Source of the DNA: Schmidtea polychroa | Lineage: Eukaryota | DNA length: 64,000 bases | NCBI GenBank assembly: GCA_044892525.1 | Contig: CM097885.1 | Coordinates: 10,170,001-10,234,000, forward strand | Reading direction: 5' to 3' | In this document: positions 1 through 64,000 of the stretch, piece after piece | How the letters are laid out: each line of letters begins with the position of its first letter | Position numbering within the stretch: the stretch's first letter is position 1 | Position numbers and translations under genes: made by a program | The notes under the pieces: generated by a model | Databases searched by the model: none | Told to the model about the DNA's origin: nothing | What the model saw: the letters and a program-made list of their open reading frames with translations, nothing else

Positions 1-15
1 GAATTACCTAGTCAT

Positions 16-543
16 TCAAGCCTTACTATTTGATCGCCATATGACATTCAATTTACTTTTTATTATAGTTTGCTTTAAGACTCTCGGATTTTCAGAATTG
101 TAAATGAGCAATGGCTTTATTTTGCTATCAACACTAGCATTGTCACAGAGCATAATGGTTAACATTTCTTTCATTTGCTTATAGGCCAGCAGTGAACTAT
201 CCTCTTTTATAATGTAGGTGCGTCTTGGCATCTTTTTCCAAAATAACCCTGTTTCGTCATAATTGAAAACTAGCTGAGAGACATATTCCTCGGCATCTAC
301 GAAGTTTTTAAAATCTATCACAAACTGTTTAGCTCCTTCTGCATTCGAACTAGCAGCCTCGCCATGTCTAACTACACTATGAATGCCTGTGCGCAATTTA
401 AAATTGTGGAGGCTGCCACTATTTGCCTTGAAATCAGCATGATCAGCGCTAGTTGATGGTCTAGCCCTATCTTTGTGTAAATCTTGATAGAGTGACTTTG
501 CTTTCTCGAAAATTATAGCTTCTGAAATACTTTCACCAGCCAT
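16..543 (-). mobile_element. Tigger/pogo-like DNA transposase fragment (CENP-B HTH plus start of DDE_1 domain)
   Basis: Motifs FKANSGSLHNFKLRTGI, HGEAASS, VFNYDETGLFWKKMPRRTYI, KIKPLLIYNSENPR; truncated. Confidence 0.85.
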
Positions 544-824
544 TTGTTTTTATAATATAATATTATAATATTTTTATATATATATAAGACACAAACTTTT
601 CCAATTTCACCACTGACTATTTCTTTCATTGAATTTATTAAAAAAAAGAGCTTGAAGACTAATAATCAGTAATATATCGATGTTTTTGATACTCACGAAT
701 TTTCGGCACTGCCTTTTTTGGATACTATATCTTTCTTGCATTTTTTTACTCGAGTTTTCGAAGAACGTATCTATCGTATAAAAACAGAATTATATATTAT
801 TTTATTAACCATTTTTGTTTTCAG

Positions 825-2300
825 AATTCCTGTTTGGAAAGAATTACAAGACGATCTGAAACACATGACCATAATCGTGAATTGGAAGAAATTGTCACAT
901 GTTGTATACACCTAGGAATAATGGATGACCCAAGAAAGTTGCTTTGCCAGCACGCATTTTGCTATAATTGCTTGAAAGAATATTCAAAGATTTGTGAAGA
1001 TTTAATCTGTCCGATTTGTCGGGTCAAGGAAAAAATAAATGACATTGATAAACTGCCATCCGCACTAACAGAGAAACAACTGATCAGTGTCGTAATGAAA
1101 CACAGACTCACAAAATGTATTGAAGATCCTCAAATACACGGAGCATTGTCCGATGAGAGAAAAGAAGAGCTCGTTCAACATTTATTTAAAGAAATTAATT
1201 CAAACAATGGAGTATATAAAGTGAGTAAAAGTGACGAAGCAATCGTATCATCATCATCTCATAATACAAATCAAATAACAGCTTATTTGGAATCCAATCC
1301 AAACGCAAGTGTCGACGATTTGGCATACGACATGATGGATATTGAAACTATTCGGGAGAATATGTTGAAATATTCCCAGTATGAAATTGTCAAGCGTGAC
1401 CGGGTGCAAAAAATGTGCAAAAATATACATCAACTTCAAAGGGAAAGTTCTCAGTTCGAGTTTTCAATTTTCGACATACATATTTCAGAGACTCATCCGA
1501 AATCGAGTCATTTAGTTTTGGTAGACTCAAAAAGTCAGCAATTGTTAGTTTATTCTGACTCGAATATTCAAAAGTTTCAGATTGTGTTGAAAAATGATAT
1601 TATTAAGCCCGAATATATTCGCATTTTTCAAGGAAACTTGATTTTGACTGGAAAGTTGGGCATAAATGAAGAGATAGGATCTATATTTTTGCAATGTAGC
1701 ATGTGTGGGAAAATACTTCGACAGTCGGAACTTTACATTTGGCCAAATATCTCAGATCTCCCAATGATGATGGGTTTTGATATCAACGAAAAGGAAGAGA
1801 AATATTATTTATGCATGCCGAATGTTGGGAGCGTTCGAATTTACAGCACAAACTTTATTGAGTCTCACCAATATTATGAATTCGATGATAACCGACCCGA
1901 ATATATCGCTTTCAGTTCTTCTCAAAACCAACTGTGGATTTCGTGTCCACGCAATAGGCGAATTCTGATTTTGGATCTTGATACGGGGATTTTCCGGCTG
2001 TTCAACACCGAACAAATCAACAAAGCAATTCCGAAAATGATTTTCATCACAGACGATGAAAAGATCATATTTCTAGACACAAAAGGCAACAGATTTATTT
2101 GGATCAAAAGGAGAAATGAATATATTTTGACACAGAAACTAAATTTCCTCTCAATGAATCGAGATTCGAAAATAAAAAATTTTCTCGTTTTACCATGTTC
2201 GAGGGTGACCGTGGGAATCGAGAATGAAATTTTCGTTTTTCAATCAACGAAATATTTTTCGAGATCGCGTCGTATTTTTGAATTATGTAACTTTTTCTAA
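825..2300 (+). CDS. RING-finger protein with coiled coil and C-terminal NHL-like beta-propeller (TRIM-NHL-like E3); large 3' exon, 5' exon not located
   Basis: TCCIH...PRKLLCQHAFCYNCL...ICPICR RING; propeller-like blades (RPEYIAFSSSQNQLWISC, PKMIFITDDEKIIFLDT); polypyrimidine TTCAG acceptor at ~824 in frame. Confidence 0.7.
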   Translation, partial: NSCLERITRRSETHDHNRELEEIVTCCIHLGIMDDPRKLLCQHAFCYNCLKEYSKICEDLICPICRVKEKINDIDKLPSALTEKQLISVVMKHRLTKCIEDPQIHGALSDERKEELVQHLFKEINSNNGVYKVSKSDEAIVSSSSHNTNQITAYLESNPNASVDDLAYDMMDIETIRENMLKYSQYEIVKRDRVQKMCKNIHQLQRESSQFEFSIFDIHISETHPKSSHLVLVDSKSQQLLVYSDSNIQKFQIVLKNDIIKPEYIRIFQGNLILTGKLGINEEIGSIFLQCSMCGKILRQSELYIWPNISDLPMMMGFDINEKEEKYYLCMPNVGSVRIYSTNFIESHQYYEFDDNRPEYIAFSSSQNQLWISCPRNRRILILDLDTGIFRLFNTEQINKAIPKMIFITDDEKIIFLDTKGNRFIWIKRRNEYILTQKLNFLSMNRDSKIKNFLVLPCSRVTVGIENEIFVFQSTKYFSRSRRIFELCNFF

Positions 2301-4378
2301 TTACTAGATCTATTATTTTCATTATTTCAATTAGATTTTCCATTTTATTTTTATATCCTTTTCAGGAGTACAATTCAATTAGCTAATCCAGCAGCCTCCT
2401 GATTATTTGGTAGGGAAGGGGTGTGATAAAGGGAACAAATCTGGATAAAGTTTTGGGTAATGTCTTCAAGAAAAATATAGAAAATAATACAAAAATGAAA
2501 AACTAAAAAATAAAATTATTTAAAAAGTTCAAATTGCATACTGCCCAGGTTAACGCAACCCCAGATTAGGGAGTCTACTGTAAATATTGTAAAATTTGTT
2601 ATATATATATATAATATACCACCGGAAAATTCACTGGAAAATAGATAAGAAAACAGACAAACAAAATTGCATATCTCGATAGCTGCCAGAGATAACAGGA
2701 CGGGGTAATTGCAAAAAATGAAAATCCAAACAATATTTTAATTATCACTAAGTGTCAGTAATTAGCAACCTTTAAAAGAGAGAGACAAAGTATCTGAAGA
2801 TAACTATAAAAGTAGAGAAACAGAATTGAAGAAAGCAAACAGATATTAAAGTAACAGACCGATTGACACATTTATATCAAGGAAGTTCATTTGAGTTGAT
2901 AGTTAAGCGATCATTTTTATGGACTAGTACCCACTGTGTATGTTATAAGCCCTGATTTTCGAGTTTTGAGTGGTGAATCATTTGTGTAATTGTGTTAGCA
3001 GAAATAGAATCGATTTTAATTATCATAGACAATAAATATTAGTAATATCGAGAACTCATCATTGTTGTTAATATGATTGGTCAATAATAATTTCACCGAC
3101 TACCCTAGCAAATATAATATAATATATTACTGTCAGACCACTTGATATAATGTCTCATATACCGAAGAGTGAAAACAAGTTAATCATATCAAATAAAGAT
3201 AAATATTCCTATTCCTTACAGAAATATTTTTGGAATGTCTAAAATTTTTTTGCAATTCGAATAGTTTTTCAGTTTGCTTCAATAAACATTAAAATTGTAA
3301 GGAATTTCCCATTCCATTTACAAACTTACAATTACTGAATTCGATTCTTTTTTTAATATTTTTAAAATTATTACGAAATTTATTTAGATTTTTTTTAATT
3401 TTGATAATTTTATATTTAATTTAAAAATTTTTAACTAAATGACATCTAAATAATTTTTACAAAACTTAATATGTTAATTTATTATGGCTGTGCTAAAGGT
3501 CAATGGTTGACAGTAAGGTCACCCTGGGCAGGCATTGTGTCGAAGTGTATATTTGTTTAAATATAATTCAATTAATAATGTCAGTTTGAATTAAATGAAA
3601 AATTATTTGTTTTTAATGTTAATCTAGTTCTATAATTAATTATTTGATGCAATAATAAAAACAAACCGATTTTTACAAATTTAAAAAGTAAATATGAAAA
3701 GTTTATATTTAATTTAAATAAGTATATTAAAACAAATTCATTGCTAAATAATAAAAATATTTAATAATATTTATTAGTGTTTTCCAACCTTTTTATCCAT
3801 AATATCTTTCTTCATTTGACAATTTTCAATCTTACACATCATTACCAGATGTCTGGTGTAATATGTTTTGAGTCTTCAATAAAATCTGTGTTGAGGTTCA
3901 TGTGTTGACGTAAAATTAAAATTATTTTAAAATAAAAATTAAATGAAAATTAAATGGAATTGAGGAAATATGTAATCAAGCATTTCGTTCAGTTTCTATT
4001 AATTAATTGACAGTCGTTCGATTACTTGGACGTCACACTGTTGGGACTGATCTCTGTTTAGCGATTCTCCCACCACTCTATAAAAATATAATTTTATAAA
4101 TCATAATTCTTGAGTTCTTCCGAGCTCATATTCGTATTCGTATTTCTATTCATGACATTCTTGTAAACAACAACTGTACTTAGAATATTTTTTATAGGGA
4201 ATTTATATTGTTCACGATAAGGTATATGTTGGATACTTGATCCCTAAGGAGACTTGATCCCCATTTTAAATTTTGCGCTTTCTCATTATTTTTGGTTAGT
4301 CTTAATTACCACGTGCTGTTGTCTTGATTTTTTATTTAGTGAACTTTTTTATTATATGTTGGGTTATTGAGTTGGTGA

Positions 4379-5117
4379 TGTTACTCTGACTCTAAGCGTG
4401 TCTTTAACCGATTCACAAATAACACTTGACAACAGAAATCTTTATTGATAATCACAAATAAACTTTCACTTGACACTGACAATAAATTCAACACTCTGCT
4501 TGGTGAATATACAATGCTTATTACAACACTCGGTGAGGAATAGCACTTGTAAATAACACCGGATTAAAAGATCATAAATTATTGATTGGTTTCTAAACTG
4601 GATTTTTGAGCTGGTTGTTTTCCTTGACTTTCTTCACAACTTTATTCAAATAATCAAATAACTTTTCGTTTTATTTTTCAACTAATTCTTTTCTTCAAGT
4701 CTTCTCCAATAATTATTCTCCACAATTGTTTCCTTTACAATTATTTTTGGTAATCGTTTTTCCAACAACATTTCATCCAACGTCTAATTTTCTCCAATAA
4801 TTTTATCTCTCAAATCGTCTCTCAAATTGTCTCTCAAATCGTCTTCCAAATCGTTTTCAATTTCGCGTCACTTTGTCTCTAATTTTTTTCTTCTTTTTTT
4901 GTTCTTTCATGTCCACCAGTTTTCCCTTATATAGTTCGCTTCTCTTGTTGCACTCCAGATAATCAAGAGTTTTTCATTTTGCTTCTCCTACTTTTCCCGA
5001 CTGTCCCATTTTTATCTCTGACAGCTGTCAAGTTTTTTCCCCTTTTTCTTTTTTTTGTTTGACCGCCTTCTACCATCAATTCTGTTATCACTGGCAAGCT
5101 GTCGAGATAAGGATATT
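4379..5117 (-). mobile_element. Probable solo LTR, larger part; interrupted by Maverick A and continuing at 21372-21550
   Basis: Rejoined ~0.92 kb segment runs TG(4379)...CA(21550), flanked by TGGTGA / TGGCGA (6-bp near-TSD, one CpG-type change); minus-strand TATA (CTATATAAGGG ~4924-4934) and AATAAA (~4441-4446). Confidence 0.5.
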
Positions 5118-5805
5118 AGTAGGTAGAAGTGAGCCCACGATGACTCATCGTTAAGGTCAACTTAAGGTCATAGAAAATTTTGAGGTCAACTTAAGGTCAA
5201 ATTTTAAGGTCAATGTCATTTTCAGGACAGTTTAAGGTCAATTTAGGCCATTTTAAGGTCAAATCTTGAGGGCAAAGTCGATTTTAGGTTATTTTAAGGT
5301 CAACTTTTGAGGCCAAAGTCTAATTTTTCCAAATTTAAGGTCAAATTTTAAGGTCATAGAAAATTTTAAGGTCAACCCCCCTACCCCTAATTTTAAGGTC
5401 ATAGAAAATTTTAAGGTCAAACCCCCTACCCCTACCCCTAATTTTAAGGTCATAGAAAATTTTAAGGTCAACCCCCCCTACCCCCTACCCCTAATTTTTA
5501 GGTCAAATTGAGGTCAAAAATTAAAAATTTTAAAATTTTTCTAAGTCCATTTAACGAATTACTTTATAGAAAATTTTCAAAGTCAAAACACGTTTTAATA
5601 CTACGTTTGCAAATGTCTTTGTTACTCATGCATATGCATTGCAAATGTCTTTGTTACTTATGCATTTGTATTGCATATGTCTTTGTATTACACACCTTAA
5701 GGATAGAAAAATATTTCTAAGCGAGATCTAAAGTGAATGTGTGTAAAGGGCAATAAATAAGGGTAAAATCAAATTTTTTAAGAAAATACATGTAATTTGA
5801 TTAAA

Positions 5806-5897
<92 letters not shown>

Positions 5898-5961
5898 TTT
5901 ATTTTGGGCAGATAATCTATGTGTGTCTGTATATGAAAACATTGATAAGGAGCAATAAATA
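5118..5961 (+). repeat. Left TIR of element A (TTAAGGTCA subrepeats, (TA)n)
   Basis: Reverse complement of ~20538-21365 apart from subrepeat and microsatellite copy number. Confidence 0.93.
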
Positions 5962-6062
5962 TCAAATCAAATCTCTTATGTTTTACATATAACTATATTA
6001 ACCAATCAGAATCATAACCAGTATTAGTATAAATAAAACAGAATATTTAAAATTAATGTACA

Positions 6063-6369
6063 ATGTCAAAATCAAATTTTGCAGAAAACATCTTAAAAGG
6101 TTTGGTTAATGAGAATATTGCACAAAGCCTCAGTTTCCTAGTTAAACAAACTGAGAAAATCATTGAGGGAAACCATGTTGACTACCAAACCATGCTTGAT
6201 ATAGAATGCCTGGAGACGAAGAAATTTTATTTCAATAGGATTTTCGACTGTCTATTCGACGACCAAATGAAGTGGACCAGAATAATCATAGGTTTTACCT
6301 ATATGAAGATTATTATAGAAAAAAGTCTATACGATGTTGACCATTATTATCTGTGGTCTCAAGAAGTAA

Positions 6370-6413
<44 letters not shown>

Positions 6414-6519
6414 ATGATGATTGCTTGGTAGCAGCATTTATTATTTAAAACAATAAAATGATAATTTAAGCCTTTTGCTGCAAATAATGTATTTAATGAA
6501 AGAATTTTCGACTATACGA

Positions 6520-6607
<88 letters not shown>

Positions 6608-6799
6608 ATTAATTTGTAGATAGTCAAATCCAAGTTTTCGCCATGGATCGATGCCAATGGTGGATGGCACACACTAGTCGAACTTGCCCAGAACGCACAA
6701 GAAATAGAGCAAGCCAAAGCAAAAGTCAAAAGTTATATGCGATTAGCCTTGGGAGTTGTTGTATTATATGTAATGTTTAAATATTTAAATAAAAGTTAA
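6063..6799 (+). CDS. Bcl-2 family protein, 160 aa, two exons (6063-6365, 6620-6799)
   Basis: BH1-like LFDDQMKWTRIIIGFTY; BH2 SPWIDANGGWHTL; C-terminal hydrophobic anchor LALGVVVLYVMF followed by KYLNKS; phase-0 GT-AG intron 6366-6619; CCAAT (~6002) and TATAAATA (~6028) upstream. Confidence 0.88.
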
Positions 6800-6841
6800 T
6801 GTTGTTATTTATAAATATTATACTTTAAATATACACTCAAA

Positions 6842-7263
6842 CTAAAATTTATTAACACATTCACATTCATCATCTCCGCATTTCATAACATTTTCAACGA
6901 TATGATCTATACAATCGTTATATACACGCGGTTCGGTATACTTAATATTTTCAGTTATATAATCTGTAAATTCCTCCTTAGGTTCATCAATAGGTTCATC
7001 AATTTCTTGAATGATTTCCTCGTCATCTTCTTGTGTGTTTTCTTCATTAATCTGTTCTGTTATTTCCTCATCAGTTTCATCAAATCTTGAATCTTCACTC
7101 TCTGCTACCCAGTCTATATTTAATGCATTTGAAACAGATAATATATCCTCCATTTTTACACCAGATATTTCTGCTAATTTTGCCAACAAAAGGTTGATTA
7201 AATGTTCTAAACAATAAATAATTCGATCATTAACTAACCATATTAACCTTTTTCTAACGTCAT
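6842..7263 (-). CDS. Acidic protein with Cys-rich C-terminus (CGDDECEC), 126 aa, two exons
   Basis: ATG at 7263, 41-nt phase-1 intron 7207-7247; same structure in element B. Confidence 0.7.
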
Positions 7264-7421
7264 TATTAACACTTTAAAACTATAATGTAAGTTTGTTTAT
7301 AGAATGTCTTTGTTAAAATTTTCATGTATTTTGCATTGATATTGCAATTTCCTGGTTAAGTAAATGAAAAACAAATAGGACAAAATAAATTTATTAAAAA
7401 CAATAAATATAGCAACATTTA

Positions 7422-7841
7422 TTAAAATAGCTGTGAAAGTCTAGCAGACATAATTTTCCAAATTGGAGAATACACATCATTATTATCAACTTTATATCCC
7501 TGGATTGCAATTGTTATATACCAATTTTCGTTTTCTTTAAAGCTGATTTCATCAAAGGAATCATAAAATCTTGCATATCGGTTGTTGAACCATGCATGTT
7601 GATTACATGATAGATTCGCATCCAACCGTTTGAAAACCTTATCAATAGATTTAACATCTATCATTGAAAGTGTGCCGGATAAGAATTGAAATTGAGTAGA
7701 AATTAGCTTGATCGGTGACACCAATTTCATATTGATTTCTTCTTTTAAAAAATACATTTTGTAGTTGTGGAACATTTGAACAGGTTGTACAAGTTCTGCA
7801 ACAACCTTTGGTTTTTCAGTGCTTGATATTTTCTTGGTCAT
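7422..7841 (-). CDS. 139-aa protein, possible OB-fold ssDNA-binding protein
   Basis: Intact ORF with CCAAT/TATA upstream and a homolog in B; C-terminal ITIAIQGY...SPIWKIMSARL resembles viral SSB beta-strands (weak). Confidence 0.55.
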   Translation of the reverse strand: MTKKISSTEKPKVVAELVQPVQMFHNYKMYFLKEEINMKLVSPIKLISTQFQFLSGTLSMIDVKSIDKVFKRLDANLSCNQHAWFNNRYARFYDSFDEISFKENENWYITIAIQGYKVDNNDVYSPIWKIMSARLSQLF

Positions 7842-8018
7842 CGTGATTTATGATTGAATTGTAATGGTACATGGTTTTTATACCTATGACTATTGTTTAT
7901 AAACCAATCAAATTGCAGTATGTCTTTGTTTTAATTACATTCAAAATGCATTGATGTTGCATTGTCATATGTTATATGTGTCATATTATTATTATTGCTT
8001 TTATTACTTTCAAACTAA

Positions 8019-8073
<55 letters not shown>

Positions 8074-8238
8074 TTTATTTACATTTCTATTACTATTTAC
8101 TAAAAAAAAATAAATAAATAAAACAACAAATAGTTAAACATAAAAATTTATTTGGATAAAATTTGACAAAAATGATAATTATGAAGTGTCTTTACCAAAG
8201 ACCATTCGACATATCTCTGGTAGCGGAAATTGCAACAG

Positions 8239-8545
8239 CTACATCCCAAAATGCAAGGGTATTCTGCTTCCAATCTTCACATCCCAGAGAAATGTATTGA
8301 TAATATCGAAAATCCAGATTCTGGTTTCATTGTAAATTAAATCTGGGATTATTGCAACATCTCGATCTTTGAGAATATCATACAATTGCGGGTAATAAAA
8401 ATACAATCTTTCCAGTATCATTGCATGATATTCATCTGTAAATAATAATAATATGATAAATACAATTAATATTAAAAAATTTAAATTTACCATAATGTTC
8501 ATGTTCTTTTATGGCAGCTATAGCTGAACTTTGAATATTGTACAT
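8239..8545 (-). CDS. Unknown spliced protein (~83 aa), absent from element B
   Basis: ATG 8545, exon 8491-8545, 55-nt phase-1 intron 8436-8490 joins in frame; CCAAT boxes ~8598 and ~8612. Confidence 0.55.
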
Positions 8546-8672
8546 GGTTTAAAAATGATAACTAAACCCAAAACATTTTGTTATAAATAATCATCAGCCA
8601 ATTAGATTTCAACCAATCAGAATCATGCATTTCAGTTGCATCGAATTTGCAATCACATGATTTTTTAAATAA

Positions 8673-9136
8673 TTAATTAAGTGATAATAAAAAATCTAAA
8701 AATTCTTTTCCTTCAATTATTGATTTAATTTCAGATATGATATTATCAACTATACATTTGTAATCAATATTTTTATTCCAAGAATTACTATCTTACCACT
8801 AGCGAATATATTTACACACATAGGGTTATATTTTATATATCTCAAAGCTGGAAATAATTCTGGTTCGTAAACACATGGTATTAATTTTGCCAATTCATTT
8901 AAATTACAAGAAAAACCCATATCGGAAGTTACGGTTATCGATTGTATTTCTAAATCATAAACATTATATTCACTAGCTTTGATTATTTCCTTACACCACA
9001 TGATTCTACATTTACCAGTTTTGAAATATATTATGGGATATTTTTTACTTCTATTGATAAGTTGTTGTGGTTTCCCCATTGGAAATACCATTTTTGATAC
9101 ATCAGCTTTTGCCCAGTAATTTATATTTGAAAGCAT
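8673..9136 (-). pseudogene. TATA-binding-protein-like gene with a 1-nt deletion near the 3' end
   Basis: YEPELFPAL...NIFASGKIVILG; 464 nt versus 465 nt in the intact B copy. Confidence 0.88.
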
Positions 9137-9241
9137 TTTAATGAAATAATGATAAAACTCAGATATATATATAGTTATTTTAAAACGGAGTTCATTTAAA
9201 TTATCAATATAAACAATAATTATTTAGTTTAAATTTAAAAA

Positions 9242-9880
9242 ATGGAATTACGAAATGATGCAGTATACCAAATCGTTGGTCCAAGCGGTAGCGGAAAAAC
9301 ATTATTTGTTTGTAAATTACTAAAATCAAATTTATTCAAAACAGAATTCAACAATATTTATTGGCATAAGGGCGCCGACGAAGAACATGGATTGACGCAA
9401 TCAAGTTTCTGTCAGTTGAAAAACATGAAAATAGTAAAGGGATTTGATAAAAACTGGTCCAGTCGGTTGAAGAAAGATGATGTCATCATTATCGATAATT
9501 TATACCAAGAAGCCAATAAAGAAAAAGATTTTAATAATTTATTCACAAAAATCAGCAGACATGTTGGTGTAACAGTTATTTTCATAACACAAAATCTATT
9601 TCATCAAGGTGGTGCACATCGTACACGTAATTTAAATGTACAATATTTAGTTATTTTCAAGAATCCTAGAGATGCAACTGTCATTGATTTTCTTGGACGA
9701 CAAGCATACCCTAATAACCGTAATTTTCTTATCAGTGCATTTCAAGATGCTACTAAAATACCGCATGGATATATATTTCTTGATTTCACACAACAATGTC
9801 CTGATGATTTACGGGTAAAAACAGATATTTTCAACCCAAAAGGTGCCATGGTTTATAAACAAAATTCAAAACAAAGTTGA
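9242..9880 (+). CDS. A32/FtsK-like DNA packaging ATPase
   Basis: Walker A GPSGSGKT; Walker B VIIIDNL (DDL in B); SRH, ITQ and FKNPRD motifs. Confidence 0.95.
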   Translation: MELRNDAVYQIVGPSGSGKTLFVCKLLKSNLFKTEFNNIYWHKGADEEHGLTQSSFCQLKNMKIVKGFDKNWSSRLKKDDVIIIDNLYQEANKEKDFNNLFTKISRHVGVTVIFITQNLFHQGGAHRTRNLNVQYLVIFKNPRDATVIDFLGRQAYPNNRNFLISAFQDATKIPHGYIFLDFTQQCPDDLRVKTDIFNPKGAMVYKQNSKQS

Positions 9881-9892
9881 AACATATAAAAC

Positions 9893-10381
9893 ATGTTTTC
9901 AAAAACAAGGATAACAAGGAAGAAAGAACCAAAAATTCCACCAACAACTAGTTATACTCCATCTAAAGAACTTATTACTGAAAATTTTGCTGCAAAAAAT
10001 CTTATTTCGAAAAATCCTAAACCTAAACCTAAACGTAAAACCAGTAAGAAATTAAAAGTTGTTAAAAATCATCGGAGTTTCCCGTTTTTTAATACATTGT
10101 TAAAGGCACCGAGTATAAAAAGAATGAATATTTTGCAATCATTTCGAAATTTTGTTGTCGATGATTTACTCGATATTATACTTAAAGTAGTCAAAGGCAA
10201 GATTAAAATCAGTAAATCCAAAAAGCATATATTGAGTAAACATAGGAAACCTTTGTTATAATTAGTAAATAATGAAAATCGTAAACAAATGAGAAAAATT
10301 ATATATAAACAACAAGGCGGATTTATTGGTGCATTGATACCTTTGGCATTATCATGATTAGGTGGAGTAACACAGTCATAA
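9893..10381 (+). pseudogene. Basic core protein with adenovirus pX-like C-terminus; internal stops
   Basis: Lys-rich; reads past a stop into QQGGFIGALIPLA; intact equivalent in B. Confidence 0.7.
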
Positions 10382-10384
10382 ACA

Positions 10385-10612
10385 ATGGGAGCTAATCCTT
10401 CATTACCTGAAATTAAATTTAATATTAAATCTTCTTGTTGTAATGGAGAAGATTTGGACGAACCCAGAAGACGAAGCCGGTTTCGGTGGAGTCGCAAAAT
10501 TAAAGAAAAGAGTTCCAAATTCGAAAAAGGAAACCCAGAAGTGGTTATCAGACCAGCTTGCGTACAGTTTGAACAAACCAATGCAGAAACGATTTCCAAC
10601 AAGAGCATATAA
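10385..10612 (+). CDS. Small putative N-myristoylated protein overlapping the integrase 5' end
   Basis: MGANPS fits MGxxxS; SSCC; conserved in B with third-position substitutions. Confidence 0.6.
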   Translation: MGANPSLPEIKFNIKSSCCNGEDLDEPRRRSRFRWSRKIKEKSSKFEKGNPEVVIRPACVQFEQTNAETISNKSI

Positions 10613-10830
10613 AACATTTGGAATAAACGATTTATGGCAAATGCATTCGATTGAGATTATACCATATTCGAAAATTAACAATGGTTATAAATATATTTTA
10701 ACATGTATTGATGTATTCAGTCGGTTTGCCCGAGCGATTCCAGTCAAGGCAAAATCTGCAGATGAAATGTCCAAAGCTGTTAATAATTTATTTAAAAAAG
10801 GACATCCTAATAACTTGCAAACAGATTTAG

Positions 10831-10898
<68 letters not shown>

Positions 10899-11529
10899 TT
10901 AGGTAAAGAATTCTACAACAGTAAAGTCAAGCAAATCCTCAATAAACTGAAAATAAACCATTACTCAGTACATTCTCAATACAAAGCAGCCTATGTTGAA
11001 AGATTTAACCGAACTTTGAGAGATAGATTAAAGAAATTATTTGTGCATCAAGGTAATAAAAAATGGGTAAATGTTTTACCAAAAATAATAACCAGTTATA
11101 ATCATTCATCACATCGAGGACTGAATGGATTAAGACCGATTGATATCACTTCAAAAACATTCTATTCTAAAAAACATGTAAAAATTGCAAAACCTAAATA
11201 TAAAGTCGGTGACCATGTTAGAATTAGTAAAATTAGTGCATCACCATTTATTAAAAATTTTGATACAAATTGGAGTGATGAAGTCTTTGTAATTTCAAAA
11301 ATAAATACTAGCCAGAGTCTTGTAATGTATGTCATCAATGACAATGATAATAATATTGTACAAGGGAAATTTTATGAGCAGGAATTACAAGTCATTCCTC
11401 CCCCAAAAGTATTTAGAATTCAAAAAAATATTGAAAACTAAAAAGGTCGGTAAGGATAAACAATACTAAGTCAAATGGCATGGTTATCAAAACCCATCAT
11501 GGATATCAGCAAAAGACCTAATAAACTGA
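10443..11529 (+). pseudogene. Retroviral-like (rve) integrase with chromodomain; intron 10831-10902; inactivated
   Basis: LQTDLG|KEF, VERFNRTL; first catalytic Asp changed to His (WQMH vs WQMD in B); frameshift and stop in the chromodomain. Confidence 0.93.
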
Positions 11530-12508
11530 ATTTTTATACTATTTTACCAAGCAATAGCTGCCTATTAATTCATCCGGACAATCAAGCCAGTAAATTCATG
11601 GTCAATCTCCAGAATCCGATTTCTTTAAATGGGGACTGGGAAGTTGCACTGCAAGATTTTACATTCGTGTACAACACATTCCCATTTTATAGTCAATGTA
11701 AGATTGATTTCAAAAGGAATATTGTGAAAACATGTAGCGGTATCTTTGTTATCAGTAATTATGATAAAACATATCATATTCCGAATCAAATATTAGATTC
11801 GCATTGCTATATGTTTTACAAGGATGGATAAAATATCAGTTGTGATTTTAAACCATTTACAATAACATTCGAAACTATTGAAGATGCCAAACGAATGGGT
11901 TGCAATAAGTTGAAAAATGATGTTATGGAAACAGAATATTTATTACGTTTTGATCTATTTGAAGCAAACAGTTTAATGAAAGAAGAAATCAAAATATCAG
12001 TGTCGTATAATAATGAATGAATAATGATGAATTATATATTGATAAACTTGATGTGTTACTTAAATATTTAAAGTACAATTGTTCACACATATTTAAAAGT
12101 TTGGACATTGTGAAAGATTTATTGTTTACTTTCAGTTTGAATGATGACATTTGCGAAGTTACATTTGATAAATATTTGACAAATACACTTGGATTAGAGA
12201 AGCAAAAATATCGAGGAAAAGCTGATGGTATACGTAAACCAAGAATACTTGAACATCATCAACAAATGATCATATATACTAATATTATTGAGCCCATAAT
12301 TGTTGGTGATTCTAGTGTTCCTCTATTGAAATCGGTATGGATTGGAAAATATGAACACGATGAAGTTGTCAATATAAATATGGATAATCCCATGTATTTA
12401 CCAATTGCAAGCTCATGTATAAACAATATAGAAATAAATATTCGTGACGATAGTGGGAACCTTACAAACTTTCCAAAAGATTCGAAGACTCATTTGACAT
12501 TACATTTT
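11526..12508 (+). pseudogene. Minor capsid (penton-like) protein, disrupted
   Basis: FYTILPSNS...PDNQASKF...LNGDWEVAL and IYTNIIEPIIVGD...LTLHF; internal stop and deletion. Confidence 0.88.
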
Positions 12509-12512
12509 AGAT

Positions 12513-13571
12513 TTGAACGATACTTTATTGACTGTTCAGATCAAGGTTGTAGATAAAGATAGAAAGGTTTTGGATGCCAATGCAGATGTAATACCGAACA
12601 ATTTCCTGTTTCATACTCTTTTTAAAGATGCAGTGTTGGGATTTAATAATATCAAGATTGAGGGTGGAAATAATACATTCATTCACAAGGCCTTGATAGA
12701 AACTATTTTAAATTACAATTCCGATACTAAAAACACTTGTCTTACTCCTATGAGTTATGCAGCAGCAGATGATGAAAGAAAAAAGTGGGTTAAAGGTTCA
12801 AAAGTATTCACTATGTGCTCATCATTACAACTCGACTTTATGGATCAGCCGAAATATTTACTTCCTGGAGTTAATGTACATATTAGACTGAAAAGATCAG
12901 ATTCTGCATTATCTCTTACTAATGCAGGCGCACCAATATGTCAATTAGTTGATGCAAAATTATTGGTGAGAAGAGTTCGAGTGGACCCCTCAGTATTAAC
13001 TGGTCATCAATTGGGTCTTAATTCAAAACATGCAATTTATCCATTAAAGACAAAGGAAATTGTACAATTCGCTATTGCTAAAGGTGCTTCATCATTCTAT
13101 AAAGAACAAATATTTGGTGACAGAAGAATGCCTAATTTTATCCTGATAACATTTCAAAGTGAAACTCAATATAACGGATCATATACTACATCCAGCTCAA
13201 TTTTCAAAAACTTTGGTGTTACATCACTGACTTTGTCTAAAAATACAGATTATAGAGAAACATATACTCAAGATTTCGAAAGTGATAATTACTGTGCTAC
13301 ATATATGCAGAGTATTGTTAGAAATTTGGGTTATTTAGATAAAAACTTAAATTGTGGAATAACTCTTGAAGAATTTAAAACCAAATACCCATTTTTTACA
13401 TTTGTTTTAGCCCCCGATTTTGATTTAAATCAGAGTCAATTACCACAAAAAGGGAATTTACGACTGGATATAAAGTTTGCAAGAGCGATTACTGAACCGG
13501 TACATGTTATTATATATGGAGTATTTGAAAATGAAGTTCAAATTACTGCAAATAGAACTGTGCTGGTATAA
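12513..13571 (+). pseudogene. Double jelly-roll major capsid protein lacking ~52 N-terminal codons
   Basis: Polinton MCP-like motifs (LDFMDQPKYLLPGV, GNLRLDIKFA); N-terminus deleted relative to B. Confidence 0.9.
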
Positions 13572-13600
13572 ATGTGTGAATAAATCTAGAAACATTTGTC

Positions 13601-13882
13601 ATGGAGTAAGTTTTCTTTAAACTAATAAAATTATTATGTTAGTTCTATTCAGATAAATCGAATTGGTACTCAAATATTAGGTAAAGAGTTTGTTGGAGTG
13701 TACCCACTAGACAAAATTCCCTATTTAGATGTGAATCAAGCCATAATTGTCAACACAGATTCGTCTACTCTGGGAGGAGAACATTGGATTGCAATCTACG
13801 TGAAGCCGAATAAAATATATGTTTTCGATCCAATGGGATTTTACTATCCAGCCCTATTGATCAAAAAGCTATCAACTATTGG
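13601..13882 (+). pseudogene. Adenain-like cysteine protease, truncated before the catalytic Cys
   Basis: ATGGA | 37-nt intron 13606-13642 | gives MDSIQINRIG...GVYPLD...GEHW...FDPMG; homology to B stops at ~13882. Confidence 0.88.
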
Positions 13883-13972
13883 TCAAGTTGATTGCAATAA
13901 ATATATTGTAAAAAAAAATGTTGTGTTACTTTATTTAAACAAAGTCGTTACTGAATTATGTATAATAAATGT

Positions 13973-14009
<37 letters not shown>

Positions 14010-14023
14010 AGCCATGAATTTAT

Positions 14024-14233
<210 letters not shown>

Positions 14234-14564
14234 CGTTTCTCAACAATAAATGCAATCAATATTTGCAGTCCTAAAGAGGGCGTATACACATTCACAATAA
14301 AATATTTAGGACTCAAAAGAGAAACAACGCAATAAAAATAAACATAATTATGAGAACCAATATGCATTAAAAGGACAATTATATTAGTTACAACAAGTAC
14401 CATTACAAAAGTTACAAATGAATCATTATATTGGTGGTTCGATCTCATCTCTTTTCAAAACTGTTCAGAAACTGTGTCAAAACTGGAGAAACTGTGCAGA
14501 AACTAAAATAAAAATAAAAATATTTTTAAAAATAAAACGGATAAATCATTACCATTAATCATTA

Positions 14565-17500
14565 TCATTCGTCTGCAGATGATTCATCAAGAGGCAAAAT
14601 ATTATTTAATTCATTATCTAAAATATTATAATGCCCATATGCGAAGCTCTTGTTCTCTTCAACCCAAACCCTTTTATCATCGTTATTTGTAAGGGCTACC
14701 TTCTTAGTTCTAAATGTAAATAATTGATGGTTTCGTGTACCAAACCGGGATTGATTCACCTTCGGTATACGCATTCCAAGATAACAATCCACATACGATT
14801 GATGTGTGATTTCTGTTCCCTTTAATGATACACCTTTGGCTTTATTTATAGTATCATTATCACTAGTTAGCAAACTATAGCATTTGGGTCTGAGGAATAC
14901 CCATTCTTGATATGATTTGCCTTTGTTTTCGTCCTTGAATTTCCCAATTACAGAATCCAAATTTCGTGAATATAATGGATCTGTAGGATCGTAGTTGCTG
15001 GTGTCTAACAATCCTTCAGCAATCATTGCAGGAAGTAATTGTGATCGCAATTTGACATATTTACATTCGAGGAAGAATGAGTCTGTATCCCCGGCTATGA
15101 TATTTATTTGGCAATTGAACTGTGCTCGATATTTTGACAGTTCAATATATTGTAGTTCATACATTCTAAGTTTAGATAAGTCTAGCACTGTTTGACCAAT
15201 GTAGCTAGGCCTATCTAAACAAACTATATCTTTATTCAGCAAAAGGGCAATTAAATCATCAGCAATTTTAATTGAACGTCTAAATGTTGGCTTTAAAGTG
15301 CATTTAACCAATTTTTCGGCATTGTTGCACAATCTCAGATTTATTCTTTTCTTCAGATTCTCCACTGTCTTGCCGTAAACACTATTATTTAAAAGTTTAT
15401 AAAAATCTCTATCTAAACTATTTTGTGATTCAGCTCGAAGTTGGGTATTTGTGTTGATATAATCCTTCAATATCGGCTTTTGTGTAAATTTTATTGCACG
15501 ATGTATATTGGTGACTTCCACTCCGAGGGCCATATATAATTTCAAAAGTCTCCAATGAATAACATAATTAGTTTTCGCATAATGGGTTAATAATAATTTT
15601 GGTACAGTGGAATCTGGTGGACACATTTTCTCTGCTGCGACTGGAAAATCGTCTAATAGATCGTGGATATTAGACGGGATGACTAAATCAACTTCCAATG
15701 TGTATCCATAAGTTAAATTTTCTAGTTTCGAACTAATAGAGTCAACTAAAATGGATAATAATTCCACTTCATTATATATCCACTCAAAATCGCTACATGG
15801 CAAGTATTGGCTTAACGCCCACCCGTACAGGTTGTTTATATCGATATAAAGCAACTCTGTTTCATCATCTGTTACAGCGAAGTGTTTATTAACAAATGTG
15901 AGACCACCACGGATCCCACCCTCGAAGAAATTATACATCTCCATGTCCATCATTAATTCCACTGGTTCTTCTAAGGTCATGAGCGCAGATGCCCAAGACA
16001 TTCCAGGGATTCCAAAAAAAATTGAGTGGCTCGAGTCCATTATGTGCTTTTGATCTTGCTCGAAATTGTTGGAAGAAATCGTCAAGTAAAAACACATCAA
16101 GTTTTAAATAAATTTGTAAATAATCCATTAGAGTTTCGCAACTTGTTTCTTGCCATATTTGTTGCGCTATTATATACTCTTCATTTGTAACGCATTCCCA
16201 AATAGCGGGCAATTCATATGTTGTTTCTAATATTTCCTCACTTGTGGCAAAATCATAAGGAAAAATTCCTTTGTTGTTTATGATGGTTCCAGTATTGAAT
16301 ACTGAACGGGTCAAAGGCAATTCGTTCATTGTTTTTACTGCATTATGTAATGAAGTATTGACAAACTGATATGAGTCAATAAATCTTATTGTAAATTTAC
16401 CCAGCCATGCTATCAATGTTAAAATTTTCTCTGTGCTTGTTGGTATGCAGCTGAGACTCCAATGAGGAAATTGATTGAGCCCATATTTCAAAATGTGATG
16501 TAGATCATACCCTTTCAGATTATGAAATACGATGGGTAATGTTTCTCTGATTTTCCTTTGTTGATTGCATACATTGCATGAGGCTCCGAGATATTTGCCA
16601 GTGAAATGATCATGGTCTTTCACTTTCTCTGGCATTGGCTTTTTGCACAAGTAACAATTGACTGCTGTGTGGAATTGCAGCTTTTCCTGATTTGTCAAAA
16701 ATTTCATTTGACAATGCCCTCTTGTCTTATAATAAACCTTCACTATATTGTTGACAATATTTTCTACATCCATCAGAAATCTGAATACACAATCTGGTCC
16801 AATAAAATGACTATATTTCGTTGACCCAGTAAAATTATTTACCAGTAACAGTCCCGCTGCTATAGGTAAATGTTTTTGGTGTTGTCTTTCATCAAGTGGT
16901 AAAACAGCTTCGAAGTCAGCATATATAACAAAAGGCAGAGTTACCATTTTTGACCAGTCATTAAATTTTAAATCTGAGTTTTCTGGCAACGTGTATAATG
17001 TTGTGCCCAATTGGTTTTTCTTGCATAAAGCTACATGACTGTCAAAAGCATCTTCTCTTCTAAAACCATTTAAACATGTCTCGCACCATCTGCATTGAAT
17101 ACGGACTGGGCAACTATGAGTTTTTCTACAATTCATTAATCGCTGTAAATCTGGAACTGCAGTATAGTGGTATTGGCCATTCGATTCTAACAATAGTAAA
17201 TACATCGGTGTAACCCAGTTACTTTAGTCCGATGTATTATATCAATATGTGGATGTTTCATTATAATATCCACATTATCGATATCAATCATATTTTTAGG
17301 ATTGTAACTGAGGACATTGATAGCAATTCCTTCGTTATGCTTTTCGAATTTTGAAATGTCCTTCAATTTCATTGGCATATCTAATTCATTATATACCAAT
17401 TCGGACAAGAACTGTGTATAATTTTCAACATTTGTATTATCAGCCATAATGATATCTTTTTTCAAATTGGCTAGCACGCTGTATATGAAACACATATCAT

Positions 17501-18510
17501 CTCCATTGATCACATTTATTAATGCATTTTTATTTATTAAGGCTTTCGGAGTTGGAATATAATTTCTTCCGGATAATCTGGATATTTCGGAAATCTTAGT
17601 TATTTTGAAATTTATTTCAATTATTCTTATCAGACGCCATCCGCTTCCAAGTTCCGATCTGATATGAATTTTCTCGTGCAGCTTTTCAATACCATCTGTA
17701 ATAAACTTTTCAAAATTGTTCTCAGTTACCATCACCGCTTTGTTAGAAAATCTTGATGATTGGAATTCTCCATCTTTTTCGAAATCACATTCTATCCCGA
17801 ATTGAACTTTCACAGTTTTCATCTCCTTGATTGTAGATAATAGTTTATCAGAGAAAGTTTCGGGTAGATTTATCTCATTCATGTTTTTGAACGACATTTT
17901 AATTGTTTTATGACAATTTTTCAAGTCAGATTCAATCTCGACTTCTTTAGTAGGTTCCCATTCATTAACAATCTGGAAATCATCCCATATATTGTCCTCT
18001 TCTACTATTTGTTCCGTTTCCACTGGTTCTTCCACCGGTTCTTCTACTGGTTCTTCCACTGGCTCTTCCACTGGCTCTTCCACTGATTCTTCAATATCTA
18101 CTATCATATTAGTTGATCCACAACCAATCCACAACCAATTTAAAAAATTCCCTGATTCACCTATAACGATAACATCATCATCAGATTCATCTATAATGAT
18201 GATGTTATCATTAAGTTTTTGTTTTTTAGTAGGTACGTCTATTATACCGTTATTAAATAATTTTTTAAAAAATTCTTTTTTATCCGATTTAAAATATGTA
18301 AGATGATCTTTGTGATCATTATAAAATATTTCATAGGGCTTAGTGAAAAGAGCTTCGCAAAATGGGCATAAATAATTTTTTTTTATTATAATAATTTCTT
18401 AAATAGTATTTTTCCATTGCATCATGCATTGTTTCCCATCATGTTCTTTTGCGGTGCAACATTGTTTGTATAAATTACAATTGCTTTATTATGTTTCTTT
18501 TTAAACATAT
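14565..18510 (-). pseudogene. Protein-primed family B DNA polymerase, frameshifted
   Basis: IYADFE, FHNLKGYD, YIDINNLYG, KLLNNSVYGK, AGDTDS, KCY; frameshifts at ~16015 (poly-T) and ~17210; EEPV repeats and a degenerate Cys/His N-terminal region. Confidence 0.95.
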
Positions 18511-19199
18511 TTAACAATAAAAATCTCTCAAAAGTTTATATTTTTTATGGGCGGAAAGGTTGATTTTGATCTTGGTTTATATAGCGAAATGCAATATAAA
18601 AAAGAATTATTTAATTTTATAATATATTTATTTTATTATTTTATGTTTTATTTATTTTTAACCATTAAATGGTTTAATTATATGGTTTATTTATAATATT
18701 GAATTTCATTTATATTATCGGTAATTCATTTATCTCTATTGATTATCATTTATCTTAATTATTATTATTCCAAAATTATTAATATATTAAAATTTATAAT
18801 TAAGTTAATTTGTCCCCGGTATATTCAATTATTTATTCAAATTCAAAATAAGATAAAATCAATTATAATCATTCATAAAATAAATCATTAAGTGGATGTC
18901 CTCGATGATTTGATTTTATTGTATTTGTGTTAGTCTTTTTATTTGCCATACGTATTTACATGCATCAATTTTTAATTTTTTCGAATTTTCAATTTTTTTT
19001 TATAAATTTTAACTTTTTATAGATTTACACTTTTAAATTTCATTGTGCATCTAAATTTATTTTTCACCTCTATACACCATAAAAATGGACAAGGGCAGCA
19101 TTTAGCTTACTATGTAAACTTTATTTTATGAGTTACAATATTATTGAATGCCCTTAGTTATTTCAAAATTGTTCAATTTTTTTTTATCACAATTCATAT

Positions 19200-19880
19200 T
19201 TTTGAAATGAAGTTTCATTTATACTTTCATCATTTTTTATAATAAAATTCATGTTGATCGTCTTAATATAGTTAAAAAAAATATTGTCTAATAAATTTCA
19301 TTTAAAATTTGAACTTTGTACTAATTTTATTTAATATATTACTAATTCTCAATAATTTTAAGAAATTTATTTAAATGAATTCATCTAAATATTTACCAAT
19401 AAACATCTGATTAAATATCATTTTTTTTACTACTTTAAATTTTCTTAAACAAAGATATTATTTTAATATGTTAATTATTTAACAATCCATATATACTTTT
19501 AATTTCACTTACATGAAATACTAGAAGTTTCGTGATGCAATAAAATTTTTAATTAGTCTCGTCTTAGTTGATTAATGTAAAAATAATATTGCAAATAAAA
19601 ATTCGATTTTGAAATGAAGTTTTATTTATACTTTCATCATTTTTTATAATAAAATTCATGTTGATCGTCGTAATATAGTTAAAATAAACTAACAATAACT
19701 ATATTAATATTGTCTAAAAAATAATTTCAGTTAAAATTTGAACATTGTACTAATTTTAATTAATAATTTATATATTACTAATTTTCATTAATTTTAAGAA
19801 ATTTATTTAAATGAATTCATCTAAATATTAACATCTGATTAAATATCATTTTTTACTAATTTAAATTTTCATAAACAAAA
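19200..19880. repeat. ~270-bp direct duplication inside element A (~19200-19460 and ~19607-19880)
   Basis: Shared TTTTGAAATGAAGTTT...GTTGATCGTC...CATCTGATTAAATATCA blocks. Confidence 0.8.
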
Positions 19881-19917
19881 AACTATAGAACTAGAAATCT
19901 AAGTTAAATTTTGTAAT

Positions 19918-20201
19918 TTACTTACATTTTATCTTCTTTGCGAAATATTCAATAGTTCCAGCAGCATAAGCAACAAAATCAGCAACTGAATCCTCATTAA
20001 AATTTCCTGGAAAAGACAATTAAGAATAAACAATGAATTATTATTATTTAACTTTTTCGTCCATATTCTTTTGCAGGTATCGAAGTAACAAAATGTTCTT
20101 CAATTATGACACAATCGCTATCTAGAAAATATATATATATATTTTAAAATGAATTAAAAAAAAATGAAAATACCATTTTCGTAATCGATGTCTGTGATCA
20201 T
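19918..20201 (-). CDS. Putative three-exon 61-aa ORFan
   Basis: ATG 20201; phase-1 introns 20122-20173 and 20007-20052 keep frame: MITDIDYENDSDCVIIEEH...GRKRNFNEDSVADFVAYAAGTIEYFAKKIKCK; ATTGG and TATAAA upstream. Confidence 0.5.
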
Positions 20202-20537
20202 TATCTGTAAAGTTATTTCGTAATAATGAAAATGTTTATAATGAAAAGCATACTTTATTCTCCAGCCAATTAAAATTAAGATAGAAAATATATTACGTTG
20301 TGGTATTTTAAAATTATTTTGTGAAAAGTGAAATAAATATGTGCTTAAATTAACTATGATCATAATTACATATTTTTATTTAAAATAAATAAATAAAATA
20401 TATTTTTTTAAATGTCTGATAATGACCATTTTATTTTACCATTTTTGATTTTGCCCTTATTTTGATTCGATTCAATTATGTATTATATGGTAGACTTTCG
20501 AATGATATAAAACTTGTGTGTGAGTAAAACCGTCCCT

Positions 20538-21365
20538 TATTTATTGCTCCTTATCAATGTTTTCATATACAGACACACATAGATTATCTACCTAAAATAA
20601 AACAAATATATATATAATTTTCATAAATTTTTATCAAATTACATGTATTTTCTTAAAAAATTTTGATTTTACCCTTATTTATTGCCCTTTACACACATTC
20701 ACTTTAGATCTCGCTTAGAAATATTTTTCTATCCTTAAGGTGTGTAATACAAAGACATATGCAATGCATGAGTAACAAAGACATTTGCAATGCAAATGCA
20801 TGAGTAACAAAGATATTTGCAATTCAAATGCATGAGTAACAAAGACATTTGCAAACATAGTATTAAAACGTGTTTTGACTTTGAAAATTTTCTATAAAGT
20901 AATTCGTTAAATGGACTTAGAAAATTTTTAAAATTTTTAATTTTTGACCTCAATTTGACCTTAAAATTAAGGGTAGGGGGTAGGGGGTTGACCTTAAAAT
21001 TTTCTATGACCTTAAAATTAGGGGTAGGGGGTAGGGGGGTTGACCTTAAATTTTTCTATGACCCTAACATTTTCTATGACCTTAAAATTAGGGGTAGGGG
21101 GTAGGGGGGTTGACCTTAAAATTTTCTATGACCTTAAAGTTTTCTATGACCTTAAAATTAGGGGTAGGGGGTAGGGGGGTTGACCTTAAATTTTTCTATG
21201 ACCCTAACATTTTCTATGACCTTAAAATTAGGGGTAGGGGGTAGGGGGTTGACCTTAAAATTTTCTATGACCTTAAAATTAGGGGTAGGGGGGTTGACCT
21301 TAAAATTTTCTATGACCTTAAGTTGACCTTAACGATGAGTCATCGTGGGCTCACTTCTACCTACT
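20538..21365 (-). repeat. Right TIR of element A (G-rich GGGGTAGGGGGTAGGGGG subrepeats)
   Basis: Inverted copy of 5118-5961. Confidence 0.93.
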
Positions 21366-21699
21366 GATATTGTTGTTTTCCTTTTTCCCCGATTTCAAAA
21401 TTCCTTTTCCTTTTTGTACTAATTAATTAGTACTGACCTTGATTTTCATTTTCCTGTTTGATTCCTTTTATTTCCTTTATCTTTCTCATTTTTAATTTCT
21501 TTTCACTTCCGTTTTCTTTTCTGAGTTTCTATAGATCGTCCTGTTTGTCATGGCGATCTTCCCCCAGGTAATTTTATTTATTTATTTGTAAATTGTTATT
21601 TAGGTATCCTCAACATATACAACATAGTATTAAACATTTATTTAATGTTTTATCATCAATATAGTTTATGCTTAAAAAGCGTTGGCGCACTTCGAATGA

Positions 21700-22243
21700 C
21701 TAACCTGGGAGACTTGACTCATGCAGTGGTCACAAAAAATTGCTTGGCACTAAAACACATTTATGTAAACTTTCTGTAAACTATCTTTTCTTTTTCGAAG
21801 TTAAACCTATTGATACTCCTTTAGATAATGAAACAATTATTCCAAAAACGAATGAACCTATGCCAATTGTAGTAACACCAGAAAATACTACAGTTGAAAC
21901 TGACAAAATACTAGTGATTGTGAGACAAGCAATTTTTATTCCAATATCTGCACTAGTCCATCGAGATTTTATTTTTTTATAATGAACAAGTTTTCATCTA
22001 GTTTTTTTTTTCTAATAAAAATCCATTGATTCCATTCGGAGAATCTTTATTGGTTTGAAAGTTCTCTGTTAATGATGGATACAATGGTTTTTTCTTACAA
22101 AACATGGAAGAATTTTCTCTTCAGAAATTTCTGGATAATCCATTTTTATAGGAATTTATTCAAGTCGGGAATATTTAAAAATTCTTTAAATTTAGAACTG
22201 GGTGATTTTTTAAATCATTGAAATACTTGTTGCCATGTATACT
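21700..22243 (-). pseudogene. Degenerate ORF with coiled-coil and hydrophobic hairpin; probably part of the older Polinton into which B inserted
   Basis: Minus-strand HYKKIKSRWTSADIGIKIACLTITSILSVSTVVFSGVTTIGIGSFVFGIIVSL; same strand as remnants right of B. Confidence 0.4.
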
Positions 22244-24020
<1,777 letters not shown>

Positions 24021-24253
24021 GCGTTTGTAACAGATAATATATCCTCCATTTTCACACCAGATATTTCTGCTAATTTTTCCAATAAAAAGTTTATTATAAA
24101 TTCTAAATATTAAATAATTTAATAATTAACTAATCATATTAACCTTTTTCTGTAGTCATTATTAGTATTTTAAAACTATAGTATATATTTGTTTATCGAA
24201 AATAAGCGAAAACAAATATAACTAAATACATTTATTAAATACAACAACATTTA

Positions 24254-24673
24254 TTAAAATAACTGTGAAAGTCTAGCAGACATAATTTTCCAAATTGGTG
24301 AATACACATCATTATTATCAACTTTATATCCTTGGATTGCAATTGTTATATACCAATTTTCGTTTTCTTTGAAGCTGATTTCATCAAAGGAATCATAAAA
24401 TCTTGCATATCGGTTGTTGAAAAATGCATGTTGATTACAAGATAGATTCGTATTCTACCGTTTAAAAATATCATCAATAGTTTTAACATCTATCATTGAA
24501 AGCGTGCCGGATAAAAATTGAAATTAGGTAGGAATTAGCTTGATCGGTGACACCAATTTCATATTGATTTCTTCTTTTAAAAAATACATTTTATAGCTGT
24601 GGAACATTTGAACAGGTTGTACAAGTTCTGCAACAACTTTTGGTTTTTCAGTGCTTGAAATTTTCTTTGTCAT
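24254..24673 (-). pseudogene. Homolog of the 139-aa ORF (7422-7841) with a premature TAG
   Basis: Same length (420 nt); CGG TAG where A has CGG TTG. Confidence 0.8.
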
Positions 24674-24793
24674 CGTGAATTATGATTAAAATGAAATGTT
24701 ACAGGGTTTTTATACCTTTGACTCATGCATATCAACCAATCAGATTATAGCATGTCTTTGTTTTAATTGCATTGATATTGTAATGATAAATAA

Positions 24794-25258
24794 TTAATTA
24801 AGTGATAATAAAAAATCTAAAAATTCATTTCCTTCAATTATTGATTTAATTTCAGATATGATATTATCAACTATACATTTGTAATCAATATTTTTTATTC
24901 CAAGAATTACTATCTTACCGCTAGCGAATATATTAACACACATAGGGTTATATTTTATATATCTCAAAGCTGGAAATAATTCTGGTTCGTAAAAACATGG
25001 TATTAATTTATCCAATTTATTTAAATTGCAAGAAAAACCTATATCGGAAGTTACGGTTATCGATTGTATTTCTAAATCATAAACATTATATTCACTAGCT
25101 TTGATTATTTCCTTACACCCCATAATTCTACATTTACCAGTTTTGAAATATATTATTGGATATTTTTTACTTCTATTGATGAGTTGTTGTGGTTTCCCCA
25201 TTGGAAATACCATTTTTGATACATCAGCTTTTGCCCTGTAATTTATATTTGAAAGCAT
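24794..25258 (-). CDS. TATA-binding-protein-like protein, 154 aa, intact
   Basis: Two TBP repeats: SNINYRA...IIYFKTGKCRIMGCK and EIQSITVTSDIGF...YEPELFPALRY...VNIFASGKIVILGIK. Confidence 0.9.
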   Translation of the reverse strand: MLSNINYRAKADVSKMVFPMGKPQQLINRSKKYPIIYFKTGKCRIMGCKEIIKASEYNVYDLEIQSITVTSDIGFSCNLNKLDKLIPCFYEPELFPALRYIKYNPMCVNIFASGKIVILGIKNIDYKCIVDNIISEIKSIIEGNEFLDFLLSLN

Positions 25259-25364
25259 TTTAATAAAATAATTATAAAAACTCAGATATATATATAGTTA
25301 TTTTAAAACGGAGTTCATTTAAATTATCAATATAAACAATAATTATTTAGTTTAAATTTAAAAA

Positions 25365-26495
25365 ATGGAATTACGAAATGATGCAGTATACCAAATCGTT
25401 GGTCCGAGTGGTAGCGGGAAAACATTATTTGTTTGTAAATTACTAAAATCTAATTTGTTCAAAACAAAATTCAACAATATTTATTGGCATAGAGGCGCCG
25501 ATGAAGAACATGGGTTGACGCAATCAAGTTTCTGTCAGTTGAAAAACATGAAAATAGTAAAGGGTTTTGATAAAAACTGGTCAAGTGGTTTGAAGAGAGA
25601 TGATGTCATCATTATCGATGATTTGTATCAAGAAGCCAATAAAGAAAAGGATTTTAATAATTTATTCACAAAAATCAGCAGACATGTTGGTGTAACAGTT
25701 ATTTTCATAACACAAAATCTATTTCATCAAGGTGGAGCACATCGAACACGTAATTTAAATGTACAATATTTAGTTATTTTCAAGAATCCTAGAGATGCAA
25801 CTGTCATTGATTTTCTTGGACGACAAGCATACCCTAATAACCGTAATTTTCTTATCAGTGCATTTCAAGATGCTACTAAAATACCGCATGGATATATATT
25901 TCTTGATTTCACACAACAATGTCCTGATGATTTTCGGGTAAAAACAGATATTTTCAACCCAAAAGGTGCCATGGTTTATAAACAAAATTCAAAACAAAGT
26001 TCAAAACATATAAATCATGTTTTCAAAAACAAAAAACCAAAAGTTCCACAAACAACTAGTTATACTCCATCCAAAGAACTTATTACAGAAAATTTTGCTG
26101 CAATGAATCTTATTTCGAAAAATCCTAAACCTAAATCTAAAAGTAAAACCACTAAGACAGTAAAAGTTGTTAACAATCATCGGAGTTTCCCGTTTTTCAA
26201 TACATTGTTAAAGGCACCAAATATGAAAAGAAACAGTATTTTGCAATCATTTCCAAATTATGTTGTCGATGATTTACTCGATATTATACTTAAAGTAGTC
26301 AAAGGCAAGATTAAAATCAGTAAATCTAAAAAGCAATTATTGAGTAAACATAGGAAACCTTTGCTATCATTAGTAAATAATAAAAATCGTCAACAAATGA
26401 GAAAAATTATATATAAACAACAAGGGGGATTTATCGGTGCATTGATACCTTTAGCAATATCATTATTAGGTGGAATAATAGGAAGTCGATCATAA
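25365..26495 (+). CDS. Packaging ATPase fused in frame to the basic pX-like core protein
   Basis: GPSGSGKT, IIIDDL, SRH; C-terminus KQQGGFIGALIPLAISLLGG. Confidence 0.88.
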   Translation: MELRNDAVYQIVGPSGSGKTLFVCKLLKSNLFKTKFNNIYWHRGADEEHGLTQSSFCQLKNMKIVKGFDKNWSSGLKRDDVIIIDDLYQEANKEKDFNNLFTKISRHVGVTVIFITQNLFHQGGAHRTRNLNVQYLVIFKNPRDATVIDFLGRQAYPNNRNFLISAFQDATKIPHGYIFLDFTQQCPDDFRVKTDIFNPKGAMVYKQNSKQSSKHINHVFKNKKPKVPQTTSYTPSKELITENFAAMNLISKNPKPKSKSKTTKTVKVVNNHRSFPFFNTLLKAPNMKRNSILQSFPNYVVDDLLDIILKVVKGKIKISKSKKQLLSKHRKPLLSLVNNKNRQQMRKIIYKQQGGFIGALIPLAISLLGGIIGSRS

Positions 26496-26498
26496 ACA

Positions 26499-26681
26499 AT
26501 GGGTGCTAATCCTTCATTACCAGACATTAAATTTAATATCAAATCTTCTTGCTGTAATGGAGAAGATTTGGACGAACCCGGAAGACGAAGCCGGTTTTGG
26601 TGGAGTGGCAAAATTAAGGAAAAGAGTTCCGAATTCGAAAAAGGAAACCCAGAAGTGGTTATCAGATCAGCTTGCGTATAG
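26499..26681 (+). CDS. Small putative myristoylated protein overlapping the integrase
   Basis: MGANPSLPDIKFNIKSSCC; homolog of 10385-10612. Confidence 0.6.
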   Translation: MGANPSLPDIKFNIKSSCCNGEDLDEPGRRSRFWWSGKIKEKSSEFEKGNPEVVIRSACV

Positions 26682-26959
26682 TTTGAACAAACCAATGCAG
26701 AAACGATTTCCAACAAGAGCCTATAAAACATTTGGTATTGACGATTTATGGCAAATGGATTTGATGGAGATGATACCCTATTCGAAAATTAACAATGGGT
26801 ATAAATATATTTTAACATGTATTGATGTATACAGCAGGTTTGCACGAGGAATACCCGTCAAGGCAAAATCTGCAGAAGAAATGTGCAAAGCTGTTAATCA
26901 TTTATTTAAAGATGGACATCCTAATAACTTGCAAACTGATTTAGGTATTAATAATATTA

Positions 26960-27020
<61 letters not shown>

Positions 27021-27650
27021 TTAGGTAAAGAATTCTACAACAGTAAAGTCAAGCAAATCCTCAATAAATTGAAAATAAACCATTACTCGGTACATTCTCA
27101 ATACAAAGTTGCTCATGTTGAAAGATTTAACAGAACATTGAGAGATAGATTAAAGAAATTATTCGTGCATCAAGGTAATAAAAAATGGGTATTGGTTTTA
27201 CCAAAAATAATAACAAGTTATAATCATTCATCACATCGAGGACTTAATGGATTGAGACCAGTTGATATTACATCAAAAACATTCTATTCTAAAAAACCTG
27301 TAAAAATTACAAAACCGAAATATAAAGTAGGTGGCCATGTTAGAATTAGTAAAATTAGTGCATCACCATTTATTAAAAATTTTGATACAAATTGGAGTGA
27401 TGAAGTCTTTGTAATTTCAAAAATAAATACTAGTCAGAATCCTGTAATGTATGTCATCAGTGATTATGATAACAATATTGTACAAGGAAAGTTTTATGAG
27501 CAAGAATTACAAGTTATTCCTCCCCCAAAAGTATTTAGAATTCAGAAGATATTGAAAACTAAAAAGGTTGGCAAGGATAAACAATACTATGTCAAATGGC
27601 ATGGTTATCAAAACCCATCATGGATATCAGAAAAGGATCTAGTAAAGTGA
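26557..27650 (+). CDS. rve integrase with C-terminal chromodomain, apparently intact; intron 26945-27024
   Basis: DDE residues in WQMDL, QTDLG|KEF, VERFNRT; chromodomain YYVKWHGY...SWI; the 80-nt GT-AG intron must be removed to restore frame. Confidence 0.93.
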
Positions 27651-28667
27651 ATTTTTATACTATTTTACCAAGCAATAGTTGCCCGCCTATTAATTCATCC
27701 GGACAATCAAGCCAGTAAATTCATGGTCAATCTCCAGAATCCGATTTCTTTAAATGGTGACTTGGAAGTTGCAATGCAAGATTTTACATTCGTGTACAAT
27801 ACATTCTCATTTTATAGTCAATGTAAGATTGATTTCAAAAGGAATGCTATGAAAACATGTAGTGGTATCTTTATTATCAGTAATTATGATAAAACATATC
27901 ATATTCCGAATCAAATATTAGATCCGCATTGCTCTATGTTTTACAAGGATGGATTAAATATCAGTTGTGATTTTAAACCATTTACAATAACATTCGAATA
28001 TATTGAAGATGCCAGACGAATGGGCTGCAATAAGTTGAAAAATGAAGTTATGGAAACAGAATATTTATTACGCTTTGATCTATTTGAAGCAAACAGTGTA
28101 ATGAGATAAGAAATCAAAATATCAGTGTCGTATAATAATGAAGTTGAAGAATCATTCACATTCGCTGACGAATTATATATTGATAAACTTGATGTGTTAC
28201 TTAAATATTTAAAGTACAATTGTTCACACATATTTAAAAGTTTGGACATTGTGAAAGATTTATTGTTTACTTTCAGTTTGAATGATGACATTTGCGAAGT
28301 TACATTTGATAAAAATTTGACAAATACACTTGGATTAGAGAAGCAGCAATATCGGGAAAAATCTGCTGGTATACGTAAACCAAGAATACTTGAACATCAT
28401 CAACAAATGTTCATATATACTAATATTATTGAGCCTATAATAGTTGGTGATTCCAGTGTTCCTCTATTGAAATCGGTATGGATTGGAAAATATGAACATG
28501 ATGAAGTTGTCAATATAAATATAGATAATCCTATGTATTTACCAATTTCAAGCTCATGTATAAACAATATAGAAATAAATATTCGTGACGATAGTGGAAA
28601 ACTTATAAACTTCCCAAAAGACTCAAAAACTCATTTGACACTACATTTTCGTAAAGTAGATGGCTAA
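27647..28667 (+). pseudogene. Minor capsid protein, frameshift and internal stop
   Basis: FYTILPSNS...; 4-nt insertion at ~27672 and TAA at 28107. Confidence 0.88.
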
Positions 28668-29028
28668 TTCCGATATTATTAGTATGTATAGTGATAGCCA
28701 ATCTGGCGGTGAATTACCATATTTTATTGGTAAACAGTACGGATCAGGTTGGTTAAAAGCAATAGGGAGATTTGCACTTCCTATTCTTAAACGTATTGGT
28801 AGTTTTGGTATGAAAACTGCTAAAGATGTGATTATGAATGAACAGAAAATATTACCATCCCTAAAAACAAATGCTTTAGCTGAATTAGGTAAGGTTCTAC
28901 CTGGAGTTGCTGGTATGTTTCAAAAAGATGAGCCCCCAGTCCCAGATCACGCTCCAAAACGTAAAGGACATTAAATATCACGTATAAACAAACGAATGAA
29001 AGGACATGGAACTATATTTGCAAAATGA
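28660..29028 (+). CDS. Small virion protein with amphipathic helix (adenovirus pVI-like); probable premature stop at 28972
   Basis: QSGG...KQYGSGWLKAIGRFALPILKRIG; the frame continues past the stop to ...GTIFAK TGA overlapping the MCP ATG. Confidence 0.65.
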
Positions 29029-30217
29029 TTTGTGGTAAATCCGAATTATGTATATTTGATAGATCATCGCCCCAGGCTGTAATAGAATTTGGGGCATTTG
29101 AAGAAGTTTTTCCTATGAATTCAATTACTGATAGTAGAAATGATATCGAGTTTTATATTAATGGTTCGCAAACTGAATATTTAGATTTGAACGATACTTT
29201 ATTGACTGTTCAGATCAAAGTTGTAGATAAAGATAGAAAGGTTTTGGATGCCAATGCGGATGTATTACCAAAAAATTTCATGTTTCATACTCTGTTTAAA
29301 AATGCAGTGTTGGGATTTAATAATATCAAGATTGAGGGCGGAAATAATACATTCATTCACAAGGCTTTGATAGAAACTATTTTAAATTACAATTCCGATA
29401 CTAAAAGTACCTGTCTTACACCTATGGGTTATGCAGCAGCAGATGATGAAAGAAAAAAGTGGGTTAAAGGTTCAAAAGTATTCACTATGTGCTCATCATT
29501 AAAACTTGATTTTATGGATCAACCAAAATATTTACTACCGGGAGTTAATATACATATTAGATTGAAAAGGTCCGATTCTGCATATGTCAATTAGTTGATG
29601 CAAAATTATTGGTGAGAAGAGTTCGAGTAGACCCGTCAGTATTAGCCGGTCATCAATTGGGTCTTAATTCAAAACATGCAATTTATCCTTTAAAAACAAA
29701 GGAAATTGTACAATTTGCTATTGCTAAAGGTGCTTCATCATTCTATAAAGAACAAATATTTGGTGACAGAAGAATGCCTAATTTTATTCTGGTAACATTT
29801 CAAAGTGAAACGCAATATAATGGATCTTATACTGCTTCCAGCTCAATTTTCAAAAATTTTGGTGTTACTTCATTGACTTTGTCGAAAAATACTGATTATA
29901 GAGAAACATATACTCAAGATTTCGAAAGCGATAATTACTGTGCGACATATATGCAGAGTATTGTTAGAAATCTGGGTTACTTAGATAAAAATTTGAATTG
30001 TGGAATTACTCTAGAAGAATTTAAAAGCAAATATCCATTTTTCACATTTGTTTTAGCTCCCGATTTTGATTTAAATCAGAGTCAACTACCACAAAACGGG
30101 AATTTACGACTGGATATTAAGTTTGCAAAGGCCATTACAGAACCGGTACATGTTATAATATATGGAGTATTTGAAAATGAAGTTCAAATTACTGCAAATA
30201 GAACCGTGCTAGTATAA
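29025..30217 (+). pseudogene. Major capsid protein, frameshifted by a 28-nt deletion at ~29583
   Basis: Full N-terminus (KSELCIF...IEFYINGSQTEYLDLNDT); deletion seen relative to A. Confidence 0.92.
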
Positions 30218-30244
30218 ATGTATACAGAAACACAAAAAGTTGTC

Positions 30245-30629
30245 ATGGAGTAAGTTTTTTGATAATGTTTAATTTTATTAAAGTAGTTCTGTTCAGGTTA
30301 ATCGAATTGGAAAACAAATATTAGGAAATGAATTTGTAGGAGTTTTTCCTCTCGATGAAATTCCTTATTTGAGCAATAATCAAGCCATAATTGTCAATAC
30401 TCATTCGTCTCATCTTGGTGGAGAACATTGGATAGCTATATATGTGAAACCTAGTAATATATTCGTATTCGATCCTATGGGTTTCTATTATCCTGCTTTG
30501 TTGATATCAAAACTTCAAACAATTGGGAAACCAATTGTATATAATAAAACTATATTTCAAAATCCATTGACTCAAACATGTGGTCAACACTGTTTGGCAT
30601 GGTTGTTGTATAAAAAATTTGATGGTTAA
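30245..30629 (+). CDS. Adenain-like cysteine protease, complete; 37-nt intron 30250-30286
   Basis: MD|SVQVNRIG...GEHW...FDPMG...FQNPLTQTCGQHC (His, Asp, Gln and Cys present). Confidence 0.9.
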
Positions 30630-30808
30630 TAAATGTATACTGTATGATTTTTATTTGTTGACTATTTTAATTATTTGTTAAATATTATTATTTTATGTTT
30701 AATCATGAAAATGATGAAAATCATGTAATTGACCTAGAAATTAAGTTTTATGAATATTTAAGTAAATAATAATAATGAAACTTCTAAAATAATAATTAGA
30801 AATTTGCA

Positions 30809-32585
30809 ATTAAATATAGACTGGGTAGCAGAGAGTGAAGATTCGGGATTTGATGAAACAGATGAAGAAAACGCTCAAGATGATGAGGAAAGCATTCAAG
30901 AAATTGATGAACCTATGGAGGAATTTACGGATACTGAACCGTGTGTATATAGGGATTGTATAGATCATGTTGTTGAAAATGTTATCAACTGTGGAGATGA
31001 TGAATGTGAATGTGTTAATAAATTTTAGTGTATATTTAAAGTACAATATTTAAAATTTCTTTGTTAAAGTTTTATCTTGAATATTTTTACCAGTAACTTT
31101 GTAAACAGTACCCTGTGACTTGTTGAGTGTGACCAGTACCCATGTGACTTGTTGAGTGTGAGAGTACCCTTGCTAGCAATACCCTTAGGGGGACAGAATA
31201 TCTTGTCGGATAGACTAGGAGTATATAGATTAATAATAATAATAATAATAATAGTAATAATAATAATAATAATAAAACTTAGAAAATAAAAACTTAGAAA
31301 ATAATAATAATTTTTTAAAATAATAATATGACCTTGAAAAAATAAATGACCTTGAAAATAAAAAATGAACTTGAAAAAATAAATGACCTTGAAAAAATAA
31401 ATGACCTTGAAAAAAAAATAAATATTTTGAACAATTATATGACCTTGAAAATGATTTTTGGTAAAATGTTAATAACTTTGTCAATATTAATGATGATGAT
31501 ACCTTCTATCGTTCAATCGAAAGGTCTTGGATCGAGCTTTAAAATGAGCTATCGTTGAATAATTTTTGTTGGCGGAAACTCTGTAAATTTAAATTTTAAA
31601 ATATGACCTTGAAAAAATAAATGACCTTGAAAAAATGAATGACCTTGAAAAAATAAATGACCTTGAAAAAAATAAATGACCTTGAAAAAATAATATTTTG
31701 AAAAATAATAATAAAATGATCAAATGACCTTGAAAATGGTCTCGGGAAAACTTTAATAACTTTGTCCATATTAATGATGATGATACCTTCTATGGCTCAT
31801 TCGATAGGGCTTGCACTAAGCTTCAAAATAAGCTATCGAGTAATAAATTTGGATAATGAAAACGATAACTTTTGGGCAAACGAAAACCATGAGCCCTCCA
31901 GAACACTAATAATATTTTGAATAATTACATGACCTTGAAAATGATTTTTGGTAAAATGTTAATAACTTTGTCAATATTAATTATGATGATACCTTCTATC
32001 GCTCAATCGAAAGGTCTTGGATCGAGCTTTAAAATGAGCTATCGTTTAATAAATTCGGATAATTGGAACGATAACATTTGGGCAAACGAAAACCATGAGC
32101 CCGCCAGAACACTTAATAATATTTTTGAAAAATAATAATAATATTTTAAAAAATAATAATATGACCTTAATGATTCATTCTAATGAGTCATATGACCTTG
32201 GGAATGACCTTGGATGAGTCACGCGACCTTGAAATGACCTTGAAACGACCTGGATGAGTCATGGTCTTTGTTTAAATGGCCTTGATGAGTCATATGTCTT
32301 TCTTTAAAATTTGACCTTGAAAAATAATATTTTGAAAAAATAATAATATCTTTACCAATAATAATGATAATAAAGATGTCTATACCTCATTTGAAAGGTC
32401 TTGTAGTGGCTTCAAAATAAGTCATCGAGCAATAAATTCCATTGGCGGGAACTCTGTAAATTTAAATTTGGCCTTGAAAAAAAAATGACCTTGACCTTTT
32501 ATTTTTAAAAGAAAAATTTTCCCGGGGGAGGGGGGTATATGTGTCGTGGAGGGCTCATGTTCTGGAGGGCTCACTACCATCTACT
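30809..32585 (-). repeat. Right TIR of B
   Basis: Inverted copy of 22244-24020, including the acidic ORF fragment 30804-31028. Confidence 0.9.
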
Positions 32586-32591
32586 TATACT

Positions 32592-34171
32592 AATCATTTC
32601 TATATGCAAAATCTGCATGTGATAAATTCCCTAATGGGTAAACAAAAAAATCATAAATTACCCCATCTCCAATAAATTCAAATTTTAAATTTTCCATTGT
32701 CGGAATAATAATAATTATTTACCAATATGAGATTTTTATTTAATGATAAGAGCCCCATAAATACTTTTTCTTTTTCTCTTGATTTTATTATTGTTCCCAG
32801 GAATTTAAAGGTCCCGTGGAAAACAACAATAATAAAAATATTCATTCTATCCATTATAATACTTTCTAATTTCGGATTAAATGTTATTAAAGGAACCAAA
32901 AGAGTAAGAAACTCTAAATTTATTTTAACTGCATCATTTACAACTATTCCAAATAAACAATTTTTAAAATCATTATTTTTTGTGATTGAAAGTTCAAATT
33001 GAAAGTTCAAATGGTATCTACTATAATTTTGAAAGAAACCAAATAAAGTTTTTAAAGGAGACATTCCTTCAAATGAAAGTTAATATAAAACATCTCGTTT
33101 TTTATAACCTTCATTTGTTGCTGTTCCATCACCGACATCTGGTATACAATTACTTAGTTTTCTATGTTGATTATTAAAATCAGAATCTATCATAACAAAA
33201 TTTAAAATAGAATTAGTACCAGGATGTTCTGCTCTTTCTAATTTTGAAGGACCTATTTTTATATTCATATTAGTAACTAACTTTAATAACCAGTTATGTT
33301 CAAATATAAATTTATCAGCTCGTACATTTCTACTTACTTTGACTTTGAAATACAATCATGCATTACAAATATCTAAAAGATTTGATGATTGATTAATATT
33401 AGAATATATTTCACCAGTATTATTTAATGCTTCAGCACTTGCTGTTGTAGGAAATACTTCCATAAAATCTTTTTTTTCGAACATCATGATTAGTATTCAT
33501 GATTGCATTCCAATGATTTCGTAATCTATCAAAGTCTGATTTTTCCATCAAGGTAGAAAATAAATCATGATAAATATATCTCGATCACGTTTATTCAATT
33601 CAAAAAATATATAAAAATTTGAGTTTCCACGTATAGATAAATATTGGTAAATCAAAACAATTTTGTAATAGGTAAATACAACAACAATTTGTATGTCTTG
33701 ACCTTGTAAAATATGATTCCACTATTTCTTGGTTTTTATCATTAATTCAATCAATTTATTTTTATTTTTATTTAAATTCTCACATTGTATTATATCTAAA
33801 AATTTATTGCTCATGGTAATATTTATTTCTAATTTATCATCTGATCTCATACTTTCACATAAATCTGAAATCTTTATATTTTTAGGGATTCCATCTTGAT
33901 TTTTAAATATATTCAATATTGTTTGTTTTGTTAGATTATTTTTAAACCATGATATAATAATTGATATTCTGATTGAATTATTTGTTTTACTAAAAATTAT
34001 TAAATTATTTTAATCTAAAATCTTGGGGAATAACAACATTTCAAAAAGTAAAACACTTCAACCACAACCAGAATCTCCAACAATCAACATTCTAAATGAA
34101 TTTGATGATATTTCATTATGATTAAATTTTGTAAACTTATTATTCCAAACAGATAAAATTTATTCAGACAT
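32592..34171 (-). pseudogene. Remnant of an older, divergent Polinton: decayed packaging ATPase and probable capsid fragments
   Basis: Minus-strand SFRMLIVGDSGCG* (Walker A), SRH...IRGNSNF at ~33480-34171; downstream capsid-like NEGYKKR segment; many stops. Confidence 0.7.
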
Positions 34172-35895
34172 TTTACTGGAAGCTATTGTTAGAATACCTT
34201 CACCATTTGAACCTATTTCAACATTTTCCTGTTTCCTTAGTTTTTGTACAAGTTGTAAAAATTAAAAGTTATAAAATTTACAAGAAATAAAAAAATTACA
34301 AGATATAAAATTTATGATTTGTAAAATTCTTATTTTTGAAGTAGTAGAATAAAGGCTAAACAAATTTCATTCCCAACAGAGTGACATCCGAGTAATTGAG
34401 CGACCGACAGGGAGTTCGTTTATGCAGGATGGAAGGATGTTGAAGGGCTGGGTATTATCAATATACATAAAGAGAGTTAAGGCCTGCTTTTAGTAGTTTC
34501 CTGTGTGTAAGCCAGATGCAAATTTGTCACCACAAAAATAAAAATGCCATAATTTTTAAGTTGATGCATATACTGGTATTAAGATTAAAAGATCAAAATA
34601 TGTTAGAGAATTTTAGCTTCAAGAATATCTGAACAACTGAACAACATTATTATCAATTATTATTTATAACTTTTTAAAGTTTGATAAAATTTTTGAATTG
34701 GGAAAAAAATTTTTGGGACTTTTTAAAATTTGGGGAAATTTTGAGTTGGGAAATTTATTTTGGGAATTTTCTGAGTCGGGAATATCTTGTAAAAATCTTT
34801 TATATTTACTATACCTGTGATTTTTTATGTAGTCATGTTATCAAAAGTAGTAGATGATATATAAGATATATATAAGATATACAAGACATATTTTTCTAAA
34901 TATTTTTATTGATTTTTTCTAAGTGACCTACATGATTTTCAAAAAAATTTCCAAATATTTTTTATATAAAAAATTTATTTCTATAATAGAGTGACCTTCA
35001 TATTTAAGTAATTTAATTAAGTACTTTAATTTAAGTACCTACATATTTAAAAAAGCATCCTAAGTATTTTATTAAAAATTTTGTTCATTGTCCTATCATT
35101 TGTTGAAGAACATGAATTTAACAGTAGTGAATAGTAAGGACTCCAACTCACTTTCAAGGTCATGGAATATCAAGATCAAATATAGACCAATCGAATCATT
35201 TATTTTTTAAATTAACATTTTATTTAATTACTTCTTTTTAATTTTATTAATTAATTATTTTATGATGTTATATTTTAATTACTTACTTTAGTTAATTTTT
35301 AATTTATTACATTTAATTAATTTATTAGTTTATTAATATTTTATTTTAATTACTTACGCTTTTTAATTATTATTATTATTATTATTATTTTTAATTTTAT
35401 TTAATTACTTCTATTTTTTTTTTCTCTTTAATTTTATTAGTTAATTATTTTATGATGTTATACTTTAATTACTTATTTTAGTTAATTTTTAATTTATTAC
35501 ATTTAATTAATTAATTTGTTTATTAATACTTTATTTTAATTGCCAACGTTATTTAATTATTATTTATTTATTTTTTAATTTTACATTATATTCTAACAAG
35601 AGCGTAAATTATAACAATAATATTTCAATTTGAATAAAATTTTAATTAGTAATTATTCAATTTGAATAAAATTTTAATTGGTAATTATCATAAAATAAAG
35701 CTGTGTTAATTTAAATAAAATGGGCATTAATTTTTCAAAACAAAGCAAAGTTTTTCATGATAAATAATAATTCTTACTTAAAACTAATTATCTAAATTAA
35801 TTGGACAAATGAATTATTAAATGATAAAACATATTTTAATTAACGAAGTCAAATAATTCACAATATATATTTTATTATTCACATAAATTTAATTG

Positions 35896-38788
35896 TTAAA
35901 GTTCTTGTTTCGATTTGCATTCATTTGTAGACGGAGCAGTTGCGATATGCATTTGACGAATCTTATAGTGACCGTAGGCATAGCTTTCATTAGAATTGAA
36001 CCAATACCTTTTTTCATCCAAACATTGGAGAGCTCGTTTTTCAGTAATGAAAGTATACAACTGATGATTAACACTTCCTATTCTCTTTTGTTGGATGCTC
36101 ACTGTTCCACCATCAGTATACACTTTTTTATAGGCTTCATGGGTGATATTAGAATTTGTAAGACTTATTCCTTTGGCTTTTAGAGTGTTTTTATCTCCTT
36201 GGAGTGAGTAGCACTTGGGTCGAAGAAACACCCATTCTTTATATTGATTTCCTTTATTCTCATCCTTGAATTTCCCGATTACCGAACAAATTTTATCTGA
36301 GAACAATGGATCAGTCACCGGATAATTTGAAGTATCTAGGAGCCCATCGGCAATCATTTTTGGATACAGTTGTAAGCGTAAATCAACATTTTTACACTCT
36401 AAAAAGAAGGAATCTGTGTCACCGGCTACGATATTAATTTGACAATTGAATTCTTCTCTATAACTCTGTAGTTCTTTATATTGAAACTGGTACATGCGAA
36501 GTTTAGATAAATCAAGTACGGTTTGTCCAATATACATTGGTCTATCTAAACACACCATTTCCTTATCAAGTATAACAGCAATGAGATCATCCGCAATCTT
36601 GATGCTACGACGAAACATAGGATTACTACAATAAGTTATCAATCTTTTGCTTTTGCTGCATAATCTCAAATTTATACGTTTCTTAAGGTTTTCCACGGTT
36701 TTACCATATAAACTGTTGTTCTTTAACTTATAATAATCTCGCTGAAATGAATCTGTACTAGCTGCTCTCATTTGAGTATTGTAATCAATATAGCGTTTGA
36801 AAATAGCTACTTGCTTGAATTCTACAGCACGATTAACTTTTGTGACTTTTGCGCCGTAACTCAACCACTCTGTCAAAACTCTACCATTAACTACATAGTT
36901 TTTCTTAGGCTCATGAGTTAACAACAGCTTTTCAACTTTACTACCAGGTGGATAACAAAGCTCAGGAGCTATAGGTAAATCATCTAGCTTATCTTGTATA
37001 CTATCAGGAATGACGATGTCAACCTCTAGAACATATCCACGATCTCCATCAAACTCATCCCCATTTGCACATCTTTCAACAATACCATTCATTTCAGTAT
37101 GATCATTTATCCATCTAAATTCACCAATAGGAAGTTTTTGCGACAGCGCCCATCCATATAAATTATTAACATCTAGGTATGACATTTGTGTTGATTCATC
37201 AGCTTCAACATGATGTTTGTTGATAAATGTCATTCCACCACGAATACCAGCTTCAAATAAACGGTAAAGCTCTGGATCTTGAATAAGTTCTACCGGTTCA
37301 GGTAACTGTTTAATAGCTGATGCCCAACTTAATCCGGGTATGGAAACAAACGATAAAGCCTCAAGTCCATCTTCGTCAAATGTTTTTTCTCTGAAAGCTT
37401 CAAAAACATCGGCCAACACAAAAACATCCAACTTGAGATATACTAGCATGTAATCTAGCAGTGTCTCACAGTTATATTGTCGCCAGATTTGATTTGCATG
37501 TATATAATCTTCTTGACTAACTCCCTCCCAAATCGATGGTAATTCTGTTATTGACTGTAAAACATCCATTGACGTAGCAATATCATAAGGAAATATGCCT
37601 TTACCAGTTATTAGATGCGAATTGAAAATCTTTGAAGTAAGTGGAAGACGTGGCAAGTTTTTTGATAAATTTGCCAAGCTGCTATTTAAAAATTGTAAAG
37701 AATCAATGAATCTAATTCTTCTGCCTTTCGATGTCGCTGTAAGTGTGAGAAACTTTTCTGTTGATTGAGGAATAACAATTAAATTCCAATCTGGGAATTT
37801 TCCAATTGCATATTTTAATATATGATGAATGTCATATCCACGAAGATTATGAAATACAACAGGTAAAGACGGATTGATTCTTCTAGCCAAATTACAATCT
37901 TGACACGCTGCTCCGAGATATTGACCAGTAAAATGATCATGATCTCGAACGGGTATATTGATAATCTTTTTACAAAGGTAGCAATGAGTTTGAGTCGTGA
38001 ATTCTTCCTGCTCTTCCCAAGTGAGTTCCATCATTTCCTTTGATCCATTAATTTTATACCACGGATAAACTATGTCTGTAGCTATATCATCCAATGCTTG
38101 TATGAACTGAATGATACAGTTTTTCCCAACAAATGTTTCATTTCGGATCGGACAACCTTGATGGAGAAGCACAAATTCAGATGCAATCGGCTCATGTTTT
38201 TGGAAGTGTTTGTCATCTAGAGGTAATATCGATTCAAAGTCCGCGTAGACAACAAACTGCTGTTTTATAGTTTTACTCCAATCTTTAAATTCGATATATT
38301 TATTCTCTGGCATTGAGTATAGAGTCGTACGCTCCACATTCTTCCTACAAAGACCTATATGTCTTTCAAAAGCAGGACGTTTTTGAAACCCATGAAGACA
38401 CGTATGACACCAATGTGATTGGATTCTGACTCCTTCTACTCTATCTCTGTAATTCAGCAGTCGATCGAGATTAGTTACAGCCAAAAAATGATAATTTAAT
38501 TCTAAATTTAGTTAATATTTTTAATGATTAAAGGAAATATTACCTTCTTCAATCAATAGGAGATATATCTGAGATCCCGTCGAAGTACTTCTATATACCA
38601 AGTCAATGAACGGATTCTTGAAAATATCATTAGTTTTTTGTTTAATTGGATCTTTATTATATTTGAGAACATTGATCGCTAGATTTGGATTAATTGCTTC
38701 AAATTGGCAAATGTTAACCAACTTCATCGGAAACCATTCAAATTTCCATTTTAAGTCTTAAAAACAAAATTCAATGATTTATGACATT

Positions 38789-38851
<63 letters not shown>

Positions 38852-39923
38852 CCACTTAAGTTATATTTTGTTGTTCTTTCTCTATTCCGACGTATATCAT
38901 CATAACGTAACACAGCTAGTATGCTATATAAAAAACAGAATTGATCATTGTTTTGAACATTAACTAAAGCCTGACAGTTTTTCAGGTAATTTGGCGTTTT
39001 AATGTAACTTGAACCTAAGTAATCTCTTGATTTATATATATATAATAATGTAAATAATCTTACCAGATACATGTATTATGTCTGATAATTTAGTTAAAAT
39101 CATAGTAACTTCTAATATTTTATGAATTCTCCACCCACTACTTTGTTGAGTGTATTTCTCCAACTTTTCTTTTAATTTTTCAATTCCATCATTAATAAAT
39201 GAAGATGACATTGTAATTGCTTTATTCGACAAACACCATTTTTTAATTTCACCATCCTCTTTGATAAACTCTGCACAAAGTCCAAATTGGATTTTTACTG
39301 TCCCCATTCGTTGAATATGATCTTCTATTTCTTTGATGAGACAATCTGGAACAACAATGTCAGGAGAATTAATTGCAGATACATCGCTTGTCAATTCAAC
39401 ACGAGAACCGTTTAAGTCAGACTCCCGACGTGGACACAATTGTATGTTAGAGTCTCCATTTCCGTAAAATATTGACTTTCGTTTTGTGGTGCCAGAGTTT
39501 TGTCTAACTATATTTATAATTAATATTAAACAACTTAAATAACATAACTTGTAACATATTCTTTAATCTCATTAGGATCGTATGATGTATTCATTTTCGA
39601 TTGTACTATAAAAAATTAATAATTGTTAATAGTAGAAAGAGTATTACTTTTAGTGATCATCCTGCTCTTCGTTTCTTCGAATCTTCTAAGATGGTGTCCG
39701 TGTTGTCGTACAAACATTAACCACCTACCTGGTGTTATAATGAGACATTCCGGACATATGTAACCCGATAAGGTAGAGTCATTTATCTTGAAATATGATG
39801 ATGTAACTGATTTACAGTTCTCCACATCTTCATGACTTTCGGCAATACAAAATTTATATAAACTGCATCCGTTCACTAAAAAATAATCATTAATATTAGA
39901 TAGAGAATAAAAATTTATTCACT
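35896..39923 (-). CDS. Protein-primed PolB, left-arm copy, seven exons
   Basis: Inverted copy of 43797-47836; identical 862-aa last-exon ORF. Confidence 0.92.
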
Positions 39924-41090
39924 TATATAAGTTAAATTAAAAGTTTAAATGACAAACATTTGAAAAGTTACTGCTTATATATTACACATGATTAAATTCT
40001 GACCAATCAAAATCAAGGAAGGGGTAGGAAAAATAAATATATTCTGACCAATCAAAATCAAGGAAGGGGTAGGAAAAATAAATGCATTACATTGCAGTAT
40101 TTTAAAACTTAAATTTTAAAACACATTTTGACGCTAAAGTTGACTTATTTAACATTTTCATAATAATTTAATAAAAATAATGTGTTGAACTCACAAAGTA
40201 ATATCATTTTTTTTTCATCAAATTGCAAAACAGTAATAACGTTTTCATAAAATTGTAACAAAGTAATAACATATTTCAGATAAATTTTCAACAGTTGTAA
40301 AATATTTATCAAATTGTAACTAAAATAATAAAAATATTGCAACAAAGTAATAAAATAATGATGTTAATTGGGACAAATCAATACATTATTTCGAAGACGG
40401 ACAACAAATTAAAAAAGAATATTGTAATAAATTGTGAAGTCTTTCAGTAAATTACAACAAAGTAATAACATATTTCGGAAATATTTCACCAGATGTAAAA
40501 TATTTAAGCAAATTGTTATAAGATTATAAAAATATTGCAACAAAGTAATAAAATAATACAACATTTTAAACTCTAGATCAATCCATTTTATAGAAAATTA
40601 AATTTTATCTCTATAATATATGAATAAATATACAAGGAAATTACGTTAACGTATAATAAAACATGTGTGTATTACACACAAAACAAGATACATAATTTCT
40701 AATCAATCCATTTTATAGAAAATTAAATTTTATCTATATATTATATGAATAAAATCCTAAGAAAATTACGTTAACCGCGCGAAAAATACAAATTTATCGT
40801 AAAAACATGTGTGTATTACACACAACATACGAGACATAATTTTTAATCAAGCTATTTTATAGAAAATTAAATTTTATCTATATATTAAATGAATAAAAAT
40901 CCAAGAAAATTACGTTAACCGCGCGAAAAAATACAAATTTATTGTAAAAACATGTGTGCATTACACACAAAGCACCAAACTGAAATTGTAATTGCGCCGT
41001 GTTGTAGAGAATTAAATTCTGCCTATACATGGTTACACTTAAATCTCGATCAGACCTGTGAAAAGAGACATAAAAGATAAAAAACAGTAG

Positions 41091-41382
41091 AGTAGTATGA
41101 TGTGGGCCCGCCCGGCCAGGAGCCCGCTCGGCCACATATACACACTCCCCCCGTGTGTAAAATAATGTTAATAATAATATTTATATATCAGTAGATAGAT
41201 CTCGCACTGGGCCTTAAAATGAGCTATAGATCAATAAAATCCGTTGGCGGGAACATTAAGTTTTGAGCAAACGAAAACCAGGAGCCCGCCAGACCACTTA
41301 ATAATATTTTTTGAAAATAATAATGATTTATGAGTCATCGTATGAGTCATCGAATGAGTCATCGTTCTAAAAATACATGATG

Positions 41383-41442
<60 letters not shown>

Positions 41443-41646
41443 TTCTTGGGAGTTGTAATAATAATTCTTTGAAAATATCTTAGTCATTATTAATAATACT
41501 AATAATACCCTAGCGAGTTGTTGATTGTGAGTAGTACCCTTGTGTGCAGTACCCATGTGACTTGTTGAGTGTGAGCAGTACCTTTGTGAGCAATACCCAT
41601 AGGGGGACAGAATATCTTGTCGGATAAACTCGGAGTATATAATAAT

Positions 41647-41694
<48 letters not shown>

Positions 41695-42629
41695 CAACGA
41701 TTTAAACAAATTAAATTAATATGTAATCGATAATTAAAACAAAGATTATTAGTTCTAAAATTATTAGGCATCATTCTAAAAATATGACGTAATCATTCTA
41801 AAAATATGTGGCATCGTTCTAAAAATATGTGGCATCGTTCTAAAAATATGAGTCATCGTTCTAAAAATATTAGGCATCGTTCTAAAAATATGATGTAATC
41901 ATTCTAAAAATATTAGGCATCATTCTAAAAATAATAGACATCGTTCTAAAATTATGATGTAATCGTTCTAAAAATAATAGACATCGTTCTAAAAATATTT
42001 GGCATCATTCTAAAATATTAGAAAACATTCTAAAAATGTGATGAGTCATTGTCTTTGTTCTAAAAATGTGATGAGTCATCGTATGATAAAAATCTATATC
42101 TCATTAGAAAGTTCTTGCACAGAGCTTTAAAATAAGCTATCGATCAATATAATATGTTGGCGGGAACAATAATTTTTGGGATGAAAAAAAGTAGGTCCCC
42201 GCTGGATCACTTAATAATATTTTGAAAAATAATAATAATTTAACGTTGAAAAGATGGTGGTCATCAATTGTTAATAACATTAAAACTATTAAAGATATAT
42301 ATGATACCTATAGCTCATTCGAAAGGTCTTGGACTGAGCTTTAAGATGAGGTATCGGTTAATAAAATTTGTTGGCGGGAACATTACTTTTGGGAAGAAAA
42401 AAAGTAGGTCCCCGCTGGATCACTTAATTTAAAAAAAATTACGTAATAGTTCTAAAAATATTAGGCATCGTTCTAAAAATATTAGGCATTGATTACGTAA
42501 TAGTTCTAAAAATATTAGGCATCGTTCTAAAAAAAAAATAAAATTTTTTCCCGGGGGGGGGGGGGGGGGGGGGAGGGGGTATATGTGGCCGAGCGGGCTC
42601 CTGGCCGGGCGGGCCCACATCCTACTACT
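41091..42629. mobile_element. Non-coding mini-Maverick (1.54 kb) at the palindrome centre
   Basis: AGTAGT...ACTACT ends, ~60-bp TIR with GTGGGCCC...CACATATAC; internal blocks shared with B TIRs (GGGGACAGAATATCTTGTCGGATA, AAACGAAAACCA..AGCCCGCCAGA). Confidence 0.75.
41750..42085. repeat. Degenerate ~20-bp tandem repeat (CATCGTTCTAAAAATAT core); more copies at 42445-42530
   Basis: Direct reading. Confidence 0.85.
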
Positions 42630-42744
42630 CTACTGTTTTTTATCTTTTATGTCTCTTTTCACAGGTCTGATCGAGATTTAAGTGTAACCATGTATAGGCA
42701 GAATTTAATTCTCTACAACACGGCGCAATTACAATTTCAGTTTG

Positions 42745-43150
42745 GTGCTTTGTGTGTAATGCACACATGTTTTTACAATAAATTTGTATTTTTTCGCGCG
42801 GTTAACGTAATTTTCTTGGATTTTTATTCATTTAATATATAGATAAAATTTAATTTTCTATAAAATAGCTTGATTAAAAATTATGTCTCGTATGTTGTGT
42901 GTAATACACACATGTTTTTACGATAAATTTGTATTTTTCGCGCGGTTAACGTAATTTTCTTAGGATTTTATTCATATAATATATAGATAAAATTTAATTT
43001 TCTATAAAATGGATTGATTAGAAATTATGTATCTTGTTTTGTGTGTAATACACACATGTTTTATTATACGTTAACGTAATTTCCTTGTATATTTATTCAT
43101 ATATTATAGAGATAAAATTTAATTTTCTATAAAATGGATTGATCTAGAGT
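42745..43150. repeat. About three ~120-bp tandem repeats in the arm (mirrored at ~40570-40975)
   Basis: Repeated TGTGTGTAATACACACATGTTTT...GTTAACGTAATTT...AGATAAAATTTAATTTTCTATAAAAT. Confidence 0.85.
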
Positions 43151-43637
43151 TTAAAATGTTGTATTATTTTATTACTTTGTTGCAATATTTTTATAATCTT
43201 ATAACAATTTGCTTAAATATTTTACATCTGGTGAAATATTTCCGAAATATGTTATTACTTTGTTGTAATTTACTGAAAGACTTCACAATTTATTACAATA
43301 TTCTTTTTTAATTTGTTGTCCGTCTTCGAAATAATGTATTGATTTGTCCCAATTAACATCATTATTTTATTACTTTGTTGCAATATTTTTATTATTTTAG
43401 TTACAATTTGATAAATATTTTACAACTGTTGAAAATTTATCTGAAATATGTTATTACTTTGTTACAATTTTATGAAAACGTTATTACTGTTTTGCAATTT
43501 GATGAAAAAAAAATGATATTACTTTGTGAGTTCAACACATTATTTTTATTAAATTATTATGAAAATGTTAAATAAGTCAACTTTAGCGTCAAAATGTGTT
43601 TTAAAATTTAAGTTTTAAAATACTGCAATGTAATGCA

Positions 43638-43748
43638 TTTATTTTTCCTACCCCTTCCTTGATTTTGATTGGTCAGAATATATTTATTTTTCCTACCCCT
43701 TCCTTGATTTTGATTGGTCAGAATTTAATCATGTGTAATATATAAGCA
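43638..43748 (+). promoter_or_regulatory. pPolB promoter: duplicated ~43-bp unit with inverted CCAAT box, then TATA
   Basis: Two copies of CCTACCCCTTCCTTGATTTTGATTGGTCAGAAT followed by TATATAAG. Confidence 0.6.
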
Positions 43749-43796
43749 GTAACTTTTCAAATGTTTGTCATTTAAACTTTTAATTTAACTTATATA

Positions 43797-44868
43797 AGTG
43801 AATAAATTTTTATTCTCTATCTAATATTAATGATTATTTTTTAGTGAACGGATGCAGTTTATATAAATTTTGTATTGCCGAAAGTCATGAAGATGTGGAG
43901 AACTGTAAATCAGTTACATCATCATATTTCAAGATAAATGACTCTACCTTATCGGGTTACATATGTCCGGAATGTCTCATTATAACACCAGGTAGGTGGT
44001 TAATGTTTGTACGACAACACGGACACCATCTTAGAAGATTCGAAGAAACGAAGAGCAGGATGATCACTAAAAGTAATACTCTTTCTACTATTAACAATTA
44101 TTAATTTTTTATAGTACAATCGAAAATGAATACATCATACGATCCTAATGAGATTAAAGAATATGTTACAAGTTATGTTATTTAAGTTGTTTAATATTAA
44201 TTATAAATATAGTTAGACAAAACTCTGGCACCACAAAACGAAAGTCAATATTTTACGGAAATGGAGACTCTAACATACAATTGTGTCCACGTCGGGAGTC
44301 TGACTTAAACGGTTCTCGTGTTGAATTGACAAGCGATGTATCTGCAATTAATTCTCCTGACATTGTTGTTCCAGATTGTCTCATCAAAGAAATAGAAGAT
44401 CATATTCAACGAATGGGGACAGTAAAAATCCAATTTGGACTTTGTGCAGAGTTTATCAAAGAGGATGGTGAAATTAAAAAATGGTGTTTGTCGAATAAAG
44501 CAATTACAATGTCATCTTCATTTATTAATGATGGAATTGAAAAATTAAAAGAAAAGTTGGAGAAATACACTCAACAAAGTAGTGGGTGGAGAATTCATAA
44601 AATATTAGAAGTTACTATGATTTTAACTAAATTATCAGACATAATACATGTATCTGGTAAGATTATTTACATTATTATATATATATAAATCAAGAGATTA
44701 CTTAGGTTCAAGTTACATTAAAACGCCAAATTACCTGAAAAACTGTCAGGCTTTAGTTAATGTTCAAAACAATGATCAATTCTGTTTTTTATATAGCATA
44801 CTAGCTGTGTTACGTTATGATGATATACGTCGGAATAGAGAAAGAACAACAAAATATAACTTAAGTGG

Positions 44869-44943
<75 letters not shown>

Positions 44944-47836
44944 AATGTCATAAATCATTGAATTTTGTTTTTAAGACTTAAAATGGAAATTTGAATGGTT
45001 TCCGATGAAGTTGGTTAACATTTGCCAATTTGAAGCAATTAATCCAAATCTAGCGATCAATGTTCTCAAATATAATAAAGATCCAATTAAACAAAAAACT
45101 AATGATATTTTCAAGAATCCGTTCATTGACTTGGTATATAGAAGTACTTCGACGGGATCTCAGATATATCTCCTATTGATTGAAGAAGGTAATATTTCCT
45201 TTAATCATTAAAAATATTAACTAAATTTAGAATTAAATTATCATTTTTTGGCTGTAACTAATCTCGATCGACTGCTGAATTACAGAGATAGAGTAGAAGG
45301 AGTCAGAATCCAATCACATTGGTGTCATACGTGTCTTCATGGGTTTCAAAAACGTCCTGCTTTTGAAAGACATATAGGTCTTTGTAGGAAGAATGTGGAG
45401 CGTACGACTCTATACTCAATGCCAGAGAATAAATATATCGAATTTAAAGATTGGAGTAAAACTATAAAACAGCAGTTTGTTGTCTACGCGGACTTTGAAT
45501 CGATATTACCTCTAGATGACAAACACTTCCAAAAACATGAGCCGATTGCATCTGAATTTGTGCTTCTCCATCAAGGTTGTCCGATCCGAAATGAAACATT
45601 TGTTGGGAAAAACTGTATCATTCAGTTCATACAAGCATTGGATGATATAGCTACAGACATAGTTTATCCGTGGTATAAAATTAATGGATCAAAGGAAATG
45701 ATGGAACTCACTTGGGAAGAGCAGGAAGAATTCACGACTCAAACTCATTGCTACCTTTGTAAAAAGATTATCAATATACCCGTTCGAGATCATGATCATT
45801 TTACTGGTCAATATCTCGGAGCAGCGTGTCAAGATTGTAATTTGGCTAGAAGAATCAATCCGTCTTTACCTGTTGTATTTCATAATCTTCGTGGATATGA
45901 CATTCATCATATATTAAAATATGCAATTGGAAAATTCCCAGATTGGAATTTAATTGTTATTCCTCAATCAACAGAAAAGTTTCTCACACTTACAGCGACA
46001 TCGAAAGGCAGAAGAATTAGATTCATTGATTCTTTACAATTTTTAAATAGCAGCTTGGCAAATTTATCAAAAAACTTGCCACGTCTTCCACTTACTTCAA
46101 AGATTTTCAATTCGCATCTAATAACTGGTAAAGGCATATTTCCTTATGATATTGCTACGTCAATGGATGTTTTACAGTCAATAACAGAATTACCATCGAT
46201 TTGGGAGGGAGTTAGTCAAGAAGATTATATACATGCAAATCAAATCTGGCGACAATATAACTGTGAGACACTGCTAGATTACATGCTAGTATATCTCAAG
46301 TTGGATGTTTTTGTGTTGGCCGATGTTTTTGAAGCTTTCAGAGAAAAAACATTTGACGAAGATGGACTTGAGGCTTTATCGTTTGTTTCCATACCCGGAT
46401 TAAGTTGGGCATCAGCTATTAAACAGTTACCTGAACCGGTAGAACTTATTCAAGATCCAGAGCTTTACCGTTTATTTGAAGCTGGTATTCGTGGTGGAAT
46501 GACATTTATCAACAAACATCATGTTGAAGCTGATGAATCAACACAAATGTCATACCTAGATGTTAATAATTTATATGGATGGGCGCTGTCGCAAAAACTT
46601 CCTATTGGTGAATTTAGATGGATAAATGATCATACTGAAATGAATGGTATTGTTGAAAGATGTGCAAATGGGGATGAGTTTGATGGAGATCGTGGATATG
46701 TTCTAGAGGTTGACATCGTCATTCCTGATAGTATACAAGATAAGCTAGATGATTTACCTATAGCTCCTGAGCTTTGTTATCCACCTGGTAGTAAAGTTGA
46801 AAAGCTGTTGTTAACTCATGAGCCTAAGAAAAACTATGTAGTTAATGGTAGAGTTTTGACAGAGTGGTTGAGTTACGGCGCAAAAGTCACAAAAGTTAAT
46901 CGTGCTGTAGAATTCAAGCAAGTAGCTATTTTCAAACGCTATATTGATTACAATACTCAAATGAGAGCAGCTAGTACAGATTCATTTCAGCGAGATTATT
47001 ATAAGTTAAAGAACAACAGTTTATATGGTAAAACCGTGGAAAACCTTAAGAAACGTATAAATTTGAGATTATGCAGCAAAAGCAAAAGATTGATAACTTA
47101 TTGTAGTAATCCTATGTTTCGTCGTAGCATCAAGATTGCGGATGATCTCATTGCTGTTATACTTGATAAGGAAATGGTGTGTTTAGATAGACCAATGTAT
47201 ATTGGACAAACCGTACTTGATTTATCTAAACTTCGCATGTACCAGTTTCAATATAAAGAACTACAGAGTTATAGAGAAGAATTCAATTGTCAAATTAATA
47301 TCGTAGCCGGTGACACAGATTCCTTCTTTTTAGAGTGTAAAAATGTTGATTTACGCTTACAACTGTATCCAAAAATGATTGCCGATGGGCTCCTAGATAC
47401 TTCAAATTATCCGGTGACTGATCCATTGTTCTCAGATAAAATTTGTTCGGTAATCGGGAAATTCAAGGATGAGAATAAAGGAAATCAATATAAAGAATGG
47501 GTGTTTCTTCGACCCAAGTGCTACTCACTCCAAGGAGATAAAAACACTCTAAAAGCCAAAGGAATAAGTCTTACAAATTCTAATATCACCCATGAAGCCT
47601 ATAAAAAAGTGTATACTGATGGTGGAACAGTGAGCATCCAACAAAAGAGAATAGGAAGTGTTAATCATCAGTTGTATACTTTCATTACTGAAAAACGAGC
47701 TCTCCAATGTTTGGATGAAAAAAGGTATTGGTTCAATTCTAATGAAAGCTATGCCTACGGTCACTATAAGATTCGTCAAATGCATATCGCAACTGCTCCG
47801 TCTACAAATGAATGCAAATCGAAACAAGAACTTTAA
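43797..47836 (+). CDS. Protein-primed PolB, 1236 aa, seven exons (Cys/His N-terminus, terminal-protein/OTU-like region, exonuclease, polymerase)
   Basis: Exons 43797, 43845-44072, 44115-44171, 44213-44656, 44706-44867, 44976-45188, 45231-47836 sum to 3711 nt in one open frame; VYADFES, DHDHFTG, FHNLRGYD, YLDVNNLYG, KNNSLYGK, AGDTDS, KCY. Confidence 0.92.
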
Positions 47837-49194
47837 CAATTAAATTTATGTGAATAATAAAATATATATTGTGAATTATTTGACTTCGTTAATTAAAATA
47901 TGTTTTATCATTTAATAATTCATTTGTCCAATTAATTTAGATAATTAGTTTTAAGTAAGAATTATTATTTATCATGAAAAACTTTGCTTTGTTTTGAAAA
48001 ATTAATGCCCATTTTATTTAAATTAACACAGCTTTATTTTATGATAATTACCAATTAAAATTTTATTCAAATTGAATAATTACTAATTAAAATTTTATTC
48101 AAATTGAAATATTATTGTTATAATTTACGCTCTTGTTAGAATATAATGTAAAATTAAAAAATAAATAAATAATAATTAAATAACGTTGGCAATTAAAATA
48201 AAGTATTAATAAACAAATTAATTAATTAAATGTAATAAATTAAAAATTAACTAAAATAAGTAATTAAAGTATAACATCATAAAATAATTAACTAATAAAA
48301 TTAAAGAGAAAAAAAAATAGAAGTAATTAAATAAAATTAAAAATAATAATAATAATAATAATAATTAAAAAGCGTAAGTAATTAAAATAAAATATTAATA
48401 AACTAATAAATTAATTAAATGTAATAAATTAAAAATTAACTAAAGTAAGTAATTAAAATATAACATCATAAAATAATTAATTAATAAAATTAAAAAGAAG
48501 TAATTAAATAAAATGTTAATTTAAAAAATAAATGATTCGATTGGTCTATATTTGATCTTGATATTCCATGACCTTGAAAGTGAGTTGGAGTCCTTACTAT
48601 TCACTACTTTTAACACATGAAAGTTGTTATATTATGGCATTTGCTGCTGATGTTATTCACTGTCACGTCATGTGATGAAGTATACGATTTTAATCGTTTC
48701 AATTATTCCGTTTCACAATATTGATGCAAAGAATCACACTTGACCATAAAAATAAAAAATCATCTGACATTGGGTGCTGCACAGTAAGCTCCGCCAAAAG
48801 AGGTGAGGTTTCACATAGGTGGACTGCATTGTGCGCTAGCACAGCACTTGTCTCTGAAGCGAAGTGAACTCGGGTGGTCTCATTTAATGTTCATGAGTTT
48901 CCATTCTTTATAACTGAATCTTTTAAAAAATAAAGAAGTATTGAGAATCCATTTGACAAATTAACAGAAGTTAAATGCTAATATTGAAAAATTATTCGCG
49001 GCCACATAAAATAATTACGCAGCCCATATGTTGGCCATCCCTGTGGTAGGCCGTACGCGGAATAAAAAATGCTTTAAAAAATTAATGAATTTAATTGGGA
49101 GCTACTGTCCCATTTTTCTTACTCCAGAAATATTGACAAAAGAAAATTTTCTATAAACCTATAAACTATTAAAAAGAAAATAATTTATTATTTA

Positions 49195-49605
49195 AAAATC
49201 GATAAATTAATAAAAGGAAAACTCAAATCAATAATTCATTGAAAAGCCATATTTATTAATTATTATTTAAAAGCCGAAAAAATCAATAAAACAAAACAAA
49301 TCAATTATTTATTGGAAAAGCATATTTATTGATTATTTAAAATCCGATAAATCAATAAAACAAATCAATAATTAATTGGAAAACCAAATTCATTGATTAT
49401 TATTTAACAGTCGATAAATCAATAAAACAAAACAAATCAATAATTTATTGGAAAACCATATTTATTGATAATTATTTAAAAGCCGATAAATCAGTAAAAC
49501 AAAACAAATCAATAATTTATTGGAAAACCATATTTATTGATTATTATTTAAAAGCCGATAAATCAATAAAACAAAACAAATCAATAATTTATTGATTATT
49601 ATTTG
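49195..49605. repeat. ~70-bp imperfect tandem repeat
   Basis: Repeated AAAGCCGATAAATCAATAAAACAAAACAAATCAATAATTTATTGGAAAACCATATTTATTGATT. Confidence 0.85.
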
Positions 49606-49618
49606 AAAAACCAACAGT

Positions 49619-50216
49619 TCAAGAACTGAAATCCATCTTGTCAAGGGATTCCATGACAAAAGCTGGATTTAACGTATTCCCATCTAAAACGATTCGCTGC
49701 ATTTTTTTCCGTTCTCTGTAGCAAATATTATTTTTATTGCTTCGGAAATCGTAATCATAAATCGCGGGAATTTCCTTGCAAATTTCATAATATTTTGTCG
49801 CCAACATTCGGAAATCTTCCATCGATAACTGGTAATGACAAGTGGATAAATTTCAAATGAAAAAAGTTTAAAAAATTTTCACCGCAATCGGAGAAGTCGA
49901 AGGATTTATTTTAGTTTCTGAGAACATTTTTATCACTAATTTACACTGATCAGGAGGAAACAACGATTCTAAAGCCGTAAGAAGGTTTTTGGTCCTGGAA
50001 AAATCAATTTGTAATGTTTGCATTATCACGAGAAAGATTACTTGAATTGAAATACTGCTTTCACGAGCTTATTAAGATAGGGATATGGGACAGGGATCAA
50101 CGGCACGGGACGCGGAATCAGGTGAATGACAGACGAGTTTACTTTCGCCTTTGGTAGAAATGCAGTTCCAGGAATAATTCGTTTTAAGTGTACCTATCAA
50201 TTTTCCAATTTATATG

Positions 50217-50288
<72 letters not shown>

Positions 50289-53200
50289 TTATAAGAACTT
50301 TTTTCCCAATTTCACCACTGATTTCTTTTCCATTGTATTTAGTAAAAAGCTTGTTGAATATAAATCAGTAAATATATATCAAAAACATCGATATAATTAC
50401 TGATTCAAAGCATTCAAGCATTTTAATAAATAATAATAGTTATAATTGATTTCCAGATCAATTAATTAATTTAATGCAATATATTTATTTATAATTTGAA
50501 ATTATTGATTTAAAAATATTAATTGTTTTATTTTTATTAATATTTCGACATTATTAGGTACCGAGATAAATCCAATTGTGAATGGGATAAATAAGTAAAT
50601 AAATAGCGCGGGAAATTGGCTCATCAAGATGACTGGTTGCATCAATTGTTCACAAGATTTTCTCATTAAATTTCATGTAATATTTTATGGTAATATTATG
50701 ACTTTCCTAAATTTATCTATTTAATTATATTATAATTTTGTTTGTTCTTCCGCTTCTATTAGAATTACCGGAAAATGAAATTACTGGGGTTTCCGAAATT
50801 TTCAGAATTTGGCAGTGTTTTGTGATGCATTTTATTTTTCTTATTGGCAATTGTTGAATTTAGTTGAAATACATATTAAATTTTTGTGTTGATTGTCTTT
50901 TTTAATTTTACATTATTCTTACTCACATTGTAAGTGAAAATGCGGAGACGTCAGAAAATACCTAGACCTTTTAGAGGACATAACAAATATAAGAGAAGAC
51001 TTCCGATATCGATAAAGATGATTTTGATTCTTAAAATGGACTAGCAGATATTTCAAAGGATCAATTACAAAAAGAAGACTTGTGTTTGTTCAGGCAGTGA
51101 TAGTGGAGAAGAGAATATCCTCAATGTACGTAGACCAAGAAAAATTTTGAGAATGCCGTCATTTTGCATCCACTCCAAGAGGGAGATAAAGAAGTAATTG
51201 TAGCTTACAGAGTATGCGAAATGAAACATAATGAAAGGTAAAGTAACTAGTGGTTTTTCATTGATAACCAATCGTCGAATTATAAACCATATCATAACAT
51301 GCACAAAACTAGAAGCTTTCCGAGTTCTTGGTGAAAAATGCGATCTATCTCAAGAAAGGTTTTAGGCATTTCTTGCAATTTTATATGCACATGATGCTTA
51401 TGAAGCTAAGAATTTGAAATTATCTTATTTGCAGTCTTAAAAGTGGAGACCAGGATTTTTTGGGGAAACTATGAGTATGAAAGAGTTAACGGATATTTTA
51501 CGATTTATCCGCTTCGATAAAAAAAATGAACGGATAAATTTGCAAAGATCACAGATCTTTGTAATTCATAGATCGAAAATAGCCAGAAGTGCTACGTACC
51601 GGGAGAAAACATTAAAATTGACGAAGAATTATTCCCAACTAAAGCGAGATGCCGATTCACTCAGTACATGCCGAACAAACCGGATAATTTTTGAATAAAA
51701 TTTTGGTTGGCACCTGATTTCAAAATTAAATTTATTATAAATGAACGAAAGAAGACAGTCGGAAATTCTTATGAGTGGGTTTGTTGTCCTAAAATTAATT
51801 GAACCGTTTACCCATGCTGGAAGAAATGTAAGGACTGATAATTTTAACAGCAAATAACTAGGATCAAAATTATTGGAAACACGGACGACTTTGGAACAAT
51901 TCGTGCAAATAAAAGAGAATTTGCCTAAAATATATCGAGAAAAGACTTTGTATTTCAATTAGCAGAAGAACTTTCCACAGAGTATAAAGATCGATATGAA
52001 CTAGAAAACTTGACTGAGCAATTATAGAGCAATGAAAGTTCTAATAGACGAAAACCGTACCAAATAGGTTTATAGAATGACAATAAAACCATGAATATCT
52101 GTGCTTGTTGAAGAAAACATGTCTGAAGTAAACGTACGTCGAAAGAAATCTGTAATGTTACTACTTTTTATATAAATATATGTCTATATATATAACGGTA
52201 TATATCTTGTTTTGTATGTATCGTATCAAGTCAAGGTTATACACGTTGAAGAGAGGAATTTTCCTACTAAACAAATACATCTTCCCATTGTTGTGATTAA
52301 TAACTTTAGTTGAGAGTTAGAGCGTTAAAATGGAAGTGAACAAAGAAAGTTACAGTATGTTTTACAATTTTGTTTCGATAAAGGTGAAAACGCAAGCCAG
52401 GTGGCTGAAACTGTAAATGGTGTTTAAGGTCTCAATATTGTTTTGTTGATTTCGTTCCAGTAAATTTGATGTGAAAGATGCACCACTCACTGGAATGCCT
52501 ATCGTCGAAAATCTCGATAGCATCGTTCAGGAACTAAAGATCCATCACAAAACGAGCCATTTCTGAAGAAGTCACATACGAAACTGTCAAGCGACAACCT
52601 TCATAGTCGAAAGCCGGTGAAGCAACCGAAACAAGAATTGACGGCCCGGAAAGTCCTACTTTGTGTTTGGCAGGATTGGAAAGGGAATCATTTATTATGA
52701 GATGCTCCCTAATGGTCAATCACTCAATTCCTATCTCTATTGCCAGCAATTAGACCACTGAAAGCAGCAATCGACCAGAAGAGACGTCGTTTTCCATCAG
52801 GACAATGCCAGACCTCACACACCTTAGAGAGCTTGGTTGGAAAGTTCTTATGCAACCACCTTATAGTCTGGACCTGGCACCAAGCGATTATCATCTGTTT
52901 TTGTATATGTCAAACGCTCTTAGTGGTGTGAGATTGGCCTCAAGTGAGACTTGTGAAAAATGGCAATCTCAGGTGTTTTGCAATTGGTGACAATTCGTTT
53001 TAGGATAATGGCATAAGTGGCAACAAGTCATCGAAAACCCGAGGGCATATTTAAGTCAAAGCGAATGATAGGAACTATATTATACAAAGTTTCAAAATGA
53101 ACGTCAAAATGGATTTCTTTTTCCAAAACATAATAGCATGTTCGCAACAGCGTGTCCATTGATCATTGATTCATTTTTTAGAGTTCTTTTCAATATTCCC

Positions 53201-55584
53201 AAACCTGACAGAGATACATGACTCAAATTATATTGGAGACATTTAATGCATCAATGATGTATGATGAAATTCAAGCAGTTCTTTCTTTGTACGCTTTAAG
53301 CCGTTCTTAGGGTATCGTTCTGGACTCCAGTAATCCTATATCACACACTATGGCAATTCATGAAAGTTATGTGTTACCTCATGCTATTTCTAACATGTTA
53401 ATTTAGCTGGAGGAGAATTCACTGTTTGGTAATCCTGGTTGCTGTCAATTTTTTTTAATTTTAAAGGTATTTGTTTATTTCGAATTTTGGCGCGTGTTTT
53501 AAAATAATATTTTCGAATAATCGATTTTAGAAATTAAGTAAAAATATCTATTGATTTTTAAAAAATTAATTAAATGAAATGGATTTATTTATTAATTGAA
53601 ATTATTGATTTAAAAATATAGAATTTTATTTTCAGTTAAATTAATATTTGATAAAAGCTTGTAAAATTTCGTTATATTAGATACTGTGATACATCTGGTT
53701 ATGGAGATGAGTTGTGTGTGTATGTGTTGTTTAAATAATTGACGCGCTATTTAAATTGGTAAAATCAACAAAAATAATTTGATTGTTATTGGTAATTAAC
53801 AAATAAATTAATTTTAATGATAATTATGTGTTGTTTAAATATTTCAGAATTTGGCGCGCGCATTTTTTAAATTTCAAATTTTATTATTATTGAACAAATT
53901 TTTGGATTTTGAAAAAAATCAAATTTCCAAAATTTCTGAATTTTTAGGTAATTATCGATTTTTGAAAATTTTGATTTTCTAGTTATATAATTGATAGTTT
54001 TCAAATTAATTTTGCCTCTCAGATACAGAATTAAAATCTCTACAAGAGATGTAAATTTTTGAAAAAAATCCAGATTTTCAAAATTCATTAAAAATATTTA
54101 ATATGAAAAAATAAAAAAATTAATTATTAAAAAAATTTAAATTAAAATATATTTTTAAAATTTTAAATTAATAAAAATGTATAAACAAAAAATAAAAATA
54201 TTCAATTTTATTTAAACATATAAAAAAGTAAAAATTAATGATAAAAAATTGTTAAAAAATTTAAATATATTTAAAAAAATAAAATATATACAAAAAATTC
54301 AATAAATAATACAATAAATTCTAAAATAATCAATTTTATTAAAAAATAAAGTAAAATTTAAAATTAAAAATAAATAAATAAAAATTTTATCTGAAAGCAA
54401 TAAAATTTTCAAAAATAAAAATATTAGAAAAAATAATTTAATTAAAAATAAAATAAATATTAAAAAGTAAATTTAAACAAATTTAAAAATAAATAAAAAT
54501 TCAAAAAAAAAGAATTAAAATATTATTTTTTTAAATCAATAAAAAATTTAAATTAAAAAAAATATATAAACAAAAAATCAATTTAATTAAAAAATATATA
54601 ACAAATTTAAAAATAAACAAATAAAAATTATAAAAATCAATAAAATTTTAAAAAATAAAAATCATTAAAAATAATTTAATTTAAAATAAAATAAATATTC
54701 AAAATTCAAAAAAATTTAATCAAAAACAACATTTTTTGAAAAATCAACAAATTTATATTTTAGAAATAATTAAATAGGAAATTTAATTTAATTTTGAAAT
54801 AAAAGGCTATGAAAATTATCAAATAAAATACAAAATCTTGAAATCAATAAATAATTAAATATTAATTAATATTATTGATTAACTGGAAAACAGGTAATTT
54901 GTACCTCGCATAAAGATTGGCAAAGAATTGAAAATCTCGAACGTTCTCTATCGCAAATACTAGCTTTCATTCGATATCCGATTTCCTCCTGAAATGTGAG
55001 AGTTAAAGGAACTCTGGCAACTTGCCACAATCCCCTTCGTTCTGATATATCATGCAGCCACTGGCCAAGTAAAATTGTTGAAATATTAAATGGAAGATTT
55101 CCGATAATGTGAGCTTTACGGTTTTTTGATTCAATGGCTCCGATATCTTTTGTATCCCAGGCTTGATCAGAATGAATTGTTTGTGATAAATCGGGAAATA
55201 TATTATCATAATTAAATTTTAAAATGTCCTATTAGGCGAATTTATTTAAGGATTTTCAATTTTATATTATACTTGATTATAAATATCCATTTTGGTATTG
55301 GCATCACCTGCAGCTAATTTAAGCTGTTCTAAGTTGTGTAAAAATCTATTATCAATTTCAACAACCGCAACATGATACGGATATTGTTCTAAAATCGACC
55401 TGGTGATTCCACCTGGACCAGGACCAACTTCAAGTACATATGAGTTCTTAAGATCGCCGGCAGATTTAATGAAATTTTTAATACAGTGTGGTTGAAGCAA
55501 GAAATTTTGAGATAATTGACCACAAGCTTTAATATTCAAAATACGAAGTAATTCGTGTAATGTTGCCAATGGAGGTAAATGTGA
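49619..55584 (-). CDS. TFB1M: Mitochondrial dimethyladenosine transferase 1 (KsgA/Dim1 family); first exon not located
   Basis: Exons 55273-55584 (LPPL...LSQNFLL...VLEVGPGPGGITRS...VVEID), 54905-55228 (IIGNLPFNIST...LTFQEE), 50042-50193 (IPGTAFLPK), 49883-49994 and 49619-49828 (LSMEDF...YDYDFR), all joined in frame by GT-AG introns. Confidence 0.93.
50930..52150 (+). mobile_element. Degenerate piggyBac-like transposase in the TFB1M intron
   Basis: ILRFIRFD; YVPGENIKIDEELFPTKARCRFTQYMPNKP; GRNVRTDNF; many stops. Confidence 0.8.
52330..53060 (+). mobile_element. Degenerate mariner (Mos1-like) transposase
   Basis: MEVNKE...FDKGENASQ; LRELGWKVLMQPPYSLDLAPSDYHLF (YSPDLAPSD motif). Confidence 0.88.
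53225..53425 (+). pseudogene. Actin gene fragment
   Basis: Decayed ETFN..., IQAVLSLYA, GIVLDS, HT..IHESYVLPHAI, LAGGEFT match the actin core with indels. Confidence 0.8.
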
Positions 55585-58500
55585 CTAAATTAAATTTCAT
55601 TACAATTAACCTTTCAAAATGAATTTTTCGAAATTTTATTAGCAATTAAAATGATTAAATTGAATAAAATGGCAGATATAATAATTATAAATTTATATAA
55701 ACCAATTATTTGCATATGCACTTGAAGGTTTATTTATAAGTATAAATTTTATAATTTTTAAATATTAGAAACTTTGAATAATTTATATAAAATTATGCAA
55801 ATTTTAAATAAAAATAAACTTTAATATGACTTCAAGAAATGAATATTCAAACAACGGTTTTATTAATTTTAATATAGATATTATTAAAAAAATAATGTTG
55901 ATTGAAAAAAAGAAGATTCTAAATATCATTGTAATAACATCCAAAACATTTTTATGAAATGTAAATTAATTACGTTACTAAAATATAGAAATTAAAATTT
56001 GAAGAGGTCATTCGAATATTTTAAAATGAGAAATTATATTGAAATGACCATATACATGCACTAGAATTAGGATAACGCAACCAACTCCATGGGATCCACT
56101 ATATTATTTCTGTGCGAATTGAGATTGAACATTAGTTGCTAAGTACACGACAAAATAGAATATCATATGAAGACCTTCGTAGGGTTGTGGGCGTTGACCT
56201 ACATCGTCACTCGTACTTATCAGTGCACAGGAAATTCGTTCCTTCTATTATCATAACTAGACTTAATTTCACCGCAAACCCCAATGAAAAACATGCTTTA
56301 TTCAGCCTGAGCCCCCCATGAATGACGGTCTGTATAAGGTGGGTCGAACCCGAAAATAAATTTTAGAACTCATGGGTCTCCTAAATTTTCAGATTCATTG
56401 AGTCAAAGGTGTCGAAAAGAGAAAAAAACTCTTTCCTTTTTAAGGTTGTATCACCAGTACTTACTTATTAGGTATTGAATATTTTCAAAATTAGAAAAAC
56501 AAATGAGATATAATTTCTAATCTAAAACAAAACTCTAATATTTACAAGAATATAGGATGTCTCTACACAAAGGTTTATCTTGATATTAGAGTACAAATAT
56601 AAAATATAAAATTTATATGTAGCCCTAAAATGGAAATTTTAGAAATCCCATTTGTTTAAAATTCTAAATTTGAAATCCGTTAACCTCGAAATTTATCAAA
56701 AAAGGTAGAAATCTTTATAAAATATCAATTTAAGCTTCGAATAATTTTTTAGGTAGTAATTTAAGCAGATTTAAAGAAAGTGGGGGAAAGAAGAGATTCT
56801 TACCGACTTATTGATATTTAGTTCGACCGCTAAAATTGAGAATTCAAAGCACATGAAGTTTCAGAGGAAATTTTATATGCTAACGATTTTATGATAATTT
56901 AAATAATACTAACGATTATGATGTTAAAGATGAATATAATAAATTTATTTAAGTAGCATAGAATATTCTAGAAATTGTCATATCCATTATAGCGGTGAAA
57001 TTAATTAAAATTAAATAAAATATAAAAACGAGAAAATAAAATAAATCATAAATATGAAAGGTGCCAACGCACTTAACGCATAGGTGGCCAAATTTGGTAC
57101 GTCGCTGCGTGTCTGTTCCATGCTCGCAACAGGTAAGTCAGGTAATTGCAGAATACTACGGCTAGATTAAATTTAGTTAAGAAGATCGCGAGCTCCTGCA
57201 AGCTTTTTAGTTTGTTCGTAGTTCCAAGGTCTTATGGCACAAAACTAAGAGCTAAAAAGGTAAATTTATCAAACTTTAAAATAAGGGCGGATCCATGCCC
57301 AAAACTTTAAATAGAGAAGTTTGAATAATGACGATTTAAGGTGGAATAAATAAAACCTTAAAATAAGAGCAAATGATAATAAATCTATATAGTATTAATA
57401 TGGTGACCCATAATACCATCTTTAGTGAAATAAACTCAAGATATTAAGTGATAGGAAGTTTGCCAGCATGCATTTCGTGTTATTTTTGTATGGGGTAGAT
57501 ATAACATAGAAGGTTTTCAAATTAAGGCATAATTTTATTAATCCACTGTCCTACATATAATAGAAATTAGAATACCACAGCTTTATTCAGGATCGAGAAT
57601 ATTGCGCATGGGGGGATGCCTGAATATCGAAAACATGCATTGCAATGTGTTATATTTTATCATTTATTCCAAATTGGTAATGACCCTTTCATGATGATCC
57701 GAGTAGTTCAATGAAACTGTAGGAGCAAGCAGATTCCCGTAGAGTAGCAATCCTCATCGGGTCTGGAAAGAGACGAAAACCGATGCTGAAATTGGGGCTA
57801 CAGAATGGATAGCGCCAATTATTATTATAGAATAAAGAACTTAACAGCACAGGAGAGCAAACATGGGTACCCAATGATCTTACTGAAACGGGAGCTGCTT
57901 CTGAATCGAGCACAGATAGCCTGGATACATGCGGTGCATGAAGTTCAATTCTACTAAACCTCCAACGTATAAAAGATGACATCCGGCAACGGCTTATTCG
58001 CAAATCATTGTTTCGTGTAGTAGCAAAATATATTGATGAATAAATATTATTCTTATGTATGATGAATGTTGCTGTTTTGACATAAAAATCTGTTGCATGT
58101 TATCGAGCTTCGGTTGATACATGTTGAATGTAGGTTCTCGAGTGATGATGATATAGTTATAATAGACCTCAATAGTTTAACATTGTTGGAACTCGACACC
58201 TATCTGTATAAATTACCATAGACATCGCGCCATTAATACTAAGTCCATTTAATTGAGTCGAATGGCTTAGGTAGCCCTACCGCGCATCTCACCAGTCCGC
58301 AAACCCACTTGAGTGCTCCACAATTTTAGTACACAAAAGTATGCTCACTTTCCTCACTTCTGAATCGAGCACAGATAGCCTGGATACACTCACTTTTCCT
58401 ATGCGACACATTATCAACGTTGATTTCTCAACGGGTGTCGGATAGTAGAATAAACAATTGTATCTTGGGTTGCGTCGGGAACGACACGAAAGGGTAAAAT

Positions 58501-61500
58501 GTTGATTACCTGTTACCCACCAATAATAATAAATCATTAAAATTATTAATTATAATCACAGTAAGTGAAACATTTTGATATTTCAGATTCGATTTCTAAT
58601 CAACAAAATTTCAGTCTATAACCATTAATCCTTAAAATGATACAAATAATTATAATGAAGGCAACTAGAGTTTCTTCCTCTCTCTATTGGAACGAATTTG
58701 TCTTAGAACCGTACTATCAGTACAAAATTTAAATATTGCATTTAAAAGCAGAAGATAAACACGACAAAAACCAATTTAGCCTGCCAAAAAGAAATAAATT
58801 TCAAAATTAAATACGATTATAGTGGAACTTCTTACTTACAGATGTAAGCAATTCCCGTTCGAATTATGGATTCACTAGCTTAGGCAATAAAAGGATATTA
58901 TCAGAATATAATGATGTAAACTAAGGCTTGTAAATTTCTGTGTAGTTCAATACGAAGTCCTATGAGAATAATGTTGGGCTAGAACTGATTTCTAGACCCA
59001 AACTACTAATTGTGACTGAAACGTGCAGGTACACAACATGTAAAAAGCAAAAAGTATAGTTAAATATTAAAATACACACCAAATAAACAATATTAACTAA
59101 AGGAGAAAGCAACAAAAACATAAACAAAGAAATTAAATAAAATTATACAGAAGCAAGAAGTGATGCAAAAACCTAACTCAAAAATAATCAAACAAACATA
59201 GAATTACCAAAAGCAAACTCGAATAACTGAAAAGACGATAAAAATAGTAAAAAATTCCAGAAAAACCCAGAACATTCTATAAAATGGCGATGACCATCAC
59301 AAAAGTCATCTAGAACAACAAAAGTTAAGGAAAATAAATGAATTAGTATTAAAAATAAAAAATCTCAAAAGAAATTCATAAAAACATCAGTTAAAATAAA
59401 AATTAAATTAAAAGTAAAATAGAATGTTCTGGAACCGTTCCAAATCCATCATGGACGTCAAATTAACAAAAAATAATTAAAAAATAAAAATATAAAAATA
59501 AAAACAAAAATTATGGCACAAAAATCGCCATTAAAAATAGCAAAATCGTAAAATAGAAAATTCTGGAATAAAAAGAATTCGAGTTTGTTTTAACGCATCA
59601 ATACATACACGTGTACAAAATAGGTATATATACTGACACGTTTCAGGCACAAGTAATCATTATTTTGTTTATGCCAATATTTTATTAGAAATTTTCCGAA
59701 AGTTATTAGTAAGTAGATTTTTCTTTTGTTATTCGATGTTATCATGATTAATGTAACTATTTTAATGTAGATTAATATCCATAAGATCAATTTCTTTTTA
59801 TGTTTATCTTTTATTAAAAATTTTTGTTTGAATACGACTGATCAGCGGCGTCGCAGTGCGTCTCTGTTCAGTCCTGCATTTGATATTAACAATTTTTGAA
59901 ACATGCAGACATGCAATATTCTATATATATATTTTTTTTTTGTTTGGTCATCGGAGGTCGGCCACTTCATGGTTCTACCATGGAGTTGTGTCGATAAAAC
60001 CCCTCCGCTATGGCTCTATATGCTTTATTTATCGGTCGACAGTGATGTTTCGACTCAACACAACAGTAGGGCTTGTCGTAGCGGTCACAGTGGGGCCGTG
60101 TAAGCAAGCATTCTTCCCGAGTACAAGCAAACATATTTAATTTCAACATTAAAAATCGTAGACAATAGGGTACACTAAGGTCGTAATCGAGTAGATCTCA
60201 GACCCAAATTGAACACAGCAATTACAATTCAGCTAATGTAGTCGGTTAAGACCTCTCCACTTACACGTTTGTCGAACCTCATTGAGAAATAATTTTTCGT
60301 ATCAGTGTAAATGTCTCTCTCGAAATTAACCGTAATGATGCTCACGAAGGAGTTCGACAAGTGTGAATCGTAAAATGAACTATATACTCTCCTGTTACAC
60401 TTAAACATCAGGCTATAAATGTATAATGTTCCTAAACTATAGAAGATATGTTAGAATTGCTAAATACTTAGAATTCCTAAATGGTAAAACATAACTTACT
60501 ACTGTACTTAGAATTATATGTGATAATTACATAATACCTCTAAATTACAAATATGAGTTAATATTGTCTTCAAAAATATAATTTATAAAAGTTAAATTGT
60601 CAAATACCTCTTAATACTATGCCTGAAAATAATGCGGAATATTCATAAATTATAAAATTTTACTTTATACTATCCTCAAAATTATAATCTATAAATGTGT
60701 AAAACATAATTTATAAATATTAAATTATAATATACATGCTTGAAAAGCAATTTTAAAAATGTGTAATATTCCTAAATTATAAAATTTTACCCTATCTTAT
60801 TCTTAAAATTATAACTTATGCCTGTGTAAAAATATAATTTATAAATGTCAAATGGTAAAATATAACCTAGTACTATGCTTGGAGGTATAATTTATTATAA
60901 AATATAACCTAATTCTATACTTAAAAAATAAGTTAAAAAGGTACGTAAAAAATTTTTTTTTATTGTACCTAAAAATATAATTTATAAATATGTAATATTA
61001 CTAAATTATAAGATTGTATTGCTTGTGGTTCGTAAATCTTACCTTGAGATTATCGGTAGCAAACTAAAATGTAAACTCATACTACGTATAAATTATAAAA
61101 TATATCTTAGTATTTTCTGTATAAAAGTATAAAGTCATGCTACTCATAAAGTACAAATTATGTCCTAGAATTATACACAAAAATATAAACTATAGGTTTA
61201 TATTGCCCATAAATTATAGAATGTAACGTATGCGTAGAATGTAAATTACAAACTATAAGGTATGATTTTGGTTATAAGTTATAATTTCGGTATCCATAAA
61301 TACAAAGTATAAATTCCAAAGAATAGAAACTATAACTAGCTATATATAGCTCATGAGTCCGTAAAGTGTAAATTGCAAGGCTGAAGTGTGGATTATGGAG
61401 TAATTATATAAAGTATAAACCGTAAATTATTTGTATAAAAGTATAATCTAATTATATATCTAAATTACAAACTTATAAACACAATGGTAAATCTAAATTA

Positions 61501-62673
61501 CAAACTGTAAGCTTAAATTATATATATGAAGTATAAACCGTAGATTATTTTTATAAAAGTATAATCTAATTATATGTCTAAATTATAAAATTATATATCA
61601 AAATTATCTATCTAAAAATTATATATCTAAATTATACCTCTAAATTATATATCTAAATTATATAATTTATGAAATACAATCATAAATTTAGATTACAAAT
61701 TACAAACTATGATTTCATACTCCATATAAGGTAAAGGACCAAATTCTGAATTCTAAGTTTATATTTCGTATATAATTGATAAATGACGAATGTATAAAAT
61801 GTACAGTTGCGTATGCGAAATTAGCTAGGTTATAAATAACCCCTACGCCAAAATTATGGAGTATAATGACAAACATAAAGGAGAAGCACGCCCGACCTCT
61901 AGATCGGAAACCGCAGTGAAGCTTGACGATAATTTAATTAAAACTAATTTAACATCCAGTCGAAAGAGAGAATAATATTTAACATTTATTTTACAACATC
62001 AAGGTTCTAGTGGGCTAAACCAGGATTGCCGAGAGAAGTTCATTGTAGGCTTGAGTCTTGCGTGCTCCAGCTGTCTCCGCTCGTTGCTGGGAATTGCCAA
62101 TAGGATTGACAGTTGCGGATAATTCCTAAACTTTACGAATTTACTAATTTTAAATTTACAGTCTAACTTACTTCGAAGGATCCAGATGAATTGCAACACA
62201 GAAGGGAATGAATCTAAAAATCTAATATACCAAAATAAACTAAATTTATCAGGAAAAAGTTTTTTTTTATATTTAAAAGCCTTATAATTAAATGTATTTA
62301 AAATTTACTATTCAAAACCATTGTAGTTTACTTTAAATTTGACCTTATTATGATTGTTACGATAAAACACCGTAAGATATGCTAGGGAAAATTAATCGAG
62401 GTGATTAATTGGTAATTTCCGCGTAAGTTAAATTTTAATGTATAGTGGAAGACTTGAATTTTAATTTAAGCAAAAGTTGAGGTACCCTTTTAAGTACAAT
62501 TTAAGTTAATCTGATTAATTGTTTAAATTATGAACATTTGGAGTTTGCTTCGTATTGTAAGCCAATTTTTTTTTTGATTGTGTGTGGTTTCATATTAGCC
62601 CGGGAGCGTTGTAGAGGTAAACGTTCTCGTTTGAATTGTGATAACCTTATTAATCCTTACTACCCAAATAGAT

Positions 62674-63039
62674 ATGTCACACTCAGACGACTCCAACGAT
62701 GATGAAGGCTACAGACAAATGATCACCCGGCTCCGGTCCCGGTACGTCTGGCATCACATCCATCGGTGGGGCCAGGGACGGGACTTAGATTGTTCCAACC
62801 AAGTAATCCGGACGGGCCCCGAAGTAGATGCCCCGGCGTGGGTAAAAGTAGAACCCACCAACAACGTGCTCCGGGAAGCCCGCGATCGAGCGGCCGATGA
62901 GGTAGTAGAGGCCCAAAAGGGGCTGAGGAGACTCGAGCTCCAACTCAAGGCCGACACGTTGGGGATAGCTCTTGAAGAGCTGGAGGAGACCGATGCCCCT
63001 CCACGAAAACGGGGGAGGCCCCGCAAGAACCCGGCCTAA
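62674..63039 (+). CDS. Unknown 121-aa protein with C-terminal AT-hook; probably mobile-element-derived
   Basis: GC-rich island; coiled coil then PPRKRGRPRK; AATAAA at 63061. Confidence 0.45.
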   Translation: MSHSDDSNDDEGYRQMITRLRSRYVWHHIHRWGQGRDLDCSNQVIRTGPEVDAPAWVKVEPTNNVLREARDRAADEVVEAQKGLRRLELQLKADTLGIALEELEETDAPPRKRGRPRKNPA

Positions 63040-63328
63040 CTTATCGACAATCGCGGCCTGAATAAAACGATTTTTACTGACCTGATTTAGTGATATTTTA
63101 GTAACCTAACGAATTGTATTTCTCTTTTGTTTATCAAACATAATCTATCGTGTAGTGATGCAATAAATTATATTTTAGTTATTTATACTTTGGGCTTTAT
63201 AGCTAATGGGGCGTATTCATAATTGAGGTGACCCTTTTCTCATCACCCACTTACAAATTCCATGCATGTACTCTAACCAACTTTGCGCACCAGAAGGCGA
63301 ATGAGGGGATTTATTATTATTTTCTTCA

Positions 63329-63763
63329 GTGTACCAGTTATTGGAAAACCTACGAAAGGACCGCGAACAGGCCCAGCAACAATCCGAGGGTCTCCGAGGT
63401 CGGGTCGAAAAACTCAAGCTGAAGTATCGAGAACTCCAAAGTACGTGGTTCAGTCCGGCCGACATGAAAAAACAAACTACGCGCATCTCACAACTCCAGA
63501 CCCAGGCGGAGCAAGATCAGCTCGAGATCCGAGCGCTGAAGCTACAAGTGCGCTCGCTCGAGAGTAAATTGAACGAAAAATTTGTCCAGGACACCCTTTG
63601 CGAGCAGATTCGTCCACTTTCCGTAGAGTTGGCCCGGATATACCCACCGGCCCAGACGAACAAGCCGAAACGCAAACGGTTAGGACGGAACACCCGAGAG
63701 AAATTGAAAAGGGCCTGGCTGGCTGAGCAGGAGAAAGCGAAAGGGCCTGAAGTCAATCCATGA
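63329..63763 (+). CDS. Unknown coiled-coil protein with basic NLS-like tail, possibly a 3' exon
   Basis: GC-rich ORF preceded by a TTCTTCAG acceptor; KPKRKR. Confidence 0.4.
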   Translation: MYQLLENLRKDREQAQQQSEGLRGRVEKLKLKYRELQSTWFSPADMKKQTTRISQLQTQAEQDQLEIRALKLQVRSLESKLNEKFVQDTLCEQIRPLSVELARIYPPAQTNKPKRKRLGRNTREKLKRAWLAEQEKAKGPEVNP

Positions 63764-64000
63764 TCTTGGGAGGCGTTCGAGAGTGCGTGAACAATCTATG
63801 TAATATGGTGGTGGCTTAATAAATGAGTCTTGTTATTTAATGAGTATGAGAGTGAACTTTGCTGTTGTCTAAAACAGGATGGTTGGCGGGAAGGCGCTTG
63901 GAAAAACAATCTCGATGAGGGACCGAAATAAATCGGACACGTGCCTTCTATCGGCGTCCGTGAACCCATAGAGTGCTCGACAATTACAGTGCTTGGCGCG

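Follow-up and report, generated by a model that had tools for sequence, protein, structure and literature searches.

A Maverick/Polinton element in the window (the whole 64,000-nt stretch of Schmidtea polychroa DNA analysed here) carried a Bcl-2-like gene in two exons, both of which are under purifying selection between Maverick subfamilies. Taking the evidence below as a whole, we consider it probable that this is a working accessory gene of the Maverick lineage, which was captured from a host gene, gained an intron and has a pro-survival role.

A two-exon Bcl-2-like gene in Maverick element A

Element A (5118–21365; 16,248 bp) had AGTAG...CTACT ends and TIRs (left TIR 5118–5961, + strand; partner 20538–21365), and was flanked by the same 6-bp TSD, GATATT, on the left (5112–5117) and right (21366–21371). 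TIRs and a 6-bp TSD are Maverick criteria, as is the core gene set of pPolB, retroviral-type integrase, packaging ATPase, cysteine protease and capsid, which was present in element A. Pfam matches were obtained for pPolB, integrase, ATPase and protease, that of the integrase being below the cut-off in the window copy; the capsid gene candidate matched clusters of the double jelly-roll type in the Atlas at 0.97, with no Pfam match and no PDB sequence match. About 525 nt of the sister copies were missing at 12508, so that one small gene and the start of the capsid gene were lost, and the other genes compared contained 9 small lesions in 5,380 aligned nt. Most core genes of element A were broken; a poly-Ile stretch in the integrase was an intron-like insert and not decay.

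Two further elements lay in the window. A second Maverick of a sister subfamily (22370–32469) was internally deleted, had neither a polymerase nor a Bcl-2 match, and contained an acidic ORF piece mirrored in both arms. A palindromic Maverick-derived element (35118–48613) had ~6-kb arms that were 100% identical, with a polymerase gene in each. A TBP-like gene, matching Pfam PF00352 above the cut-off and with an omega of 0.09, was found in both window elements (8750–9223 and 24794–25346, both on the - strand) and also in a separate Maverick family, D.

The Bcl-2-like gene started with an ATG at 6063 on the + strand. Exon 1 (6063–6365, +; 303 nt, 101 codons) encoded helices 1–6 and BH1 (KWTR), and LFDDQMKWTRII lay within its 101-residue translation. 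Exon 2 (6620–6799, +; 180 nt) comprised 59 codons and a TAA stop and encoded BH2 (W-x-x-x-x-GGW) and a tail anchor, its product being PWIDANGGW followed by a hydrophobic tail. Joining of the two exons gave a 160-residue protein. When the 1,299 stop-to-stop ORFs of the window were searched with a profile of seven relatives, from which the subfamily of the window copy had been left out, the two exons ranked first and second (E 4e-10 and 3e-4) and matched adjoining profile positions (33–122 for exon 1, 126–146 for exon 2). A weak profile match at 39035–39562 (E 0.02) was rejected, since it fell in polymerase sequence.

As had been predicted from the window sequence, the gene had its own CCAAT/TATA promoter just inside the left TIR. 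A CCAAT-box motif (6000–6014, +; CCAAT at 6002–6006) and a TATA box, TATAAATA (6028–6035, +), were located in unique sequence outside the left TIR, 40–75 nt inward of its inner edge (5961), and the CCAAT core and the TATA box were unchanged in all five aligned copies of four subfamilies. The extended CCAAT motif had six matches in the window against 0.14 expected; the others were one in element A (8611–8625) and four in the palindromic element (40001–40060; 43660–43719). The core genes were preceded by a different word, ATAAACAA (spotted by eye), and this difference fits an early, host-driven Bcl-2 gene.

The intron, the copies and their selection

The two exons were separated by a phase-0, (TTA)n-expanded GT-AG intron (6366–6619, +; 254 nt, AG at 6618–6619). 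The original prediction had described it as (TTA)n-filled; its GT-AG limits held, but the filling was not (TTA)n alone. A private 109-nt insert (6413–6521, - strand), missing from the other 19 of the 20 introns compared, corresponded to one end of a high-copy repeat and contained a poly(A)-signal-like hexamer as well as a (TAA)n tail. This repeat gave 40 exact matches among 40 scored candidates, and the insert is probably a 5'-truncated non-LTR retroelement. Extra AG dinucleotides brought in by the insert may leave the window copy less well spliced than its sister copies. The repeat is young, and its copies (L150–L161) sat in (TTA)n tracts; in several of them the truncation point was marked by short inverted duplications, as in LINE- or Penelope-type retroelements, a class to which it would then belong.

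Among the family-A loci cut out, 29 of 30 had both exons and a GT-AG insert of 28–713 nt at one common site, which was shared with diverged subfamilies. The insert length was not a multiple of three in 28 of these 29, so read-through cannot reach BH2. In a wider set having both exons, a clean GT-AG insert was found at the identical codon boundary in 20 of 24 rows, representing 16 of 20 distinct loci; among more diverged loci, 11 of 20 had the identical boundary with GT-AG inserts of 38–46 nt in all three length phases. The site persisted in Maverick proteins as low as 35–47% identical to exon 1, and the sequence inside the intron varied between loci, from simply AT-rich to (TA)n or (TTA)n. That exon 2 is constrained when read in the spliced frame, while the intron site is fixed and the intron length free, constitutes strong comparative evidence that the gene would be spliced. 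Contigs of four runs, whose RNA status is a guess, were compared with another family-A copy and had no joint at the intron, a repeat exactly there being skipped by the aligner. At loci of the L046–L060 type where the intron was a multiple of three, the acceptor TAG formed an in-frame stop, and retention would give a short hydrophobic tail instead of BH2; this alternative tail is probably a by-product of AT-rich sequence. With the exon ranks and the exon 2 constraint, the fixed site supported the predicted spliced Bcl-2-family gene of 160 residues with exons around 6366–6619.

A second (TTA)n GT-AG intron-like insert interrupted the integrase gene at 10831–10902 (+), inside the QTDLG-KEF motif. 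It was seen in 17 rows of families A and B and window element B (26932 region), was 72–171 nt long and in several cases out of frame, and had AG/GT...AG/GT flanks; its length was zero in the single family-D copy covering the site. The Maverick branch with the Bcl-2 intron thus appears to have an intron-like insert in a core gene also.

A DNA search of the genome with exon 1 gave at least 40 close copies, all 90–100% identical (40 scored of 965 candidates), and an exact 22-mer of exon 2 occurred 27 times. Further Maverick subfamilies were taken from a Pfam search of the genome (150 scored of 909 candidates) and a host-gene search (150 scored of 2,004). Family D contained an intronless Bcl-2 relative of 144 residues beside the polymerase, in the same accessory cluster as the TBP-like gene. 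The gene, its intron site and its promoter were kept across elements that were at most 76% identical in DNA.

Omega was estimated by a codon likelihood model from five copies of four subfamilies, for each exon separately, the Nei-Gojobori method being saturated and abandoned. One subfamily copy containing a stop was left out for exon 1, and the ATPase and integrase were left out for lack of three stop-free sequences. Exon 1 gave 0.133 over 98 codons and exon 2 gave 0.137 over 55 codons, with a 2dlnL against omega 1 of 95.4 and 52.9, respectively. From three sequences each, omega was 0.034 for the capsid, 0.090 for the TBP-like gene, 0.138 for the protease and 0.078 for Bcl-2 exon 1. Singleton changes in 17 family-A copies comprised 27 non-synonymous, 11 synonymous and 6 stops, corresponding to an omega of ~0.85 (kappa 3 assumed). 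Thus dN/dS across genomic copies, named with the original prediction as a means of checking it, revealed purifying selection between subfamilies and about neutral decay of family-A copies once inserted, and the window copy shows no sign of domestication.

The Bcl-2 gene was intact in 12 of 30 family-A loci, and 7 of the 18 broken ones belonged to one tandem array. It had been argued that the gene is intact in element A while most core genes are broken. The core genes are indeed mostly broken, apart from the integrase stretch mentioned above, but at the lesion rate of element A (9 in 5,380) 480 nt would escape without a lesion with a chance of ~45%; given this and the 12 of 30 intact copies, the contrast carries no weight. 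A count of zero Bcl-2 breaks against 16 in 24,941 core nt of nine long copies was rejected as evidence, because these copies had been chosen for an intact Bcl-2 gene.

Other arrangements were seen among the copies. At G000:C1:15.6–16.1 Mb (L024–L030), family-A fragments lay in tandem ~57 kb apart and had two Bcl-2 stops in common. Three pairs of inverted Bcl-2 copies (L014/L017, L015/L016 and L049/L050) were separated by 8–15 kb, which suggests that they are mirror-image derivatives having the left end on both sides. In subfamily B (L107:384–881, - strand), a conserved ORF of 166 residues with a hydrophobic N terminus was divergent from the Bcl-2 gene and had no Pfam match above the cut-off.

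Fold, motifs and the probable host donor

Pfam PF00452 matched exon 1 alone at 18.4 bits (E 0.003; curated cut-off 31.4) and gave no match to exon 2, while the intronless relative scored 32.7 bits and sister subfamilies read across their short intron 32–34.5 bits. The best Bcl-2-family PDB sequence match of exon 1 was A1/Bfl-1 (E 0.005). Fold models were made of exon 1 alone and of the natural intronless relative, as stand-ins for the spliced protein. With the model of the relative (pLDDT 70), ranks 1–29 of 48,161 chains all had the Bcl-2 fold; the best of them reached Z 6.9 with 109 residues aligned at rmsd 4.1, and the next family came to Z 4.3. With that of exon 1 (pLDDT 75) the best match was A179L (Z 7.5, rmsd 4.4, 95 aligned), in a mixed list where helical-repeat proteins, aligning with residues 39–101 only, were interleaved. 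These fold scores are middling, Z being under 8 for both models. Foldseek returned Bcl-2-family chains only, none at E 0.001 or better. The helical bundle with a hydrophobic helix 5 at its centre that marks the Bcl-2 family was recognised with both models, the list being mixed for exon 1. The top lead in the Atlas was a Bcl-2 cluster at 0.90, which is weak by the Atlas's own yardstick. Matches to PPR proteins were rejected as sums of weak repeats.

The BH1 consensus is NWGR, and the Bax/Bak-type BH3 motif is L-x-x-x-G-D in helix 2. BH1 of the window protein (KWTR, with Trp and Arg kept and Gly lost) and BH2 aligned with those of canonical host paralogs, and a C-terminal hydrophobic 19-mer (hydropathy 1.42, moderate as are the tails in general at 1.0–1.4) was flanked by basic residues; the BH1-like segment, the BH2 PWIDANGGW and the tail anchor were thus as predicted. 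In the alignment, helix 2 (LSFLVKQTEK) had no L-x-x-x-G-D motif of the Bax/Bak type. Family D had Lys in place of the BH1 Arg, and with the BH1 glycine also replaced, groove binding may have changed.

Phylogeny against host Bcl-2 paralogs, likewise named as a check, placed a single-copy Bcl-2-like host gene nearest to the Maverick proteins. This "WSR" gene (G000:C1:268544056, loci L042/L061) lay head-to-head with a neighbour which we take to be a peptidase gene. It had a GTGAGT donor directly after GGW and a tail-anchor exon ~3 kb further, and two database proteins matched both parts in one chain. In BLASTP against the window protein the WSR gene scored 78 bits and the next host paralog 36. 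In a tree of 16 rows, rooted on four other Bcl-2 paralogs of the same genome and containing no Bcl-2 of other animals or of adintoviruses, the Mavericks, the host WSR gene and two relatives (P0005 and P0010) formed a branch with support of 99/99; intron-bearing Mavericks were supported at 95/93 and intronless ones at 88/82. This tree excluded host044, the domain of the LTR polyprotein and three host fragments that were short or had long branches; when they were included, the same branch had 84–85. A single Maverick clade was not rejected (AU p 0.17), so one capture and two are both compatible with the data. Trees in which subfamilies A, B, C and E grouped with either of two canonical paralogs having NWGR were rejected (p 0.039 and 0.004).

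BH1 read RWSR or KWSR in the host lineage, KWSR or TWSR in the early-branching intron-bearing Mavericks, and KWTR in subfamilies A, B, C and E. The host readings indicate that the BH1 glycine was already lost in the donor and that only the change of S to T arose in Mavericks. An earlier caveat that treated KWTR as a change of the element was thus misplaced, the loss of glycine being common to the host donor lineage.

The host WSR gene, P0005 and P0010 resembled the Maverick protein in a short helix 5–6 hairpin, Y-x-x-W-S, the BH1 W-S-R and the tail anchor. Identity between the WSR gene and the Maverick protein was ~26%, and the Maverick helix 1–2 loop was shorter. The host intron (~3 kb) followed GGW, whereas the Maverick intron lay 16 codons earlier; the Maverick site was uninterrupted in all nine host-type loci read, and the host site was uninterrupted in Mavericks. 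The simplest history would be that an intronless copy was captured and an intron was then gained within the element. The copy may instead have been captured together with the host intron, which it then lost.

Relatives outside this genome were few: two proteins, 2 of 1.84 billion representatives, 2 of 70 candidates and, in metagenomes, 1 of 54 stretches. A search outside the genome with a canonical host paralog gave no homolog among 7 candidates, and no viral contig was present among 20 candidates. Seven near-identical canonical NWGR Bcl-2 copies, continuous past GGW, were found in a tandem region at G000:C4:89.9–90.8 Mb (L031–L037).

Predicted role, alternatives and meaning

The explanation that we favour runs as follows. 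An ancestral Maverick would have taken up an intronless copy of the divergent single-copy host paralog, and one Maverick branch would later have gained a short intron, located 16 codons ahead of where BH2 ends; (TTA)n slippage may have lengthened this intron in subfamily A. Early transcription by host RNA polymerase II would start from the CCAAT/TATA promoter, exon 1 would be joined to exon 2 by the spliceosome of the host, and the tail-anchored 160-residue protein would be placed in the mitochondrial outer membrane (or the ER). There it would most likely act as a pro-survival sink for host BH3 helices, because it has no BH3 signature of its own and, in the window copy, keeps the BH1 arginine. 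Cell death would thereby be delayed during DNA copying, integration or capsid assembly by the element; it is on the replicating element that selection would act, and inserted copies, that of the window included, would decay. In the available part of one source, BH3 is needed for pro-apoptotic activity, most viral Bcl-2 proteins hold pro-apoptotic partners in the groove while NF-kB is the target of some, and a mitochondrial pathway with Bak/Bcl-2 exists in planarians (PMC7022251). On balance, we regard the pro-survival role itself as fairly likely.

The same pro-survival mechanism could instead have been selected through copying inside host cell lineages, by protection from integration or replication damage, without infectious spread. 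We rate this as a serious possibility, although below an even chance. A Bcl-2 domain is also found in LTR-type polyproteins of ~3,000 residues in the same genome (PMC6431247, in part), and on this account the claim that the lineage manipulated cell death like an infectious virus is not established by the gene. Planarian Polintons are piRNA targets and are de-silenced during differentiation, in differentiating somatic cells (PMC8532177, in part), and introns require a nucleus but no virion. Against this, the capsid was more strongly constrained than the Bcl-2 gene in the three-sequence comparison, which in vertebrates is taken as a sign of particle-based reinfection (PMC8097293, in part).

A functional cargo whose Bcl-2 fold is used outside apoptosis, for damping of innate immunity or NF-kB, for autophagy or for ER calcium release, as by the host donor or by poxvirus A49-type proteins, seems to us unlikely. 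The altered BH1 (WTR, WSR or WSK) would agree with it, as would A49, which tied with the best fold rows (Z 7.4 with exon 1, Z 6.1 with the intronless relative), and viral Bcl-2 folds acting outside apoptosis, several of them on NF-kB, are documented (PMC7022251, in the part available). However, BH2, the BH1 Trp, the tail anchor and, in the intron-bearing families, the Arg are conserved under selection, and sequence searches favour cellular A1/Bak-type proteins. It is much less probable still that the protein works as a release or competition factor, either promoting death or counteracting the pro-survival proteins of the host: Bak constructs were the best Bcl-2-family PDB matches of the alignment profile and BOK came first in one fold list, by under 1 Z, but these ranks are ties resting on the BH1 helices only, and the BH3 G-D signature is absent. 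Neutral host DNA, captured, passively carried and decaying, is hardly credible, being true of single inserted family-A copies (singleton omega 0.85; 12/30 intact) but refuted for the lineage by an omega of 0.13–0.14 between subfamilies and by conservation of gene, intron site and promoter at no more than 76% DNA identity; nor is the gene confined to the window copy, which has at least 40 close relatives.

Bcl-2 as Maverick cargo is of an already known kind, and our finding is less surprising than it was first scored. Homologs of both Bcl2 and IAP have been observed in adintoviruses, and three labels in Fig. S2 name Bcl2 (Starrett et al. 2021, PMC8502044, in part); the likeness is a Bcl2-like accessory gene in a capsid-encoding Maverick, and the portion of that paper searched has no planarian term, no introns and no donor gene. 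Vertebrate Mavericks resemble those described here in TIRs, a 6-bp TSD, a size of ~16 kb, core genes under purifying selection, accessory flanks and degradation of most copies (Barreat and Katzourakis 2021, PMC8097293, in part). They differ in that the genes of intact elements are given as having no introns (citing Kapitonov and Jurka 2006), with no mention of Bcl in the text covered, whereas GT-AG inserts were found here in the Bcl-2 and integrase genes. Intronless genes are a descriptive and not a defining trait, to which family D conforms. Burro LTR retrotransposons of planarians are likewise giant mobile elements with a BCL2-like domain in the same kind of host, but this domain is part of a polyprotein in another element class, on a long branch of unsure tree position (PMC6431247, as far as available). 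The viral Bcl-2 proteins (ASFV A179L, those of poxviruses and herpesviruses, and adenovirus E1B-19K) share a compact Bcl-2 fold without a BH3 of their own, according to the fold rows and Atlas leads; those of large DNA viruses are only ~12% identical, with no sign of common viral descent, and their activities were measured, whereas ours is predicted from sequence.

Introner insertions are described in dinoflagellate maverick-polinton-like elements (PMC11957031, in part) and group I introns in PLVs (PMC12220804, in part). A term search in the available text of a nematode Polinton preprint (10.1101/2023.08.22.554363) gave no mention of Bcl. A literature search, which left most subscription papers and the Repbase reports outside, gave no account of spliceosomal introns being conserved in Maverick genes of animals. 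A named host donor, together with intron gain in the cargo and integrase of a Maverick, may be new.

In one genome one can follow a probable donor gene, the disappearance of its intron, the appearance of another and continued purifying selection, which makes this a traceable capture of a host gene by a Maverick. The introns run counter to the published intronless description, and since they interrupt Maverick genes, ORF-based annotation overlooks cargo genes and calls working genes broken. More tentatively, the Maverick lineage might depend on the spliceosome through its own introns in the Bcl-2 and integrase genes, and two unrelated kinds of giant mobile element, Mavericks (possibly twice) and Burro-type LTR elements, might have converged on Bcl-2, because survival of the carrier cell is a route to spread in an animal with adult stem cells. 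If this were true, the introns would be a control point for element activity and would provide a clean case, open to dating, of a virus-like genome gaining introns. Should the protein be pro-survival, it would link transposon activity to the control of cell death, in a form that can be tested in an RNAi-tractable group of animals.

Follow-up and report, generated by a model that had tools for sequence, protein, structure and literature searches.

The window, a 64,000-nucleotide stretch of the Schmidtea polychroa genome (GCA_044892525.1, contig CM097885.1, positions 10,170,001 to 10,234,000), holds a 13.5-kb mirror-image insertion at 35123..48608, in which two arms surround a non-palindromic core. 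The left arm (35123..41085, + strand, 5,963 bp) starts with AGTAGT and works as one giant terminal inverted repeat, the right arm (42635..48608, - strand, 5,974 bp) ends in ACTACT, and the hexamer TTTAAC lies directly outside each end (35117..35122 and 48609..48614, both + strand). The first-pass annotation had described two ~6-kb inverted arms with Maverick termini and a direct 6-bp target site duplication (TSD), integrated as a unit, and this was borne out at both ends. By self-BLAST the arms are 99.7% identical (35118-41152 vs 48613-42568). Outside the core there are 0 substitutions across 5,799 compared columns, and apart from a single base at 35414, in a poly-T/A run, the arms differ only by 12 nt of (TA)n; the terminal repeat of the core has one T/G at 41098 and further differences from 41142 onward. 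These are the few differences already listed in the annotation, and the identity of the arms supports the recent copy-back-like origin that it proposed.

Within each arm the repeats are laid out in mirror image. Two AT-rich repeats of 189 bp lie next to the left end (35205..35583; mirror copy 48149-48526), and further inside are two 43-bp repeats with one CCAAT word each (39993..40083; mirror copy 43637-43724), a candidate promoter module, which recurs in L121. The innermost ~970 bp (40113..41085; mirror 42635-43607) form a repeat-rich module that is shared, at 88-96%, with the arms of a second palindrome lineage, designated P2, the window type being P1. The core (41086..42634, 1,549 bp) has inward-facing AGTAG ends with a ~60-bp terminal repeat, and holds 21-bp and ~210-bp repeats that are 73-91% related to the terminal repeats of a neighbouring element, Maverick B. 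The central part had been read as a mini-element. Its AGTAG ends are present, but it lacks its own TSD and never turned up free: we sampled 16 of the about 176 cores in the genome, outside the 32 paired copies described below, and 0/16 had a TSD while 16/16 had an arm junction on both sides, so for this sample we rejected a free MITE-like mini-Maverick. Where the arms join around another kind of centre (L121/L122), an AGTAG-bounded repeat is missing, and an origin from a mini-element therefore cannot be general.

Each arm carries a gene for a DNA polymerase of family B that is protein-primed (pPolB). The left copy (35896..39867, - strand, long last frame 35896-38511) mirrors the right one, which is read on the + strand. 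There, the stretch 43853..44656 includes a pPolB piece (44215-44655), and 44657..45230 holds three probable introns (44657-44705, 44868-44975 and 45189-45230) with two exons of an OTU-like region between them, the invariant Cys motif lying in 44706-44867. The last exon (45231..47836) contributes the OTU His, exonuclease motifs (DFES, FHNLRGYD, YLKLDV) and polymerase motifs (DVNNLY, KNNSLYGKT, GDTDS, KCYS). The long frame matches DNA_pol_B_2 (PF03175, E 4e-32) and has all motifs. A complete, outward-facing pPolB had been claimed for each arm; each does have a polymerase that faces outward, but the 805-aa ATG frame is the last exon alone. The protein's N-terminal third is encoded upstream, split over five more pieces with GT..AG stretches between them, one of which (44868-44975) holds the (TA)n, and the gene is probably interrupted by five introns. 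The predicted splicing is based on colinearity and on one 13-letter loose end, in a run guessed to be RNA. No joint is listed for any of the five among contigs of public runs, and the X16 contigs pass unspliced through the first two. The splice dinucleotides are kept in 64/64 arms at 19/20 positions, and in 61/64 arms the frame stays open for 860 aa or more, with every motif present. Judged by codon comparisons, the pPolB of the palindromes is under purifying selection: dN/dS is 0.11-0.14 among P2 variants and 0.22 between the window arm and the L067 arm, and 23 of the 32 listed long-frame variants from public runs are synonymous.

A terminal-protein domain N-terminal to an OTU domain (TP-vOTU) is described for Maverick polymerases in the excerpted text of PMC11071308. 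The predicted fold of the N-terminal region of the sister P2 protein (pLDDT 87.7), computed for P2 and not for the window protein, resembles a little-finger/PAD-like domain (Z 7.8, a level that the structure-search tool calls common; rmsd 2.4, 90 aligned) and is also OTU-like (Z 6.8). The window piece at 44215-44655 is 39% identical to this region, and its link to the rest of pPolB relies on predicted splicing. By this homology the window pPolB is a candidate for carrying both terminal-protein and OTU regions.

No other ORF of at least 100 aa is present in the window element. We searched 48 element stretches, including the window copy, by tblastn with eight proteins of the neighbouring Maverick (ATPase, integrase x2, putative minor and major capsid proteins, protease and TBP). 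None matched, and all eight matched Maverick A as a positive control. The reported lack of integrase, capsid and ATPase thus holds, with protease and TBP absent as well. Without its own genes for integration and packaging, the palindrome depends on helpers. That part of the earlier claim stands, and we suggest that the integration machinery is most likely borrowed from other Mavericks in the same genome, where 2,206 capsid-motif matches occur; self-replication, and packaging by helpers, are what we infer beyond this. Two such elements lie outside the palindrome on the + strand. Maverick A (5118..21365, TSD GATATT) is of the full type with its own interrupted pPolB (14565-18398). Maverick B (22244..32585, TSD TATACT) has ATPase, integrase, putative capsids, protease and TBP without pPolB, and is a candidate partner type. 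A second, independent full-length insertion of Maverick B, at C1:268.8/269.1 Mb (duplicated), likewise has terminal inverted repeats and a TSD (CATTGA) and no pPolB. The outer end of the palindrome (AGTAGTGAATAG..) and that of Maverick B (AGTAGATGGTAG..) have AGTAG alone in common.

The genome search for other copies with different TSDs, which the first-pass annotation had called for, returned 32 paired copies of 12,454-15,737 bp (median 13,340, close to the length of a full Maverick). A perfect 6-bp TSD was found in 31/32 terminus pairs, with 30 different hexamers, and 31/32 loci end exactly at AGTAGT with the direct duplication and unrelated flanks. Among the 31 TSDs, three read TATATA/ATATAT, and two or more of these lie within TA runs and are weak. 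The spacer between the arms varies from 237 bp to over 3 kb, and among 100 listed motifs outward-facing polymerase pairs outnumber inward-facing ones 16 to 4. Terminus variants number 1,036 in the genome and the P2 terminus occurs 883 times. The palindromes are real, multi-copy and inserted as units, and the window copy belongs to a polymerase-only Maverick family with many copies that spread recently. It represents an established architecture and not a single recent event: near-identical copies number at least 32, and there are older variants as well as a second polymerase lineage.

The P2 polymerase is 57% identical to that of the window type, with the same core and layout, and in a tree test on 14 rows the two did not form one clade. 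Within an element the arms have been copied from one another. Arm distance has a median of 0 substitutions inside an element vs 15 between elements, private variants are present in both arms in 13/32 elements, and both arms carry the shared variants at 28 columns, the exceptions being E21 and, at two columns, E01. Two hybrids are each bounded by a single TSD: a P2-core-P1 element (L074/L073, TTAATT) and one that joins a 94%-divergent arm to a standard arm (L067/L066, CATCTA). Homogenised arms and two-family hybrids with one TSD are expected from panhandle replication with strand exchange.

Together, these results lead us to propose, with a probability of roughly 75%, that the palindromes derive from Mavericks, keep only the polymerase, and have a terminal inverted repeat that expanded to ~6 kb and took in the whole pPolB, around a variable spacer, and that they replicate themselves and depend on the integrase of others. 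The terminal-protein domain of the polymerase itself would prime a free linear form at its two AGTAGT ends, and copying would proceed by strand displacement; the strand set free would fold into a long panhandle, yielding identical arms. The unequal (TA)n lengths of the two arms in 30/32 elements count against the proposal. Strands of different elements could anneal through the shared core and the inner 1 kb and so swap arms, and insertion would be carried out by the retroviral-type integrase of other Mavericks. The layout probably began with an inverted-repeat-bearing mini-Maverick upstream of pPolB, after which one end may have been copied over the other half.

Arms without substitutions could also come from a fold-back or mis-assembly, and among contigs of other runs no listed piece bridges 48608. 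We consider such an artefact very improbable, given the exact ends, direct duplications and unrelated flanks at 31/32 loci, the varying spacers, and the unlike arms of some elements. Arm-to-arm conversion is possible in long chromosomal palindromes and known from them, and a 13-variant tract in both arms of E12 would fit homogenisation by intrachromosomal gene conversion after insertion rather than during extrachromosomal replication. However, private substitutions pile up in one arm (12 in E01, 5 in E11), E21 and the P1/P2 hybrids retain unlike arms, and (TA)n length is unequal between arms in 30/32 elements, which makes this explanation quite unlikely. We are also disinclined to view the palindromes as pure parasites of the defective-interfering type, replicated by helper polymerases, with their own pPolB a passenger and the duplication serving only to reach a packageable length. 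Their size range close to that of full Mavericks is consistent with parasitism, as are the 11/19 P2 arms with an interrupted or shortened frame and the near-neutral singleton codon variants of P1 (12 synonymous, 21 non-synonymous). Against it are the low dN/dS between diverged copies, the conserved splice dinucleotides, and the X16 and X18 contigs (guessed RNA), which cover the coding part only; many P1-type terminus pairs are just 3-9 kb apart, which weakens a strict packaging-size rule.

A more ambitious reading, which we offer tentatively, is that palindromes supply pPolB in trans and Maverick B-like elements return integrase and capsid. It draws on the two TSD-bounded Maverick B insertions without pPolB, the relatedness of the palindrome core to Maverick B terminal repeats, the purifying selection on the polymerases, and the 30/53 capsid-motif sites (C1 0-10.5 Mb) for which no polymerase motif is listed within 12 kb. 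Those pairings come from coordinate lists of exact motif matches only, and the capsid sites may be fragments. Moreover, a polymerase motif follows 0-6 kb downstream of 18/53 sites, so that Mavericks of the autonomous type exist and could serve both element types, and the ends of Maverick B and the palindromes are alike in AGTAG only. Genome-wide counts (5,172 polymerase-motif matches) are invalid as proof of polymerase-less capsid elements, since the polymerase matches exceed the typed families, three typed probes accounting for about 2,200. The 15-17-kb elements with P2 ends were tried and rejected as autonomous helpers: one taken whole was another polymerase palindrome, and 9/9 mid-element samples matched spacers made of repeats and none matched genes for capsid or integrase. 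A parent with a P1 end and capsid genes was sought by eye in 12 P1-type terminus pairs (C1 0-22.9 Mb), none of which holds a listed capsid motif, and this weighs against our main proposal. In a sparse sample of 10 unpaired polymerase matches, none of the 400-bp stretches taken upstream resembled Maverick A or B, and a window-type end was close by in 6/10. It is doubtful, though conceivable, that Mavericks here have split into cooperating parts, with hundreds of polymerase-only palindromes of at least two lineages providing the replicase segment to capsid/integrase elements that have no polymerase, and arms exchanged through the shared core. If true, such a polintovirus system would be segmented by nature while still integrating, and would stand as a living intermediate that links Mavericks to linear plasmids without capsids.

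The palindromes share with Maverick/Polinton elements (adintovirus Alpha-type, OTU + PF03175 pPolB) the (AGT)2..(ACT)2 ends, 6-bp TSD, 13-kb size class and the exonuclease-palm part of the TP-vOTU-exonuclease-palm layout, the TP and vOTU regions being candidates by homology (excerpts of PMC8097293, PMC10748475, PMC11071308, PMC8502044). They differ in lacking integrase, capsids, ATPase and protease, in having two polymerase genes, and in an inverted repeat of ~6,000 bp, outside the 100-1,500 bp quoted in PMC10748475. Intact vertebrate Mavericks are described as intronless, unlike the palindrome pPolB with its probable introns. In the 1999 work of Steinwaerder, Carlson and Lieber, the rearranged adenovirus product reportedly carries one end twice, around a cassette. 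Such genomes are engineered, gene-free and non-integrating, whereas the palindrome is natural, polymerase-bearing and inserted with TSDs. Internal inverted repeats drive this rearrangement, which replication induces in a linear genome with protein priming (PMC2518115, on Steinwaerder, Carlson and Lieber 1999, in excerpt). The integrated invertron plasmids kalilo and pAL2-1 place a terminal-repeat element between kilobase inverted repeats, for which panhandle intermediates are blamed (PMC1864894, in excerpt), but they are mitochondrial, the flanks are host DNA and what results is not a mobile unit in its own right. Polinton-derived pPolB also occurs in cytoplasmic linear plasmids (pGKL type), which arose via loss of the morphogenetic module (PMC11071308), and in the two-segment bidnaviruses (PMC8502044). 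Unlike the palindromes, neither is nuclear, integrating with TSDs or palindromic, and bidnavirus segments have common termini, in contrast to the palindrome and Maverick B. Polinton remnants of C. elegans have pPolB beside a terminal inverted repeat without integrase at 10 loci (10.1101/2024.01.15.575659); the excerpted text describes them as remnants and mentions no two-polymerase palindrome or TSD-bounded family. No two-polymerase palindromic Maverick was found in the searched literature, its scope being outside Repbase, subscription journals and supplements.

Protein priming and panhandle replication of Mavericks have so far been inferred mostly by analogy with adenovirus. The 6-kb stem, the element-private variants in both arms and the single-TSD hybrids would give a readable genomic record of the panhandle process, and with young copies present the free form becomes open to testing. 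Searches of the standard kind for Mavericks need polymerase plus integrase and so would miss polymerase-only palindrome families, and short-read assemblies may collapse palindromes. Polymerase-only beside polymerase-less elements bears on the origin of segmented genomes and linear plasmids from polintoviruses. Among viral_contigs there were no relatives. Seven contigs of 1.1-3.4 kb in metagenome_contigs are related but too short to show architecture, and the polymerase has 3,174 protein homologues, as sequences without genomic context.

The palindrome at window positions 35123-48608 lies on contig C1 of an AT-rich, 781-Mb genome with four chromosome-scale contigs. Its arms align at 99.7% over 6,047 columns. 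Apart from one homopolymer base and 12 nt of (TA)n they are the same outside the core (41086-42634), and the 5,799 columns compared contain no substitutions, bearing out the near-identical ~6-kb inverted arms described in the first-pass annotation. The Maverick termini (AGTAGT..ACTACT) and directly repeated TTTAAC it reported were also confirmed. The same annotation proposed a complete outward-facing protein-primed polymerase (pPolB) in each arm. One long outward frame per arm does match DNA_pol_B_2 in a Pfam domain search, but the 805-aa ATG frame lacks the N-terminal third. The reported absence of integrase, capsid and ATPase held: eight helper-protein queries from the neighboring Maverick gave no match in 48 element stretches, and all eight matched the positive control. 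A tandem array of ~72-bp units (49180-49594) lies directly to the right.

The 29-nt outer end of this arm type (P1) occurs 72 times in the genome, as 32 inverted pairs and 8 singles (control, 0). The first-pass annotation had suggested searching for further copies with different TSDs, and when all 32 pairs (12,454-15,737 bp) were fetched, 31 had a perfect 6-bp TSD, with 30 different hexamers. The palindrome is a family member and not a one-off accident, and the window copy is real, mobile and young. Older relatives also exist, because looser probes gave 1,036 end variants and 843 matches for the P1 polymerase type; many of the end pairs found in this way are separated by only 3-9 kb. Near the contig start (C1 0.3-1.4 Mb), dense unpaired matches to a second polymerase family, P2, accompany repeated P1-type ends.

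Upstream of the ATG frame, five GT..AG stretches, each 41-108 nt long and in phase 1, break the P1 frame. With X in place of each stretch, the pieces line up in the same order along the P2 frame, which is continuous (48%, 1,244 columns), and the splice dinucleotides are conserved in 64/64 arms at 19 of 20 positions. Among seven indels listed from public runs, none falls in exon pieces and three fall within GT..AG stretches. In run X11, guessed to be RNA, one contig has a loose end of 13 letters at 45229 that equals window 45174-45186 when compared by eye, suggesting a spliced form of the last intron. No splice joint is listed for any of the five introns in public-run contigs, and contigs from run X16 read unspliced across the first two. 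Judged from sequence, the P1 gene probably contains introns; its start codon was not located. The P2 N-terminal region is predicted to fold as two domains, one little-finger/PAD-like and one OTU, the TP-vOTU layout in the accessible text of PMC11071308, and a window P1 piece is 39% identical to the little-finger/PAD-like region. The long frame is intact in 61 of 64 P1 arms, dN/dS values are 0.11-0.14 for comparisons among P2 variants and 0.22 between the window copy and the arm in fetched stretch L067, and 23 of 32 public-run variants listed for the frame are synonymous, from a listing that holds 59 further rows. Singleton changes inside the young P1 family are near neutral, as expected once copies have inserted.

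A full P2 arm was present in 19 of 20 fetched core left flanks, the other being rearranged. These arms (6.0-6.8 kb) carry another pPolB and have only the inner ~970 bp in common with P1. The P2 end occurs 883 times, TSDs are present in 8 of 9 elements checked, and outward-facing polymerase pairs were found at all five of these loci that fall inside the listed range. The frame is interrupted or shortened in 11 of 19 arms. The two polymerases, P1 and P2, share 57% identity. That of P2 clusters with the polymerase of the full-type Maverick A, and a single P1+P2 clade was rejected (p-AU 8e-5; quick tree, 14 of 43 rows). At least two polymerase lineages have thus entered the layout, either through independent origins or through exchange of arms. 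P2 arms (L101-L120) exist in two forms, of ~6.15 kb and ~6.8 kb; the shorter lacks ~630 bp near the gene start and is also frequently broken in an A run. Three P2 palindromes sit in A/B-type Mavericks, within a capsid or integrase gene (L102 3356, L103 3346, L114 3344). A third polymerase motif type forms an outward-facing pair at C1:9630556-9642478 and may mark another palindrome lineage.

The genome has 352 matches to the core end. The first-pass annotation saw a central mini-element here, and as a free mobile unit it fails: of 16 cores sampled from elsewhere than the 32 copies, none has a TSD, and arm junctions flank all 16 on both sides. A 16-kb P2-ended element fetched whole is a polymerase palindrome too, but its center differs, being built of repeats and lacking AGTAG ends at the arm junctions; all nine mid-element samples match one of these two center types. 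A 285-bp mini-element with AGTAG ends (L121 7379-7663) lies inside the second type, beside a 1.13-kb direct repeat.

The median number of substitutions between arms is 0 within an element versus 15 between elements, private variants are present in both arms in 13 of 32 elements, and subfamily variants are shared by the two arms, E21 and in part E01 being the exceptions; therefore, one arm was copied from the other. That the palindrome is an artefact is extremely improbable. We found a P2-core-P1 hybrid (TSD TTAATT), a hybrid of a 94% arm and a standard arm (TSD CATCTA) and a further P2/P1 hybrid without a TSD, which demonstrate exchange between different elements. A hybrid with a single TSD either formed before insertion or had a whole arm converted afterwards. 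We hypothesize that the simplest mechanism is protein-primed strand displacement through a panhandle intermediate, with integrase provided in trans, and give this overall reading a probability of about 75%. Internal inverted repeats likewise rearrange replicating adenovirus genomes (PMC2518115, in part), and integrated invertron plasmids acquire long inverted flanks, attributed to panhandles in the accessible text of PMC1864894, an analogy for the palindrome arms. The layout may have originated in an inverted-repeat cassette that allowed one end to be copied over the other half. This fits the core, which resembles the terminal repeats of the neighboring Maverick B and whose AGTAG ends face inward with no TSD, but does not fit the second center type. 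No parent element was found among 10 sampled unpaired polymerase matches.

Trans supply could also run both ways, with palindromes and polymerase-less capsid elements mutually dependent. Maverick B (22244-32585) has a TSD, ~1.8-kb TIRs, an ATPase, an integrase, putative capsids, a protease and a TBP-like gene, and pPolB is absent from it and from a second independent insertion (C1:268.8/269.1 Mb, duplicated). Genome-wide, the A/B capsid motif has 2,206 matches and the general polymerase motif 5,172. Of 53 capsid sites in C1 0-10.5 Mb (exact matches, tandem duplicates counted), 30 lie more than 12 kb from any listed polymerase motif, and 18 have one just downstream; therefore, polymerase-less and autonomous elements both exist. 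Mutual dependence is possible, and we consider it rather unlikely. Maverick A (5118-21365) has an interrupted pPolB, whose probe gave only 97 genome matches, a TBP-like gene (8750-9136, Pfam E 1e-13) and a weak Bcl-2-like gene (6063-6413). An (AAT)n stretch, probably intronic, interrupts the integrase frames of A (10443-11441) and B (26557-27650) at a matching position. Stretch L080 holds a 3.8-kb Maverick B derivative inserted into a pPolB gene. Inverted capsid/integrase modules at C1:259860508-259865910 (+) and 259875272-259880676 (-), 9.4 kb apart, may be a structural-half palindrome or two neighbors.

The palindrome resembles an autonomous Maverick in its ends, TSD and polymerase, but falls outside that group because it lacks integrase and morphogenetic genes, has 6-kb repeats as opposed to 100-1,500 bp (PMC10748475, in part) and has probable introns, unlike intact vertebrate elements, which the accessible part of PMC8097293 describes as intronless. 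C. elegans remnants also combine pPolB and TIRs with a missing integrase (10.1101/2024.01.15.575659, in part). No report of a two-polymerase palindromic Maverick family was found in the open-access literature searched. We conclude that the polymerase-only palindrome is a new form of Maverick. Elsewhere in the window are a Tc5/pogo-type transposase fragment (16-549; DDE_1, HTH_Tnp_Tc5) and a 459-aa host-like ORF with weak RING-finger matches (921-2300).

Follow-up and report, generated by a model that had tools for sequence, protein, structure and literature searches.

Element C, the third of three Maverick/Polinton-type insertions (A, B and C) in the 64,000-nucleotide window of AT-rich eukaryotic DNA analysed here, is probably a copy-back Maverick with polymerase genes only, and its axis has probably retained the annealing site. 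It spans 35123-48608 (13,486 bp), forms a near-perfect palindrome with a pPolB gene on each arm, and fits the copy-back pattern, in which one end is duplicated around an internal inverted repeat and a spacer while the other genes are lost. Since C is bounded by transposon ends and a target-site duplication (TSD), it was either handled as a mobile unit or sits inside one. We consider it fairly likely that C is a defective Maverick made by copy-back, with fold-back at a 62-nt repeat and integration by a helper integrase, and we propose that the copying took place through replication of the element in a free linear form.

Organization of the three elements

An exact 6-bp TSD flanks each of A, B and C (5-8 x 10^-4 per position for the 6-mers of A and B), and the coordinates of the elements and of the parts of C are collected in Table 1. 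The outer tips of C, AGTAGT at 35123 and ACTACT ending at 48608, are termini of the (AGT)2//(ACT)2 type, and the mirror symmetry ends at these tips, beyond which lie the direct TSD and unrelated host DNA on each side. As assembled, the two arms show 0 substitutions in 5,968 bp and two simple-repeat indels. With the 62-nt tip repeat included, the total inverted repeat comes to 6,030 bp, and it surrounds a non-palindromic spacer of 1,415 nt that is closed by the 62-nt inverted repeat.

Table 1. Positions in the window of elements A and B and of the features of element C.
Feature	Position	Strand	Description
Element A	5118-21365		TSD GATATT; TBP-like gene, ATPase, integrase and pPolB pieces (Pfam)
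Element B	22244-32585		TSD TATACT; body 88-93% identical to A; without pPolB
Left TSD copy of C	35117..35122	+	TTTAAC
Left arm of C	35123..41090	.	AGTAGT at the outer tip; AT-rich repeats; pPolB; non-coding region upstream of it, containing tandem repeats of 45 bp and 144 bp
Left pPolB	35896..39920	-	transcribed direction away from the axis; 35896 is the end of the main exon; 5' end approximate only
Left inner flank	41085..41090	+	CAGTAG; holds the AGTAG pentamer; not a TSD
Inverted copy of central tip	41091..41152	+	62 nt; 59/62 match to 42568-42629; proposed fold-back annealing site
Linker	41153..41160	+	8 nt; first 7 nt are the reverse complement of 41139-41145
Left-truncated subterminal unit	41161..41375	+	~206-bp unit in right-TIR polarity; 12-bp repeats after it
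B-like right-end module	41525..42629	+	conserved block, (ATA)n, 21-bp array, two ~206-bp units, G-run, tip ending ACTACT
Right arm of C	42630..48608	.	inverted copy of the left arm, second pPolB, outer ACTACT tip
Right pPolB	45419-47836 (main ATG frame)	+	mirror copy
Right TSD copy of C	48609..48614	+	TTTAAC

In the left half of C, the long coding frames are pieces of pPolB only, according to the stop-to-stop ORF list. When the ORFs of A and B, the only probes, were compared with C by tblastn, none of the 12 that are not polymerase matched (0/12), and no integrase, packaging ATPase, protease or capsid gene was found with these 12 ORFs. Element C thus combines the termini, the TSD and the pPolB of a Maverick with a gene content that lacks the core genes and with an inverted repeat outside the TIR range of 46-1,447 bp given in PMC8097293, and because of its gene content and TIR length we regard it as a defective derivative and not as an autonomous Maverick.

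The pPolB of C matches Pfam PF03175 (E 3.7e-32) and aligns at 62% with full-length relatives, the tblastn alignment covering 39852-35956. Its N-terminal part is split by several small AT-rich candidate GT-AG introns (39922-38502 on the minus strand, mirrored on the right), and a (TA)n run in one of them is one of the two differences between the arms. In the left gene the running frame is stop-free across four segments, from 39562 to the stop codon; a candidate exon at 39605-39064 was dropped, having stops in all frames, and the exon structure above 39562 is approximate. The pPolB genes of A and C are only 50-59% identical, and blastn found no homology between the regions upstream of pPolB in A and C, or between the outer end of C and the other elements. 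The distance from tip to pPolB is 2.8 kb in C, when measured from the central tip, against 3.0 kb in A, and the C pPolB lineage may have had the central module as its native end, the outer tip being the newcomer. Relatives of the C pPolB with their context were not found among viral contigs; seven metagenome loci of 1.1-3.4 kb carry relatives at 52-59% identity, lengths that are too small for the layout to be read. The 144-bp and 45-bp tandem repeats upstream of pPolB (window 40533-41075 and 39996-40083) are very abundant in public contigs.

No pPolB was found in B within 22244-32585, and the terminal module of B differs from that of A. The TIR of B is 1,777 bp long, and two stretches of B, 23773-24020 and 30809-31056, both match A 6807-7127, which is single-copy left-end DNA in A. 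From these matches B looks like the product of an independent arm-copying event, on the other side than in C, and the comparison with A looks like arm copying together with an exchange of terminal modules between families. Mismatches within the TIRs amount to 23/550 and 5/354 in B and 10/213 in A, with 1/54 and 1/71 at their tips. In both elements a TBP-like ORF lies head-to-head with the ATPase (A 8750-9136, B 24794-25258; Pfam PF00352), B contains ~530 bp (28649-29180) that are absent from A at the matching place (A 12506-12508), and six ORFs of A and B received no name from PHROGs. Elsewhere in the window, a Tc5/DDE_1 transposase fragment and a RING-finger ORF lie at 16-543 and 921-2300, two ORF pieces on the minus strand at 54872-55584 may encode an rRNA adenine dimethyltransferase, and overlapping G+C-rich ORFs at 62635-63795, at the end of the window, possibly belong to another mobile element. 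Maverick expansions have been reported in Dugesia planarians (bioRxiv 10.64898/2025.12.11.693146).

The central unit and its tips

At the axis of C lies a unit of 1,539 bp (41091-42629) that starts with AGTAGT and ends with ACTACT. The sequence-only reading of this DNA had noted a 1.54-kb non-coding unit with such ends, and both points hold: the ends are present at 41091 and 42629, the longest ATG frame has 65 aa and is built of repeats, and there are 0 Rfam matches. The central tips form a terminal inverted repeat of 59/62 nt, aligned in register with the tips that TSDs verify in A and B, and both resemble the B tip (0/1,000 shuffles reach either score). That the flanks CAGTAG and CTACTG are reverse complements and not direct repeats was likewise confirmed, a 6-mer direct repeat being absent outside the tips; no self-complementary 6-mer flank was found there either, and the centre has no 6-bp TSD of its own. 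The flanks had been taken as a clue to how the palindrome formed; they are the inner ends of the 5,968-bp arms and are reverse complements because the arms are so over this whole length, and they therefore carry no separate information. A terminus 5 nt further out, also considered in that reading, is rejected, since a start at 41091 agrees with the first 19 nt of A at 14 positions and with those of B at 13, and a start at 41086 at 8 and 9. The pentamer AGTAG stands directly outside both central tips (41086-41090 and 42630-42634; chance about 6-8 x 10^-4), and it is the opening word of every Maverick tip in the window.

The interior of the unit is polar. The B-like subterminal layout ending GGGAAAA that had been noted is found at the right end only; the left end matches it for 62 nt (59/62) and then departs, and the subterminal modules are not mirrored at the two ends of 41091-42629. 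After removal of self-matches and of matches below 15% G+C, all 26 of the 26 listed blastn matches to the B TIRs have the polarity of the B right TIR, including those at 41159-41333 beside the left tip, and the motif counts on the plus and minus strands are 6/0 for TGAGTCA, 16/0 for TTCTAAAAAT and 0/3 for TTCCCGCC. The right 1.1 kb of the centre keeps the order of the B right TIR (block 91% identical, units 69-78%), with 41541-41690 at 91% to B 31128-31275 and 42093-42463 at 69% to B 31789-32158. The truncated unit at 41161 is 83% identical to B 22907-23079 in inverted orientation and 78% to 42086-42242 in direct orientation, and its other copies extend leftwards over more of the unit, with loose ends before 41161 in 25 contigs of sequencing run X18 and 2 of run X3. 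The linker in front of it (41153-41160) looks like a locally templated junction. Judged by its sequence, the centre consists of a single right-end module of B-like type and an inverted tip of 62 nt, and is not a symmetric mini-element; this polar build fits a one-ended remnant better than a free mini-element inserted by an integrase. The terminal modules at 22244-24020, 30809-32585 and 41091-42629 contain strand-polar arrays of TGAGTCA and TTCCCGCC, with CAAGGTCA in B only, and we take these three motifs to resemble AP-1, E2F and FTZ-F1-type sites.

A better clue than the flanks is the relative age of the tips and the arms. The 62-nt tip repeat carries 3 substitutions (41098, 41142 and 41144) against 0/5,968 in the arms (Fisher p 1e-6, with boundaries that were set after looking), so that the tip repeat probably predates the duplication of the arms, which is what fold-back priming would lead one to expect. 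The first mismatch falls at tip position 8, so that 7 paired nt remain at the 3' end, and on the simplest reading the copying started either within these 7 nt or at the very end of the tip, after the repeat had already diverged. The TIRs of A and B, which have spacers similar to that of C, are not homogenised. With DNA parameters, the central tips are predicted to pair as a duplex of -85.6 kcal/mol, and their pairing closes the minimum-energy fold of the whole 1,539-nt unit, so that by this calculation the tip repeat can anneal within one strand. The earlier proposal that an internal inverted repeat pairs and that the polymerase arm is then copied fits both the duplex energy and the contrast between 3/62 and 0/5,968.

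From public sequence data, four of the 21 listed sequencing runs (X18, X19, X1 and X3), all as Logan contigs, were compared with 38860-41380. The arm and the left part of the centre belong to very high-copy families, with a summed word depth of 0.3-2.5 million per bin in X18, a figure that is not a copy number. The letter of the window at 39571 accounts for 121 of 334,724 depth units in X18 and for none in X19, X1 or X3; this near-private letter, which both arms carry, indicates a rare C lineage. The remaining differences from the contigs look like subfamily markers. Depth rises upstream of pPolB in X18 and X19, which come from one study, and not in X1 or X3, and it dips over the GC-rich tip in X1, X19 and X3, which may be library bias; neither trend is drawn on here. 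Neither a loose end at 41090/41091 nor a bridging record was seen among the matches listed (24 of 980). Contigs that pass from a repeat tip into unique flank would overlap the tip by only ~30 nt, a value derived from the 31-letter words, and may have escaped this comparison. Record 16 of X18, with 13 other letters over 40977-41095, was rejected as a bridge, passing the junction by 5 nt only. The tip pattern had 0 matches in viral contigs and 0 in JGI metagenomes.

Fold-back copying and its alternatives

The fold-back that we favour would start from a precursor in which a block of outer tip, pPolB and promoter region was joined to a block of inverted tip, terminal module and tip, followed by the rest of the element. 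A displaced single plus strand with its 3' end at 42629, be it a real end, a cut or a trimmed flap, would fold onto 41091-41152, and extension of this 3' end across the left arm to the outer tip would yield a panhandle with two identical origins and drop everything to the right of 42629; second-strand synthesis and an integrase acting in trans would then lead to chromosomal insertion. That C has an outer TSD of its own, and that no integrase, ATPase or other gene of A and B was found in it, fits the copying proposed in the sequence-only reading, in which the structural genes are discarded. The same reading had also called for a free mini-element and a reciprocal, polymerase-less product; the latter is not obligatory in fold-back, and neither would be required. 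Were the other strand to fold back in this way, the result would be a mirror element that has this centre but no polymerase. Element B was considered as the reciprocal of C and rejected: it pairs with A (body 88-93%), whose pPolB is 50-59% identical to that of C. The missing TSD of the centre is expected after arm copying whether or not a TSD once existed, so that an earlier insertion is still compatible, and the central module could have been joined by integrase insertion, by deletion within a nested long-TIR element or by end-joining of two linear genomes, all of which would fit. The precursor, an empty site and a free central unit were not seen in the window or among the contig matches listed.

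The mirror image might also have arisen in the chromosome, from an integrated full-length element of the C family with a nested B-like piece, if host repair, after a template switch at the 62-nt repeat, overwrote the right part of the element with the left arm and rejoined it at its former right TIR, which would have kept the original TSD, or if one arm was later converted by the other. Fold-back by host repair at short inverted repeats is a general process, and the near-private change at 39571, which sits in both arms, suits chromosomal copying equally well; against a collapsed family contig (record 25 of X3), the C copy shows 13 differing letters and 6 gap positions over 1,121 nt, and a later conversion that faded beside the spacer would leave the same contrast of 3 versus 0. 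We nevertheless regard a rearrangement in place as unlikely, because no substitution is present even at the outer tips, where the old right TIR should differ, and because A and B, with similar spacers, were not homogenised (23/550 and 5/354 in B, 10/213 in A). Assembly polishing may account for exact arm identity, and both arm and centre belong to very high-copy families (30/30 bins covered in X18, X19 and X1, 29 in X3), which would suit an assembly or library artefact, either a fold-back chimera or a collapsed repeat. Such an artefact is improbable, since the mirror stops at the tips of C, with a direct TSD and differing host DNA beyond them, where a fold-back chimera would have mirrored the flank too, and since there are differences, in the length of two simple repeats between the arms and at three bases between the tips.

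Two further alternatives concern the origin of the centre. In one of them a full-size B-like element was nested in the precursor and its long TIRs paired, and an asymmetric deletion later removed the body and left only 62 nt of the left TIR, so that the centre would be a deletion scar that was never mobile; the copying step is shared with the fold-back reading and the history of the centre differs. The polar interior (26/26 listed matches), the truncation of the unit at 41161, which extends further to the left in its other copies, and the templated-looking linker at 41153-41160 are what a deletion would leave. The unit at 41161, however, is placed within the conserved block, an arrangement that the B TIR does not show, so that more than one simple deletion would be needed, and a deletion after integration would probably postdate divergence of the arms, yet the arms are identical; taken together, this history seems quite unlikely to us. 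In the other, a perfect palindrome already existed and an integrase placed the centre at its axis, creating a self-complementary TSD, or else the true end of the centre lies 5 nt further out. The additional AGTAG next to each tip on its outer side (chance about 6-8 x 10^-4) speaks for it, but none of the symmetric boundaries outside the tips has a self-complementary 5-8-mer flank, a direct 6-mer is not found across nearby boundaries, and the tip is placed at 41091 by its register with A and B, all of which makes an insertion at the axis very improbable. The fold-back reading, in which the 62-nt repeat predates the arms and the structural genes are lost in the act of copying, is the one that we carry forward.

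Relation to known systems

Palindromes guided by short inverted repeats are known from Tetrahymena rDNA, from Streptomyces linear plasmids and as fold-back inversions in yeast and tumours, and they share with C the layout of arm, short repeat, spacer, short repeat and arm; unlike them, C is bounded by transposon ends and a TSD. The architecture of C also works like panhandle-based restoration of ends and like adenovirus vector genomes, which were reportedly found by Steinwaerder, Carlson and Lieber in 1999 and by Carlson et al. in 2002 to be rearranged via internal inverted repeats; the product is said to have one end duplicated around a central unique segment, with the other genes lost, and Wang et al. 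in 1991 reportedly described panhandle repair of minichromosome ends. In adenovirus vectors, non-terminal inverted repeats cause replication-induced rearrangement (PMC2518115), and panhandles have been proposed as a route by which homology is restored in adenovirus and PRD1, with direct evidence still lacking in the account given there (PMC11886824). Element C resembles the rearranged vectors, as far as these sources describe them, in being a protein-primed linear replicon with an internal inverted repeat, a duplicated end and lost genes. The vectors, however, are engineered, episomal and without viral genes, whereas C is natural, integrated with a TSD and has kept its polymerase, and the annealing repeat of C is the tip of another element, unlike that of the vectors.

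A further likeness is to the copy-back or snap-back defective genomes of RNA viruses as outlined in the sources seen, in which one end is copied onto the other, complementary arms surround a loop and a helper is needed; C differs from these in being DNA, in its integration in the germ line, in its much longer arms and in the pre-existing inverted repeat. Among Mavericks themselves, the vertebrate elements surveyed by Barreat and Katzourakis (2021, PMC8097293) are 12.7-24.6 kb long, have TIRs of 46-1,447 bp and are intronless when intact. Element C is like the vertebrate elements of that survey in its (AGT)2//(ACT)2 ends, 6-bp TSD, TIRs and protein-primed PolB, and at 13.5 kb is within their range of length. 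It departs from the elements described in that article by its 6,030-bp inverted repeat, by a pPolB that lies inside this repeat and is present twice, and by the finding of no integrase, ATPase or other core gene, and also by the end of a second family at its axis and by a pPolB with candidate introns. No description of palindromic or copy-back Mavericks was found among the literature matches listed, subscription journals, Repbase reports and supplements being outside the search, and passages in PMC3185507, PMC13027316 and PMC6431247 contributed nothing to the mechanism.

The replication of Mavericks has so far been inferred from gene content, and panhandle intermediates are a model for which direct proof is lacking in the account of PMC11886824. 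If an integrated product has kept its annealing site, and this site is older than the arms, it would be genomic evidence, at one locus, that Mavericks restore or rebuild their ends by fold-back copying, and it leads to a rule that can be checked: in Maverick-rich genomes, the palindromic satellites should have at their axes an inverted repeat that is short and of greater age than the arms. More tentatively, nested Maverick tips may act as built-in hinges that make copy-back genomes, a polymerase-only palindrome such as C from one strand and a polymerase-less one from the other; this could possibly be a general route to the palindromic Polinton satellites of several animal genomes, with elements of the C type serving as replication helpers or as defective-interfering parasites. 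If this is true, such elements would supply their own polymerase in double dose and borrow integrase and capsid, and C would be a germ-line fossil of a panhandle intermediate.
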